Part shown: positions 1-38,403 of the stretch, one piece after another
Position numbering within the stretch: position 1 is the stretch's first letter
Layout: the number at the start of each line of letters is the position of its first letter
Origin: a virus
Strand: one strand, 5' to 3'
Length of the DNA stretch: 38,403 bases
Virus record (IMG/VR): IMGVR_UViG_3300045988_055586
Span: 1-38,403 of that record
The notes under the pieces: generated by a model
Told to the model about the DNA's origin: nothing
Database searches by the model: none
The model's input: the letters and a program-made list of their open reading frames with translations, nothing else
Position numbers and translations under genes: made by a program

Positions 1-119
1 CTCGCAGGACACGGCAAGATGTGTTTTTGGAGCAGTGGCCAAATGCGTATGTTAATGAGTCGGATGGTTTATTAGTAATCGGCCCCTGCGTTGTAGACGA
101 AACGCAGAAGAAAAAAAAC
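1..119. repeat. Terminal direct repeat, copy 1 (circular-closure overlap or terminal redundancy)
   Basis: Identical by eye to 38285-38403 (ctcgcaggacacggcaag...gaagaaaaaaaac). Confidence 0.95.
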
Positions 120-191
120 AGACGGTGCGGCACCAAGAAGGAAAATTGCTATCAGTGCCGCCAAGAATACTGGATGCAGGAGGCGAAATGA
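3..191 (+). CDS. Same junction-spanning ORF, 3' part (nt 3-119 duplicate 38287-38403)
   Basis: Frame 3 is open from the window start to TGA 189-191. The stop overlaps the next start (ATGATG). Confidence 0.7.
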   Translation, partial: RRTRQDVFLEQWPNAYVNESDGLLVIGPCVVDETQKKKNRRCGTKKENCYQCRQEYWMQEAK

Positions 192-712
192 TGAAACGAC
201 TGACAATGCGCTTGGATGATGGGCGAGCGGTTATGCGCTGCGAAGAATGCAAAGAAGGCCGGAACGGAGTGGCCGGAGAGGGCTGTACAGCGATGTATTG
301 CCGGAATATGTGCAAAGATCGTCTTGCTGCCTACGAGGACACGGGGCTGACGCCGGAACAGTGCGAAAACGCAAAAGCCATCATCGAATGTGCATTTAGC
401 GCTGACACATCAAAGGCAGAACGGATTCGGGAGCTGTTGAAAGCAGACAAGGACGGTCGGTTGGTGGTGCTGCCTGTGCGGCCAGTCCTCACGCAGAGCA
501 TCGGGAGTATGCTGTATATCATCGAGGATGGAGAAATTGTTGAGGACTCGCTGTGCGAAGCGCTTGTCGGTATGGGAAGCAACGGAGAGATAAACATATT
601 TTACACCACGCTGTCCGATCAAATATCTTTCGAGCAGGCCGATATTGGCAAGACCGTATTTCTGACCCATGAGGAGGCGGAAAAGACATTGATGGAGGCG
701 AACGAGAAATGA
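188..712 (+). CDS. Hypothetical early protein, Cys-rich N-terminus
   Basis: GGAGG upstream of ATG 188. The listed ORF 125-712 starts at a GTG inside the previous gene. Motifs CEECK...CTAMYCRNMC and AAYEDTGLTPEQ. Confidence 0.6.
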   Translation: MMKRLTMRLDDGRAVMRCEECKEGRNGVAGEGCTAMYCRNMCKDRLAAYEDTGLTPEQCENAKAIIECAFSADTSKAERIRELLKADKDGRLVVLPVRPVLTQSIGSMLYIIEDGEIVEDSLCEALVGMGSNGEINIFYTTLSDQISFEQADIGKTVFLTHEEAEKTLMEANEK

Positions 713-924
713 ATGGCCAGGCCTGTAATGTTTGCAAATATTGCGCTGAATTGAAAACTCCGTATGAGCGTTCAGGCGGTGCGGCCATTTACGGATATTG
801 CTTTAAGAATGGCGATAAGGATTATTCCACCGATATGGGCAAGGGCTATCCGATATTCTTACCTCTTAGCTGCGGAGGTACATGCAAAGACTTTAGGCGA
901 AGGAGGGGGTTATCCCATGATTGA
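709..924 (+). CDS. Hypothetical small Cys-rich protein
   Basis: ATG 709 overlaps the previous stop (ATGA). 71 aa with CNVCKYC...C...CGGTC. Confidence 0.5.
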   Translation: MNGQACNVCKYCAELKTPYERSGGAAIYGYCFKNGDKDYSTDMGKGYPIFLPLSCGGTCKDFRRRRGLSHD

Positions 925-1108
925 CTTGAAACCTTGCCCGTTTTGCGGCAGCACAAAAAATAGCGTTGTCAGGTCAAAGTACGATGACGGTTGGTATGCT
1001 GAAATCAAGTGCAAGTGCGGAGCCGACATGAAATTTTGGGCACTTAAAAAGTCTTGGGCAGAAGAAACCGCAATCTCGGCGTGGAACAGGAGGGCTGACA
1101 ATGGCTGA
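917..1108 (+). CDS. lar: Lar-family restriction-alleviation-like protein
   Basis: GGAGGGGG upstream of ATG 917. 63 aa: MIDLKPCPFCGS...IKCKCGA...AISAWNRRA, i.e. a CPFCG...C.CG zinc ribbon plus the AI..WN.R signature of Lar-like proteins. Confidence 0.65.
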   Translation: MIDLKPCPFCGSTKNSVVRSKYDDGWYAEIKCKCGADMKFWALKKSWAEETAISAWNRRADNG

Positions 1109-1610
1109 ATACATCGAGAGCACAGAAGAACTCATGGGCGCGAAAATGGATGAGTGGGATAAAAAGCAGAACGACAAAGATTTGCTACAAGCGCTGCGGC
1201 GGCTGAAGGTGGAGACCGGAAGCCTTGCCTGCCTGGGGTGCGGTTATGAGCACGACTGCGGTGCACATGGCTGCGCGATCCTGCGGAAGGTAGAGGAGCA
1301 AATTGTGGGGGAGGCCGACTGTGCGTTCTGCTTGCCCGGCGGATTTTGTAGTCGGAACTCGAAGCCAGCCGCGAATGCTTATCGAGAGAATGAGGCAAGT
1401 GTTGAGATTGGGGAAAATATAAAATTTTCCGAAATGACCCCCGGGAAGAGCATCGAATGGTATAAGAGATTTATGGCGTGGCGCGCAGGACAGGCCGTCC
1501 AGGCTGTTATCGAGAAAGGAAACTTATTTATTATCGAGGGACCAGATACAATCGCGTGGAAAGTGGAGATATATACGAGGAGGAATACAAATGATCGATG
1601 TACGCATTAG
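1101..1610 (+). CDS. Hypothetical protein (CLGCGYEHDCGAHGC motif)
   Basis: AGGAGGG 7 nt upstream of ATG 1101. Overlaps the lar stop. Confidence 0.6.
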   Translation: MAEYIESTEELMGAKMDEWDKKQNDKDLLQALRRLKVETGSLACLGCGYEHDCGAHGCAILRKVEEQIVGEADCAFCLPGGFCSRNSKPAANAYRENEASVEIGENIKFSEMTPGKSIEWYKRFMAWRAGQAVQAVIEKGNLFIIEGPDTIAWKVEIYTRRNTNDRCTH

Positions 1611-1836
1611 CAAAAAAGGAATTGGTCACTGCAATATTACAGGGACAACCGCGGAGATCTTGGCAGACTTCACTCTTTTGATCAATCAGTACTATTCGGC
1701 AACGGCTAAAACTGCTCCGCAGTTGCTTCCCAGTATACGCGAGTGCTTTGCGAAGATTACTGCGCCGGGTAGCCAGATGTGGGAACTGGACGAGAGTGTG
1801 GAGGGGATTTTCGTGACCGAGAAGGTGAAAAAATGA
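1591..1836 (+). CDS. Hypothetical protein
   Basis: GAGGAGGA upstream of ATG 1591. 81 aa. Confidence 0.55.
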   Translation: MIDVRISKKGIGHCNITGTTAEILADFTLLINQYYSATAKTAPQLLPSIRECFAKITAPGSQMWELDESVEGIFVTEKVKK

Positions 1837-2126
1837 AGGTATACATAGCCGGGAAGATCACCGGGAACGAAAACTACAAGGCGGAGTTTGCCGAGGCGGA
1901 GAAAAAGCTGCGGGCGCTGGGGCATATCCCGCTGAATCCGGCGGTGCTGCCGGAGGGGCTGGAGAAGGCGGACTATATGCGCATTTGCCTGGCCATGCTG
2001 GACAGCACCGACGCCATTGCATTGATGCTGAACTGGACGGGAAGTCCCGGCGCAAACATCGAACTATCCTTAGCAATGTACACGGACAAGAAGCAGATTG
2101 ACCTGTGGACGATACCAAATCTATAA
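1833..2126 (+). CDS. DUF4406 / nucleoside 2-deoxyribosyltransferase-like protein
   Basis: ATG 1833 overlaps the previous stop. MKVYIAGKITGNENY...LNPA...DAIALMLNWTGSPGANIELSLA matches the MKVYI.G.mtG ... W..S.GA..E pattern of this fold family. Confidence 0.6.
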   Translation: MKVYIAGKITGNENYKAEFAEAEKKLRALGHIPLNPAVLPEGLEKADYMRICLAMLDSTDAIALMLNWTGSPGANIELSLAMYTDKKQIDLWTIPNL

Positions 2127-2428
2127 AACCGAGATTCTGCCAGCCGTGGGGCTGGCGGTCGCTCCGGGGATCGCAGGGGTATGCGGTCTCCGGAGGGGCC
2201 TTGCGGGGAGGGATCCCCGCTGCTCCATCGATTCCTCCTTCCGACAAGCTGCAGCTTGTAAGCAGCAGCTCCGCCTGGAATGGCGGCAGAGCAGGAGGCG
2301 GCATGGACAGACCGTGCCGCCTCCCCGAAAGGGAGGAACGGACATACATATATAATATACGCGCGCACGCGTTTCTTTGTAGGCTCTTTAGGGACTAACT
2401 TTACGCACACGGAGAGGAGACGGACGAA
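2127..2428 (+). promoter_or_regulatory. Structured GC-rich non-coding region followed by an alternating Pu/Py AT-rich tract; candidate origin and/or leader of rep
   Basis: Hairpins at 2139-2156, a gcgggga-GGGA-tccccgc hairpin near 2203-2220, a 10-bp perfect stem 2294-2303/2315-2324, an overlapping cctccc-cgaaa-gggagg stem 2320-2336, an alternating purine-pyrimidine run 2342-2371, and TATAAT at 2351-2356. Confidence 0.5.
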
Positions 2429-3184
2429 ATGGAGGGATGCTGGGTGATCCGAACATACAAATCCGGGCGGATGGTAGAGAAGAGCAAGGTGTGGGTATCG
2501 AGTCGGGCCAAGATCCGCTCGGGCCGGGTGCAGGGGAATACCTCTGCGGCCAAGCGGGACCGGAATGCCATGCAGGCCGTGCGCGTGCTGGCCCGCAGCT
2601 TTAACTGCAACTGCAGCCACAAATGGCTCCACATGGTGTGCAAGCTGGATGATGCGCACCTGGCGTCGGCAGAGGCGGACACAGAGAAGACTCTGAAGAA
2701 CTTCCGGGCTCGACTGAAACGCGCCGTGGCGAAGCTGGGCGGGCAGGTGGCCTACTATGAGTTCATTAGCCATAAGGACGGAAAGTCCGGCGCAGAGAAG
2801 CGCCTGCACATCCACTATGTGATCAGGCTGGAGGGCGTGCGCTTTGAGGACGGGCTGTGGATGCTGGGAGACAAAGCGCTGGAGGACATCTGGGGCATGG
2901 GAAGTGTATGGGCGGAGCCGCTATACAACGCGGCAGATTATACGGACCTGGCTGCCTACCTGCTGCGGCAATCGGATCGGGAAGGGAAAAAGGCCTACAA
3001 CCCCAGCCGAAACCTGAAAAAGCCCATCGTGACGGAGCGACCGGCACGGACCTGCGCGCCGTTGCGGGCTCCGGCAGGATCGGTGCTGGTGGAGCAAGGG
3101 AACTGGAACGCCCTATACGGGGCGCATTACATACGCTACATCGCGCCGCAGAAGCCGGAGGAGAGGGGGCGCCGGGATGAATGA
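2429..3184 (+). CDS. HUH-superfamily rolling-circle replication initiator-like protein
   Basis: GGAGAGGAG upstream of ATG 2429. HUH motif in KRLHIHYVI. Downstream Tyr motif ADYTDLAAYLLRQ. The overall pattern (..TY.sG..EksK ... N.N ... HiH.vi ... W..G.v....) resembles RCR Rep proteins. Confidence 0.55.
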   Translation: MEGCWVIRTYKSGRMVEKSKVWVSSRAKIRSGRVQGNTSAAKRDRNAMQAVRVLARSFNCNCSHKWLHMVCKLDDAHLASAEADTEKTLKNFRARLKRAVAKLGGQVAYYEFISHKDGKSGAEKRLHIHYVIRLEGVRFEDGLWMLGDKALEDIWGMGSVWAEPLYNAADYTDLAAYLLRQSDREGKKAYNPSRNLKKPIVTERPARTCAPLRAPAGSVLVEQGNWNALYGAHYIRYIAPQKPEERGRRDE

Positions 3185-3395
3185 CAGCATCAGCGCCCGG
3201 GCTATATGTCCCTTCTTCCGACGGGCCGAGAAGCAATTTGTCCGCTGCGAGGGGATGGAACCGGGGCAGCGGGTAGAGATCGGATTCAGGAGCAAGAGTA
3301 AGCACAGAGGTTGGCTGGACCGTTACTGCTGCAGCTATAATTTCGGCTGCTGCCCCCTGTATCGGGCCCTGGAACAGAACTGCAAAGAGACATAA
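3177..3395 (+). CDS. Hypothetical small Cys-rich protein
   Basis: 72 aa, ICPFF...VRCEG...YCCSYNFGCCPLY. The start overlaps the end of rep. Confidence 0.5.
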   Translation: MNDSISARAICPFFRRAEKQFVRCEGMEPGQRVEIGFRSKSKHRGWLDRYCCSYNFGCCPLYRALEQNCKET

Positions 3396-3437
3396 TCGCC
3401 GCGTGGGGATTCCTGCGCGGCTTTGGGGCGTAGAAAA

Positions 3438-3472
3438 GGGACCCGTGAAGACAAAGTCTTTGCACGGGTCCC
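3438..3472 (-). terminator. Intrinsic terminator of the leftward operon (between convergent genes)
   Basis: gggacccgtgaagac-aaa-gtctt(t)gcacgggtccc, a ~15-bp stem. On the minus strand it is followed by ttttc. Confidence 0.7.
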
Positions 3473-3488
3473 GTATAAGATCATCGGA

Positions 3489-3770
3489 TCACAACAGATG
3501 TTTGGCGTCCATATCTAACGCATCGGCGAGTGCGACGAGATTTCGGGCTGTCAAGTTGCCTACATCGGCCTCTCCCAGCTCTACGCGCTGGATCTGACGG
3601 ATGTTAACGCCGGACACCTCGGCAAGCTGGGATTGTGTCATGCCAGCCATGCGGCGGTACCACTCCAGCTTAGTGATTGCCCGATTGTGGCAGTCGCGAC
3701 CGTAATTGACGAGAGAGCAAAGGGTGCAATCGCCATCGTCACGCTGGCAGTCAGCATATTTTCTGCGCAT
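3489..3770 (-). CDS. XRE-family HTH regulator with N-terminal Cys/His cluster
   Basis: MRRKYADCQRDDGDCTLCSLVNYGRDCH, then MTQSQLAEVSGVNIRQIQRVELGE (classic XRE HTH). ATG at 3770; the listed ORF is extended upstream to 3842. Confidence 0.75.
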   Translation of the reverse strand: MRRKYADCQRDDGDCTLCSLVNYGRDCHNRAITKLEWYRRMAGMTQSQLAEVSGVNIRQIQRVELGEADVGNLTARNLVALADALDMDAKHLL

Positions 3771-3784
3771 ACTGATACACCGCC

Positions 3785-4186
3785 TTAACCTATATCCACA
3801 GGACGGGACAGGCAGGGCTGGTCGGGGTGAGCAGCACTCCACGCATCCGCAAAGCTCGAATCGCTAAACTCGACATCCGTGGCCAGTTTGAGCGTGCCGT
3901 GATAGGTGATCGCATTTGCGACGATGGCGGCGGTATCTCTTGTCATACGCGAGAAATACAGCTTCTTGGCATAGCGGACGATGTCCCAGTATGCGCCTTC
4001 CGCTGCATCGTCCAAAGTAAGAGTCGGATCGCCGCCGAACAAATCGGCAAGAGGATTTTGCTCCCCTATTCTCGCGGTCCACCGATCGATAATTTCCTGG
4101 GGGTTTCCGCCGAGGGAATAGACAAGACCCCGAGCTGTGCCGCTGTGCAGCTGATCCATCCGGCTAATAATATCAATTTTTTCCAT
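3785..4186 (-). CDS. Hypothetical protein, first gene of the leftward operon
   Basis: GGAGGA 8 nt upstream of ATG 4186. 133 aa with no motif I recognise. Confidence 0.65.
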   Translation of the reverse strand: MEKIDIISRMDQLHSGTARGLVYSLGGNPQEIIDRWTARIGEQNPLADLFGGDPTLTLDDAAEGAYWDIVRYAKKLYFSRMTRDTAAIVANAITYHGTLKLATDVEFSDSSFADAWSAAHPDQPCLSRPVDIG

Positions 4187-4243
4187 TTTGCTTTTCCTCC
4201 TTGGCAGATTTGCGGGATGCGCCCCGCTCTTGTTTACATTCTC

Positions 4244-4272
4244 ATTATACGCTAATATTAGCGCATTGTCAA
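4244..4272 (-). promoter_or_regulatory. Consensus sigmaA-type promoter TTGACA-17 nt-TATAAT (minus strand)
   Basis: The reverse complement of 4241-4275 reads ggcTTGACAatgcgctaatattagcgTATAATgag. Confidence 0.8.
4250..4263. promoter_or_regulatory. 14-bp perfect palindrome (cgctaatattagcg) inside the promoter spacer; candidate operator
   Basis: Perfect dyad symmetry, lying entirely between the -35 and -10 hexamers. Confidence 0.6.
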
Positions 4273-4408
4273 GCCCTATGACAAAAAAACTTGAGAAGAT
4301 TTAGAGGCGAACGGTGCAACAATCTGACGGGGCAAAAAAATCGTGGTGCGGAGGGGAGAAAAACGACCTGCGGGAACTGTAAAATGGCCATAAAGGGGGT
4401 GAGGCGGC

Positions 4409-4819
4409 ATGGCGCAGAAAAGAATCGAACAGGAGCGCCGCATGAAGATACTGGCAGACTATACCCTGGAGGGCAGCTACCGGGCGGCGGCACGAAAAAA
4501 CGGCGTGAGCCCGGACACGGTCCGGCGGATCGTGCGGGAGAACCCGGATATGGTGAAGGTGGCGGACACGCAGAAAAACGCGCGCGCGCGGGACTTAATG
4601 AGCTATATGCAGGGCAAGGCGGACACGGTGTGCGACATCATCGACAACGGCCTGGGCGTGCTCAGCGACCCCGAGCGGATGAAGGAGGCGAAGCTCCGGG
4701 ACATTGCAACCATGATGGCGATTCTTATCGACAAGTGGTCCATGATCAACGCCATGTGCCAGGATAAGGCGCCGGTGCAGGTGGAGCTGGCCCCGGAGCT
4801 GGAGGATTACGCAGGATGA
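4409..4819 (+). CDS. terS: Terminase small subunit (HTH-type)
   Basis: 136 aa with N-terminal HTH (SYRAAARKNGVSPDTVRRIV). The stop overlaps the TerL start. Confidence 0.7.
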   Translation: MAQKRIEQERRMKILADYTLEGSYRAAARKNGVSPDTVRRIVRENPDMVKVADTQKNARARDLMSYMQGKADTVCDIIDNGLGVLSDPERMKEAKLRDIATMMAILIDKWSMINAMCQDKAPVQVELAPELEDYAG

Positions 4820-6219
4820 GATTGCAAATCGAGCCACCAAACGAGAAGCAAAAACTGTTTTTACAGGACCGCGAGCACAAGTACATTGCCTATGGCGGAG
4901 CCCGAGGCGGCGGGAAGAGCTGGGCCGTGCGGACCAAGGCAAAACTGCTGGCCCTGCACTATGCGGGCATCCGAATCCTGATCGTGCGCCGGAGCTACCC
5001 GGAGCTTATAAACAACCACATCAACACCCTCCGGCGGGAACTGCTGGGGGTGGCCAAGTACAACGACAAGGACAAGGTGCTTAAATTCCTCAACGGTAGC
5101 ACCATCAACTTTGCTTACTGCGAGCGGGACAAGGACTTGGACAGGCTTCAGGGCGTGGAGTACGATGTGATCTTTATCGACGAGGCCACGCATCTGTCGG
5201 AATACCAGATGACGGTCATTAAGGCCTGCATCCGCGGCGTGAACAAGTATCCGAAGCGGCTGTATCTCACATGCAACCCGGGAGGACAGGGACACGCCTA
5301 CATAAAGAGGCTTTTTATAGACCGGAAGTTTGAGGAGGGAGAGGATCCGGCGGAATATGCCTTTGTACAGGCGCTGGTAAAGGACAACAAGGCCCTGATG
5401 GCCACCCAGCCGGAGTACATTAAACAGCTGGAGTCTCTGCCGGGACACCTGCGGGAGATGTGGCTGGAGGGGCGCTGGGATGTATTCGCGGGGCAGTTTT
5501 TCGAGGAGCTTCGCCTGGACCCGGACCCTATGCGCTGCGAGGAGGCGGGCATCACCGTGGAGGAGGCCAGAGCACAGAGACGGTTTACCCATGTGATCGA
5601 ACCGTTCAAAATTCCTCGTGGATGGAAAATATATCGCAGCTACGACTTCGGGTATCAAAAGCCCTTTAGCATGGCCTGGTGGGCGGTGGACTACGACGGA
5701 GTGCTATACCGCATTCTGGAGCTCTACGGCTGCACAAGAGAGCCAAACGAGGGTGTGCGGTGGACACCGGACGAGCAGTTCCGAACGGCCCGAGAGCTGG
5801 AGCGGACACACCCGCTTTTAGCGGGCCGGAAGATAGACGGCGGCGTGGCAGATCCGGCTATCTGGGACGGGAGCCGGGGAGAGAGCGTGCAGGAGACGGC
5901 CAGCCGGTACGGCATCTACTTCACTAAGGGTGACAATGAGCGCATAGCCGGGTGGATGCAGTGCCACTATCGGCTACAGTTTGACAGCGAGGGCTATCCC
6001 CGATGCTATATCTTTGACACTTGCAAGGCATTTATGCGCACGGTGCCGCTGCTGATGTACTCGGAGACGAGGCCGGAGGATCTGGACACGGACCTGGAGG
6101 ACCATGTGGCGGACGAGTGGCGGTATTTTTGCATGTCGAGGCCGGTGAAACCGATACTGGAGAAGAAAAAAGAGCCCAGCTGGGGAGACCCGCTGGACCA
6201 GCTGCGGCGGAAAGGATGA
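4816..6219 (+). CDS. terL: Terminase large subunit
   Basis: Walker A YGGARGGGKSW, Walker B DVIFIDEATHL, C-terminal nuclease-like DLEDHVADEWRY. 467 aa. Confidence 0.9.
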   Translation: MRLQIEPPNEKQKLFLQDREHKYIAYGGARGGGKSWAVRTKAKLLALHYAGIRILIVRRSYPELINNHINTLRRELLGVAKYNDKDKVLKFLNGSTINFAYCERDKDLDRLQGVEYDVIFIDEATHLSEYQMTVIKACIRGVNKYPKRLYLTCNPGGQGHAYIKRLFIDRKFEEGEDPAEYAFVQALVKDNKALMATQPEYIKQLESLPGHLREMWLEGRWDVFAGQFFEELRLDPDPMRCEEAGITVEEARAQRRFTHVIEPFKIPRGWKIYRSYDFGYQKPFSMAWWAVDYDGVLYRILELYGCTREPNEGVRWTPDEQFRTARELERTHPLLAGRKIDGGVADPAIWDGSRGESVQETASRYGIYFTKGDNERIAGWMQCHYRLQFDSEGYPRCYIFDTCKAFMRTVPLLMYSETRPEDLDTDLEDHVADEWRYFCMSRPVKPILEKKKEPSWGDPLDQLRRKG

Positions 6220-6222
6220 CAG

Positions 6223-8142
6223 ATGGACGAGAAAATGGTTCCGGCGGAGCTGCCGGGAAAGAAGATCGGAGAGCAGCAGATACAGAAGTGGATGCAGGTG
6301 CTCCGAGAGTACAAAAAGGGCAAGCACAGCGTGGACACCCGCATCATCAACGCTGAGAGCTGGTGGAAGCTGCGCAACACCACAGAGGAGGACCGGGAGT
6401 CCGATGTGCAGCGAGCGGGATTTCGAAGCCGAAGCGCGTGGCTCCACAATGTGATTACCAACAAGCACGCGGACGCCATGGAGGCCTACCCGGAGCCGGT
6501 AGTGCTGCCTCGGGAGGAGGGCGACCGGGCGGAGGCGAAGATGCTCTCGTCCATCCTGCCGGCCATCCTGGAGCAAAACCGATTTGAGCGCACCTGGTCG
6601 GACGCCATGTGGCAGAAGCTAAAGGGCGGCACCGGGTGTTACAAGGTGGTGTGGGACCAGAGCCGAATGAACGGGCTGGGCGACATTGCCGTGGAGCGGG
6701 TGAACCTCCTGAACCTGTTTTGGGAGCCGGGGGTGGAGGACATCCAGCGGTCCCGCTATGTTTTCCACACGGAGCTGATGGACAAGGACCTGGTACAGCA
6801 GGCCTACCCACAGGCGGCGGAGCAGATCAAGACAAACACCTTTATCGCGCAGAAGTTCCTCTACGACGACACGGTGCCAACCGACGACAAGTGCACGGTG
6901 ATCGAGGTCTACTACCATGTGGGGCGGGTGCTGCACTACTGCAAGTTTGTGGGAGATGTGGTACTTTACGCCACGGAGAACGAGACGGAGATGCCGGTCC
7001 GGCGGATGGTGCAGGAGGGACCGGAGGGCCCGGTGGAAGTGGATGTTCCGGCGGGGCCATCCATGGCAGAGACAGGACTTTACGAGCACGGACTATATCC
7101 CTATGTGCTGGATCCGCTGTTCCCTGTAGAGGGAAGTCCCTGCGGGTACGGCTATGTGGATCTATGCAAGTCACCGCAAGAAGAAATCGACCTGCTGCGG
7201 ACGGCGGTGGCCAAAAATGCCGTGGCCGGAGCAACACCACGATACTTTATCCGCGCGGACGGCGGCGTGAATGAGACGGAGTTTGCCGACTGGACACTGC
7301 CCTTTGTGCATACCAGCGGCAACCTGGGCGAGGATTCCCTGCGGCCGCTGGACTACAACCCGCTCCAGGGGAACTATCTTGCATTTTTGCAGGAGACAGT
7401 GCAGGAGCTGCGAGAGACCAGCGGCAACACGGAGACGGCCACCGGCTCCACCTCTGCGGGTGTGACGGCGGCCAGCGCCATTGCAGCATTGCAGGAGGCA
7501 AGCGGCAAGGGCTCCCGAGACAGCACCCGGGCCGGATACAGGGCCTACCGGGAGATCATAACACTGTGCATTGAGCTTATACGGCAATTTTACGATGCAC
7601 CGAGGAAATTCCGCATCGTGGGACAGAGCGGCCAGGAAGAATTTGTGACCTACAACAACAGCGGACTGCAGCCCCAGGCCCAAACGAGCGACTTTGGCAT
7701 TGACCTGGGCTATCGGCTGCCGGCCTTTGACATCTCCGTGCAGGCGCAGAAGCAAACCGCCTATACCACCATGGCGCAAAATGAGCTAGCCTTGCAGTTC
7801 TACCAGCTGGGATTCTTCGACCCGGCCCGGACGGATCAGACGCTCATGTGCCTGGACATGATGGACTTCCGAGGCAAGGAGGAGATGCTGCAAAAGATCC
7901 GCAGCATGGGCGCCCTGTACGACCGCATGATGCAGCTGACACAGTACGCGGCGGCTTTGGCAGCCAAGCACGAGGATGCTACGGCTCTGGCACAGGTACA
8001 GGCCATGATGAGCGGAACCCCAGAGGCCCAAGTGGGAACAGCAGCGGTGGAGCCCAATGCAGAGCGGTCACAGGAGAACGGTCTGGTGCGGAAAGCCAGG
8101 AATCAGGCACGGGAGGCATCCCAGCCGGGAGGCGGGACATGA
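6223..8142 (+). CDS. Portal protein
   Basis: 639 aa, immediately downstream of TerL and upstream of the protease and scaffold. Confidence 0.75.
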   Translation: MDEKMVPAELPGKKIGEQQIQKWMQVLREYKKGKHSVDTRIINAESWWKLRNTTEEDRESDVQRAGFRSRSAWLHNVITNKHADAMEAYPEPVVLPREEGDRAEAKMLSSILPAILEQNRFERTWSDAMWQKLKGGTGCYKVVWDQSRMNGLGDIAVERVNLLNLFWEPGVEDIQRSRYVFHTELMDKDLVQQAYPQAAEQIKTNTFIAQKFLYDDTVPTDDKCTVIEVYYHVGRVLHYCKFVGDVVLYATENETEMPVRRMVQEGPEGPVEVDVPAGPSMAETGLYEHGLYPYVLDPLFPVEGSPCGYGYVDLCKSPQEEIDLLRTAVAKNAVAGATPRYFIRADGGVNETEFADWTLPFVHTSGNLGEDSLRPLDYNPLQGNYLAFLQETVQELRETSGNTETATGSTSAGVTAASAIAALQEASGKGSRDSTRAGYRAYREIITLCIELIRQFYDAPRKFRIVGQSGQEEFVTYNNSGLQPQAQTSDFGIDLGYRLPAFDISVQAQKQTAYTTMAQNELALQFYQLGFFDPARTDQTLMCLDMMDFRGKEEMLQKIRSMGALYDRMMQLTQYAAALAAKHEDATALAQVQAMMSGTPEAQVGTAAVEPNAERSQENGLVRKARNQAREASQPGGGT

Positions 8143-8471
8143 TCCGGGTACAGTATGACGCCCAGCGGCTGCGCCTGTCGGTATCGGGACACGCCGGCAG
8201 TGCGCCAAAGGGGCAGGACCTGGTGTGCGCGGCAGCTACGACGCTTGTTTATACGGCGGCGCAGATGCTCCGGGAGGCCGAAGACGAGGGCCTGGCGGAG
8301 GATGTGAGGTTTTGGGCAGATGACGGAAAGGCCGAACTGGTAGCCAAGGCAAAGCCGGGTGCAGACAAGGAACTCGCGGGCCGGATGGAGGCTGTTTGTA
8401 TCGGCTTTCGGATGCTCGAAAAAAATTATCCGAAATTTATTCGAGTGGAGGGGAGAAAAGCGACTCCCTGA
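8139..8471 (+). CDS. prp: Prp-type (DUF464, ribosomal-processing) cysteine protease homologue
   Basis: ATG 8139 overlaps the portal stop. VSGHAGSAPKGQDLVCAAATTLV has the His-x12-Cys dyad spacing of Prp. C-terminal ...LEKNYPKFIRVE. The listed ORF 7848-8471 extends into the portal gene. Confidence 0.75.
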   Translation: MIRVQYDAQRLRLSVSGHAGSAPKGQDLVCAAATTLVYTAAQMLREAEDEGLAEDVRFWADDGKAELVAKAKPGADKELAGRMEAVCIGFRMLEKNYPKFIRVEGRKATP

Positions 8472-8546
8472 TGATGTAAAGTGGAAACAGAAGGTCCGGC
8501 GGACCTTATCACGGGAGCGCCCACCTGACGGGCAGAAAGGAAATTT

Positions 8547-9509
8547 ATGAAAGATTTTCTGTGGCTTCAGATCTTCGCGGAAGGCGAGGGGGAAGCATCG
8601 GGCGTAACGGCTCCTGACGCCGAGGAGCAGCAGCTAAAGGCACTGGGCGTGCCGGAGGAAAAGATCAGAAAACGGGCGCAGCGGAGCGCGAGGGAGACTG
8701 TTCCCACTCGGGGAGACCAGGAACCGCAGCAGGACGCAGGACAGGACGCCGCTGTCGAGACGGAGGAGCCTACAAAGGCATCCCGGATGACCTGGAAGGA
8801 GATCATGGCAGACCCCGAGTACAACGGGGAGATGCAGAAGCTGATCCAGGAGCGGGTGAAAAACCTAAAGCCACAGCAGGAAGCCATGAAGGCACTGACT
8901 CCGGCGCTGGAGATGCTGGCAGGCCGATACGGTCTGACGGCGGGGAAGGAGCTGGACGGTAAAGCCCTGGCTGATGCCATCATGCACGATGACAGTCTCT
9001 ACGAGGACAAAGCGGCAGAGATGGGCATTTCGCCGGAGATGGCCCGGCGGCTGGACCGCATGGAGTATTTGGAGAAAATGCTGGCCGAGCGGGACCGGGA
9101 GACGGAGCAGGAGCGGCAGGTGCGTGAGCACATGGCCGGGCTCATGCAGCAGGCAGAGGAGCTTAAAAAGGACATACCCAGCTTTGATCTGCAGGCGGAG
9201 CTCCAGAACCCCGCCTTTGTGCGCCTGACGGCGCCTGGGGTAGGCGTGAGCGTGATGGACGCATTCTACGCCGTGCATCGCAAGGAAATGCAGGAAATGG
9301 CCCAGAAGAGGGCTGCCAAGGAGACGGCGGAGCAGCTGGCAGCATCCATCCAGGCGGGGAGGCAGAGACCCGTGGAAAACGGGACCTCGGCCCAGGCACC
9401 GACCACCACACACTTTGATTACGGAAACATGACAAAAGAGCAGCGGGTGGCCCTACGGCAGAAGATCAGGGAAGCCGCTGCCAGAGGGGAGAAGATCTAT
9501 CCCGTGTGA
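8547..9509 (+). CDS. Scaffolding protein
   Basis: 320 aa, acidic and coiled-coil-rich, lying between protease and capsid. The N-terminus MKDFLWLQIFA/EGE carries a Prp-type cleavage motif. Confidence 0.7.
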   Translation: MKDFLWLQIFAEGEGEASGVTAPDAEEQQLKALGVPEEKIRKRAQRSARETVPTRGDQEPQQDAGQDAAVETEEPTKASRMTWKEIMADPEYNGEMQKLIQERVKNLKPQQEAMKALTPALEMLAGRYGLTAGKELDGKALADAIMHDDSLYEDKAAEMGISPEMARRLDRMEYLEKMLAERDRETEQERQVREHMAGLMQQAEELKKDIPSFDLQAELQNPAFVRLTAPGVGVSVMDAFYAVHRKEMQEMAQKRAAKETAEQLAASIQAGRQRPVENGTSAQAPTTTHFDYGNMTKEQRVALRQKIREAAARGEKIYPV

Positions 9510-9535
9510 CGGACTTCTACCGGAAAGGAGAAGAG

Positions 9536-10663
9536 ATGTACAACTTTTACAAAATGAACCTGCAGATGTTCGCGGATGCGGGTACGCTGGTAAATACCAG
9601 CGTGAATTACGCGAATGCCTACGACAAGACCCAGAAAACGGAGTTCTCGGGCACCAACACCCTGGACCCCACCATCAAGACCTACTATGACAAGGAGCTG
9701 CTGGAGAACGCGCGAACCACGATGTACTATACCCAGTTCGCCGAGAAGCGGCCCTTGCCCGCCAACCACGGCAGCACCATCGAATGGCGCAAGTGGAACA
9801 CCTTTGAGCGGGCAGATAAGCTCATTGAAGGTGTGATCCCCGAGGGCCAGAAGTTTGGCATGACAAAGAAGACCGGCGCCATCGCCCAATACGGCACCTA
9901 TGCAGCTATCTCGGACCGCCTGGAGACCCGGGCCTTTGACGATGTGATTCTGGGTGCTACGGAGGAGATGTCCGCCTCCCTGAGCGAGACCCAGGAGACC
10001 CTGCTGCGGAACTCTCTGCTCACCGGCACCAATGTGCTGTACTGCGACAATGTGGACGAGACCGGCAAGGTGCTATCTACCCCCACATCCTGTGCGACTA
10101 TGGCGGCGGGCGGCACCACAGGTCAGGGTGAATCGGCTACCCCCAACGGCTGGGCCAAGCTGACCCCCACCATGATCAACAAGGCGGCCACCATCCTGAA
10201 AAAGAGCAAGGTTAAGCCCATCAACGGCAAGTTCGTGTGCATCATCCACCCCTCCGTGGCCTTTGACCTGCGCCAGGACGAGGCATGGATGGAGGTACAC
10301 AAGTACGCGGCCACCACGGAGATCTTCAATGGCGAGATCGGAGAGCTGCACGGCGTTCGATTCATTGAGAACCCCGATGCGGCGGTGCTGAGTATGGTGG
10401 GCGAGACCTCCTACAAAAACAAGGCGGGCGGTGTGACCTACGCCAGCTATTTCTTCGGCAAGGACGCATTTGCGACCATTGAGCCGGGTGGCGGCAACGC
10501 AGAGATCATCGTGAAAAACCGCGGCGAGATCGGCGGCCCTCTGGAACAGTTCTCCACGGTGGGCTATAAGTTCGAGACAGGCCACATGGTCCTGTATCCC
10601 GAGCGCCTGCTGCGGGTGATGAGCGTCAGCGCTTACAGCGCGGTGGACGAGTCCAACTACTAA
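9536..10663 (+). CDS. Major capsid protein (HK97 fold; possibly N4-gp56-like family)
   Basis: AAGGAG upstream of ATG 9536. N-terminus MYNFYKMNLQMFA/DAGT. Typical ...GSTIEWRKW... and ...GEIGELHGVRFIENP... blocks. Followed by a hairpin at 10674-10697. Confidence 0.85.
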   Translation: MYNFYKMNLQMFADAGTLVNTSVNYANAYDKTQKTEFSGTNTLDPTIKTYYDKELLENARTTMYYTQFAEKRPLPANHGSTIEWRKWNTFERADKLIEGVIPEGQKFGMTKKTGAIAQYGTYAAISDRLETRAFDDVILGATEEMSASLSETQETLLRNSLLTGTNVLYCDNVDETGKVLSTPTSCATMAAGGTTGQGESATPNGWAKLTPTMINKAATILKKSKVKPINGKFVCIIHPSVAFDLRQDEAWMEVHKYAATTEIFNGEIGELHGVRFIENPDAAVLSMVGETSYKNKAGGVTYASYFFGKDAFATIEPGGGNAEIIVKNRGEIGGPLEQFSTVGYKFETGHMVLYPERLLRVMSVSAYSAVDESNY

Positions 10664-10721
10664 TGCTGTCAGAGCCGGGCGGGCTTACCCGTCCGGCGGG
10701 ACAGGGAAAGGACGGCTATAC

Positions 10722-10958
10722 ATGGCTGAGAAGAAAAAGAGCGAAGTATTCATTCCCAAAAGACCCGGAGACGGGGACCCCAACCTCTATGTGGGGATCA
10801 ACGGAAAAAGCTACCTGATCCCCAAGGGGCGGAAGGTCCTGGTGCCGGAAGAGGTGGCGCAGGAGGTAGCGCGGGCCGCTGCGGCTGAGTCGGCACAGAC
10901 GGAGGAACAGGAGCGCCGGGCCGCAGAGGCTGAGAAAATGTGGGGTGCTCTGAACTGA
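10722..10958 (+). CDS. Hypothetical small head-associated protein
   Basis: 78 aa. Call rests on position after the capsid gene. Confidence 0.5.
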   Translation: MAEKKKSEVFIPKRPGDGDPNLYVGINGKSYLIPKGRKVLVPEEVAQEVARAAAAESAQTEEQERRAAEAEKMWGALN

Positions 10959-10977
10959 GCGGCATCAAATAACACGG

Positions 10978-11010
10978 AGGAGGGAGAGGCGGTGGCTTCT
11001 CCCTCCTTTG
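10978..11010 (+). terminator. Terminator-like hairpin
   Basis: aggagggaga-loop-tctccctcct followed by ttg. The U-tract is short. Confidence 0.4.
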
Positions 11011-11028
11011 GCTAACAGGGAGAAAAAA

Positions 11029-11403
11029 ATGAAAGTACGAGAGGCGATAGAGCTGGCGGACGCTATGCGCCCGAACCAGTTTGATGAATCGGTAAAAATC
11101 AAATGGCTGTCCAAGCTGGACGGAATGCTGTTTGAAGAGATATTCAAAACGCATGAGGGGTGCCCGGCGGAGAGCTTCACGCCATACACGGAGCTAGACG
11201 GGGAGAAAGAGCTGCTGGTCCCGGCCCCCTATGACCAGGATGTTTACAACTACTTTTTGCAGGCGCAGATCGACGCCGAGAACGGGGAAGCGGCGAAGTA
11301 TAACCAGTCTATTACCCTATACAACGCGGCAGCAAAGCTTTTCGGCGACTGGTACAACCGCACGCATATGCCCATCGCGGCGGCGCGGGCACTGCTGTTT
11401 TGA
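11029..11403 (+). CDS. Hypothetical structural protein (possible head-tail adaptor)
   Basis: ATG 11029 follows GGGAGA. The listed ORF starts at TTG 11008, inside the hairpin. The functional call is from position only. Confidence 0.45.
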   Translation: MKVREAIELADAMRPNQFDESVKIKWLSKLDGMLFEEIFKTHEGCPAESFTPYTELDGEKELLVPAPYDQDVYNYFLQAQIDAENGEAAKYNQSITLYNAAAKLFGDWYNRTHMPIAAARALLF

Positions 11404-11416
11404 GAGGAGGGAGACC

Positions 11417-13195
11417 ATGCCGTTTTTTCCGACGGTGCAGGCACAGACAGCCCAGCGACGGGTGACAGATGTGTTTGCCGGGTACAACCACAACCTGCGC
11501 ATAAATGAAGGGGAATTTTACGACGAAGAGAATCTATGCTCCGACGACTACCCGCTGCTGTCTACCAGGCGTCATCGGGGAGTATATGCAGCGCCGGCGG
11601 CTGCACAGGGACTCATTGCCAAGGATGCGCTGTGCTATGTGGATGGGACGGAGTTTGTGATCAACGAAAAGCGGATCGAGATGGGGATCTCTACAGAAGC
11701 GGAAATGTGTCCTAAGAGCCTGGTGTCCATGGGCGCCTATGTGATAATCCTGCCGGACCGAAAGTACATCAACACGGCAGACCTGAGCGACTTCGGGAGC
11801 ATTGAGGCGAGCTACACCTCCGTGTCTGATGTAACCTTTAACCTGTGCACGGTGAACGGGGCCAGGCTGGATGTAATTGCAGGAGCAGCGGCACCGGAGA
11901 ACCCGAAAAACGGAGAATATTGGCTTGACACTTCGGCAACGCCTCACACACTGAAGGTTTACAGCGAAACCAGTGCCATGTGGATGTCCGTGGTTACGAC
12001 CTATGTGAAAATCTCCGCAACCGGCATAGGGGCGCAGTTTGAGCAGTATGACGGTGTGACCATCTCCGGTATTGTGAAAACCGGCGTGAAGGACCTGAAT
12101 GGGTCCGCCATTATATGGGCCAAGGATGAAAACTATATCGTTGTGGTGGGAATCCTGGACACGGAGATCACCCAGACGGCGGAGGAGGGTGCTGTCACCA
12201 TCGCCCGGAAGATGCCGGAGATGGATTTTGTCATTGAGAGCGGCAACCGGCTCTGGGGATGCAAGTACGGCATGGTGGACGGAAAGACCGTGAACGAGAT
12301 ATACGCCAGCAAACTGGGCGACTTTCGCAACTGGAACTGTTTCATGGGTATCTCCACGGACAGCTACGCGGCCTCCTGTGGTACGGACGGACAGTGGACA
12401 GGCGCCATCACGCACCTGGGCTACCCGCTGTTTTTCAAGGAGAATTGCCTACACAAGGTGTATGGAACTGCCCCATCCAGCTACCAGATACAGACCACGG
12501 CGTGCCGTGGCGTGCAGAAGGGGAGCGGTAAAAGCCTGGCCATAGTAAACGAAGTGCTCTACTACAAGAGCCGGGGCGGCGTGTGCGCATACGACGGGAG
12601 CCTGCCGGCGGAAATCTCCGATGCCTTCGGCGGCGTGCTCTATTCAGATGCGGTGGGCGGTGGACATCGAAATAAGTACTACCTAAGCATGAAGAATTCC
12701 GGCGGGATTTGGAACCTGTTTGTGTATGACGCAAGGCTGGGTGTTTGGCACCGGGAGGACAACACACACGCAAATGCCTGGTGCTCCTGCCGGGATGAGA
12801 TGTACTACATCGATGCGGCGGACGGAAAGATACGGACGGTGCTGGGCAGTGGCCAGACAGAGACGGGGAAAATACAATGGAGGGCAGAGAGCGGTCTCTT
12901 TGTATCCGTTCTGAGCAGCGCCAAGTATCCGGATTATGCGGCGGGCAAGAAGTATGTGGGGAGGCTGATGCTTCGCATGACGCTGGATCCCGGGGCCACC
13001 ATGCAGGCCTATGTGGAATATGATTCCTCCGGAGTGTGGGAGCAGCTGTGGAGCATGACGGGAAAGAACCTGCAAACCTTTACCTTCCCGGTGCGCCCCA
13101 GGCGGTGCGACCACTTTCGGCTGCGGCTGGTGGGGCAGGGCGGCGCGAAGCTCTACAGCCTTACCAAAACGCTGGAAAAGGGGAGTGATCTTTGA
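11417..13195 (+). CDS. Large tail/hub structural protein (possible nozzle)
   Basis: GAGGAGGGAG upstream of ATG 11417 (MPFFPTVQAQ...). The listed 11231 start overlaps the previous gene. Repetitive beta-rich ...LYYKSRGGVCAYDG... and ...MYYIDAADGKI... segments. Confidence 0.55.
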   Translation: MPFFPTVQAQTAQRRVTDVFAGYNHNLRINEGEFYDEENLCSDDYPLLSTRRHRGVYAAPAAAQGLIAKDALCYVDGTEFVINEKRIEMGISTEAEMCPKSLVSMGAYVIILPDRKYINTADLSDFGSIEASYTSVSDVTFNLCTVNGARLDVIAGAAAPENPKNGEYWLDTSATPHTLKVYSETSAMWMSVVTTYVKISATGIGAQFEQYDGVTISGIVKTGVKDLNGSAIIWAKDENYIVVVGILDTEITQTAEEGAVTIARKMPEMDFVIESGNRLWGCKYGMVDGKTVNEIYASKLGDFRNWNCFMGISTDSYAASCGTDGQWTGAITHLGYPLFFKENCLHKVYGTAPSSYQIQTTACRGVQKGSGKSLAIVNEVLYYKSRGGVCAYDGSLPAEISDAFGGVLYSDAVGGGHRNKYYLSMKNSGGIWNLFVYDARLGVWHREDNTHANAWCSCRDEMYYIDAADGKIRTVLGSGQTETGKIQWRAESGLFVSVLSSAKYPDYAAGKKYVGRLMLRMTLDPGATMQAYVEYDSSGVWEQLWSMTGKNLQTFTFPVRPRRCDHFRLRLVGQGGAKLYSLTKTLEKGSDL

Positions 13196-13956
13196 TGGAG
13201 ATACGGTTTCCAAACATCTCTCCCGATGCCAGGGCCACAGAGCAGCTGGGGCAAATGCGCAGCTACCTATATCAGCTGGTACAGGATCTAAACCTATCCC
13301 TGAAACAGTTAGAGTCCAAGGACGAGAGTGAAACCACTGAACAGGCGGCGGCAAAAGCTGCCAAAGAGCGGGAGGAACGAAACCAACAAGCGGCGGTGGG
13401 GCTGAAGAGCCTGATCGTGAAAACGGCGGAGACGGTGTCCCGGCAGGTGGAGCAGATGAAGTCGGAGCTGCGGGGGGAATATGTGGCGGTGTCGGACTTC
13501 GGGACCTATCTGGAAAAGACCAGCCAGGAAATTGAGGAGGATCCCGCCAAGATCACCCGGTATTTTAAGTTTGCAGCGGACATCCAGGCGGATGTGGACA
13601 AGGTGGACGCGGACTTTTCCGCCTACAAGACCGATGTGCAGGGGTATATCCGCCAGGGCATCGTGGACTATGACGGGGTGACGCCCATCATCGGCATTGC
13701 CATCGGCCAGGACATCCGCACCACCCAGACCGGGGTGGAGACGGAGCAGGGGGTCTTTGATGTTATAGACAAGCGGAGCAATATGTCCGTGTGGACCACG
13801 GAGAAGCTGTCGTTTTACATCGGCGGCCAGGAGGCGGCCTACTTCTCCAACGGCAAGCTGACGGTGGCCCAGATCGCCACAAATCGCATCACCGGCGCAG
13901 GCGGGTGGGATGTGAGCTTCACCGGGGGCGTGAAATTCAAGTGGATCGGAGGGTGA
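13195..13956 (+). CDS. Coiled-coil tail protein (needle/fibre-like)
   Basis: ATG 13195 overlaps the previous TGA. Central heptad-rich region and a beta-rich C-terminus. Confidence 0.5.
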   Translation: MEIRFPNISPDARATEQLGQMRSYLYQLVQDLNLSLKQLESKDESETTEQAAAKAAKEREERNQQAAVGLKSLIVKTAETVSRQVEQMKSELRGEYVAVSDFGTYLEKTSQEIEEDPAKITRYFKFAADIQADVDKVDADFSAYKTDVQGYIRQGIVDYDGVTPIIGIAIGQDIRTTQTGVETEQGVFDVIDKRSNMSVWTTEKLSFYIGGQEAAYFSNGKLTVAQIATNRITGAGGWDVSFTGGVKFKWIGG

Positions 13957-13960
13957 GAGC

Positions 13961-15799
13961 ATGGGCGAGACCATCAAGACGGATGTGAAATACAAGTCCT
14001 ATTTCTGGGTGAAATGGGAGGTGCAGGAGCAGGATACGGCGTCGAACAAGTCCACCATCGCCTGGTCCTGCGGCCTGAGCCCCGGGGAGCAGTACTATAC
14101 CAATGCCATACGAATGTCGGCGGTGACGATAGGCGGCGTGGAGGTGTACGCCGGAGGCACCTACTCCGACATTACGGACTACAAGGACCGCACCTTCGGA
14201 TCCGGCACCCTGGAGGTGGAGCATGACGGGGACGGCAGCAAGACCCTGGTGGTGGGGGCCTTCTCCGGGTGGCTGTACGGCAACGGGGACTACAACGCCT
14301 CCAGCCGAAGCTTCGCCCTGCCCACCATCCCCCGGGCCACCACGCCCGGTATCGGCGGCGTGACTATAGGGGAGACGGCGCACATTAGCCTGCCCAGAGC
14401 GTCCAGTGGCTTTACGCATACCCTGCGCTATGTGTTCGGCGGGGTGGCGGAGACCATTGCAAGGGGTGTGACCGCGGGCTATGACTGGCTTGTGCCGGAG
14501 AGCCTGGCGGCCCAGATTCCCAATGCGGCCAGCGGCAAGGGCACACTGACCTGCGAGACCTACAGCGGCGGCACCTGCATCGGGACGAAATCGGTGACCT
14601 TTACGGCCTCGGTGCCCGGGAGCATGAAGCCGACGGTTTTGAGCGGCTGGGCGGCGGTGAGCTACGACAACAGCGGCACGGCGGCGGAGAATATGGCTGC
14701 CTGGGTGCAGGGGTATTCCAAGGCCAAGGCTACCTTTGACGCAAGCAAGGTCACCTGCCGGCAGGGGGCCGGGGTCAGCAAGTTTTCCATTACCTACCTG
14801 GGAAAGACCACGGCGGGGAATCCTTGCCGGACGGAGACTATTTCCACCACCGGCGCCACGGTGCGCTGCACGGTGACGGACAGTCGGGGGCTGACGGCCT
14901 GGGAGGATTTCAGCCTTGCGCTGCTGGAGTACGCCCCGCCTGCCCTGGTGGGGGCGGACCTGTTTCGCTCGGACGGAGAGGGCGCGGCGGCGGACGGCGG
15001 GACGCACATTGCCGGGGTGGCCCGGGCCCGGTACTCTGAGCTGGGGGGCCTGAACAGCGTGACGCTGAAGGGCTACTGGAAGAGCGTGGGCGGCGGCTAC
15101 GGAGCGGGGGAGACCCTGACGGTGGGGGCCGTGGGCCTGGTGACGGGGGATGTGGAAATTTCCGCAGACCGCAGCTACATAGCCCTGCTGGTGCTGACGG
15201 ACAGCCTGGGAAACAGCGCCCGCTATGAGGAGAACATCCCCACGGAGAAGGTGGCCTTCCACCTGAAGGAGGGCGGCAAGGGCGCGGCCTTCGGCAAGGC
15301 GGCGGAGACGGAGGGCCTGCTGGAGCTGGCGGAGGACTGGCATCTGAAGCTGACCGGAGCCACGGACCTGAATGCGGCGGCAGAGAAGATCGCCGTGCTG
15401 GACCCGGGAGGCGTGGTACGCTACCGGACGAAGGCGGAGCTGCTGGGAGACCTGGCGGCGGACTACATTGTAGAGCAGGGCGTAAGGGGCATATGGACTT
15501 ACCGGAAATGGGCCGGCGGTATTTTGGAATACTGGGGGAAGGAGCAGGGCTTCACCCTGGAGGACGGATGGCACGGGAGTCCGGCGGCGCCGCTTGCTGT
15601 TGTCAATGCCGAAAATTATACCGTGACGGTGACGAATTGGTACGGCACGGATGATAACCGGGCGGCGCGGGCCAATAGCATTACCTGCGGGGGCTTATAT
15701 GCAAACGGCAGCGTATCCGTATATGACAGAAACCCGGATGGGACCGTCGGGACGGGCTACCGGGCCTACTATTACCATGTGCATGCAAGGTGGAAATGA
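13961..15799 (+). CDS. Tail fibre / receptor-binding-like protein (DUF859-like N-terminal domain)
   Basis: GGAGGG upstream. The N-terminal pattern ...VQEQDTASNKSTIAWS...VTIGGVEV...GSGTLEVEHDGDGSK... is typical of Firmicutes phage fibre proteins. Confidence 0.55.
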   Translation: MGETIKTDVKYKSYFWVKWEVQEQDTASNKSTIAWSCGLSPGEQYYTNAIRMSAVTIGGVEVYAGGTYSDITDYKDRTFGSGTLEVEHDGDGSKTLVVGAFSGWLYGNGDYNASSRSFALPTIPRATTPGIGGVTIGETAHISLPRASSGFTHTLRYVFGGVAETIARGVTAGYDWLVPESLAAQIPNAASGKGTLTCETYSGGTCIGTKSVTFTASVPGSMKPTVLSGWAAVSYDNSGTAAENMAAWVQGYSKAKATFDASKVTCRQGAGVSKFSITYLGKTTAGNPCRTETISTTGATVRCTVTDSRGLTAWEDFSLALLEYAPPALVGADLFRSDGEGAAADGGTHIAGVARARYSELGGLNSVTLKGYWKSVGGGYGAGETLTVGAVGLVTGDVEISADRSYIALLVLTDSLGNSARYEENIPTEKVAFHLKEGGKGAAFGKAAETEGLLELAEDWHLKLTGATDLNAAAEKIAVLDPGGVVRYRTKAELLGDLAADYIVEQGVRGIWTYRKWAGGILEYWGKEQGFTLEDGWHGSPAAPLAVVNAENYTVTVTNWYGTDDNRAARANSITCGGLYANGSVSVYDRNPDGTVGTGYRAYYYHVHARWK

Positions 15800-15813
15800 A
15801 AGAGAGGGCGACT

Positions 15814-16962
15814 ATGGCAACAAAGCTTTGGAGAGGAAACACGGGCAGCTCGGTGCTGGATCTGCAGCAGAAGCTGAACCGGAACGGCTACAGCCTGGAT
15901 GAGGACGGCGTATTCGGCAGCAACACCTATAACGCGGTGCTGGACTACCAGCGCAAGAACAACCTGGCTGTGGACGGCGTGGTGGGGGATGAGACCTGGG
16001 GGAGCCTTGATAAGGTGCAGGCGGCGCAGCGTAGCACGCCGCAGTCTACATACACTCCCTATGACCCGGGGAGCGACAAGGCCTACCAGGCGGCGCTGAA
16101 AAAGCAGCAGGAAGCAGAAAACAGCAAGCCCGGGGAGTATAAGGGGGCTTACGACCAGCAACTGAAGGACATTTACGACAAGATCATGAATCGGGAAAAA
16201 TTCTCCTACGACTTGTCTGGCGATCCGCTGTGGCAGCAGTATAAGGACCAGTACACCCAGAAAGGGCGCATGGCCATGCTGGACACTATGGGACAGGCGG
16301 CAGCCCTCACCGGCGGCTACGGCAGTTCTTACGGCCAGGCCGTGGGGCAGCAGCAGTATAACGCCTATATGCAGCAGCTGGCAGCGGTGATGCCGGAGCT
16401 CTATGACCGGGCCCGCAGCGCCTATGATGCGGAGGGCAACCGTATGCTGCAGGAGTATGAGTTGACGGGAGACCTGGCCAGGGACGACTACAGCAAATAT
16501 CAGGACGCCTACAATCGCTGGCTGGCGGAGCGCAGTTATGCTCAGGGCAACGCGGACACCGCTTACGACCGGGGCTTCAACCAGTGGCTCCAGGAGCTGA
16601 ACCAGAGGAACAAGGACAGAGAGTTTGAGGAGAGTGTACGGCAGTACAACGAGAATCTGGCAGAACAGAAACGGCAGTACAATGCATCATTGGCCAGAAG
16701 GTCTTCCTCGGGCGGTAGCTCTGGGGGAAATGCACCAAAAAAGAAAGCAGCGGAATATGGACCCGGCATTTCTACGCAGAGAAATGTGGCTGGAATAAAA
16801 GGCAGCGGATGGGATTATACCAAGCACACCCTCGAAATGCTGCTGCGAGGGGGAAATGTTAAGGGGGCGGCAAACTACATGGACACGATCGTGGACGAGG
16901 TAAACGAGGGCCAGTACAAGGAACTGGAAAAAATGTGGAAAAATTACGGGCAGTCCTACTAA
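15814..16962 (+). CDS. Peptidoglycan-binding-domain (PG_binding_1-like) virion protein
   Basis: LWRGNTGSSVLDLQQKLNRNGYSLDEDGVFGSNTYNAVLDYQRKNNLAVDGVVGDETW, followed by a Q/Y-rich helical region. Confidence 0.65.
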   Translation: MATKLWRGNTGSSVLDLQQKLNRNGYSLDEDGVFGSNTYNAVLDYQRKNNLAVDGVVGDETWGSLDKVQAAQRSTPQSTYTPYDPGSDKAYQAALKKQQEAENSKPGEYKGAYDQQLKDIYDKIMNREKFSYDLSGDPLWQQYKDQYTQKGRMAMLDTMGQAAALTGGYGSSYGQAVGQQQYNAYMQQLAAVMPELYDRARSAYDAEGNRMLQEYELTGDLARDDYSKYQDAYNRWLAERSYAQGNADTAYDRGFNQWLQELNQRNKDREFEESVRQYNENLAEQKRQYNASLARRSSSGGSSGGNAPKKKAAEYGPGISTQRNVAGIKGSGWDYTKHTLEMLLRGGNVKGAANYMDTIVDEVNEGQYKELEKMWKNYGQSY

Positions 16963-16972
16963 GGAGGCGCAC

Positions 16973-19900
16973 ATGAGTACAAAGGGCAGAGAAAACTGGG
17001 AAAAATACAAGGCTGGGTATGTAAGTACAAGGCTGGCTGAGGAAGTATCCACAGGGAATGCCGGGAGAGACAGCTGGAACGAGCTGAAAAAGACGATTCG
17101 ATTTGATAAGCCCGAGAGCACACAGAATGTGGCCTCGGGCAGCGGCGCACAGAAGGACAAAAAGTTCGACGCCGGACAGTACGCCGAGGATGCCGGGAAG
17201 CTGTTTCTAAACGGCGTGGTAGAAGGTGTCGCGGCAACGGGAGCAGCGGTGGAAAACTGGATCGGAAAGGGACTGGATAAGCTGTTCCCCGGCGCCGGAT
17301 TTGAGGGCAGCGGACTTTTCAATGTGCTCTATAATGGCCGTCCTGACTGGAAGTGGGCAGGAGAAAACGGCCTGGTGGGCATAAAGCAGGACCGGGAATA
17401 CAATCAAGCATCCTTGCAGGAAAACGCCGAGCGCATTGACGGAAAGGCAATGAAAAAGGCTGCAGAGTTCGGCGGAGACATCGCCTACGGACTGGGCAAT
17501 GCTGCACCTATGGCGGCGACAGCAATGGTGACCGGCGGCGCGTCAGCGGCAGCTGCGCTTACCAAGGAGGGATTGCTGAAAACGGGCGCGGAGGTCGTAG
17601 AAAAGTCGGGTGTCCTCAACTCAATGAGCCAGGCCGCACGAGATATGCTGACCAGCCGAGACTACTGGACGAGCTTTGCCTCCGAAGTGGGTATGGACTA
17701 CTACGACGCCCTGGATAGCGGCGCCACAGAAGACGAGGCCCTGCGATACGCGCTCTCCTCGGCGGGGATCAACTCCGTTATTGAAATCGGCGGCGGTATT
17801 CAGAGGATCCCCGAAAAACCTACCTTCAGGACCTGGCTGAAATCGGCCAACGAGGAAGGTATGGAGGAAATCCAGCAGGGGATCGTGTCCCGGCTGCTGG
17901 AGAATGTGGTCTACAACAAGGGGAACTCCATCGCGTCCGTCACGGACGAAAACGCGGTACTAAACCCCGTGACCGCGCTGGGCGAATACGCCGGCGGTGC
18001 AGCGGTGGGCGGAATCCTATCCGGCGGGCAGCAGCTGACCCAGCGAGGAATCAGTAATGCGCAGTATAAGAGGGCCTATAACCGAGGCATACAGGAAAAC
18101 GGCGTCACCGGGGCCAAGTACAACGCGGAGACCGGGAAGCTGGACGCCATCGTGAAGGACGATCAGGGCAAAATCAAAACCGTTCCGGCGGAGAAGGCGG
18201 AGCTTTCGCCGCTCCAGGAGGAACTATTCGACTGGGCGACAGATCTGGGCGAGGCTGGGCCGGTGCTGGTGAGCGCATACCGACAGACGCAGAACCTGGA
18301 AACCTACGCCCGGCAGTTCCACAATGCCTATGAATACGGCAAGGCAGGCGTGCCTATGGACTATGTGAATAAGTCCCAGGCGGTGAGCTATCTAAACACC
18401 ACTCAGCGGGAAATTGCCTACGAAGAGGGCGCAAAGGCACACCAACGGGAGCTGCAGGGCCGCCAGGAGAGGATGCGGTCCGGCGGGACCGTGGACACCA
18501 CTGCACGGAAAAAACCCGCTGTGAGCCTGCGAGGGGCCACGGTGGGAAGCGTAAAGTATGCACCGGTGAACAAGAAAGCCATGGATGGCCGACAGTGGGC
18601 CTCCGTGGGCACCATGAAAGCCTTTGCCCAGGCCACGGGAGTGAATGTGGTATTCTATGAGAGCCAGGCTAACGAGCGAGGCGAATATGAGGGTGCCAAC
18701 GGATTTTACAAGAACGGCACCCTGTATCTGGACATCAACGCCGGACGGGACCGGGTGGCGATGGGGGAGACGGCCATTTTGAAAACTGCCGCCCACGAGA
18801 GCACCCACTACATCAAGGAGGGCAGCCCGGAGCAGTACGAGGTGCTGAAAAACTTCGTTGTGGAAAAGTTGACCCGGGAGAAGGGCATCAGCTTTGACGA
18901 CCTGGTGACGGACAAGCAGCGCCGGGAGCCGGGGCTCTCCTACGAGGAGGCCGTGGACGAGGTGGTGGCTGACGCCTGCGAGATGATGCTCAAAGACAGC
19001 AAGGCGGTGGAGCAGCTGGCCCGGGAGAACCGCAGCCTGGCTGAGCGCATTCGCCAGTGGATCCGAAAGTGGGTGAGGAGCCTGAAGGCCGCCATGGAGG
19101 GCCTGACGGCAGACCGGCAGGAGAGCCGCGCCATGATGCAGTACGCCCAGGAGCTGCAAGAGATATGGGACAACGCCCTGGTGGATGCTGTCAGGAATGG
19201 CCGGGGTGTTGGAACCGGAAGGGCACAGTATTCCATCCGCGTCGTGGACGGAGAAACTATGACTGTGTTGGACACGGAAAATGATACCCGTAGCTTTGAT
19301 GCCGCCGAGAAATATCTGAAGGCACTGGTGGACACGAAGCACCCGTTTGCCACAATTCTTGCAGATGCACAGCCGGTCTACATTGGAAAGGATCTGCCGG
19401 GCGAGTATAGAAGCTCTGAATACACAAAGGGTATGGAGGCTAAACTGCGTCCGGTAAAAATGCAGGCCGCAACAAACCTTGACGAAATGCTGCTCCTTGC
19501 CGAGAACGGCGAATGGCGCGAGAATGTGAAAGACAAGCACAAAACTGATGCTCAAAATGGGTGGTACCGCTATGATGCACGATTCGAAGTACCGATTCTG
19601 AACGAAAAGAAGGCCGTAGACCATTACACGGTTTACGGCGGAACGCTTCTGATTCGCAATGACGCAGACGGAAAATCCTATTTGTACGACCTTGTGGACA
19701 TAAAAAAAGAGAAGAGAATCAGCACAGCCTCCTTCTCTGCCCGAGGGCATTCGGAGGTATTGGCGCCAAAACCTTCTCAACAACAGTATATGCAGGAGCA
19801 GAAGAAAAGTCAAGAAAAAAGTAATGAAAAAAGTAATGAAAAAAGTAATGAAAAAGTGCAGTTCTCCATGCGGGAGCCTGTGGAGGAAACCCGCGACCTA

Positions 19901-22900
19901 ATAGCACTGCACAACATGACGCTGGACAACCTACGGGGAGCCCTGAAGCTGGGCGGCCTGCCCATGCCCAGCATTGCCATCGTCAAGGCAAAGAGTGGAC
20001 ACGATCAGTATGGCCCGATCTCTCTGGTTTTCAGAAAGGATACTATTGACCCGCAGCTGTTCCGCAGCAACAAGGTGTATGGCTATGACGCATGGACGCC
20101 GACTGCGCCCCGCATTGAGTATGAAGTCAATGAAAAGGCGGCAGACAAGCTGCGTGAACTATATTACAGAATGCAGCGGGAAAAGGGCCGCGATTTCGCA
20201 GCTCCATTGTACTCTGTGGCAAACACGCTGGAGGACGAGTTGAACAACAAGGGGGGACTGGATAAGGTTGTTGATACGATGCGAGATGACACGCGCATCA
20301 TGCAAATTTATCTGGAAGACACGGGCGCTGGCTCTGTGGCAAATGTTATGCGGAAAAATGTGTCGCGTATGAGTGAAGGCGAAATCGAAATGGCACAGGC
20401 GTTGACGGAAAAGCTGGGTGAAAAGACAATCCAAAGCATCAGCGCACAGACGGGAGAATCGCCGTTTTCTGCAAGACGCCGCTGGTTTGCAAAGTATGGA
20501 GAGGCTGTAAATGATGCGCTGACTGCATATTACGAGCAGGAGGGTATACCTCATGAGGAAGCTCTGCGCGCAGTGGAGGCTGAGACAACAGCCAACAAGA
20601 TCAAGAGCGTGCTGCTTGCAAGAAAGTATCTAAACGGAAACGCTGAGGTTATAACGGAGGAGGTGGACCGGGAGGCCACAGACAAGGCAATCCGGGAGAA
20701 GGTTAATCAGGATTCGTATGACCAGTGGTTGGAGGGCCTGTTTTCCGGTGTGGTGAAAAATTCCGGCATTTACAACGGAAAAGATTACTACACAGCTTCC
20801 GGTAATCGGAGAAGTTTTTCTGCAACCCATTATGAAGTCAATCTGGAAAACACTGTGCGGGCCATGAAGCAGGGCGACCAGACTGGCGTGGGAACATTCT
20901 TTGGCGGACAGGCAATCTGGGGCGTAACCGCAAAGGATTACAGGTCCATAGAGGAAATTAAAGAAGACTCCGGACGGCTGCAGAAGCTATCAGAAGAAGA
21001 ATACAGCCAGATTCGCCAGCAATTCACAGAGAGGCTGGCAAACATCACCAGCGAGATCATGGACAAGAATAACGGGAACGAGTTCACCGCTTCGGACGAT
21101 GCGGCGAGTGCCATTGTGGAAACACTGCGAACCAAGCATACCGTGAAAGCAATCGACAAGGAGCTGCGCACCTATCCGACCCTGCACATTCAGCCGGACA
21201 CGGCGCAAAAGGTGTTTGATTTGTGCCGGGACATTTCCAATATGCCAACGGGCTATTTCGAGGCAAAGCCGCAGCGAGCAGTTGGATTTGACGAGGCGGC
21301 GGCTGTGGTGGTGCCGGACAACCTGCCCGCAGATTTGCGGAAGGGGCTGGAGCAGATTGGCGCAACGGTACGAGAGTACAAGGCAGGAGACGAGCAGAGT
21401 CGGCTGGAGGCCGTGAATGCCGATGAGCGGGTGCGGTTCTCTCTGCGTAGTGTACCCCCTGTAAAGCCCAAAAATGGGGGTTGGGAACGAGGAGCAACTT
21501 TCGATGAAGTGAAGACTGAACACCCAACATTATTTGCTCTCGATGCGGATGAATCGAGTACAAGGAATCCAACTCAGATATCGGGAACCGTAAAAAGTTA
21601 TAGAAAAATTTTCGATGCGCTGAAAGAGGAGGGGTTTGACGGAACAATTCTTGATGCGAGCTCCGGGCTCGGATATGGCACACGCTTAGGCCGAGAAGAA
21701 TATGGGTATAGAGTAGATGACATTGAGCCGTTCCCGGACGCGAAATATAAACCAAGATACACGGACTATTCTGCTCTGGATAATACTTACGATGCGATTA
21801 TAAGCAACGCCGTTCTGAATGTTATACCGCAAGATTTGCGGGATGCAATGGTTGTCAAAATAGGCGAGCTGCTGAATCCGGGCGGGCGAGCATTTATCAA
21901 TGTGCGTGGCACTGATGTTAAAAATGCCAGCAGCAAAGTGGCAATCAACGAAAGTGGAATGGAGTATTTCATATCCAATACGGGCAGCTATCAGAAGGGG
22001 TTCACGACGAAAGAATTAGTTGCATATCTACGGGACGCGCTTGGAGACGGGTTCACGGTGCGGGCTACAAACAAGTTCGGAGCAGTAAGCGCTATTGTAA
22101 CCAAAAACGAAGAAAGAGCGCAATCCCAGCAGCGGGAGCCGCGCCTATCGGATCGGGCCGTGCTGGAGTGGGCGGCGGAGATGGCGCTGCGGGACAAAAA
22201 CAAGAGCTGGACGGCGGAGGACCGGGAGCAGCTGGAGCGGTTCCGCAACCGGATGCGTATGCTGCAAGACACCCAGGCGGAGCTGGAGGCCCTGAAGGAG
22301 GAGCGAAAGGTCCTCCTGGCCGGGCGGAAGGTCTCGGAGATCAAGGGTGAGGAGCGGGTCGAGGTGACCAAAAACAAGAACCGCATCGACATCGCCAAGA
22401 ACAAGGCGGAGCGCTACGAGGCGGCGGTGTGGGAGCTGGAGTCCAAGACGGCCATCAAGACTCTGCTGAAGAAATCCCGCAGAATTGTGGAAACCGAAGC
22501 GTCCGACCAGGCCCGGAAGGAATATCGGGAACGGCAAGAGGAGCGGGAAATGGTGAATGTTACCCGGCGAAAGGTGGAGCGAAACGCCAAGCGCCTGCTG
22601 GAGTACATGAACACCAATACCGACAAAAAGCACATACCGGAGGCCCTGAAAAAGCCTATCGGGGAGCTGCTGGAATCGCTGAATTTCTACTCCAATTCTG
22701 CCCGCAGGGGCGGCTACACCAGCCGGGCAGACCTGAAATACTACGAGGCCATGCAGGGATTGCAGGCCGCGCTGGCAACGCAGCGAGCATTTGAAGACAC
22801 CGGGGAAGGCACGGATGTATTCAAGGGATATTTAGACCTTCCGGCGGGATTTGAAAGCCTGCTGGCCGTCCATGTAGAGCGGGTAAAAAATGTCGTAGAA

Positions 22901-25474
22901 AAGCACCCACTTAAAACCGATGTCTTAAGAATGATGGACCTGGGAGACCTGAGGGATTTGGATGTGATCCTGTCTGTGATGAGCCGCAGTGTGACGAAGA
23001 TGAACGAAATGTTCATAAAAAGGCGGTTTGCCTATGTGGCGGACGCGGCAGAGGATTCCATCATCGCCATGCAGCGCCTGGGACAGCACCAGGATAAGCC
23101 CGGAGAACGGTTTGCTCTGTGGGACAATACGCTGCCCTGGTACGCCTTCCAGCGCTTCGGCGAGGGCGGCAAGGCGGTGTTTGAGGGGCTGCAGGACGGA
23201 TGGGACAAGCTGGCCTTTAACATGAAGACAATCCGCGACTTTAGACAGAGCCTCATAAGCGATGCACTGGCCCGGAAATGGGACACAGAGACCCACAAGG
23301 TGGAGCTGACGGACCCGGACGGGTCCGCGGTGACGGCCACGCTGACGACGGCACAGCTCATGAGCCTCCGGTGCCTGTCCAAGCGTAAGCAGGCCCTGGG
23401 CCATCTCCTGGGCGGCGGCATAAGACCGGATGCCATCGAGATAACAAACACCCTGGGCGATAAAATCAAAAAGAAGAAGTGGAACCAGGACAAGCAGTTC
23501 AAGCTGACGGAGGGATCCCTGGGGCAGCTGCTGAAGCTGCTGACACCGGAGCAGATCAAGGTGGCGGACGCCATGCAGAAGTTCATGACCGAGCAGGGGT
23601 CCGCCTGGGGTAATGTGATAAGCATGGAACGCTTCGGGTATCGGGCATTCACGGAGCAGAACTATTTCCCCATCGAAACGGATCGGCAGGACCGGGAGGC
23701 GAAAACCGGAGATGCCAAGGAGGGCAGCCTGTATAGGCTACAGAACATATCGGCAGTAAAGCCGCTGGTAAAGAATGCCAACAATGCGCTGATCCTGCGG
23801 GGCATCTTCGATGTGTTTGCAAACCACACGGCGGATATGGCAAAGTATAACGCTATGGTGCTGCCTATCATAGATGCTCAGAAGTGGTATAACTACCGAT
23901 ACGGTGAGAAAAACGAGGCAGGTCAGGTGAACACCAGGACCGTGCAGCGTGCCATGACCAAGGCCTACGGAGAAGTGGCTAACAACTTCGTTATCAAGTA
24001 TTTGCAGGACCTGAATGGAGTAAAGGAAAACGGCGACCGGGGCGACACCATCCCCAAGCGGATGATCTCCAACTATAAGCGGGCCATGGTGGCCGCCAAT
24101 ATGCGCGTGGCCCTCTTACAGCTGACGGCCTATGCGCGGGCCTCGGCGGTGCTGGACTACAAGTACCTGGCAAAAGCGTTCACGGACAAGACCGGCACTA
24201 AGCAGGCCACGAAGGAAATGATGGAGAACAGCGGTATTGCTCTATGGAAAAGCCTGGGGTTCTTCGACACCGATGTGGGCCGCTCCATCCGCGACCAGAT
24301 CAAGGGCAAGAGCAGCAAAATCGATGATCTTGTGGACAAAACTATGGTTCCGGCGGAAAAAGGCGATGAAGTGACCTGGGCGCGGCTGTGGCGTGCCTGT
24401 AAGCTGGAGGTGCAGGACAAGCAGCATCTGACAGGGGAGGAACTGCTGAATGCAACAGCGGAGCGGTTCCGGGAGGTTATCTATCGGACGCAGGTAGTAG
24501 ACTCCACTATGACCCGAAGCCATACCATGCGTGGGAGCGGGACCCTGACCAAGATGGCCACCAGCTTTATGAGCGAGCCCACGGTGAGCTACAACATGGT
24601 GATGGAGTCCACACGGCAGATCGCGGAGGACGCCAAGCGTATGGGACTGCGCACGGCCATCCGGCGGAACTGGAAAACGGCTGGGCGGGCCTACCAGGCA
24701 TATATCGTATCGGCCATTGTGACGGCCATAGTGGAATCGCTCTATGACGCCCTGCGGGATTCAGACGACGACAAATACCTGGACAAGGTGTGGAAAGCTC
24801 TGGGTGGAGAAAAGCCGGAGACGGTGAAGGATGGGATTCTGGATGTGATCTTTGGCCTGAACGGAAACCTTGCGGGGGATATTAACCCCATCGGGAAGGT
24901 GCCGTACCTGCGGGATGTGGTGAGCATCCTCGGCGGCTACAGCAACGGGCGCATGGACACGGAGGCCGTGGCAAACCTGAAAAAAGCAATCGACATCTGG
25001 GACGAAGTGATCCGCTTGCAGACCGGAGACCTTGACAAGGCTACCAAGACCACCTACTACGGCAATATGACCACCTATGGGATGATCTATCCCACCGCTA
25101 AGGCGCTGTCACAGCTTACGGGGCTGCCGGGATCGGCGGCTATGCGCGAAGCGGCTACGGCGTGGAATACAACGGTGGGGACGGTGTGGCCGGCACTCAA
25201 AATGCGTACCTACGAGGATAAAAAGCTCCGGGAGGCCTGGGAGAACTACGGCAAGGACTCTGGTGTGAGCTATGCGGTCATGTACCGAGCTATCCAGGAT
25301 TTGAAGGAGATTGAGAGTGACCGGGACGCCGACGGAAACGCCATTAGCGGATCCCTGAAGGCGAAGTATGTGGAATATATTCGCGGAATGGGCCTGACGA
25401 GGGCGCAAGAAAAGGCTGTGTGGGAGGCGGCGAAGAATTCCTCCTGGAGCGACAAAGGGACCCCGTGGGGGTAA
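16973..25474 (+). CDS. Giant polyvalent virion/ejection-type protein (2,833 aa) with zincin metallopeptidase-like and SAM-methyltransferase domains
   Basis: AAGGAGG upstream of ATG 16973. HESTH at nt 18794-18808 (aa 608-612) in LKTAAHESTHYIKEG. MTase motif I ILDASSGLGYGT from nt 21647 (aa 1559), then DDIEP, AIISNAVLNVIP and LLNPGGRAFINV. Long coiled coils. Uninterrupted ORF. Confidence 0.85.
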   Translation: MSTKGRENWEKYKAGYVSTRLAEEVSTGNAGRDSWNELKKTIRFDKPESTQNVASGSGAQKDKKFDAGQYAEDAGKLFLNGVVEGVAATGAAVENWIGKGLDKLFPGAGFEGSGLFNVLYNGRPDWKWAGENGLVGIKQDREYNQASLQENAERIDGKAMKKAAEFGGDIAYGLGNAAPMAATAMVTGGASAAAALTKEGLLKTGAEVVEKSGVLNSMSQAARDMLTSRDYWTSFASEVGMDYYDALDSGATEDEALRYALSSAGINSVIEIGGGIQRIPEKPTFRTWLKSANEEGMEEIQQGIVSRLLENVVYNKGNSIASVTDENAVLNPVTALGEYAGGAAVGGILSGGQQLTQRGISNAQYKRAYNRGIQENGVTGAKYNAETGKLDAIVKDDQGKIKTVPAEKAELSPLQEELFDWATDLGEAGPVLVSAYRQTQNLETYARQFHNAYEYGKAGVPMDYVNKSQAVSYLNTTQREIAYEEGAKAHQRELQGRQERMRSGGTVDTTARKKPAVSLRGATVGSVKYAPVNKKAMDGRQWASVGTMKAFAQATGVNVVFYESQANERGEYEGANGFYKNGTLYLDINAGRDRVAMGETAILKTAAHESTHYIKEGSPEQYEVLKNFVVEKLTREKGISFDDLVTDKQRREPGLSYEEAVDEVVADACEMMLKDSKAVEQLARENRSLAERIRQWIRKWVRSLKAAMEGLTADRQESRAMMQYAQELQEIWDNALVDAVRNGRGVGTGRAQYSIRVVDGETMTVLDTENDTRSFDAAEKYLKALVDTKHPFATILADAQPVYIGKDLPGEYRSSEYTKGMEAKLRPVKMQAATNLDEMLLLAENGEWRENVKDKHKTDAQNGWYRYDARFEVPILNEKKAVDHYTVYGGTLLIRNDADGKSYLYDLVDIKKEKRISTASFSARGHSEVLAPKPSQQQYMQEQKKSQEKSNEKSNEKSNEKVQFSMREPVEETRDLIALHNMTLDNLRGALKLGGLPMPSIAIVKAKSGHDQYGPISLVFRKDTIDPQLFRSNKVYGYDAWTPTAPRIEYEVNEKAADKLRELYYRMQREKGRDFAAPLYSVANTLEDELNNKGGLDKVVDTMRDDTRIMQIYLEDTGAGSVANVMRKNVSRMSEGEIEMAQALTEKLGEKTIQSISAQTGESPFSARRRWFAKYGEAVNDALTAYYEQEGIPHEEALRAVEAETTANKIKSVLLARKYLNGNAEVITEEVDREATDKAIREKVNQDSYDQWLEGLFSGVVKNSGIYNGKDYYTASGNRRSFSATHYEVNLENTVRAMKQGDQTGVGTFFGGQAIWGVTAKDYRSIEEIKEDSGRLQKLSEEEYSQIRQQFTERLANITSEIMDKNNGNEFTASDDAASAIVETLRTKHTVKAIDKELRTYPTLHIQPDTAQKVFDLCRDISNMPTGYFEAKPQRAVGFDEAAAVVVPDNLPADLRKGLEQIGATVREYKAGDEQSRLEAVNADERVRFSLRSVPPVKPKNGGWERGATFDEVKTEHPTLFALDADESSTRNPTQISGTVKSYRKIFDALKEEGFDGTILDASSGLGYGTRLGREEYGYRVDDIEPFPDAKYKPRYTDYSALDNTYDAIISNAVLNVIPQDLRDAMVVKIGELLNPGGRAFINVRGTDVKNASSKVAINESGMEYFISNTGSYQKGFTTKELVAYLRDALGDGFTVRATNKFGAVSAIVTKNEERAQSQQREPRLSDRAVLEWAAEMALRDKNKSWTAEDREQLERFRNRMRMLQDTQAELEALKEERKVLLAGRKVSEIKGEERVEVTKNKNRIDIAKNKAERYEAAVWELESKTAIKTLLKKSRRIVETEASDQARKEYRERQEEREMVNVTRRKVERNAKRLLEYMNTNTDKKHIPEALKKPIGELLESLNFYSNSARRGGYTSRADLKYYEAMQGLQAALATQRAFEDTGEGTDVFKGYLDLPAGFESLLAVHVERVKNVVEKHPLKTDVLRMMDLGDLRDLDVILSVMSRSVTKMNEMFIKRRFAYVADAAEDSIIAMQRLGQHQDKPGERFALWDNTLPWYAFQRFGEGGKAVFEGLQDGWDKLAFNMKTIRDFRQSLISDALARKWDTETHKVELTDPDGSAVTATLTTAQLMSLRCLSKRKQALGHLLGGGIRPDAIEITNTLGDKIKKKKWNQDKQFKLTEGSLGQLLKLLTPEQIKVADAMQKFMTEQGSAWGNVISMERFGYRAFTEQNYFPIETDRQDREAKTGDAKEGSLYRLQNISAVKPLVKNANNALILRGIFDVFANHTADMAKYNAMVLPIIDAQKWYNYRYGEKNEAGQVNTRTVQRAMTKAYGEVANNFVIKYLQDLNGVKENGDRGDTIPKRMISNYKRAMVAANMRVALLQLTAYARASAVLDYKYLAKAFTDKTGTKQATKEMMENSGIALWKSLGFFDTDVGRSIRDQIKGKSSKIDDLVDKTMVPAEKGDEVTWARLWRACKLEVQDKQHLTGEELLNATAERFREVIYRTQVVDSTMTRSHTMRGSGTLTKMATSFMSEPTVSYNMVMESTRQIAEDAKRMGLRTAIRRNWKTAGRAYQAYIVSAIVTAIVESLYDALRDSDDDKYLDKVWKALGGEKPETVKDGILDVIFGLNGNLAGDINPIGKVPYLRDVVSILGGYSNGRMDTEAVANLKKAIDIWDEVIRLQTGDLDKATKTTYYGNMTTYGMIYPTAKALSQLTGLPGSAAMREAATAWNTTVGTVWPALKMRTYEDKKLREAWENYGKDSGVSYAVMYRAIQDLKEIESDRDADGNAISGSLKAKYVEYIRGMGLTRAQEKAVWEAAKNSSWSDKGTPWG
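19814..19856 (+). repeat. 12-bp tandem repeat (gaaaaaagtaat x3 plus a partial unit) encoding (EKSN)n linker
   Basis: Read directly from the sequence. Encodes QEKSNEKSNEKSNEKV inside the giant ORF. Confidence 0.9.
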
Positions 25475-25480
25475 AAGAAA

Positions 25481-25513
25481 AACAGGCTCTGCCATATGGT
25501 GGGGCCTGTTTTT
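25481..25513 (+). terminator. Intrinsic terminator after the giant gene
   Basis: aaacaggc...gcctgttt stem with an inner ctgcc-atat-ggtgg extension, followed by a ttttt tract. Confidence 0.7.
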
Positions 25514-25759
25514 ATATTCCCAAACGATTGGGAATTTGCGCAAAAATAATTGGAGGGGGAGGGGAGAAAAGACCCGGGGCGGACCTGTATAATGAGAGCG
25601 ACGAAACACAAGGAGGGGAGTGTCGGATGAAAAATCTGCCTATCACGGTGGAGGCTCTGCGCCCGGTAGCAGGGGTAAAGATTATGAAGTAAAAGGGCCG
25701 CTGGAAGTAACCCAACGCCGCAAAGCATCCAAGCCCCAGAGGAGAAAGGAAATTACTGA

Positions 25760-26014
25760 ATGGAAACAATCGTCGTGGCTATCATTACCGGCGGCCTGTC
25801 GCTGCTGGGGGTAATTATCACCAGCAACAGGACCACCCGGGAGGTGCAAGCCAAGCTGGACAAGCAGCAGGCCGTAACAGAGACCAAGCTTGAAGAGCTG
25901 ACCCGAGAAGTCCGGGAGCATAACAACTTTGCCCGGCGCGTGCCGGTGCTGGAGGAGCAGATCAAGGTCGCCAATCACAGGATAGCGGATCTGGAAAGAT
26001 TACCCAACCACTGA
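25760..26014 (+). CDS. Membrane-anchored coiled-coil protein (BhlA/UviB-like topology)
   Basis: N-terminal TM segment IVVAIITGGLSLLGVIIT followed by a charged coiled coil. 84 aa. Confidence 0.5.
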   Translation: METIVVAIITGGLSLLGVIITSNRTTREVQAKLDKQQAVTETKLEELTREVREHNNFARRVPVLEEQIKVANHRIADLERLPNH

Positions 26015-26048
26015 GCATCGCAAATCTAAAGTATGAGGAGGGATATGT

Positions 26049-26354
26049 ATGTATCGAGGTACGACCCCCACACTGACATTCCAGCTGCCAATCGACACGG
26101 GGAGCATCACAGCGCTGTCCGTTGCCGTGGCACAGGCCGGACAGGTTAAGATCGAAAAAACATTGCCGGATGTACATCTGGACGGGAATGTTGTCTCCTG
26201 CACGCTGACGGAAGCCGAGACCCTGTCGCTTACTGCCGGGACAGGCGGAATTGACGCAAAGATACAGCTCCGTGTGGGCGTTGGGGCGCAGCGCATGGCA
26301 TCCCAGATATTCACGGTGCCTGTGGAGCGTATTCTCCGGGATGGTGCGCTATGA
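26049..26354 (+). CDS. Hypothetical small tail-associated protein
   Basis: GAGGAGGG 7 nt upstream. 101 aa, beta-rich. Confidence 0.5.
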   Translation: MYRGTTPTLTFQLPIDTGSITALSVAVAQAGQVKIEKTLPDVHLDGNVVSCTLTEAETLSLTAGTGGIDAKIQLRVGVGAQRMASQIFTVPVERILRDGAL

Positions 26355-26626
26355 TCGAGTTTGCGGTAACTTTTTCTCCCGGCGCTGACCTGGAGGTGGA
26401 GTTCGCGGAAAATGTGCCCCTGGATGTTGATATGGGCCAGGTGATGGAGGTTCCCACGGCACCGGCCTATGTTGGCGAGTACGAGGTTGTCCCGAAAGTG
26501 TACACCGAGCAGACCCTACCCACCAGCGGAAAGCTACTGGGCAGAGATGTTTTGGTTCACAAAATCCCGCAGTTTGAGGTCAGCAACGGCAGCGGAGGTA
26601 AAACATTGATTATTGGAGAGGAGTAA
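26351..26626 (+). CDS. Hypothetical small tail-associated protein
   Basis: ATG overlaps the previous stop. 91 aa. Confidence 0.5.
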   Translation: MIEFAVTFSPGADLEVEFAENVPLDVDMGQVMEVPTAPAYVGEYEVVPKVYTEQTLPTSGKLLGRDVLVHKIPQFEVSNGSGGKTLIIGEE

Positions 26627-26630
26627 GAAC

Positions 26631-27218
26631 ATGGCAAATCAGTATGTAAACAAGGTGGTTGTCGGAGCTGAGGTAAAGCTGGACTTGTCCCAGGACACCA
26701 TCAGCCCGGACAAGTTGGCGAAGAACATCACCGCCCACGACAAGTCCGGTGCGCCCATCGTAGGCACTAGCACTCTGGATGTGGATTCCTCCGACGCCAC
26801 AGCGGCGGTGGCGGAAATCCTGAAGGGCAAGACAGCCTATGCGCGAGGCACAAAGCTGACCGGCACCATGCCGGACAACGGCGCCGTGGACGGCCAGATC
26901 ACAACAGTGGAGGAGAAGTATACCATTCCCACCGGTTTCCACGATGGCAGCGGCACGGTGCAGATTGACGCCACCGAGCAGGCGAAGATCATTGCCAAGA
27001 ACATCCGGGAGGGTATTACCATCCTGGGCGTGACTGGCACCATGAGTGGCAACGAGGGCATGAAGCCTCAGGCTAAGACGGTGACGCCTACATTTAGCCA
27101 GCAGGTGGTGTCCCCGGACGCATCCTATAACTGCCTGTCTCAGGTGACGGTGGGTGCCATCCCCGTGGCCTATGTGGACAACGCTGCAGGCGGGCAGACG
27201 CTGACGATTGGAGCGTAA
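26631..27218 (+). CDS. Tail fibre-like protein, paralogue 1
   Basis: GGAGAGGAG upstream of ATG 26631. N-terminus MANQYVNKVVVGAEVKLDLSQDT...ITAHDKSGAPIVGT is shared with the next gene. Repeated G.T..G..LTGTM motifs. Confidence 0.6.
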   Translation: MANQYVNKVVVGAEVKLDLSQDTISPDKLAKNITAHDKSGAPIVGTSTLDVDSSDATAAVAEILKGKTAYARGTKLTGTMPDNGAVDGQITTVEEKYTIPTGFHDGSGTVQIDATEQAKIIAKNIREGITILGVTGTMSGNEGMKPQAKTVTPTFSQQVVSPDASYNCLSQVTVGAIPVAYVDNAAGGQTLTIGA

Positions 27219-27219
27219 T

Positions 27220-28320
27220 ATGGCCAACCAGCATGTAAACAAGGTCGCCGTCAACGGGAAAACCGTCCTTGACCTCTCAGGCGATACCGTGTACCCGGGG
27301 ATGCTGGCCAAGGGCATCACTGCTCACGACAAAAGCGGCGCACAAATCACGGGCACCCTGGAGGTGCCTGCTACCGAGGAGCGGATGGTGGAGCTGTCTA
27401 TGCCCTCTGGCAATCAGGTCATCCTGCCCACCAGCGGCAAGGTCATGAGCAAGGTTACAGTGCAGAAACCGGACACCCTTTTGCCCGAGAACATCAAAAA
27501 GGCTGTGGTGATCGGCGGCGTGACCGGCACCCTGGAGGCTGGCGACACAAGCGAAACCTGGATAATTAAGGATAATGCTCCGGTTAATGAGGATTCTTAT
27601 GAGCTTGCAAAAACGAACATTTCCTTTGCGAGTGGAGAAGCGAAATTTGTGGCGCTTGAAGTTTACACAGATGATGTTGTTATTTGGCTGAAATATTATA
27701 CCACCGCTAATAGGGTCATCGAAGTCGGTAGTTTTGAACCAGGAATGGGTGAAGATAAGTTTTACTGGCCAAATAGTGCATACAAAAAACTCACCTTCGA
27801 CACCCCTCCCACCGGCGCTCTGCTCACATGGCTACAATCGAACGCTACTAAGCAGACCTCCGGCGTCTCTGTGCAAGACACCAAGGCGCTCACTATCACC
27901 ACCAACGGCACTGTATCAGTCACACCCGATGTGCCGTATGACGCGCTGAAGAAGGTAGATGTGACAGTTGATGTGGCGAGTGGTGGGGGCGGTGGAGAGA
28001 CAACATCGCTAGAAGTGAAGACGGCAGGGGACGGTGTAGAGGCTGCCCTGTTTTGCCTTTGGCAAACAAGCGATGGCTGGATGGGGACATCTAATTTTGA
28101 CACTGCGACAAGCTTTACGATCCCCAATGTGATTGTCGGAGGATATGTTATCTTTACGCATGCCCCTGCAGCACAATCGTATTTTGAGGTTTATCGTGGG
28201 GAAGGGGTGGAGAGCTTTTCTGTTGATGCAATGGACTCAGAATGGGATGTCGCAGATGCAGCGCTGGTTATAAAGGTCACCGCCCCATCACCAAGTTTTT
28301 TCCTCAACCTAAGAACTTAA
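27220..28320 (+). CDS. Tail fibre-like protein, paralogue 2 (divergent C-terminus)
   Basis: N-terminus MANQHVNKVAVNGKTVLDLSGDT...ITAHDKSGAQITGT. An AT-richer block at about 27540-27800. Confidence 0.6.
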   Translation: MANQHVNKVAVNGKTVLDLSGDTVYPGMLAKGITAHDKSGAQITGTLEVPATEERMVELSMPSGNQVILPTSGKVMSKVTVQKPDTLLPENIKKAVVIGGVTGTLEAGDTSETWIIKDNAPVNEDSYELAKTNISFASGEAKFVALEVYTDDVVIWLKYYTTANRVIEVGSFEPGMGEDKFYWPNSAYKKLTFDTPPTGALLTWLQSNATKQTSGVSVQDTKALTITTNGTVSVTPDVPYDALKKVDVTVDVASGGGGGETTSLEVKTAGDGVEAALFCLWQTSDGWMGTSNFDTATSFTIPNVIVGGYVIFTHAPAAQSYFEVYRGEGVESFSVDAMDSEWDVADAALVIKVTAPSPSFFLNLRT

Positions 28321-28377
28321 CAACAGTCCCATCAACAATTTTTATGTGCCCGACTCGGGCACGGAAAGGAGAACAAA

Positions 28378-28596
28378 ATGAAGAAGAATTGGAAACAGTG
28401 GGTAAAGGCCGCCGCCGTGCGCGCCGTCAAGACCGTGGCACAGACCGCCGTGGCCACCATCGGCACCAGCGCCGTAATGGGCGAGGTGAACTGGGTGATG
28501 GTGGGCAGCGCCTCTCTGCTGGCAGGCATCCTGTCCCTGCTCACCAGTGTGGCGGGCCTGCCGGAGGTGGATGAAGGGGGTAACGACAATGCCTAA
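28378..28596 (+). CDS. Holin
   Basis: 72 aa with two hydrophobic segments (AVKTVAQTAVATIGTSAV and VMVGSASLLAGILSLLTSVAGL). The 3' end overlaps the endolysin start. Confidence 0.7.
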   Translation: MKKNWKQWVKAAAVRAVKTVAQTAVATIGTSAVMGEVNWVMVGSASLLAGILSLLTSVAGLPEVDEGGNDNA

Positions 28597-29446
28597 GGTA
28601 TTTCTCTCCCCCAGCAACCAATATGACAATCGCTACGCCTATGGCAACACTACTGAAGGTGAGCAGTGCGGCAAGATCGCTGAGGCCTGCAAGGCCGCCC
28701 TGGAGCGCAGCGGCGTGACCGTGAAGCTGATGCACGACGAATCCATGCAGGAGAAGGTAGCAGCCTCCGATGCTTTTGATGCTGATCTCCATGTGCCCAT
28801 CCACACCAACGCCTTTAACGGCACAGTGAGCGGCACCCGGATGTTCTACTATGCCGAGGGCGGGGAAGGTCAGAAGGCTTGTCAGGCCATTTTTAACCGG
28901 CTGGCCCCGGTCACCCCCGGCACCAGCGAGAATATCCGGGCAGACGCCTCCCTCTACGAGGTGCGGGTGCCTGCCGCCCCTACGGCCTATATTGAGTGCG
29001 AGTTCCACGACAACCCCACTGCGTCAAAGTGGATCGTGGAAAATACCGGGCTTATCGGGGAGACCATTGCCCGGGGCATCTGCGACTACTTCGGTGTGAC
29101 CTTCCGGGAGAAGGAGCAGGCCCAGCCCGCCAAGTCCGTGGACGAGGTTGCCCGGGAGGTGATCCGCGGCGAGTGGGGCAATGGATCCGACCGCCGCCAG
29201 CGCCTGGAGGCAGCAGGGTACGACTATAATGCTGTACAGGATCGAGTGAACGCTATCCTGACTGGCGATGCGCCGGAGCAGCCCACTCCTGCCGAGCCGG
29301 TAGAGCCATCCCCCGAGCCGGAGCAGCCCGCCACCGATAAGCTCTACCGCGTCCAGGTCGGCGCCTTCGCCGTCCGAGAAAACGCCGAGAAGATGCTCCA
29401 GCGCTTGAAAGACGCTGGCTTCGAGGGCTACATCCGAGAGGGGTAA
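28589..29446 (+). CDS. Endolysin: N-acetylmuramoyl-L-alanine amidase (Amidase_3-like), CW_7-like repeat and SPOR-like C-terminal segment
   Basis: VFLSPSNQ...LHVPIHTNA...YIECEFHDN; EVIRGEWGNGSDRRQRLEAAGYDYNAVQDRVN; P/E linker; YRVQVGAFAVRENAEKMLQRLKDAGFEGYI. Confidence 0.85.
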   Translation: MPKVFLSPSNQYDNRYAYGNTTEGEQCGKIAEACKAALERSGVTVKLMHDESMQEKVAASDAFDADLHVPIHTNAFNGTVSGTRMFYYAEGGEGQKACQAIFNRLAPVTPGTSENIRADASLYEVRVPAAPTAYIECEFHDNPTASKWIVENTGLIGETIARGICDYFGVTFREKEQAQPAKSVDEVAREVIRGEWGNGSDRRQRLEAAGYDYNAVQDRVNAILTGDAPEQPTPAEPVEPSPEPEQPATDKLYRVQVGAFAVRENAEKMLQRLKDAGFEGYIREG

Positions 29447-29535
29447 AATAATCCACTGGAGGGCGCAGAGGACACCGCTACGCCGGCCTCACGCCCGTGC
29501 ATAAGCATCCGCACCTCCACGGCTGAGAGCCGAAA

Positions 29536-29775
29536 ATGGACAAGCAGCACCGAGAAATTAGAGCAAAGCTACAAAGCATGGCGCCTATGCGGGCGACCGC
29601 ATGTGTGACGGCGGTGGGTCTGCCTAAGGCGGAAGAATACTGCATCATAGAATGCGACATTAAGGGAAAATCCTGTGTGCAGGTGGCCAATGCCCTGTAT
29701 GTGTCGGTGGAGTATGTGAAACGGAGCAGGCGGCGCGGGTACGCCAAAATCGCCGACCACTTAAAAATCCAGTAA
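29536..29775 (+). CDS. Small sigma-70 region-4-like HTH protein
   Basis: LPKAEEYCIIECDIKGKSCVQVANALYVSVEYVKRSRRRGYAKI resembles region 4.2 HTH architecture. The RBS is weak and the start is uncertain. Confidence 0.5.
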   Translation: MDKQHREIRAKLQSMAPMRATACVTAVGLPKAEEYCIIECDIKGKSCVQVANALYVSVEYVKRSRRRGYAKIADHLKIQ

Positions 29776-29780
29776 AAAGC

Positions 29781-29826
29781 GACCGAACAGAGACCTTTTC
29801 AAGGCTCTTTGTTCGGTCCTTTTTTG
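29781..29826 (+). terminator. Intrinsic terminator
   Basis: gaccgaacagag...ctctttgttcggtc stem followed by cttttttg. Confidence 0.75.
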
Positions 29827-29842
29827 ATTACTATATAAGAAG

Positions 29843-29854
29843 AGGTGGCCACCT
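29843..29854. promoter_or_regulatory. 12-bp perfect palindrome aggtggccacct upstream of the accessory operon; candidate operator
   Basis: Perfect dyad, 29 nt upstream of ATG 29883, between the terminator and the RBS. Confidence 0.4.
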
Positions 29855-29882
29855 TAAAAATTCAAATTCAGGAGGTAATACC

Positions 29883-30401
29883 ATGGAAGTCGAAAGAACA
29901 AACTGCGCATCTAAGGGGATGGCCGGCACCGGCCTCGGACTGGGTATCGCAGGCACGGCGCTGGGACTACTTAACGGCGGTCTTGGCGGTCTGTGGGGCG
30001 GTGCTGTACCCATGGCAGCCGCACAGGTGGCGTGTAGCGAGAACACCGGTGTGAATCGTTTTGAGCTGGAACAGGAGCGCACCATTTCCAACAAGGATAT
30101 GGAGATTGCTTACTGGCGCGGACAGGACGAGACCAACCGCAAGATCACTGATGCATACACCAAGCTGGAGAACCGCATCAACGGTGTTGCTTCGGAAGTG
30201 CGTGCAAACAAGGATGAGCAGGCCGGGATCAACCTGCAGCAGGCCGTTTATAACGGCACCAATACTGCGGCACTGTCCTGCCTGCAGAACCAGGTGGCGC
30301 AGCTTCAGGGCATGACCAAGATGGTCATTCCCAACAGCTCCGTATGTCCTGGCTGGGGCAACGCGACCGTATCTGTCTCTCCGGGGACGACCACTACCTA
30401 A
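29883..30401 (+). CDS. Glycine-zipper membrane plus coiled-coil protein, function unknown
   Basis: AGGAGG upstream. GMAGTGLGLGIAGTALGLLNGGLGGLWGG followed by a helical region. C-terminal ...SSVCPGWGN.... Confidence 0.6.
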   Translation: MEVERTNCASKGMAGTGLGLGIAGTALGLLNGGLGGLWGGAVPMAAAQVACSENTGVNRFELEQERTISNKDMEIAYWRGQDETNRKITDAYTKLENRINGVASEVRANKDEQAGINLQQAVYNGTNTAALSCLQNQVAQLQGMTKMVIPNSSVCPGWGNATVSVSPGTTTT

Positions 30402-30459
30402 TTGACCAAGCAAAACGGGGCGGCAATAGCCGCCCCGACCATTGCAGGAAGGAGATAAT

Positions 30460-30804
30460 ATGGTTGAGATCAATCAGATCCAGCGTGGACTGGCCAATTT
30501 TATCGACAGAGACATTATACCGAAATTGAGCGCGTGGGAACGCATTGTCGTGGGCGGCGGGGGAGGACTGATCGCTGCAAAGATGCCTGAGGTGCTTGCT
30601 GCCGTCTCCCAGAATCCCATAGTGAACGCGCTGGGAGTCGTGGATGCGGAGCGGGGCGAGATTGACATTGACGCCATCTATGAGGCGGCAAGGCCGTATA
30701 TAGGAGCCGACCCCATCCCTGTGAAAATTCCCGTCATCGGTGTCACGCTGCGCCTAACGGCGGCGGAGATCGAACGACTGTATACTTACATCAAGGAGGC
30801 GTAA
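30460..30804 (+). CDS. Hypothetical protein
   Basis: AAGGAG upstream of ATG 30460. Preceded by a ggggcggc-aata-gccgcccc hairpin (30417-30436). Confidence 0.55.
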   Translation: MVEINQIQRGLANFIDRDIIPKLSAWERIVVGGGGGLIAAKMPEVLAAVSQNPIVNALGVVDAERGEIDIDAIYEAARPYIGADPIPVKIPVIGVTLRLTAAEIERLYTYIKEA

Positions 30805-30805
30805 T

Positions 30806-31117
30806 ATGAAAGAGATCAAGATGCTGGTGGAAAACATCGGCGAAGAGCTGGGCGATGCCCGGAAGTATGCCAAGCTGGCATTAAAGTATAAGAGCGAGGA
30901 CCCCGACATGGCAAACCTGTTCTATAAACTGGCGGGGGAAGAAATGGGTCACATGAACGCGCTGCATCAGTGCGCGGTGACACACATCGAAGCCTACAAG
31001 CGCTCCAATGGAGAGCCGCCCGAGGCCATGGCTGCCGTCTACGACTATCTCCACGAAAAGCAGATAGAGAAGACACAGGAGATCAAGAATCTGCTGGCAA
31101 TGTACCGGGAGATGTGA
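30806..31117 (+). CDS. Ferritin-like / four-helix-bundle small protein
   Basis: 103 aa. GEELGDARKY...AGEEMGHMNALH...YDYLHEKQIE resembles the E...EExxH di-iron ligand spacing of ferritin-like folds. Confidence 0.45.
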   Translation: MKEIKMLVENIGEELGDARKYAKLALKYKSEDPDMANLFYKLAGEEMGHMNALHQCAVTHIEAYKRSNGEPPEAMAAVYDYLHEKQIEKTQEIKNLLAMYREM

Positions 31118-31140
31118 GGACGGTAAAGGCAAATTTAGAG

Positions 31141-31248
31141 TTAAAAGGTGTAAGGGCCACCATACTGACTGATAATCACCGCCGCCAGCTTCGGGTTTGG
31201 GTTGGCGATGCGTACAGGATATTGCAGTTTTTTTTCATATACAAACAT
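31141..31248 (-). pseudogene. cotJC: cotJC (Mn-catalase-family spore coat protein) 5' stub, 35 codons only
   Basis: Minus-strand translation MFVYEKKLQYPVRIANPNPKLAAVIISQYGGP then YTF*. This matches the conserved CotJC N-terminus (MW.YEKKLqyPV...P.lA..l..QyGG) and then stops. The TGATG overlap with the upstream gene is preserved. Confidence 0.75.
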
Positions 31249-31718
31249 CAGCTATTTCCTCCTTCGTCCCAAGGCCACGGATCATTGAGCCAGCGGTAGC
31301 CGTCGGGTGTGATGTCAGTCTGCAGAATCGGGCCGTAGGTCTCCTGGTAGCGCTTGCGTCCCTCCTGAGCCAGAGCAATATAGCTCCAGTACAGCTCCAA
31401 AGCCTCCCGATCATCCGCATGGGTGGTCAGATAAAGCCCCAGTTCATCCACGGCGAAGTCCAGGGCCATCAGTTCGGATAGAGCGCTGTTCACGGTCGGA
31501 AAGCGACTTTTCAGCTCTTTTTGAAAGGGCAGGTCCAACCCTGGAAATAGCGTTCCCTGTTGTAGCGCCTCCCGGCGGTCATACTGTTTAGGGTTCTTGC
31601 ACTGCATGGGAATATAAGGAAAAGCCAGCGGTGCGCATACGCCGGGCAGTGAACCCTGCTGTGTGGGGCAGGACGCCGACTCCATGCCCGCGGCAGATTT
31701 TTCCGTATACAATTTCAT
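31248..31718 (-). CDS. cotJA/cotJB: CotJA-CotJB fused spore-coat-associated protein
   Basis: GAGGAGGA upstream of ATG 31718. CotJA block LAFPYIPMQ...EALQQGTLFPGLDLPF. CotJB block LMALDFAVDELGLYLTTHADDREALELY...YGPI...WLNDPWPWDE. Confidence 0.8.
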   Translation of the reverse strand: MKLYTEKSAAGMESASCPTQQGSLPGVCAPLAFPYIPMQCKNPKQYDRREALQQGTLFPGLDLPFQKELKSRFPTVNSALSELMALDFAVDELGLYLTTHADDREALELYWSYIALAQEGRKRYQETYGPILQTDITPDGYRWLNDPWPWDEGGNS

Positions 31719-31817
31719 TTCCTCCTCATAGGGTTTTGTTCCGCACGGAACACTCCATTTTATGCAGCGGAAAAAGAAAAGGGGACAGGGGATTGTCATT
31801 TGCGGTCAAATGTGATA

Positions 31818-31846
31818 GAATGAATCGGGAACACGGCGCATACAAT
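31818..31846 (+). promoter_or_regulatory. SigmaE-type (mother-cell) promoter candidate: GAATGAA-14 nt-CATACAAT
   Basis: Compared with the B. subtilis sigmaE consensus ZHATAXX-14-CATACAHT, it matches 6/7 and 8/8. The -10 element ends 25 nt before the cwlD start. Confidence 0.45.
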
Positions 31847-31871
31847 GACCCGAAAGGGGAGAGGTGTCGTG

Positions 31872-32417
31872 ATGGTGTTGCTGAAAAAAAGGACTCTGCT
31901 GTCGGTCTGCGGAGCCTTAATCTTGGCTCTTGGGGCGGTGTGCGCCCTGTATATTTCCCGGGACAAGCCGGCCATGTCCACCGTAAGGCCGCTGCCCTCC
32001 GCAGAGATTCTGGTCCTGGATGCCGGACACGGCGGGGAGGACGGCGGAGCGGTCTCCGCAGCCGGAGTGCCGGAGAGTCATATCAATTTGCAGATCGTGC
32101 AAAAAATGGAGCAGCTTTTCACCTTTGTAGGGGAGAGCACTACCCTCACGCGCACCGGTCCGGACGCCATCTATTCCGGCGATGCCAAAACCCTTCGGGA
32201 GAAAAAAATTTCCGATCTGAATAACCGCGTGGAGATGATAAATCAAACACCCCGTGGCTTTCTGATCAGCATCCATCAAAATAGTCTCCCGGGCACCAAG
32301 GCCCGGGGCGCCCAAGTGTTTTATAACGCCGTAGCCCCCGCTAAAGACGCCGCTGTCTCCGTGCAACAGGCGCTTAACAGCGGTATTAACGGTAACAACC
32401 GAAAAAATGCCGGATAA
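31872..32417 (+). pseudogene. cwlD: cwlD-like germination-specific amidase, 3'-truncated (lacks the E.GF.SN catalytic block)
   Basis: Signal-anchor, then LVLDAGHGGEDGGAVS...ESHINL...FLISIHQNSLPGTKARGAQVFY, ending at ...NNRKNAG*. Full-length CwlD continues for ~55 aa including ..EvGFLSN... Confidence 0.7.
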
Positions 32418-32440
32418 GACAGGCCGGGGACGGCATAGGG

Positions 32441-32647
32441 ATGAAGGAGGTGGTTTTGCATGGCGAAAAGACAGCGGGAGCCTATCATTGTGAAAGCATA
32501 TGTGAAGACGGCGGCGAGGTGGATGTAGATACCCTCACTCCGGAGCAGAAGCGTGCGTTTGCCACGCAGATGAAGATCACCTACCTGAATGCCCTGTTCC
32601 GGGGCCAGGCGGTATTTCGGCGGGCAGAAGAGGGGGCAGAGGCATGA
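32441..32647 (+). CDS. Hypothetical protein (start/frame uncertain)
   Basis: 68-aa ORF. A better-placed RBS (AAGGAGG) serves an ATG at 32460 in another frame that stops after 22 codons. Confidence 0.4.
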   Translation: MKEVVLHGEKTAGAYHCESICEDGGEVDVDTLTPEQKRAFATQMKITYLNALFRGQAVFRRAEEGAEA

Positions 32648-32925
32648 GGAGCGGATATTGCGCTCTGTGCGGCAAACCCGGGACCTACCTGGACCCCCTG
32701 GACAAGCACCACATATTCGGCGGAAGCAACCGCCGCAACAGCGAGAAGTACGGACTTGTGGTGCCGCTGCACCATAAGGAGTGCCATATTTTCGGCAAGC
32801 AAGCCGTCCATAACTGCCGGGAGACCATGGAGAGGCTTCACCAAATGGGGCAGAAGCTGGCCATGGAGCAGCAGGGATGGACGGTGGAGGAGTTCCGGGA
32901 GATCTTCGGACGGAGCTACCTATAA
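32644..32925 (+). CDS. HNH/NinG-like Cys-His protein
   Basis: CALCGK...DKHHIFGGSNR...PLHHKECHIFG. Confidence 0.45.
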   Translation: MRSGYCALCGKPGTYLDPLDKHHIFGGSNRRNSEKYGLVVPLHHKECHIFGKQAVHNCRETMERLHQMGQKLAMEQQGWTVEEFREIFGRSYL

Positions 32926-32932
32926 GGAGGTG

Positions 32933-33265
32933 ATGGACATAGCAAAGAAGGAAATGCGGTGCTGGGAGGTATCGCACCCGGACCTGGGTAAAACCTGGGT
33001 GCAGGCCGAGAACTGGGAGCTTGCCACGGTGGAGGCTGCCAAGTTTTGGGGGCTGCCCTGGGGGAAGCTGGTGGCCGAGATGCAGTGCGAAGGAAGCTGG
33101 AGGGCTTTTCGGCATGTGTGCCATCGATGCGGACGGATATTCAACGGCGAGGGCATGGTGTGCGATGCTTGCCGCAGGGCCATGGAAACGGATCGGGAGC
33201 AGACTGCATTGCGGCTGAAGAAGACCTGGTATATGGGCGCCAAGGGCGCACCATTCGGAACATAA
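32933..33265 (+). CDS. Hypothetical protein with C-terminal zinc ribbon
   Basis: AGGAGG upstream of ATG 32933. CHRCGRIFNGEGMVCDACR. Confidence 0.55.
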   Translation: MDIAKKEMRCWEVSHPDLGKTWVQAENWELATVEAAKFWGLPWGKLVAEMQCEGSWRAFRHVCHRCGRIFNGEGMVCDACRRAMETDREQTALRLKKTWYMGAKGAPFGT

Positions 33266-33277
33266 GGAGGAAAGCAT

Positions 33278-33814
33278 ATGATCGAAGAAAAGGCCTTGTG
33301 CGCCGCCATGAAGGCGGCCTGGAGAGGCAGCGGCTATGAGGTGTACGCCACCGGCGACACACTGGTGATCACCACGAACGAGATGGGCGTGGAGATGGGA
33401 CGCAGGAATGTGAGCCGGAAGGTGCTGTCGCTGCTGGCGCTGCATCTGGGGGAGATACCCGACGGCACGGCTTACAGCGTAAAAAAGTCGGGAGCGCAGC
33501 AGGAGATGCTGGATGTGGCCATGGGGCACTGGGACGGTGTGCGCAACCGCGTGGAGAGCGCAGAGCGCCGCATCCTCCGGCGGACCCCTATGGACTGGAA
33601 GAACCGCGGCGTGTGGCAGGAGGATGAAACCGGGGCGGTACACGCTTTCGACCCGGCGCTATCGGACATCATTGAAGCGACGCCGGACGGAATTGAAATG
33701 GCCGACGGGCTGATGGTCTGCGACGATGGCGGCGGCCTGGCGGTCATATACCCGGCGGAGGGTGTGATGACGGACGCCGTGCGGGGCCTGCTGGAGCAGG
33801 TAACACTTACTTAA
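33278..33814 (+). CDS. Hypothetical protein
   Basis: AGGAGGAAAG upstream. 178 aa. Confidence 0.6.
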   Translation: MIEEKALCAAMKAAWRGSGYEVYATGDTLVITTNEMGVEMGRRNVSRKVLSLLALHLGEIPDGTAYSVKKSGAQQEMLDVAMGHWDGVRNRVESAERRILRRTPMDWKNRGVWQEDETGAVHAFDPALSDIIEATPDGIEMADGLMVCDDGGGLAVIYPAEGVMTDAVRGLLEQVTLT

Positions 33815-33926
33815 CGGGAGGACAAGCTGTTGGAAGCCTTTGGAATTATTTGCTCGGTGCTGGGTGCCGGCACCATCGCGCACCTCTTTATGAGGCTTGT
33901 GGAAAAAGTAGATGGGGGGGTAGGGC

Positions 33927-34517
33927 ATGAGCTGGGCCATGACGGACGGCGAGATCGCGTCCATGTGGAGGACCTGCAAGGACCGAAATGAACAGGTGAA
34001 CATCCTGGCGGACCTGAATGTGAAGTCCAGGGTCGAGATGCTGGGAAAGCTCCGGGAGCTGGGCTGCGACCTGCGGGGCGTGCGGACGGGCTCCTACGGA
34101 GGCGGCGCGCCCAGGAAGCCGCCCATAGACGAGCTGCGGGCCATGCAGCTGTATAGAGACGGCCTGGACGACCTGAGCATTGCCGAGGCGCTGGGGGAGA
34201 GCAAAAAGCGCGTGGCCGACTGGCGCAAGCGCATGAAGATGAAGCCCAACCGGGACACGAAAATGAAAGACGCTCCGGCGGAGGAGCCGGAGCGGAAAGA
34301 GGAGACTATGGAACCTGTGAAGAAAACAGAAACATCCCCAAGAGTGGGTATGAGCGCCGGGGCGCTGCGGGAGATCCCGGAGGGACTGTGCCGGGGCTAT
34401 GACGGCGGGAAAGTGGTAATTCGCTGCGTCGGTCAGGAGGTCCGGGAAGCGCTGGTGAGCGTAATGTATGCCGGGGACGGCAGCGTGGACAGCGTAGAGC
34501 TGGATTTAGGAGTTTAA
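33927..34517 (+). CDS. Putative DNA-binding protein with two HTH-like segments
   Basis: EQVNILADLNVKSRVEMLGKLRELG and LSIAEALGESKKRVADWRKR. Confidence 0.5.
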   Translation: MSWAMTDGEIASMWRTCKDRNEQVNILADLNVKSRVEMLGKLRELGCDLRGVRTGSYGGGAPRKPPIDELRAMQLYRDGLDDLSIAEALGESKKRVADWRKRMKMKPNRDTKMKDAPAEEPERKEETMEPVKKTETSPRVGMSAGALREIPEGLCRGYDGGKVVIRCVGQEVREALVSVMYAGDGSVDSVELDLGV

Positions 34518-34520
34518 CCT

Positions 34521-34862
34521 ATGGAAAAGAAAATAGAAGGAAACAGCGCCCGGAAGCGGAGATGGACGGCGAAGGAGATTCTGGAGCGGCTGATGCTGTG
34601 CGCGGATGACGACCACTGCGCGAGACACTGCAACGAGGAGCCGTGCGTGCTGGAGGATGTGGCATTTCTGCACAGCGTTGCGCGCACAATAGAGACGCAG
34701 CGGGCCGAAATTCGGGCCCAGAAACAGGCCAACGAGGGACACCGGGTAATGGTGGAAAAGCTCCGGGAGGAGCTGCAAAAGTCCAACGAGAGATACATGG
34801 AGCTTCGGAAGCGGACGCTGCAGGAGATTCAAAAGCTGCTGGAGGAAGGGGGAGAACCGTAA
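34521..34862 (+). CDS. Hypothetical coiled-coil protein
   Basis: 113 aa, heptad-rich C-terminus. Confidence 0.55.
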   Translation: MEKKIEGNSARKRRWTAKEILERLMLCADDDHCARHCNEEPCVLEDVAFLHSVARTIETQRAEIRAQKQANEGHRVMVEKLREELQKSNERYMELRKRTLQEIQKLLEEGGEP

Positions 34863-34864
34863 TC

Positions 34865-35020
34865 ATGGAATATTCGGATGCCCTGGATGAACTGATGGAG
34901 GACATATGCGACAAGTGCAGGTATCCAATGGCAATAGAGGAGGACGGCCAGGAGCAGCTGGACGGTATCTGCGCCGGATGCACCATCCGGGAAGAGATCG
35001 AGAACCTAATGAACCAATAA
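34865..35020 (+). CDS. Hypothetical small Cys-rich protein
   Basis: 51 aa, CDKCRYP...CAGC. Confidence 0.45.
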   Translation: MEYSDALDELMEDICDKCRYPMAIEEDGQEQLDGICAGCTIREEIENLMNQ

Positions 35021-35126
35021 GAAAAGCCCCAGCGGAGTACCACCTCCACCGGGGCAAAGAGATAAGCAGAAATCAAATCTCTACGCTGACAGTATAGCAC
35101 AGCGCGGAGGGAAAGGCAAGGGAAAT

Positions 35127-35237
35127 ATGAACGAGTTTACAGGCCAGGCGCTGGAGCGGCTGGGGAGAGAATATAGCACCGTGAAAGGGCAAAAGGCCGG
35201 AGCTATGAAAGAGGGCGTGCGGGAGGGCAAGAAATGA
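35127..35237 (+). CDS. Hypothetical 36-aa protein
   Basis: GGAGGGAAAGG upstream. The stop overlaps the MTase ATG (ATGA). Confidence 0.3.
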   Translation: MNEFTGQALERLGREYSTVKGQKAGAMKEGVREGKK

Positions 35238-36046
35238 CTGCGAAACTGTATCACGATAATTTCCAAAATTACAAGAAATACGGAATACCAAAAGCCCAGC
35301 TTGTGATTGCGGATATACCCTACAATATCGGCGCAAATGCCTATGGAAGTAACCCCATGTGGTATAACGGCGGGGACAATGCCAACGGGGAGAGCAAATT
35401 TGCCAAAAAGTCGTTTTTTAATTCCGACGGATATTTTAAGATCGCGGAGTATATGCACTTTTGCTCCCGGCTGTTGAAACCGGAGCCGAAGCAAAAAGGG
35501 AAAGCTCCGGCGATGATCGTATTTTGCGCATTTGATCAAATCCAAACGGTGGCGGAGTACGGCGCACGGTATGGATTCAAAAACTGGTATCCCGTTTTCT
35601 TCTGCAAAAACTATTCTGCCCAGGTACTTAAAGCAAATATGCGTATTGTTGGCGCCACTGAATTTGCCGTGGTTCTTTACCGGGACAAGCTGCCTAAATT
35701 TAACAACGGGCGTGAGCTGGACGAGAACGGAAAAGCTATTCGCGGAACCGGTAAGATGGTGTTTGACTGGTTTCAGTGGGAGCGGGATGGAAAGGATATT
35801 CCCAAAATCCACCCCACGCAAAAGCCGGTGAAGGTTTTGAAGCGACTTATCGAAATATTTACCGATCCGGGGGATGTGGTAATTGACCCGTGCGCCGGTT
35901 CCGGGGCGACGCTTCGGGCGGCGGAAGAGATGGGGCGGAAAGCATACGGCTTTGAAATTGATCGGAATTTTTGCCGCTTGGCAAATGAAAAAATGCTTGT
36001 GACCCGGGAAGATGGACAAATTTCTATGCTGGGGGTGCAAGGATGA
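35234..36046 (+). CDS. Beta-class DNA amino-methyltransferase (N6-adenine or N4-cytosine)
   Basis: Motif IV VIADIPYNIG precedes motif I HPTQKPVKVLKRLIEIFTDPGDVVIDPCAGSGAT. Confidence 0.85.
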   Translation: MTAKLYHDNFQNYKKYGIPKAQLVIADIPYNIGANAYGSNPMWYNGGDNANGESKFAKKSFFNSDGYFKIAEYMHFCSRLLKPEPKQKGKAPAMIVFCAFDQIQTVAEYGARYGFKNWYPVFFCKNYSAQVLKANMRIVGATEFAVVLYRDKLPKFNNGRELDENGKAIRGTGKMVFDWFQWERDGKDIPKIHPTQKPVKVLKRLIEIFTDPGDVVIDPCAGSGATLRAAEEMGRKAYGFEIDRNFCRLANEKMLVTREDGQISMLGVQG

Positions 36047-37938
36047 TATTTGCGCAGGAGACGATGACGGAGGAGATTATCGTCGACAACTTTGCCGGTG
36101 GCGGCGGTGCGTCTACCGGAATTGAACTGGCTACCGGGAGACAGGTGGCGATTGCCATTAACCATGACCCGGATGCCATACTTATGCACCGCACGAACCA
36201 CCCTTATACGGAACACCTGCAGGCGTCTGTTTGGGATGTAGACCCTAAATCCGTATGCAGAGGCCGCCCCGTGGGTCTTGCGTGGTTTTCACCGGACTGC
36301 AAGCACTTCTCCAAGGCCAAGGGTGCGGCCTTGGTGGACCGCAAAATTCGCGGCCTTGCGTGGATCACGCTTCGCTGGGCAGCGGAGGTGCGGCCTCGAG
36401 TCATCATCCTGGAAAATGTAGAGGAATTTCAGACCTGGGGGCCTGTGCGTAAGGGCAAGCCAGTGAAGAAGCTGGCAGGAACGACTTTCCGGCGGTTTAT
36501 CAGACAGCTTGAGGCGCTGGGCTACACCGTGGAGTTCCGGGAATTGGTGGCGGCAGACTTCGGAGCGCCTACCTCCCGCAAGCGGTTTTACATGATTGCC
36601 CGCTGTGACGGCAAGCCCATCGTGTGGCCGAAGCCCACCCATAGCAAGACCGGCGCGGATGGACTGTCTAAGTGGCGCAGCGCGGCGGAGGTCATCGACT
36701 GGACGTTGCCGTGTCCGTCTGTATTCGCATCCAAGGCGGAGATCATGGAAAGGTACGGCCTGAAAGCTGTTCGGCCTCTGGCGAAGAACACCATGCGGCG
36801 GATAATACGGGGCGTGGACAAGTTCACCATCCGGAGCGGCAAGCCGTTCATCGTACAGCAGAAATTCCAGAACGCTGCGCAGAACATCGAAAAGCCATTG
36901 ACGACTGTTACGGCGGTAGGAGCGCATGAATTGTGCAAGCCGCTGCTGGCTCCCGTGACGGTGACCAACACCAGCAACAGCGTGGGGGCGACTGTCGGCG
37001 AACCGATGAACACGGTGAGAACCGGCGGCGGAGGCGGCCAGATGCTGGTGACGCCGTTCCTTGCGGAGTGCAACCACTCCGGCGGCGGACATATTGCGCC
37101 TGTGACAGATGCACACAAGACCATTACGGCAAAACACACCGGAGGTATCGTGGCGCCCACGCTGATTCAGTATCACGCGGAGAAGACGGAGAGCGTCCGT
37201 GCTTCCGGAGTGGGATCGCCCATCAACACCGTGGACGCGTCCAACCGCTACGGCCTGACCTGCGCCAGTTTGGTGGAGTATTACACCGGCGGCAGGCCGT
37301 TGGATATGGCAGACCCGATGCACACCGTTACAAGCCATGACCGGGAGGCGGTGGTAGCGGCACATATCGCTAAGTATTACGGCGGCGTGGTGGGTGAAAA
37401 GGCAGTGGAACCGTTGCCTACAGTAACAGCCATTGACCACAATGCGGTCTGTGCCGCACATGTTGTTAAGTTCAAGGGTAACGATCTGGGACATGGAGCA
37501 AAGGAACCGCTGCAGACCGTGACCGCAAGCGCCGGCGAGTTTGCCGTGTGCAAGGCACATCTGGCGAAGATACGAAGCGGTGATGATCTGGGCCACTGGC
37601 CAGAGATACGCGACCTTCTGAACGAGTTCTGCGGATACGCGCTGGCGGAGGACGAGGTGCTTCTGCTGAAGATCGGCAAAAACCTGTACTACATCGCGGA
37701 CATCGGGCTGCGGATGCTGTCACCCCGAGAGCTGTACAACGCTATGGGTTTTCCACCCGATTATATCATCGATCGGGACTATTTGGGGAACGAATACGGG
37801 CGAAGCAAGCAGGTGGCCCGTTGCGGCAATGCCGTGTGCCCACCGGTGGCGTCTGCGCTGGTGCGCGCAAACCTTCCGGAGTGGTGCGGAAAGAAAATTG
37901 CTACGATGGCAGAACTGTTGGAGGAATTAGCGGTATGA
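36043..37938 (+). CDS. DNA (cytosine-5)-methyltransferase with expanded seven-module variable region
   Basis: Motif I DNFAGGGGAS, IV FSPDCKHFSKAKG, VI ILENVEEF, VIII SRKRFYMIA, then RELYNAMGFPPDY and GNAVCPPVA. Seven P-x-x-T-V/I-T modules lie between 36892 and 37599. Confidence 0.85.
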   Translation: MIFAQETMTEEIIVDNFAGGGGASTGIELATGRQVAIAINHDPDAILMHRTNHPYTEHLQASVWDVDPKSVCRGRPVGLAWFSPDCKHFSKAKGAALVDRKIRGLAWITLRWAAEVRPRVIILENVEEFQTWGPVRKGKPVKKLAGTTFRRFIRQLEALGYTVEFRELVAADFGAPTSRKRFYMIARCDGKPIVWPKPTHSKTGADGLSKWRSAAEVIDWTLPCPSVFASKAEIMERYGLKAVRPLAKNTMRRIIRGVDKFTIRSGKPFIVQQKFQNAAQNIEKPLTTVTAVGAHELCKPLLAPVTVTNTSNSVGATVGEPMNTVRTGGGGGQMLVTPFLAECNHSGGGHIAPVTDAHKTITAKHTGGIVAPTLIQYHAEKTESVRASGVGSPINTVDASNRYGLTCASLVEYYTGGRPLDMADPMHTVTSHDREAVVAAHIAKYYGGVVGEKAVEPLPTVTAIDHNAVCAAHVVKFKGNDLGHGAKEPLQTVTASAGEFAVCKAHLAKIRSGDDLGHWPEIRDLLNEFCGYALAEDEVLLLKIGKNLYYIADIGLRMLSPRELYNAMGFPPDYIIDRDYLGNEYGRSKQVARCGNAVCPPVASALVRANLPEWCGKKIATMAELLEELAV

Positions 37939-38138
37939 AAAGCCCCTGCGTAAAAGATTGCCCGGACAGGCTCCCGTGCGGGGCCTGCCGGATGAGCTGC
38001 GAGGCGTTCCGGGCGTATGAGGCCCAGCGGCTGGAGGATGTACGAAGCCTGTCTGTGGGATCTCTGACTGCAGGGAAAAAGAGTATGTGCCGCGCGGATT
38101 GGAGAAGCACCCAGCGCGGGAAGAACCACAGACGATAG
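37935..38138 (+). CDS. Hypothetical small Cys-rich protein
   Basis: ATG overlaps the MTase stop. MKSPCVKDCPDRLPCGACRMSCEAF. Confidence 0.5.
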   Translation: MKSPCVKDCPDRLPCGACRMSCEAFRAYEAQRLEDVRSLSVGSLTAGKKSMCRADWRSTQRGKNHRR

Positions 38139-38148
38139 GAGGAAAATT

Positions 38149-38403
38149 ATGGATGCCGTAAAATTTTTGCAGGAACGGAATCGGATGTTTTTGAGCGGGG
38201 CGGCCACTCCGGGCATTGAGCTGGAGGATGATTTTGACCCGGTTAAAGTGGTTGAAATCATCGAAAGGTGGAGTGTGCAACACCCTCGCAGGACACGGCA
38301 AGATGTGTTTTTGGAGCAGTGGCCAAATGCGTATGTTAATGAGTCGGATGGTTTATTAGTAATCGGCCCCTGCGTTGTAGACGAAACGCAGAAGAAAAAA
38401 AAC
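38149..38403 (+). CDS. Junction-spanning small Cys-rich protein, 5' part (continues at nt 120 and stops at 191; 108 aa in total)
   Basis: AGGAGG 7 nt upstream of ATG 38149. Open to the window end. Translation is MDAVKFLQERN...VVDETQKKKN, then RRCGTKKENCYQCRQEYWMQEAK* from the window start. Confidence 0.7.
   Translation, partial: MDAVKFLQERNRMFLSGAATPGIELEDDFDPVKVVEIIERWSVQHPRRTRQDVFLEQWPNAYVNESDGLLVIGPCVVDETQKKKN
38285..38403. repeat. Terminal direct repeat, copy 2
   Basis: Identical by eye to 1-119. Confidence 0.95.

Follow-up and report, generated by a model that had tools for sequence, protein, structure and literature searches.

A giant podophage protein with a conserved frame and an exchangeable cassette of predicted effector modules

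The Giant Gene and Its Surroundings

The window analyzed here is the whole of a 38,403-nucleotide stretch of viral DNA (IMG/VR record IMGVR_UViG_3300045988_055586, positions 1 to 38,403). Its source is probably a temperate-type podophage of ~38 kb from gut Clostridia, with Oscillospiraceae-like hosts. The parts of the giant gene and its flanks to which positions are assigned below lie on the plus strand. An uninterrupted open reading frame at positions 16973–25474, stop codon included, encodes a protein of 2,833 residues and 316.6 kDa. It covers 8,502 of the 38,403 nt, or 22.1%, so that the length and the share of about 22% of the genome given in an earlier note on this DNA are both correct. 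A perfect Shine-Dalgarno sequence read from the DNA, AAGGAGG (16961–16967), is situated 5 nt 5′ of the ATG and shares nucleotides with the stop codon of the preceding gene. Directly 3′ of the giant gene's stop codon, a strong hairpin followed by a U-tract (25478–25513; −24.4 kcal/mol, z = −5.9) looks like an intrinsic terminator; a simple consensus scanner did not call a terminator at this position. Judged by its relatives, the reading frame is far beyond chance, because a whole-protein search returns 853 homologues and the C-terminal domain alone is found in giant phage proteins that form 3,718 clusters (50% identity).

The genes are arranged in the order TerL, portal, Prp, scaffold, major capsid protein (MCP), tail genes, a peptidoglycan-binding gene, and the giant gene, with a DUF859 protein among the adjoining tail genes. 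The peptidoglycan-binding gene (15790–16962) codes for 390 residues, consisting of an N-terminal PG_binding_1 domain (PF01471, E = 3e-17) and a Q/Y-rich region. A homologue of this partner gene is present in 64 of 84 related loci, nearly always upstream of the conserved regions of the giant gene. This holds for both gene orders observed, the second of which places the pair between portal/Prp and scaffold/MCP. No tail-tube or sheath family was matched among the structural genes scanned, and the gene set is podovirus-like; a relative, L088, contains a P22-type portal and a serine recombinase. The phage in the window also carries two DNA methyltransferase genes.

The C-terminal domain was seen solely in phage or prophage contexts, and its consensus had no match in 72,556 plasmids. 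Contigs of the 80 IMG/VR loci are mostly 35–45 kb long. Among the cultured phages of INPHARED, none has a C-terminal domain detectable by sequence, and no close relative is among them.

The phage has a Prp gene (PF04327), and L27-like N-terminal motifs, LQ(M/I)FA, are present on the MCP and the scaffold. The giant protein contains neither a Q-x-F-[AS] nor an LQ.F site, and processing by Prp is therefore not supported and was rejected. No canonical transmembrane helix was found anywhere in the giant protein, the maximum Kyte-Doolittle value being 1.53 against a threshold of 1.6.

The Conserved Frame

The giant protein consists of a conserved frame (residues 1–745 and 1719–2833) interrupted by a variable cassette (residues 746–1718). 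The N-terminal region of the frame (residues 1–375; 16973–18097) is helical and rich in glycine and alanine, as had been noticed earlier; the two account for 27.5% of residues 61–380 compared with 18% of the whole protein. Its fold is predicted with low confidence (pLDDT 25–50). An EGxEE motif at residues ~294–299, with invariant glutamate and glycine alignment columns, is kept in distant relatives. The region itself is swapped out in some relatives, and a piece of ~124 residues that relatives carry at residue ~370 is missing from the query.

The core of the N-terminal frame (residues 376–745; 18098–19207) has a confidently predicted fold, is common to ~113 of 150 distant representatives, and contains a predicted zincin-like metallopeptidase. 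HESTH occupies residues 608–612, exactly where it had been placed in the DNA (18794–18808), and the HExxH...E pattern is conserved in relatives. His-608, Glu-609, and Glu-663 (18959–18961) are invariant among relatives of 24–45% identity, and His-612 is conserved in at least 90%. In the AlphaFold2 (AF2) model, the zincin core has pLDDT values of 85–95 and is made up of helix 539–555, strands 558–562, 578–580, and 583–587, the HExxH helix 602–617, and helix 657–668, which carries the glutamate. This order of one helix, three strands, the HExxH helix, and the Glu helix is the topology that Iyer et al. 2017 (PMC5512222) describe for MPTase domains. The zincin region of the query has no Pfam MPTase match. 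A Pfam scan of 16 relatives gave a weak hit to PF18818 in one (E ~ 1e-3) and to Tox-MPTase2 in two (E = 0.015), and Wss1 scored E = 0.05. Foldseek searches with the N-terminal frame returned no significant metalloprotease, the best being aureolysin (E = 2.4); against the PDB, the best match had E = 1.0 and TM ≤ 0.11. Pfam scans matched no N-terminal Phage_Mu_F domain, either in the query or across 16 diverse relatives, and where relatives have MuF_C it is solely a module of the cassette; assignment as a MuF-type head protein or MuF polymorphic toxin was rejected on these grounds.

The C-terminal frame (residues 1719–2833; 22127–25471) contains a charged helical stalk, a domain of ~950 residues, and a conserved stretch formed by the last ~77 residues (25238–25468). 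Its identity ranges from 63 to 100% across all 120 close homologues. The AF2 model (pLDDT 75.9, pTM 0.72) shows two long helices over residues ~1801–1881, and residues 1716–1960 are 34% Glu, Lys, and Arg; the ~300 residues of putative coiled coil in the earlier note would belong to this part. The ~950-residue domain (residues ~1800–2750) is almost entirely α-helical. Many of its acidic and basic residues are invariant, among them an R-D-D-D cluster that adjoins the most hydrophobic helix of the giant protein (residues 2576–2594).

That the C-terminal third lacks a family assignment, as the earlier note had stated, is borne out by searches of Pfam, PHROG, and NCBIfam, and the ~950 residues have no PDB match either. 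Foldseek of the C-terminal frame against the PDB gave nothing with E < 0.25 and TM > 0.1 (best E = 0.25, TM ≤ 0.11), and identification of the domain as an RNA polymerase, a T7-type core protein, a portal, or a MuF protein was rejected for lack of a PDB fold match. Against BFVD there were 83 matches at E ≤ 1e-3; among the matches listed, most are later chunks (_2/_3) of large phage proteins.

The Variable Cassette and Its Exchange

The cassette (residues 746–1718; 19208–22126) has no nucleotide similarity to the corresponding part of L088. Identity between the window and L088 is 98.0% over 6973–18079, 98.9% over 18074–19206, and 97.3% over 22126–27569, with zero nucleotide similarity over 19207–22125. 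The nucleotide comparison shows a swap of payload modules between near-identical phages, probably by recombination. The comparison of homologous giant genes for domain swaps that had been proposed earlier gives, beside the L088 exchange, 49 cassette architectures in 121 close homologues. In homologues, the slot holds ART-PolyVal, MuF_C, LPD3, LPD23, DnaJ, and ADPrib_exo_Tox domains. One and the same upstream linker can be paired with different downstream modules; the linker ADERV is followed by the methyltransferase seven times and by the C-terminal frame nine times.

The first module of the query, M1 (residues 746–962; 19208–19858), ends in a low-complexity linker with a (KSNE)x3 repeat and is found in just 22–23 of the 270 homologues collected. 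It contains the segment NGWYRYDARFEVP...YLYDLVDIKKE (residues ~870–920), to which a barnase/EndoU-like label had been attached. The label is on the wrong segment. M1 has no match in Pfam, NCBIfam, or the PDB and is unrelated to MuF_C (hhalign against MuF_C modules, E = 0.31), so that barnase/EndoU and MuF_C were both rejected as identities for it.

The predicted endoribonuclease lies immediately downstream. Residues 962–1163 (19856–20461) match PBECR5 (PF18814) with E = 3.1e-59 and a score of 201.2 bits, compared with a Pfam cut-off of 25. The earlier note had described this module only by its pattern FS.R...LIALHNMTLDNL...GGLPMPSIAIVK, without the RNase label that PF18814 provides. Among 20–21 homologues, His-980 (21/21), Ser-1000 (21/21), Thr-1042 (20/20), and Asp-1026 are invariant, and the candidate catalytic His and Ser/Thr are thus retained. 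Pfam itself names PBECR5 as a phage nuclease domain of the polyvalent-protein type.

PBECR5 is followed by an extension of ~320 residues (1164–1487; 20462–21433) that starts with PFSAR and has no PDB match. The two co-occur in all 21 loci that contain PBECR5, and the extension also occurs in Acinetobacter phage Ab9 and in Bacteroides phage BF1-TP2.

The last module (residues 1488–1716; 21434–22120) is a predicted class-I SAM-methyltransferase domain similar to Methyltransf_23. Its motifs are ILDASSGLGYGT (residues 1559–1570), DDIEP (1582–1586), and LLNPGGRAFINV (1633–1644), and all those named in the earlier note are present. LDASSGxGxGT, D..EP, and IISNAVLNV.P, which include motif I (GxGxG) and the acidic residue of motif II, are invariant among homologues of the module; Arg-1623, Arg-1645, Glu-1664, Tyr-1673, and Gln-1674 are conserved as well. 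The module is found in only ~10 of 120 close homologues. The query itself matches PF13489 with E = 5e-5 and 23.5 bits, below the cut-off of 27; homologues of the module with 35–77% identity do carry PF13489. Matches to methyltransferases in the PDB are weak only. The [DNS]PP[YFWH] motif is absent from the entire giant protein, in agreement with the reported lack of a DPPY-type motif, and a PC motif is absent from the protein and the module. A DNA N6A/N4C amino-methyltransferase or C5-methyltransferase was rejected accordingly, neither the (D/N/S)PP(Y/F/W) motif IV nor the PC motif being found. A PADLOC search for defense proteins gave a single weak match, to mad2 (E = 0.005), at the methyltransferase motif.

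The combination of domains had been described as uncharacterized. This was too strong, because PHROG 22978 matches residues 946–1717 colinearly and spans PBECR5, the extension, and the methyltransferase in the same order.

A Motif at the Module Junctions

Each cassette module is preceded by a junction motif, [KRQ]-[FY]-S-[LMIV]-[RK]-[DE] (short form [FY]-S-x-[RK]). The first copy, QYSIR (residues 752–756; 19226–19240), lies within a linker of low pLDDT; the second, QFSMR (19859–19873), is at the start of the PBECR5 module; and the third, RFSLR (21434–21448), is at the start of the methyltransferase module. A degenerate copy, QSQQR (residues 1717–1721; 22121–22135), is situated at the start of the C-terminal frame, and the right-hand crossover with L088 falls inside it. 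Crossovers fall at or beside the motif.

In close homologues, the motif occurs 1.97 times per 1,000 residues in cassettes versus 0.07 times in frames. It is weaker in distant relatives, where 102 representatives contain 60 copies compared with 20.5 expected from shuffled sequences. Since phage Ab9 has a PBECR5 module that lacks the motif, the motif is unlikely to belong to the PBECR5 fold itself. DNA repeats as recombination substrates at the module borders were rejected; just ~10 nt of microhomology was found there, and no repeat family.

Proposed Function and Alternatives

We consider it reasonably probable that the giant protein is a virion-associated polyvalent protein, in which the frame serves for delivery, the swappable payload supplies first-strike effectors, and the zincin may cut at the junctions. 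The frame would ensure that the protein enters the capsid and leaves it by way of the tail together with the DNA. The payload, made up of M1, the PBECR5 endoribonuclease with its extension, and the Methyltransf_23-type methyltransferase, would then act in the newly infected cell on RNA-based or other defenses of the host, before phage genes are expressed. The built-in zincin may release individual modules by cleavage at the junction motifs. Packaging and ejection with the DNA are suggested by analogy with gp47 of phage phi24B, which is found in virions, and by the consideration that an effector made from a late operon can help the next infection only if it is packaged. The targets and the self-processing are likewise conjectural. 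Counting against this reading are the sub-threshold PF13489 score, the missing Pfam MPTase match, a frame in which neither a MuF N-terminal domain nor any resemblance to T7 gp14–16 or another solved structure was detected, the lack of a canonical transmembrane helix, the weakening of the junction motif in distant relatives, the absence of cultured INPHARED phages with the C-terminal domain, and the failure to relate that domain to LPD38 of gp47.

A bolder version, which we regard as doubtful, makes the junction motif both the cut site of the protein's own zincin, freeing the effectors, and the seam at which modules are exchanged; separately, the ~950-residue domain would be a previously unrecognized capsid-anchoring or ejection module of Gram-positive gut podophages.

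The giant protein could instead have a chiefly structural role in ejection or as a conduit: kept inside the capsid, it would lengthen the short tail across the thick Gram-positive wall and membrane together with the peptidoglycan-binding protein, its enzymes being accessory or acting on the envelope. Such a role has been proposed for gp47 of phi24B, and the strict pairing with a gene for a peptidoglycan-binding domain, the large helical conserved frame, the Gly/Ala-rich N terminus, and the hydrophobic helix beside R-D-D-D in the conserved C-terminal domain all agree with it. Such a role is compatible with delivery of effectors. As the principal function it is unlikely, since the RNase, SAM methyltransferase, and ADP-ribosyltransferase payloads have cytoplasmic targets, neither the query nor any of 16 diverse relatives yielded a cell-wall hydrolase domain, Foldseek against the PDB reveals no fold similarity to solved ejection proteins, and canonical transmembrane segments are lacking. 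A further possibility is a late, unpackaged cytoplasmic multi-enzyme, active in the cell that makes the phage or produced from the prophage, which could modify progeny nucleic acids, shut down the host, or exclude competitors. The two DNA methyltransferase genes, the temperate nature of relatives (the serine recombinase of L088), and the lack of a detectable C-terminal domain in INPHARED fit with this. We hold it to be improbable, because the gene keeps its place among the head and tail genes in both gene orders without exception, the gene is translationally coupled to an upstream gene of the structural module, and a conserved non-enzymatic frame of ~1,900 residues would be needless in a cytoplasmic enzyme. 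Moreover, conjugative elements commonly carry polyvalent proteins (Iyer et al. 2017, PMC5512222), yet plasmids lack the C-terminal domain.

Great length, a high helix content, a variable internal region, and the neighboring tail genes with their DUF859 protein might also suggest a tape-measure, tail-fiber, or receptor-binding protein whose variable center switches the host range. Given the podovirus-like gene set with no tail-tube or sheath family among the structural genes scanned, and the P22-type portal of L088, this is very improbable. The variable part consists of enzymes and not of β-rich binding domains, and conservation is highest at the C terminus, contrary to what is seen in receptor-binding proteins. 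The earlier note had named tape-measure or fiber repeats without intact catalytic residues as the finding that would speak against its reading; no tape-measure or fiber family was matched in Pfam, and the zincin, PBECR5, and methyltransferase motifs are intact. Hardly credible, finally, is that the C-terminal ~950 residues are a virion RNA polymerase like those of N4 gp50 and of giant proteins in crAss-like phages. The layout of a giant virion protein with an MPTase does resemble N4 gp50, and many acidic and basic residues, including R-D-D-D, are invariant. This assignment is disfavored by the almost wholly α-helical fold, the absence of any polymerase family in Pfam or NCBIfam, and the PDB search, in which nothing reached E < 0.25 with TM > 0.1.

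If the giant protein is injected, the cassette would be a natural and rapidly reshuffled library of first-strike effectors of gut Clostridia phages, and M1, the PBECR5 extension, and the methyltransferase would be candidate anti-defense or host-takeover functions with defined boundaries. The junction motif offers a testable handle on a question that Iyer et al. 2017 (PMC5512222) leave open, namely whether and where polyvalent proteins are processed. Pfam, PHROGs, and NCBIfam have no annotation for the frame, which is very common, and a model of it would aid the annotation of many gut and rumen phages of ~40 kb.

Comparison with Known Systems

The P1 proteins DarB and DdrB and N4 gp50 are large or giant proteins that travel inside the capsid and enter the cell with the injected DNA. 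An MPTase domain is present in N4 gp50 and P1 DdrB, for which protein processing or, in N4, a region required for encapsidation has been suggested (Iyer et al. 2017, PMC5512222). Neither a fold nor a motif of an RNA polymerase, helicase, or DNA methyltransferase is present in the query, and it has no sequence similarity to these proteins.

By size, the giant gene can be likened to the 8-kb reading frames of prophages phi1 and phi4 of Clostridium clostridioforme LM41 (PMC11318856), which take up ~20–22% of the genome. Acinetobacter phage Ab9 (PP763254) has a reading frame of 2,839 residues that likewise makes up ~20–22% of its 38.7-kb genome and follows a gene annotated as an endolysin. It has PBECR5 and the extension in common with the query, and over the 2,331 of ~2,839 residues compared by BLAST, significant similarity is confined to these two. 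These 2,331 residues lack the junction motif and give a weak score with the zincin profile.

The best precedent is gp47 of the Stx phage phi24B (HM208303, 49148–57571), a polyvalent protein of 2,811 residues with LPD, MuF-C, and metallopeptidase domains. Proteomics of virions shows it to be abundant, cryo-EM does not resolve it, and a function as an ejection protein stored in the capsid has been put forward (bioRxiv 10.64898/2026.04.10.717836). Both proteins have ~2,800 residues and HExxH, both genes close the late region of a temperate phage with a short tail, and gp47 has MuF_C and LPD modules of the kind carried by relatives of the query. The LPD38 family, which consists of giant proteins of proteobacterial podophages, has a similar layout as well; its conserved C-terminal domain follows a variable block in which ART-PolyVal, Methyltransf_23, GNAT, RadC, and lysozyme domains occur across the family. 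In contrast to the giant protein with its Clostridia host, gp47 belongs to a phage of a Gram-negative host and contains only one copy of the junction motif. No significant sequence relation was found between the C-terminal domains. The query has no PF18857 match at E ≤ 10, and assignment as an LPD38-type giant ejection protein was rejected on this comparison by sequence. Direct comparison of the C-terminal domain with LPD38 of gp47 (hhalign P = 0.13; cross hmmsearch E > 0.03) did not demonstrate homology either, the only recurrent weak match being DLNGV...NYK...AANMRVA.

In uniting a zincin MPTase with a PBECR RNase and a methyltransferase on one polypeptide, the giant protein resembles the polyvalent proteins described by Iyer et al. 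2017 (PMC5512222); the context of virion genes and the ART-PolyVal, MuF_C, and LPD domains of relatives are further points of agreement. Mosaicism of this kind has a precedent in Helicobacter jhp1044, whose orthologues show up to 50 domain combinations (Iyer et al. 2017, PMC5512222). The frame differs from that set in lying outside every Pfam model, including the LPD models that match relatives in the same scans, and the sections of Iyer et al. 2017 (PMC5512222) consulted do not describe a frame/cassette layout with a junction motif. The polyvalent-protein reading put forward at the outset is supported by PBECR5, the zincin, and the SAM methyltransferase, by the exchange of ART-PolyVal, MuF_C, LPD3, and LPD23 in relatives, and by the place of the gene in the virion module. 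By its sequence, the giant protein is a polyvalent protein, of a kind that is known and of a very large family.

Conserved frame and variable cassette

The window encodes, on the plus strand at 16973-25474, a protein of 2,833 aa and 316.6 kDa. The earlier note's single ORF of about 22% of the genome is borne out: it is uninterrupted and covers 22.1% of the 38,403 bases. The sequence AAGGAGG stands 5 nt 5' of the ATG, overlapping the upstream gene's stop codon. Right after the giant-gene stop lies a hairpin (25478-25513, -24.4 kcal/mol, z=-5.9) with an A-tract and a U-tract on its flanks, which has the appearance of an intrinsic terminator at the end of the structural operon; a simple terminator scan did not call it. 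An almost identical protein of 2,829 aa (P0001) is encoded on a metagenomic contig of 38,391 bp; the window therefore probably represents a complete phage genome.

A whole-protein search gave 853 homologues, of which the best 120 are 1,660-3,070 aa long and come mostly from contigs of about 40 kb. By BLAST coverage, aa 1 to ~745 and aa ~1719-2833, here called the frame, are present in essentially all of the best 120. Within the intervening cassette, aa 750-950 are found in about a third of them, aa 950-1500 in 20 and aa 1500-1700 in ~10. Homologues without the query's cassette parts have instead ART-PolyVal (PF18760), LPD23 (PF18838), MuF_C (PF18819) or LPD3 (PF18798). The central blocks of 121 proteins, 167-1,023 aa in length, cluster into 49 architecture classes, and the query's own class has five members.

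Comparison with a near-identical relative, L088, reveals how the cassette is exchanged. Nucleotide identity is 98.0% over window positions 6973-18079, 98.9% over 18074-19206 and 97.3% over 22126-27569, with no detectable similarity between the two over 19207-22125, which corresponds to aa 746-1718. The difference is a clean, recent cassette replacement.

A second site of variation is found at aa ~368-372 (~18075-18085), where the query is without ~124 aa that are present in most relatives (415 nt in L088). It seems to have lost them by a deletion running from one short (K/A)AY repeat to another. In still other relatives the N-terminal region is ~300 residues longer or begins with a different stretch of 60-680 aa. 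In distant relatives a third variable site precedes the last ~77 aa. Mosaic orthologues are already on record for Helicobacter (Iyer et al. 2017, PMC5512222).

Domains of the frame

The N-terminal region (aa 1-375) is predicted to be helical with pLDDT 25-50 and contains no canonical transmembrane helix. Gly and Ala make up 27.5% of aa 61-380, and an EGxEE motif is conserved in distant relatives together with several Gly and Glu columns of aa 1-375. A confident fold follows at aa 376-745 (pLDDT 85-95). In the model a helix and three strands lead to the HExxH helix (H608-E609-x-x-H612), and E663 lies on a helix further on; this is the zincin MPTase layout described for polyvalent proteins in the account of Iyer et al. 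2017 (PMC5512222). Across relatives of 24-45% identity, H608, E609 and E663 are invariant and H612 is nearly so. The zincin-like domain that had been proposed from the sequence fits this motif and model, with weak profile matches (Wss1, E=0.05; PF18818 in 1 of 16 relatives) and a weak fold match to aureolysin (E=2.4).

The C-terminal part of the frame (aa 1719-2833; AF2 model with pLDDT 75.9 and pTM 0.72) consists of a charged helical stalk and an almost all-alpha domain of ~950 aa. This C-domain contains dozens of invariant polar residues, e.g. WGN, H..D, DxNG, K, N.R, QV.D, EP and R-D-D-D. When searched exhaustively with phmmer, aa 1950-2833 gave 3,718 cluster representatives (50% identity) at E<=1e-3, including 2,710 below 1e-30. 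Among the 150 matches listed, most are 2,000-4,800 aa long with the domain in their C-terminal part, and ~30 are shorter and probably truncated. Residues ~1800-2750 are common to 150 of 150 diverse representatives, and the zincin region to ~113 of these. Pfam, PHROGs and NCBIfam hold no model of the domain, and Foldseek against the PDB found nothing (best E=0.25). Against BFVD it gave 83 matches at E<=1e-3 (best 2.9e-44). Most of those listed are the second or third chunk of a large protein from an uncultured phage and take their names from its other domains (MuF-C, nuclease, PolyVal ART, LPD, acetyltransferase). The consensus had no match in cultured phages or in 72,556 plasmids. Judged by these searches, the C-domain is a very large, unannotated, phage-restricted family.

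The last ~77 aa (aa 2756-2832, window 25238-25468) form a separate conserved piece, split from the C-domain by an insert in distant relatives. An acidic DRDADGNAISGS loop within it is reminiscent of Ca-binding loops, and one of the BFVD matches bears the name EF-hand domain-containing protein.

Modules of the cassette

No family was detectable for the first module, M1 (aa 746-962), and the barnase/EndoU-like label given to this segment (aa ~870-920) in the earlier note is not sustained. The next module (aa 962-1163) matches PBECR5 (PF18814, E=3.1e-59). Its residues H980, S1000, D1026 and T1042 are invariant in homologues, in agreement with the active site reported for PBECR RNases, a His plus a Ser/Thr (Iyer et al. 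2017, PMC5512222). In the linker before PBECR5, three copies of the 12-nt tandem repeat AAAAGTAATGAA (window 19805-19852) encode (KSNE)x3; a difference in copy number could explain why P0001 is 4 aa shorter.

An extension of ~320 aa accompanies PBECR5 in 21 of 21 loci and is also found in Acinetobacter phage Ab9 and Bacteroides phage BF1-TP2. The cultured 38.7-kb Ab9 (PP763254) encodes a 2,839-aa "hypothetical protein" (13372-21891, 22% of its genome) directly 3' of a 773-aa gene annotated "endolysin", and this protein has the PBECR5 and extension modules in common with the query.

The last module (aa 1488-1716) scores 23.5 bits against Methyltransf_23, below the cut-off of 27, and its homologues carry PF13489. 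The module, probably a class-I SAM methyltransferase, has LDASSGxGxGT, D..EP and IISNAVLNV.P as invariant motifs. It has neither a DPPY motif, as noted earlier, nor a PC motif, which makes a DNA amino- or C5-methyltransferase improbable. Phages of Roseobacter, Mycobacterium (Myrna gp97) and Microcystis give matches to this module alone. In the proteobacterial LPD38 family, that of phi24B gp47, one member (P0382) has Methyltransf_23 plus an MTS domain ahead of LPD38, so this type of methyltransferase module is in circulation between the two families of giant proteins.

Junction motif

The query has five copies of the motif [FY]-S-[MLIVA]-[RK], all of them in the cassette and at module borders: at aa 753, seven residues past the frame end; at aa 921, the end of the M1 core; and at the starts of PBECR5 (aa 964), the extension (aa 1165) and the methyltransferase module (aa 1489). 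The cassettes of close homologues contain 1.97 copies per 1,000 aa and their frames 0.07. In 102 distant representatives, 60 copies were observed versus 20.5 expected from shuffles, with 0.09 per 1,000 aa in their frames and a context of [KRQ]-[FY]-S-[LMVI]-[RK]-[DE] after D/E/N/G-rich sequence. A degenerate form (RFQQRE, QSQQRE or QNSMRE), followed by PRLSDRAVLEW, stands before the C-terminal frame, and the right-hand crossover between the window and L088 falls inside it.

Identical upstream linkers are joined to differing downstream modules: SNEKV precedes PBECR5, the methyltransferase or another module, and ADERV precedes the methyltransferase or the C-terminal frame. The motif lies in a low-confidence linker of the predicted model. 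It is absent ahead of PBECR5 in phage Ab9 and is therefore unlikely to be part of the PBECR5 fold, and DNA microhomology at the junctions is only ~10 nt, so conservation is at the protein level. An attractive explanation is a putative cleavage site for the built-in zincin.

Cleavage by the Prp cysteine protease (8139-8471; PF04327, 58.9 bits) was rejected for this motif. The scaffold-like protein (MKDFLWLQIFA/EGE; 8547-8610) and the MCP (..YKMNLQMFA/DAG; 9536-9590) start with Prp cleavage motifs like that of ribosomal protein L27, and the giant protein has none.

Genome context

The genes for TerL (4816-6219), portal (6223-8142), Prp, the scaffold-like protein (8547-9509) and MCP (9506-10663) lie upstream of the giant gene. 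They are followed by those for a 654-aa protein (PHROG 511), a 254-aa protein, a 612-aa DUF859 tail protein and a 390-aa protein with a PG_binding_1 domain (15790-16962), the last before the giant gene. Downstream are small genes and an Amidase_3/CW_7/SPOR endolysin. The window has two Amidase_3 (N-acetylmuramoyl-L-alanine amidase) genes, 28547-29446, which carries the CW_7 and SPOR wall-binding domains, and 31845-32417; L088 has an Amidase_2 endolysin in their place. Adjacent DNA methyltransferase genes near the right end (35234-36046, PHROG 67; 36043-37938, PHROG 116) are distinct from the module of the giant protein. A 251-aa protein (2429-3184) gives a sub-threshold match to the rolling-circle replication-protein family REP_ORF2-G2P (24.9 versus 27.8 bits).

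L088 encodes a portal of the P22 type as well as a holin and a serine recombinase, so the group appears from its gene content to be temperate and podovirus-like. Related contigs of prophages or phages are labelled uncultured Clostridiales, Clostridia or Oscillospiraceae, and none of 50,697 deposited phage records is a close relative of the window.

Among 84 loci with the C-domain (80 from IMG/VR, 4 GTDB genomes), a homologue of the PG-binding protein was detected in 64, in nearly all directly upstream of the giant gene. One gene order is that of the window, from MCP to the giant gene; the other is TerL, portal, Prp, (tail), PG-binding gene, giant gene, scaffold, MCP. In eight loci from more distant relatives (L003, L004, L036, L037, L053, L054, L058 and L068) the block, with or without the DUF859 gene, sits between portal/Prp and scaffold/MCP, a slot that usually encodes MuF-type minor head proteins. 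The pair keeps its place within the virion module in both orders, and it is chiefly this association that argues for a virion role of the giant protein.

Discussion

The giant protein is, on balance, probably a packaged and ejected polyvalent protein. The polyvalent-protein concept put forward in the earlier note agrees with the intact PBECR5, methyltransferase and zincin motifs and with homologues that swap in ART-PolyVal, MuF_C, LPD3 and LPD23. The frame would mediate capsid incorporation and exit together with the DNA, the zincin may free the modules at the junctions, and the payload would act in the new host, PBECR5 on RNA and the methyltransferase on a substrate other than a DNA base.

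A mainly structural protein forming a conduit is a less probable reading, compatible with packaging and ejection. A late cytoplasmic enzyme that stays unpackaged is improbable, a tape-measure or fibre protein very improbable, and a virion RNA polymerase is the least credible of all.

A packaged and ejected polyvalent protein has a precedent in phi24B gp47, which is 2,811 aa long and combines LPD1/5/38, MuF-C and metallopeptidase domains. Virion proteomics finds gp47 in abundance, cryo-EM does not resolve it, and it has been put forward as an encapsidated ejection protein (bioRxiv 10.64898/2026.04.10.717836). The gp47 (LPD38) family follows the same logic, a conserved C-terminal domain behind swapped ART-PolyVal, Methyltransf_23, GNAT, RadC and lysozyme modules; sequence homology between its C-domain and that of the query could not be demonstrated. 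N4 gp50 and P1 DdrB are further precedents among the polyvalent proteins, a known kind, that are discussed by Iyer et al. 2017 (PMC5512222). Giant ORFs of ~8 kb have been noted before in Clostridium clostridioforme prophages (PMC11318856), in phi24B (bioRxiv 10.64898/2026.04.10.717836) and in the deposited phage Ab9 (PP763254). Beyond these, the present analysis delineates a very large, unannotated frame family, proves cassette replacement at the nucleotide level and adds a conserved PG-binding partner gene and a junction motif.

Follow-up and report, generated by a model that had tools for sequence, protein, structure and literature searches.

A phage genome with a truncated cwlD-cotJ locus from an uncultured Oscillospiraceae bacterium, the probable product of aberrant prophage excision

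How a virus might come to carry a bacterial sporulation locus cut off within a gene at either end is the question raised by the 38,403 nucleotides of IMG/VR record IMGVR_UViG_3300045988_055586, analysed here in full and referred to as the window. The first-pass annotation described a captured bacterial cwlD<>cotJABC piece, truncated on both sides, and offered three explanations: a fragment used to interfere with spore coat or cortex assembly, a homology arm for Campbell-type integration, or a remnant of aberrant excision. The surroundings are those of a phage, with genes encoding a large terminase, a P22-type portal, a major head protein, tail proteins, a holin and an endolysin, and the contig closes on itself through a 119-bp end overlap of k-mer length to give a circle of approximately 38.28 kb. 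Judged by this content and closure, the window represents a genuine phage genome assembled as a circle. The features of the region, in window coordinates, are as follows.

30806..31117, plus strand: last phage gene before the attachment site, encoding a 103-aa ferritin/rubrerythrin-like protein (weak Pfam Rubrerythrin match)
31118..31153, no strand: P' (phage-side) arm of the attachment site, in cotJ orientation TTACACCTTTTAACTCTAAATTTGCC...
31141..31248, minus strand: cotJC stub, a 35-aa ORF of 32 host codons followed by YTF and a stop from the phage P' arm
31154..31164, no strand: 11-bp core TATGGTGGCCC (cotJ orientation) common to attB and attP, covering cotJC codons 29-32
31248..31718, minus strand: intact cotJA-cotJB fusion gene, 156 aa, with Pfam CotJA (E 3e-13) and CotJB (E 2e-23)
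31719..31871, no strand: divergent intergenic region of the host, within the ungapped 97.8% host alignment
31872..32417, plus strand: truncated CwlD-like amidase gene, 181 aa, of 180 host codons followed by Gly and a stop
32404..32411, no strand: novel joint; BLAST matches to the host extend as far as 32411, and those to wild-type phages start again at 32404
32412..32647, plus strand: resumed phage backbone, comprising the last codon and stop of a wild-type 48-aa gene, a 38-nt spacer and a 63-aa gene

From 31154 to 32411 the window aligns without gaps to an uninterrupted bacterial locus, L004, at 97.8% identity with 28 mismatches over 1,258 positions, and similarity falls to noise beyond both limits; the proposed capture of a bacterial piece with sharp ends is thus upheld. 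The same piece is 97.3% identical to the genome MAG SFNH01000035. Sought as a syntenic full-length counterpart, L004 encodes an amidase of 239 aa, a CotJAB of 156 aa and a CotJC of 198 aa, all uninterrupted, whereas the 1.26 kb host-derived piece, which replaces phage DNA, includes 180 of the 239 CwlD-like codons, the divergent intergenic region, the whole CotJA/CotJB fusion and just the first 32 of the 198 CotJC codons. Sequence comparison confirms the cwlD<>cotJAB-cotJC locus of an uncultured Oscillospiraceae bacterium as the source, such that the segment serves, as anticipated, to name a host lineage and ties the phage to a specific uncultured host.

Residues 1-32 of the cotJC stub are 100% identical to those of the 198-aa host protein and match positions 1-32 of the 284 in Pfam Mn_catalase/CotJC (PF05067; E 1e-8); these are the only positions of its ferritin-like catalase domain that the stub covers, CotJC residues 33-198 being missing from the phage copy. 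The cotJAB stop overlaps the cotJC start in the TGATG arrangement already described. The CotJAB protein is 100% identical to that of L004, and both of its domains exceed their gathering scores within a single ORF (CotJA, PF11007, 49.8 bits against a cut-off of 25; CotJB, PF12652, 82.7 bits against 29). The fusion of the two noted at first reading is therefore real, but it is not peculiar to the phage: CotJA and CotJB were matched as one piece in 52 of 52 Oscillospiraceae loci retrieved, by which measure the fusion is a trait of the host lineage and no phage oddity.

The amidase likewise ends early, as had been reported, lacking the last 59 CwlD-like residues, among them the ECGF block with the catalytic Glu, and it matches Pfam Amidase_3 over profile positions 2-121 of 174 only (E 5e-21). 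Its closing Gly and stop come from the 3' end of the phage 48-aa gene. A longer, 190-aa start for this ORF was set aside, the called gene being that which starts at 31872. CwlD (TIGR02883) is the best NCBIfam family, with 122 bits over positions 2-136 of 189 for the truncated protein, although even the full-length host amidase, at 176 bits, falls below the cut-off of 221.55; the original identification therefore stands as a best family, and not as a match above threshold. Given these truncations, the cwlD and cotJC pieces are probably non-functional fragments, and the captured genes would be passengers.

The opposite reading, in which the captured genes are adaptive cargo that would modify how the coat or cortex is built when infected cells sporulate, can draw on the integrity of cotJAB, which retains its native upstream region and encodes a protein identical to a host copy, as well as on the five substitutions private to the window, every one of which is synonymous or intergenic. 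However, the segment differs from the closest host copies at 28-36 of 1,258 positions, and these copies differ from one another at 14-41, placing the phage copy inside host strain diversity; there is therefore no signal of evolution within the phage. A dN/dS selection test on the captured genes was dropped in light of this diversity and of the small number of private substitutions. The amidase copy is without its catalytic region, and the limits of the fragment, including that of the stub, are set by an attachment site and an illegitimate joint rather than by gene boundaries. Furthermore, none of the wild-type relatives of the phage carries the 1.26 kb piece, and a search of IMG/VR for cotJAB relatives found none. 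Interference with the coat or cortex, the first of the three original explanations, consequently finds no support and is considered extremely improbable.

The left limit of the segment can be understood from these wild-type relatives. For the exact 103-aa protein the collection index lists 415 blocks, and in the 24 contigs read the gene is always followed either by attP and a serine recombinase, in free phages, or by a cotJC stub and host chromosome, in lysogens. A relationship between this protein and CotJC itself was considered and rejected, the resemblance being weak (30% over 37 residues around EExxH, E 0.005 in a single comparison) and confined to a shared ferritin-like signature. Wild-type genomes of approximately 42 kb have attP and a 487-aa large serine recombinase where the window has the host piece; their order is the identical 103-aa gene, attP, the recombinase, a 198-aa HTH protein, a CI-like 127-aa repressor and small genes, followed by the 63-, 93-, 110-, 178- and 196-aa genes which in the window come after the host piece. 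The 487-aa protein, present in all wild-type relatives and lysogens, combines Resolvase, Recombinase and Zn_ribbon_recom domains, and its best NCBIfam matches are CcrB, CcrC and XisF, all under cut-off.

Lysogens carry the phage inserted at cotJC codon 32. On the attL side of four (L136, L139, L141 and L143) lie the 103-aa gene, attL, a cotJC stub of 35 aa, equal in length to that of the window, cotJAB, a full-length amidase of 239/240 aa, radA and other host genes; on the attR side of lysogens are found a host MerR gene, a 150-aa 3' part of cotJC and the recombinase. In this lineage the prophage thus splits a sporulation gene, with cotJC codons 1-32 at attL and 33-198 at attR, while intact cotJC is seen in L004 and L006. 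Comparison of these arrangements shows that wild types of the lineage integrate into cotJC codon 32, by the predicted action of the 487-aa recombinase.

Similarity of the window to the host begins at 31154 and that to wild-type phages extends to 31164, the overlap being the 11-bp core. All four of attB, attP, attL and attR were recovered and have this core in common, which, on the evidence of the alignments, is where crossover by the serine recombinase takes place. The stretch from 31118 to 31153 aligns to the P' arm of wild-type attP and to lysogen attL, and the same half-site motif stands after cotJC codon 32 in 20 Oscillospiraceae genomes; a search of IMG/VR with the P' half-site gave no match. 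An 18-nt inverted repeat is present in wild-type attP, with arms that are 83% complementary in L137, and none was found in the window, where only the P' half and core are kept and the partner arm is absent. As judged base for base, then, the left junction of the window is an exact attL, and the host segment is the DNA directly flanking attL in lysogens. The CotJC stub is there because it is simply the sequence 5' of the attachment site.

Wild-type similarity is regained only at 32404, and a block of 4.96-5.5 kb, made up of the P arm, recombinase, HTH genes and small genes, is missing from the window. Remnants of the 14 deleted-block proteins were sought in the window by tblastn with none found (0/14), and no integrase domain was found on any of the window genes, in agreement with the earlier description of a phage without an integrase. 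That lack had suggested a maintained homology arm, through which an integrase-less phage might undergo RecA-dependent Campbell recombination with its host. Such recombination is physically possible, the arm being 1.26 kb long and 97-98% identical to host copies, and its anatomy, two 5' ends around a divergent promoter region, implies that a single crossover would leave a full cwlD and a full cotJ operon. Against this, the left end of the piece coincides exactly with the serine-recombinase crossover site and the missing block is exactly the attR-proximal end of the prophage, both of which would stem from an error of excision and not from selection for an arm; the missing integrase would be a consequence of the same event rather than the reason for an arm. 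The CI-like repressor has also been lost, making a stable prophage state doubtful, and no retrieved contig joins the variant joint to full-length cotJC, as an integrated form should. Maintenance of the piece as a homology arm thus goes unsupported, and we regard it as very unlikely.

The right junction is of a different nature, fusing cwlD codon 180 to the final codon of the phage 48-aa gene. In a three-way comparison, the host reads ACCGAAAAAATGCC then AAGC, the phage GGCGAAAAGGCC then GGATAA, and the window ACCGAAAAAATGCC then GGATAA; the bases exactly shared at the joint are the 3 bp GCC (32409-32411), with an imperfect CGAAAA..GCC patch of approximately 10 nt. By inspection, the only likeness to the att half-sites is GGCC-GGA, and the joint is best described as illegitimate recombination at a short microhomology. 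The action of the serine recombinase on a pseudo-site was also considered as its origin, and was judged unlikely given that, again by inspection, neither parent resembles the half-sites. From 32412 onwards the window is collinear with wild-type phages and lysogens at 93-97% identity, the 63-aa gene opening the retained early block. A homologue of this gene adjoins the recombinase in a 5.2-kb cotJC element of Oscillibacter ruminantium.

A joint of this type could conceivably be an assembly chimera, in which a lysogen chromosome and a phage contig have been falsely joined, as host, lysogen and phage sequences with long identical stretches can share one gut sample, and short Logan contigs break near the region. 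Nevertheless, contigs from four assemblies (L001, L002, L003 and L134) run through the novel joint at 100% identity, two being full-length with different assembler naming styles and two short and from other runs, and the left junction is crossed at the same identity by L001, L002 and L005. The parents share too few bases at the joint, whether three exact or about ten imperfect, for a k-mer graph error, and the self-closure of the contig likewise speaks against a false join, leaving an artefactual circle scarcely credible. Copies of the variant show no differences from one another (100% identity), and from the sample names at least three of its four datasets could derive from a single cohort or indeed a single individual. 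The exact variant joint was sought in JGI metagenome contigs and not found. Elsewhere, the GenBank phage collection yielded only two unannotated faecal phage fragments, of approximately 70% identity, and IMG/VR scans with the 103-aa and 93-aa neighbour proteins reached no more than distant mosaic phages, all lacking cotJ sequence, two of which carried distant serine-recombinase homologues.

The window is therefore very probably a deletion-substitution derivative of a temperate Oscillospiraceae phage, generated by aberrant excision; this was the last of the explanations first put forward, and the one borne out by an exact attL on the left, an illegitimate joint on the right and the missing integrase and lysogeny block. 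The ancestral phage would have been integrated in the host cotJC at codon 32, and the prophage would have left the chromosome by an illegitimate join instead of attL x attR recombination, with one end of the join at cwlD codon 180, 1,258 bp outside attL, and the other at the end of the phage 48-aa gene, approximately 5 kb inside attR. On the 38.3-kb circle so formed, attL would have been kept with its host neighbours, namely the first 32 cotJC codons, the cotJAB gene, the divergent intergenic region and cwlD as far as codon 180. The losses would have comprised the attP P arm and the recombinase, two HTH regulators, one of them the CI-like repressor, the region of the rightward early promoter and some ten small genes. 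We infer this event from its product; a parental lysogen identical to the window was not found, the nearest host copies being those compared above (28-36 of 1,258).

A variant of this constitution would be unable to integrate site-specifically and could probably not maintain lysogeny. It has a complete structural and lysis module on a circular assembly, and at 38.28 kb, against approximately 42 kb for the wild type, should still be packageable. The missing early promoter region poses a difficulty for early gene expression, and transcription of the block that remains may depend on reading in from the host cwlD promoter region, where a consensus scan places a sigma-70-like site at 31793-31821 on the plus strand (TTGTCA, 17 nt, TG-TAGAAT); the resemblance is at consensus level only, and such scans return counts no higher than in shuffled sequence. 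An extension of aberrant excision, which we consider unlikely, is that the host piece makes the deletion mutant viable. The excision error would have removed the repressor, operator and rightward early promoter, and the cwlD promoter region, consisting of this site and any sporulation-type promoter beside it, oriented through cwlD' into the early genes, would then drive these in a repressor-less, integrase-less lytic derivative. The host promoter responsible might be linked to sporulation, and the 1.26 kb arm could permit recombination with host chromosomes or resident wild-type prophages.

Aberrant excision, as reconstructed here entirely from public assemblies, makes the window a clean natural case of gene capture of the specialized-transduction type, with sequences available for the unoccupied site, the wild-type phage in its free form, each end of the prophage and the product of the error. 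Oddly truncated host fragments in phage genomes may similarly be explicable by excision error, which advises caution in reading them as adaptive cargo. The comparison also exposes a serine-recombinase phage lineage that targets cotJC, whose recombinase and 11-bp-core att sites constitute, from sequence, a defined new integrase/att pair.

A number of mobile elements that interrupt sporulation genes employ large serine recombinases, for example skin in sigK (SpoIVCA), SPbeta in spsM (SprA), vfbin in spoVFB, those in gerE and yabG, and skin-like elements in cotJC. The wild-type relatives of the window resemble these in that they interrupt a sporulation gene, here cotJC, at a set codon and carry a CcrB/XisF-like large serine recombinase beside attR. 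Unlike them, the window is without a recombinase and half of attP, and has ceased to be an element of this kind. Its P22-type portal and the gut Oscillospiraceae hosts of its lineage also set it apart from those listed. In roughly two thirds of the related-species genomes retrieved, cotJC was found to be split, with four sites recurring among them, and therefore elements that intervene in sporulation genes may be common among spore-formers of the gut. As an element target, cotJC is already named in a passage of 10.1101/2021.11.22.469490 that cites Abe et al. 2013, and is the target in Laceyella sacchari (10.1101/2022.02.25.481979); SPbeta, gerE and yabG element cases have also been described (PMC4191935, PMC5595907, PMC10747680).

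The window also has something in common with attP sites that contain a copy of the target gene, in that it holds host-identical sequence ending exactly at the crossover site. Some phage attP sites copy part of their target in this way, for instance the 3' ends of tRNA genes, such that integration restores it; these copies are tens of bases long and lie within a functional attP, accompanied by an integrase. By contrast, the piece in the window is 1.26 kb in length and replaces the P arm and integrase, and the wild-type relatives share the 11-bp core alone with the host.

Close parallels are the gal and bio specialized transducing phages of lambda, which are products of aberrant excision, lambda bio losing integration genes in the process. 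As in these phages, an intact hybrid att site links the phage to host DNA from the flank of the prophage, the second joint is that of illegitimate crossing over where a few bases are shared, and the genome should stay within packaging size; as in lambda bio, DNA of the opposite prophage end has been lost, integration genes included. Unlike lambda, the window lineage uses a large serine recombinase in place of a tyrosine integrase and has its target inside a sporulation gene, and the window has lost the repressor and early promoter region as well; unlike the lambda transducing phages, this variant is known from metagenome assemblies alone. The window is, in these terms, a natural example of a textbook process and no new kind of system.

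The bacterial DNA embedded in the window comprises three partial or whole sporulation genes, as the first-pass annotation had proposed from sequence motifs, each identification being borne out by Pfam matches; the TGATG overlap coupling cotJAB to the start of cotJC was likewise found in the sequence. The top-ranked NCBIfam family for the amidase is CwlD (TIGR02883), but even the full-length host protein scores under this model's cut-off, hence the label 'CwlD-like'.

Features of the window (positions, strand where assigned, description)
3489-4186, minus strand: 93-aa HTH_3 protein and 133-aa protein matching no known family, directly preceding the packaging genes
16973-25474, plus strand: 2,833-aa putative polyvalent internal protein with PBECR5 nuclease domain, matching phrog_22978
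30806-31117, plus strand: 103-aa ferritin/rubrerythrin-like gene, directly left of the host segment and attP-adjacent in relatives
31141-31248, minus strand: cotJC stub, 35-aa ORF covering positions 1-32 of 284 of the Pfam Mn_catalase/CotJC profile
31248-31718, minus strand: cotJAB, a single ORF with Pfam CotJA and CotJB
31872-32417, plus strand: truncated CwlD-like amidase, 181 aa, Pfam Amidase_3 match ending at profile position 121 of 174
32644-32925: 93-aa protein gene
35234-37938, plus strand: two neighbouring DNA methyltransferase genes, N6_N4_Mtase (270 aa) and a 631-aa C5 DNA_methylase
38149-38475: 108-aa gene spanning the contig ends

The anticipated full-length syntenic bacterial locus was recovered by an exact-protein look-up with the CotJA/B product, which identified a 3.7 kb bacterial-type contig (L004) encoding a full 239-aa amidase, an identical 156-aa CotJA/B, a full 198-aa CotJC and a MerR gene. 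This contig matches window positions 31154-32411 with 97.8% identity (28 mismatches, no gaps), the similarity stopping abruptly at either end. A scan of species-representative genomes yielded 52 loci, all of Oscillospiraceae type (Oscillibacter, Dysosmobacter, Vescimonas and further MAGs), the top match being MAG SFNH01000035 (97.3% nucleotide identity across the 1,258 bp); as CotJA/B was matched in one piece at all 52, the fusion is a trait of the host lineage.

Despite mosaic neighbouring modules, the exact 103-aa protein has index entries in 415 blocks of the collection; in the 24 contigs read it occurs in two contexts. In free phage (contigs of approximately 42 kb), a short spacer separates its gene from that of a 487-aa Resolvase, Recombinase and Zn-ribbon protein, beyond which come the genes of a 198-aa HTH protein and a CI-like 127-aa repressor, with a 35-aa gene between them, several small genes and a 48-aa gene, then the 63, 93, 110, 178, 196 and 113-aa genes that lie 3' of the host segment in the window. 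In lysogens (51-85 kb contigs), it is followed instead by the 35-aa cotJC stub, cotJAB, a full-length amidase, radA and further genes of the chromosome. The other prophage end, recovered using the exact 93-aa protein encoded at 32644-32925, has the order host type I-C CRISPR-Cas genes, MerR, cotJC 3' part (150 aa), recombinase, prophage. The CRISPR-Cas genes (Csd1, Cas7, Cas4) lie close to the insertion site on the attR host side, some 1-2 kb from the cotJC/MerR locus (positions 1-2800 of contigs L146, L147 and L149). Between the 103-aa protein and CotJC residues 35-69, a single comparison gave a weak similarity of EExxH type (E 0.005).

In many of the retrieved Oscillospiraceae genomes cotJC is cut after residue 32, the identical position to that in the window, and the half-site motif conserved in the DNA beyond the cut (GGNCC/TTACACCATTAAACTACAAA-like; slashes mark junctions) is shared with the window. 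At this site Oscillibacter ruminantium carries a 5.2 kb element in which a 488-aa large serine recombinase adjoins the cotJC 3' part; the window's 63-aa gene has a homologue in it. In the cotJ orientation, attB reads ...ATCAGTCAGTATGGTGGCCC/GGACGGCGAATTAGG and attP CGTAATCGTAGTTAAGTGGTATATGGTGGCCC/TTACACCATTTAACTATAAATTTGCC; attL combines the B and P' arms and attR the P and B' arms, with the core TATGGTGGCCC (window 31154-31164) common to all four. Wild-type attP contains an 18-nt inverted repeat, of which a single arm is left in the window. The left end is a recombinase attachment junction, namely an intact attL.

The right end, by contrast, is an illegitimate joint. Wild-type phage similarity ends at 31164 and returns at 32404, where the host sequence reads ACCGAAAAAATGCC/AAGC, the wild-type phage GGCGAAAAGGCC/GGATAA and the window ACCGAAAAAATGCC/GGATAA; three bases are exactly common to both parents, inside an imperfect patch of about 10 nt. 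Owing to the position of the joint, the last codon and the stop of the amidase ORF come from the phage 48-aa gene. Absent from the window is a wild-type block of 4.96-5.5 kb, and no trace of any of its 14 proteins was found in the window. A chimeric assembly, in which a k-mer graph error joined host and phage sequence, is opposed by contigs from four assemblies that cross the joint at 100% identity, two being full-length circles (ERZ28667139 and ERZ27261414) and the others short contigs (ERR1137613 and ERR1136648), and the bases common to both parents at the joint are too few to give rise to such an error. Every copy of the variant has the same sequence, and a single cohort is suggested by several of the sample names, so their spread need not be independent; the joint was not found in JGI metagenome contigs. 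Between the fragment and six host copies there are 28-36 differences, compared to 14-41 among host copies, and the fragment's five private substitutions are all synonymous or intergenic, a pattern that fits recent capture from an unsampled strain and offers no evidence for or against function of the captured genes in the phage.

Aberrant prophage excision would be predicted to keep attL intact, carry along the host DNA adjoining attL in lysogens, create a novel joint at microhomology and lose the attR-proximal end, integrase included. The layout of the window supports this reading, which was one of three advanced initially, and it matches that of lambda bio-type recombinants, established products of aberrant excision. 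Interference with coat or cortex assembly is unsupported, given that the ECGF catalytic block is missing from the amidase fragment (based on Pfam and comparison with the full-length host protein) and that the captured piece falls within host strain diversity. A RecA-dependent homology arm, physically feasible but improbable, is likewise unsupported; the same excision event accounts for the missing integrase. The variant genome, being 9-10% shorter than wild type, should still be packageable; as the CI-like repressor is also gone, it has presumably lost the ability to lysogenize. In consensus scans whose counts were not above those of shuffled sequence, a strong rightward promoter-like site that the wild type carries (TTGACA, 17 nt, TATTAT) fell within the deleted block, and the sole plus-strand site upstream of the window's early genes was host-derived, preceding the truncated amidase gene (31793-31821); transcription of the early genes may therefore now depend on read-through from the host promoter region.

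The remainder of the window represents a complete phage, with large terminase, P22-type portal, major head protein, tail proteins, holin and an endolysin with Amidase_3/CW_7/SPOR domains. An exact 119 bp repeat (1-119 and 38285-38403) fits an assembly k-mer overlap, indicating a closed circle of about 38.28 kb. The 2,833-aa protein resembles a polyvalent internal protein of modular build; wild-type counterparts are approximately 2,250-3,200 aa with varying domains (MuF_C, ART-PolyVal, LPD23). The methyltransferase block is replaced in relatives by PAPS reductase, PcfJ/DUF3102 or other methylases, marking a variable anti-restriction region. The HTH_3/133-aa pair is shared with some wild-type relatives (L147, L149) and bears on whether the variant retains any repressor; it might act as a second regulator or be toxin-antitoxin-like.

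Among the 52 species-representative loci (L006-L057), cotJC is interrupted in approximately 34 and intact in 18; a few cases sit at contig ends (L014, L015, L022, L049). The breaks recur at four positions: after residue 32 (about 20), residues 64-70 (eight), residue 136 (four) and residue 178 (two). Serine-recombinase homologues adjoin several junctions in every class, and element sizes include 1.9 kb (L053) and 5.2 kb (L027). A different element occupies the codon-32 site in MGYG-HGUT-02595 (L008, 6560-12462 of a 164 kb contig), encoding a 352-aa protein, a ribbon-helix-helix protein and a 1,360-aa protein with a terminal amidase/SPOR module; parts of the element are similar to the endolysin (28603-29436) and the giant protein (22105-23785, 18782-19206) of the window.

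Prophages and prophage-like elements with large serine recombinases that interrupt sporulation genes are well described: SPbeta interrupts spsM (PMC4191935), and such elements interrupt gerE (PMC5595907) and yabG (PMC10747680). Among the listed targets is also cotJC (10.1101/2021.11.22.469490, citing Abe et al. 2013), and a skin-like element is reported in cotJC of Laceyella sacchari (10.1101/2022.02.25.481979). The wild-type lineage joins these elements, in gut Oscillospiraceae, whereas the window, having neither the recombinase nor a full attP that define them, is on this sequence comparison an excision-error derivative of that cotJC-targeting lineage.

Follow-up and report, generated by a model that had tools for sequence, protein, structure and literature searches.

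The window, that is, the whole 38,403-nucleotide stretch of viral DNA analysed here, contains an intact open reading frame for a C5-cytosine DNA methyltransferase (C5-MTase) of 631 aa. The product is matched by Pfam PF00145 (E = 6e-25, in separate N- and C-terminal pieces) and by phrog_116 (E = 1.7e-99). The window also encodes a replication-initiation protein, a terminase small subunit and an endolysin, together with the following genes:

764..1108, + strand: Lar-like restriction-alleviation gene (PF14354, E = 1.6e-10; phrog_599)
35234..36046, + strand: N6/N4 DNA methyltransferase gene, upstream of the C5-MTase gene (PF01555, E = 4e-28; phrog_67)
36043..37938, + strand: C5-cytosine DNA methyltransferase gene

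The stop of the N6/N4 methyltransferase gene overlaps the start of the C5-MTase gene by 4 nt (ATGA), and the two are therefore probably co-expressed; the same pair recurs in the contig of a relative. In one relative (L009), a Lar-like gene is located ~0.9 kb downstream of the C5-MTase gene. For the Lar-like gene of the window to lie ~1.2 kb downstream of the methyltransferase pair, the genome would have to be circular or permuted, as the contig of the relative suggests. No restriction endonuclease was found near the C5-MTase gene, the neighbouring small open reading frames being without a Pfam or PHROG nuclease match. The C5-MTase gene is an orphan, borne by a phage and in an anti-restriction context, and the co-encoded N6/N4 methylase and the Lar-like protein elsewhere in the genome point to a role in pre-empting host restriction.

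The catalytic core of the enzyme (motifs I-VIII and IX-X) is standard. Motifs I, IV, VI, VIII, IX and X are all present, in the canonical order of PF00145 enzymes, as seen in the translation and in an alignment of 144 relatives:

36091..36108, + strand, aa 17-22: motif I FAGGGG (AdoMet binding), 5/6 residues invariant in the 144 relatives
36289..36312, + strand, aa 83-90: motif IV SPDCKHFS with the catalytic Cys86; P84, C86 and S90 invariant in the 144 relatives
36412..36420, + strand, aa 124-126: motif VI ENV, invariant in the 144 relatives
36574..36600, + strand, aa 178-186: motif VIII SRKRFYMIA
37711..37764, + strand, aa 557-574: motif IX RMLSPRELYNAMGFPPDY; R557, M558 and E563 invariant in the 144 relatives
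37825..37851, + strand, aa 595-603: motif X GNAVCPPVA

The flanking motifs named in an earlier note on this DNA are all present, namely SRKRFYMIA (aa 178-186), RELYNAMGFPPDY (aa 562-574, within the motif IX stretch) and GNAVCPPVA (aa 595-603). The core is modelled by AlphaFold at pLDDT >90, and Foldseek matches the model to 3g7u, DNMT1, HhaI and HaeIII (E = 5e-12 to 1e-9), in keeping with a two-domain methyltransferase fold of the window enzyme.

The module array between motifs VIII and IX

Seven head-to-tail modules, six with P-x-x-T-V and one with HKTIT, are located between motifs VIII and IX. They start at aa 284, 320, 357, 392, 424, 456 and 488, with start-to-start spacings of 36, 37, 35, 32, 32 and 32 aa, and are followed by a helix:

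36892..36999, + strand, aa 284-319 (36 aa): module 1, KPLTTVTAV..., with P..TVT; divergent, HMM E = 0.46
37000..37110, + strand, aa 320-356: module 2, EPMNTVRTGGGGG..., HMM E = 1.8e-7
37111..37215, + strand, aa 357-391: module 3, AHKTITAKH..., without Pro; HMM E = 1.2e-3
37216..37311, + strand, aa 392-423: module 4, SPINTVDASNRYG..., HMM E = 2.8e-7
37312..37407, + strand, aa 424-455: module 5, DPMHTVTSHDREAVVAAHIAKYYGG..., HMM E = 2e-13
37408..37503, + strand, aa 456-487: module 6, EPLPTVTAIDHNAVCAAHVVKFKG..., HMM E = 1e-12
37504..37599, + strand, aa 488-519: module 7, EPLQTVTASAGEFAVCKAHLAKI..., HMM E = 3e-7
37600..37656, + strand, aa 520-538: helix PEIRDLLNEFCGYALAEDE, specific to the clade in comparison with Jekyll, phi105, P0161 and others

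Each module, of 32-37 aa, is composed of a P-x-x-T-[VI] turn, then a hydrophobic strand (consensus ALVAAFLVKYYG) and then a Gly-rich loop. The element P..T[VIL] occurs six times in the protein, every time inside aa 273-520, compared with a mean of 0.52 and a maximum of 5 in 20,000 shuffles of the protein. The run of seven consecutive modules that the earlier note had described after motif VIII is thus real and far above shuffle expectation, and its coordinates for them were right within ±1 nt (three were off by 1 nt). Pairwise local alignments have shown modules 4-7 to be clearly homologous (z = 3.6-15 against shuffles), with modules 1 and 3 weakly tied to them and module 2 barely; they also bear out the common tail A-V-x-A-A-H-x-x-K-x-x-G that had been noticed in the last modules. 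An iterated module HMM, built on relatives of the window enzyme, recovers modules 2-7 (independent E = 2e-13 to 1e-3) and module 1 at E = 0.46, and has no matches in shuffled proteins. At the DNA level, Tandem Repeats Finder detects no array at the module region, and a repeat search finds merely 12-19 nt matches at 96-nt spacing. Therefore, the modules are ancient, and a recent duplication has been ruled out. The helix PEIRDLLNEFCGYALAEDE occupies the place of a final P-L-x-T..DR-x-G-L-V module, which in many relatives runs into motif IX.

The array is the norm in this family and not peculiar to the window gene. The family comprises 2,442 clusters at 50% identity, and the 150 best of these carry 0-12 modules each, with a period of 31-39 aa; the one-module and zero-module relatives are exemplified by P0251 and P0136. 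Matches include phages of Gordonia, Mycobacterium, Pseudomonas, Klebsiella, Escherichia, Vibrio and Roseburia, and the named relatives of the window gene are from Oscillibacter and Eubacteriales. In most modules, Pro and Thr reach a conservation of at least 90% in the 144 relatives, and the modules are under purifying selection, with a dN/dS of 0.085 (0.076-0.078 in both halves of the array) compared with 0.026 in the N-terminal core and 0.12 in the C-terminal core. Among close relatives, module identity is 77-99%; although module 1 departs furthest from the consensus, it is the best conserved (99% in 26 close relatives). Exactly one 32-aa module is missing in 19 of 120 close relatives, in which modules 5 and 6 are fused and the reading frame is intact, so that the loss is in register and natural forms of 599 aa (6 modules) and 631 aa (7 modules) exist. 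By core distance both forms are interspersed, which indicates that losing or gaining a unit is tolerated and that the difference segregates. When ~900 modules were clustered at 60% identity, 666 of them collapsed into a single continuum; discrete, specificity-like types could not be defined in this way. The best-matching module position between relatives shows loose collinearity only.

Structure predictions and assayed homologues

In the AlphaFold model of the window protein (144-row alignment) the array has a pLDDT of 29-55, and in a 4-module relative (85-row alignment) it is again of low confidence. Neither a consistent packing of the modules nor a single confident repeat fold was found in these two proteins, and the fold of one module could not be extracted from either model. 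Confidence starts rising again at the strand of module 7 (aa 500-509; block means of 50, then 66, and >89 from aa 511), and a helix at aa 519-530 is modelled at pLDDT ~90; the last module's strand and the following segment are the only parts of this region modelled with confidence against the core. The low values fit a mobile or alternative docking of the modules, or may merely reflect misaligned repeats in the input alignment. The structure prediction that the earlier note had suggested as a check has thus given a confident core but not a fold for the array. The 4-module relative can be superposed over its whole length on HhaI and HaeIII (TM 0.66-0.71 per target; 0.71 for HaeIII), and the T250G mutant of HhaI (1fjx) is among its structural matches. 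A profile of 32 diverse modules searched against all PDB sequences had no match to a target-recognition domain (TRD) of a C5-MTase at E ≤ 10, and homology of the module to solved TRDs is therefore not claimed. None of the solved structures extends over the array. The modules had been described as target-recognition-like; this holds for their T-[LIV] cores, which are comparable, but not for a match to a solved TRD, and the presumed independence of every module as a TRD is, by analogy, plausible but unproven.

Functional data come from phages of other bacteria. In tblastn searches, the window protein is matched by Pyei1_p05 (38% identity over 95% of the protein, E = 4e-128), ARM81mr_p29 (40% over 97%) and ARM81ld (37% over 97%), with eight modules in Pyei1_p05 and five in ARM81mr_p29. 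As judged from these alignments, the window enzyme is homologous over its full length (37-40% identity) to m5C methylases from Paracoccus and Aeromonas phages, which fall into the same large family of phages and prophages. Through Pyei1_p05 it is tied to the assayed enzymes JCM7686_0772 and JCM7686_2655 from prophages of P. aminophilus, for which the published identity to Pyei1_p05 is ~69% (PMC3925955). According to Additional file 8 of that paper, both enzymes conferred partial protection of plasmid DNA against 16 restriction enzymes. The sites protected include AGCT, GGCC, CCNGG/CCWGG/CCSGG, CCGG (incl. MspI), GCGC, ACGT and CTCGAG, among others, and those recorded in the same file as without protection include CGCG, GATC, GGNNCC and CCATGG, among others (PMC3925955). 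Protection was partial at every site, and the authors interpreted it as relaxed specificity (in one place as 'a C in CC') rather than discrete multispecificity (PMC3925955); we infer that the pattern so reported reduces to roughly seven discrete short sites and not to one dinucleotide. Relaxed specificity has been likewise reported for p29 of Aeromonas ARM81, with p31 (PMC5537653). The passages of both papers that call the specificity relaxed do not mention the repeat architecture (PMC3925955, PMC5537653), and literature on multiple or tandem TRDs yielded no account of it in this family, although one may still exist. The earlier suggestion that the enzyme may protect against several restriction systems is supported by this homology to two assayed Paracoccus prophage enzymes. 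As for the objection, raised in the same note, that the layout could be universal in monospecific enzymes, the subfamily does have this layout throughout, but those of its members that were assayed are not monospecific.

Candidate roles of the array

Judging from sequence and from analogy, there is about an even chance that this orphan phage C5-MTase reads several sites through seven mini-TRD-like modules and so pre-empts host restriction. In this scheme every module would act as a smallest unit of target recognition, comparable with the TRDs of ~40 aa in the multispecific enzymes of Bacillus phages. The modules would dock singly, in turn, beside the one catalytic pocket, with the conserved Thr of the module taking the position of Thr250 of M.HhaI, and a single polypeptide would thereby methylate a number of short sites, most of them palindromes. 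Modules recombining in register would lengthen or shorten the array by whole units and so alter the protection spectrum. More tentative is the proposal that the ~32-aa module is a self-sufficient DNA-reading cassette, one per target, alternating at one pocket, and that the family is a shuffled library of mini-TRDs. Several observations speak against modules acting as mini-TRDs: the tested homologues are only ~38% identical to the window enzyme; the modules vary less among themselves than TRDs of the SPR type do, and form a continuum, not discrete types; their profile has no solved TRD among its matches and is marginal against SPR-type enzymes; the hydrophobic strand of each resembles a piece of shared beta-structure rather than an autonomous domain; and the window clade is without the terminal module that adjoins motif IX in many relatives.

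The same uniformity could be explained if beta-hairpin repeats jointly built one enlarged small domain, whose loose fit to DNA would lead to low-fidelity methylation of many cytosine contexts and in which affinity or processivity, but not the target list, would depend on the number of copies. The hydrophobic strand in each module must be buried, the modules are loosely collinear between relatives, and the assayed homologues are partial everywhere and 'relaxed' to their authors (PMC3925955, PMC5537653), all of which is in accordance with such a joint domain. It is nevertheless rather unlikely, because AlphaFold, usually good on repeat domains, gives low confidence and inconsistent packing in two proteins, because module number in relatives varies between 0 and 12 and nearly identical genes segregate for the deletion of one module, and because the conserved Thr in every module is left unexplained. 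Moreover, the homologues are reported to protect GCGC, GGCC and CCGG, yet CGCG, GGNNCC, CCATGG and GATC stayed fully cleavable, which indicates a discrete and not a generally relaxed specificity (PMC3925955).

Alternatively, one or two modules (for example the last, by motif IX) might read DNA, the remainder being duplicates retained as linker, non-specific DNA clamp or decoys against anti-methylase factors. In favour of such passengers, inactive 'pseudo-TRDs' have been described in Bacillus-phage enzymes, one- and zero-module relatives are found, and confident modelling against the core is limited to the last module's strand and the segment that follows it. However, purifying selection is strong on all modules and practically equal in both halves of the array, Pro and Thr are near-invariant in most of them, module 1 is so well conserved among close relatives despite being the farthest from the consensus, and more than one reader is needed to account for the range of sites that the homologues protect (PMC3925955); passenger modules are thus improbable. 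A substrate or product other than that of a plain DNA methylase (another C5 modification, such as carboxymethyl, or an RNA or single-stranded DNA target bound by the array) is very improbable: the C5-carboxymethyltransferase 8yf3 and DNMT2 are among the many Foldseek matches of the core, but HhaI, HaeIII and DNMT1 score at least as well, the enzyme carries the canonical motif set of DNA m5C MTases, and the homologues block m5C-sensitive restriction enzymes on plasmid DNA (PMC3925955).

Reading of several sites through the modules would be of biological significance since orphan methylases are among the chief means by which phages counter restriction-modification, and one enzyme covering many sites would explain how temperate phages get past the restriction barriers of diverse hosts, gut Clostridia in the present case. 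Should the modules be independent mini-TRDs, the multispecific principle of the Bacillus phages would extend to hundreds of phage genera, the 'relaxed specificity' of the Paracoccus and Aeromonas enzymes would have a structural reason, and small swappable units would be at hand for methylase engineering and for reading the methylomes of uncultured phages. If they are in addition cassettes, the 2,442-cluster family would be a natural library of hundreds of mini-TRDs, gained and lost through in-register recombination, a compact portable code for C5-methylases with chosen specificity sets, and a record of the restriction systems met by each phage lineage. The natural 6- and 7-module variants make the mini-TRD idea directly testable.

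Comparison with known methyltransferases

For the multispecific enzymes of the Trautner laboratory, module independence has reportedly been proven through deletions and swaps. These C5-MTases of Bacillus phages are M.SPRI, M.Phi3TI, M.Rho11sI and M.H2I, for which tandem TRDs giving multiple specificities are described as established (PMC12707154, PMC8936443). Like them, the window enzyme combines one catalytic core with several contiguous tandem units between motifs VIII and IX, centred on [SA/P]-x-T-[LIV]; there are seven such T-[LIV]-core units in the window enzyme, and [SA]-x-T-[LIV] elements at 30-48 aa spacing number 3 in SPR, 4 in rho11s and 4 in H2. The Bacillus-phage enzymes are also orphans of temperate phages protecting against several restriction systems, to which the window enzyme may be likened. 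The last element of SPR, EPAFTVNTIDRHGVA, aligns with window module 5 (pairwise E = 0.03), and the module HMM is marginal against SPR-type enzymes (E = 0.03-0.8), a resemblance at motif level. By BLASTP, M.SPRI shares 23% identity over 101 aa of the core (E = 2e-4), with nothing else significant, and membership by descent in the SPR/phi3T/rho11s/H2 group has been ruled out on this basis. Of the likeness to SPR, phi3T and rho11s that the earlier note had drawn, the layout of the elements stands, whereas common descent does not. The two groups differ further in motif IV (PCQ in SPR, PDC-x-x-FS in the window enzyme), in the number and regularity of units (3-4 heterogeneous units at 30-48 aa spacing in SPR-type enzymes, 0-12 regular units with a 31-39 aa period in the window family) and in the hydrophobic strand conserved in each unit of the window family, unlike SPR-type units.

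The Paracoccus and Aeromonas enzymes are phage-borne orphans with the same motif set and the same tandem P..T[VI] modules, and with the window enzyme they span 565-700 aa. On the other hand, the window enzyme belongs to another host phylum (its relatives are from Oscillibacter and Eubacteriales), and it has seven modules and a helix instead of the terminal DR-x-G-L-V module of these homologues. Finally, the solved monospecific enzymes M.HhaI and M.HaeIII share with the window family the two-domain fold and a Thr-[LIV] pair that is conserved within the variable region (in HhaI, Thr250-Leu251); in these enzymes there is one such element in a variable region of ~80 aa, whereas the window enzyme has seven within the ~370 aa between motifs VIII and IX.

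The methylase gene and its neighbourhood

The product of the C5-cytosine DNA methyltransferase (C5-MTase) gene matches PF00145, C-5 cytosine DNA methylase (Pfam, E = 6e-25), in two parts, one N-terminal (aa 14-192) and one C-terminal. It also matches phrog_116, 'DNA methyltransferase' (PHROGs, E = 1.7e-99), where 615 residues are aligned to only ~300 profile positions, so that the middle of the protein is a large insertion. The canonical C5-MTase motifs are present as a full set and in the expected order.

The C5-MTase, its motifs and other genes of the window
36043..37938, + strand: C5-MTase ORF, 631 aa
aa 17-22: motif I, FAGGGG
aa 83-90: motif IV, SPDCKHFS, with Cys86
aa 124-126: motif VI, ENV
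aa 178-186: motif VIII, SRKRFYMIA
aa 557-574: motif IX, RMLSPRELYNAMGFPPDY
aa 595-603: motif X, GNAVCPPVA
35234..36046, + strand: N6/N4 DNA methyltransferase gene (PF01555, E = 4e-28)
764..1108, + strand: Lar-like restriction-alleviation ORF (PF14354, E = 1.6e-10; phrog_599)
37935-38138, + strand: Cys-rich 67-aa ORF, MKSPCVKDCPDRLPCGACRMSCEAF...
16973-25474, + strand: giant 2,833-aa ORF, PBECR5 domain at aa 962-1163 (E = 3e-59)

The stop codon of the upstream N6/N4 methylase gene overlaps the C5-MTase ATG by 4 nt (ATGA), and translational coupling of the two orphan methylases is probable. In a relative's contig the gene order is SNF2 helicase, N6/N4 MTase, C5-MTase, four small ORFs and Lar; judging from this order, the Lar-like ORF of the window would lie just downstream of the C5-MTase only if the genome, of ~38-40 kb, is circular or permuted. 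Lar is close to the methylase elsewhere, downstream in L009 (a relative with nucleotide sequence) and upstream in Roseburia phage Jekyll. No endonuclease gene was found near the C5-MTase with Pfam and PHROGs, which makes the enzyme an orphan methylase; the phage encodes other anti-restriction genes as well.

The Cys-rich ORF starts on the C5-MTase stop codon (ATGA overlap) and has no Pfam match; relatives carry a 45-aa ORF at its position. PBECR5 is a phage Barnase/EndoU/ColicinE5-D/RelE-like nuclease domain, and the giant ORF looks like a phage 'polyvalent' protein.

The module array in the enzyme and its family

Seven tandem modules had been claimed in the earlier note, and the seven strings were found at aa 284, 320, 357, 392, 424, 456 and 488 (nt 36892, 37000, 37111, 37216, 37312, 37408 and 37504, three of the coordinates quoted there being 1 base off), with start-to-start spacings of 36, 37, 35, 32, 32 and 32 residues. 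The protein has six P..T[VIL] motifs, every one inside aa 273-520, against a mean of 0.52 in 20,000 shuffles, where six was never reached. Aligned locally in pairs, with shuffles as the control, modules 4-7 prove unmistakably homologous (z = 3.6 to 15); modules 1 and 3 are weakly linked to them, and module 2 is barely linked to any other. A module HMM, started from modules 4-7 and refined in rounds over relatives (consensus EPLHTVTAKGHHALVAAFLVKYYGGSVGQD), finds modules 2-7 with independent E-values between 2e-13 and 1e-3 and module 1 at only E = 0.46, with no matches in shuffled proteins. The seven-module observation is confirmed. In the DNA itself Tandem Repeats Finder reported no array, and the only repeat traces are matches of 12-19 nt at 96-nt spacing; the repeats are therefore ancient.

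Relatives of the protein are abundant, with at least 8,000 matches in a word-indexed search. When the 50%-identity representatives were searched exhaustively, the matching clusters numbered 9,862 at E ≤ 1e-3 and 2,442 at E ≤ 1e-30 (representatives of about 370 to 1,090 aa). A match is present in 501 deposited phage genome records, and in 241 of them it covers ≥80% of the protein; the hosts include Gordonia, Mycobacterium, Pseudomonas, Arthrobacter, Vibrio, Klebsiella, Escherichia and Burkholderia, and the records include Roseburia phage Jekyll and one labelled Bacillus phage phi105. In the best 150 of the 2,442 representatives, the HMM counts 0 to 12 modules per protein (mode 5-7), overwhelmingly 31-39 aa from start to start. 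The module array is a family trait.

Modules in selected relatives
phi105-labelled record: 3
Aeromonas phage ARM81mr p29: 5
Roseburia phage Jekyll: 6
Escherichia phage Eeyore: 6 strict P..T[VIL] motifs and 1 P..SV variant
Paracoccus phage Pyei1 p05: 8
Protein relative P0136, 389 aa: 0
Protein relative P0251, 417 aa: 1

P0136 and P0251 also lack, wholly or partly, the conserved segment after motif VIII, and may be minimal cores or genes in decay.

Across 144 aligned sequences, Pro and Thr are ≥90% conserved in most modules, together with the catalytic motifs. The last module of many relatives, P-L-x-T-x-x-x-x-D-R-x-G-L-V, continues directly into the strands preceding motif IX; in the window's clade its place is taken by a helix, PEIRDLLNEFCGYALAEDE (aa 520-538; 37600-37656), which is modelled with confidence and whose form recurs in the relatives P0124, P0134 and P0251. 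Among 26 close relatives of equal length, identity is 77-99% in the modules and 94% in the core; module 1 is the furthest from the consensus, yet 99% conserved. Between the window gene and that of L009 (90% identical; 83% nucleotide identity), dN/dS is 0.085 in the array, 0.026 in the N-terminal core and 0.12 in the C-terminal core. The modules are thus functional. Their number is polymorphic among close relatives: exactly 32 residues are missing in 19 of 120 (80-96% identity), and the deletion leaves a hybrid of the front half of module 5 and the rear half of module 6 (…REAVVAAHI followed by VKFKG…). By distances from the core only, deleted forms are scattered among seven-module forms (for example, deleted P0085 and undeleted P0005 have identical cores), so the indel is either recurrent or spread by recombination.

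Structure, protection and the reading of the array

Structure prediction, proposed as a check in the earlier note, was confident for the catalytic core and poor for the array: in an AlphaFold2 model from a 144-row alignment, pLDDT is >90 at aa 11-265 and between roughly aa 511 and 620, and just 29-55 at aa 273-500, with short strands predicted in the modules' hydrophobic halves. A similar model of the relative P0161 (478 aa, 4 modules) has one module at moderate confidence, one at very low, and a confident terminal strand pair. Foldseek against the PDB returned only the generic C5-MTase fold (3g7u, DNMT1, DNMT2, HhaI, HaeIII) and no solved structure spanning such an array; P0161 superposes on HhaI and HaeIII along its whole length (target-normalised TM 0.66-0.71). 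No solved target-recognition domain matched the module profile in a profile search. The modules are not predicted as a rigid repeat domain, and the model is too weak for what they do form.

Experimental evidence comes from homologues. Pyei1_p05 is reported to share ~69% identity with two Paracoccus aminophilus prophage proteins, JCM7686_0772 and JCM7686_2655 (Decewicz et al., PMC6536676). In the primary data of Dziewit et al. (PMC3925955), these two, expressed in E. coli ER2566, gave partial protection against AluI (AGCT), PvuII (CAGCTG), BsuRI (GGCC), BglI, EcoO109I, Bme1390I (CCNGG), EcoRII (CCWGG), NciI (CCSGG), CaiI, HpaII and MspI (both CCGG), Hin6I (GCGC), PauI (GCGCGC), HpyF10VI, TaiI (ACGT) and XhoI (CTCGAG), and none at CGCG, TCGCGA, ACGCGT, GATC, GGNNCC, CCWWGG, CCATGG, CTAG, CATG, GANTC or CCGCTC. 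Phage m5C proteins of this type, roughly 700 aa, are described as widespread in PMC5537653, where Aeromonas ARM81 p29 and p31 (H23 and H36 among the deposited phage matches) are likewise relaxed-specificity m5C enzymes. With high confidence, the window enzyme is a protective orphan C5-methylase of this Paracoccus/Aeromonas-type family.

The seven modules would be minimal recognition units docking in alternation, which would make methylation multispecific in the Trautner sense, a reading given moderate confidence, at about an even chance; its main rival is that the array forms one composite DNA-binding domain of loose specificity. The JCM7686 pattern would come down to some seven separate short sites, AGCT, GGCC, CCNGG, CCGG, GCGC, ACGT and (C)TCGA(G), against eight modules counted in the homologue Pyei1_p05. 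Because GCGC is protected and CGCG is not, and GGCC and CCGG are protected whereas GGNNCC and CCATGG are not, the pattern is unlike that of an enzyme relaxed at the dinucleotide level. The functional idea itself is not novel, since broad protection by homologues is already in the literature; a regular, copy-number-variable array as its basis was not found described, as far as literature searches reached.

The composition of the window has been compared with this pattern. GGCC, CCGG, GCGC and AGCT, among the sites protected by the Paracoccus homologues, are not depleted, nor are TCGA and GATC (O/E 0.93-1.22 for all six), whereas CGCG (130 observed, 207 expected) and CTAG (4 against 35), among those left unprotected, are; GATC is unprotected, yet undepleted. 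ACGT occurs once in the 38,403 nt, at 36703-36706 within the C5-MTase gene, against 89 ± 9 expected from dinucleotide shuffles and 72 from a Markov model. The purge suggests a restriction enzyme of the host that cuts ACGT and lies outside this phage's methylase coverage. It is lineage-specific, since depletion is only mild in the close relatives L009 and L010 (7 sites in 4.9 kb where 12.7 are expected).

Comparison with the Bacillus phage multispecific enzymes

The enzyme had been likened to those of SPR, phi3T and rho11s, a likeness that holds for the tandem layout and not for family membership. In M.SPRI, M.Rho11sI and M.H2I (sequences from their GenBank records), 3-4 [SA]-x-T-[LIV] elements lie 30-48 aa apart between motifs VIII and IX (SPTITTNKGEG, SHTLSASDWRG and PAFTVNTIDRHG among them) and are of the same kind as the module element of the window enzyme. 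The last module of many relatives (P-L-x-T..DR-x-G-L-V) likewise resembles EPAFTVNTIDRHGVA of SPR. On the other hand, membership of the SPR family was rejected, as only the generic core is common to both (23% identity over 101 aa) and motif IV has PCQ in SPR and PDC in the window enzyme. The window enzyme is therefore SPR-like in layout but stands outside the SPR family.
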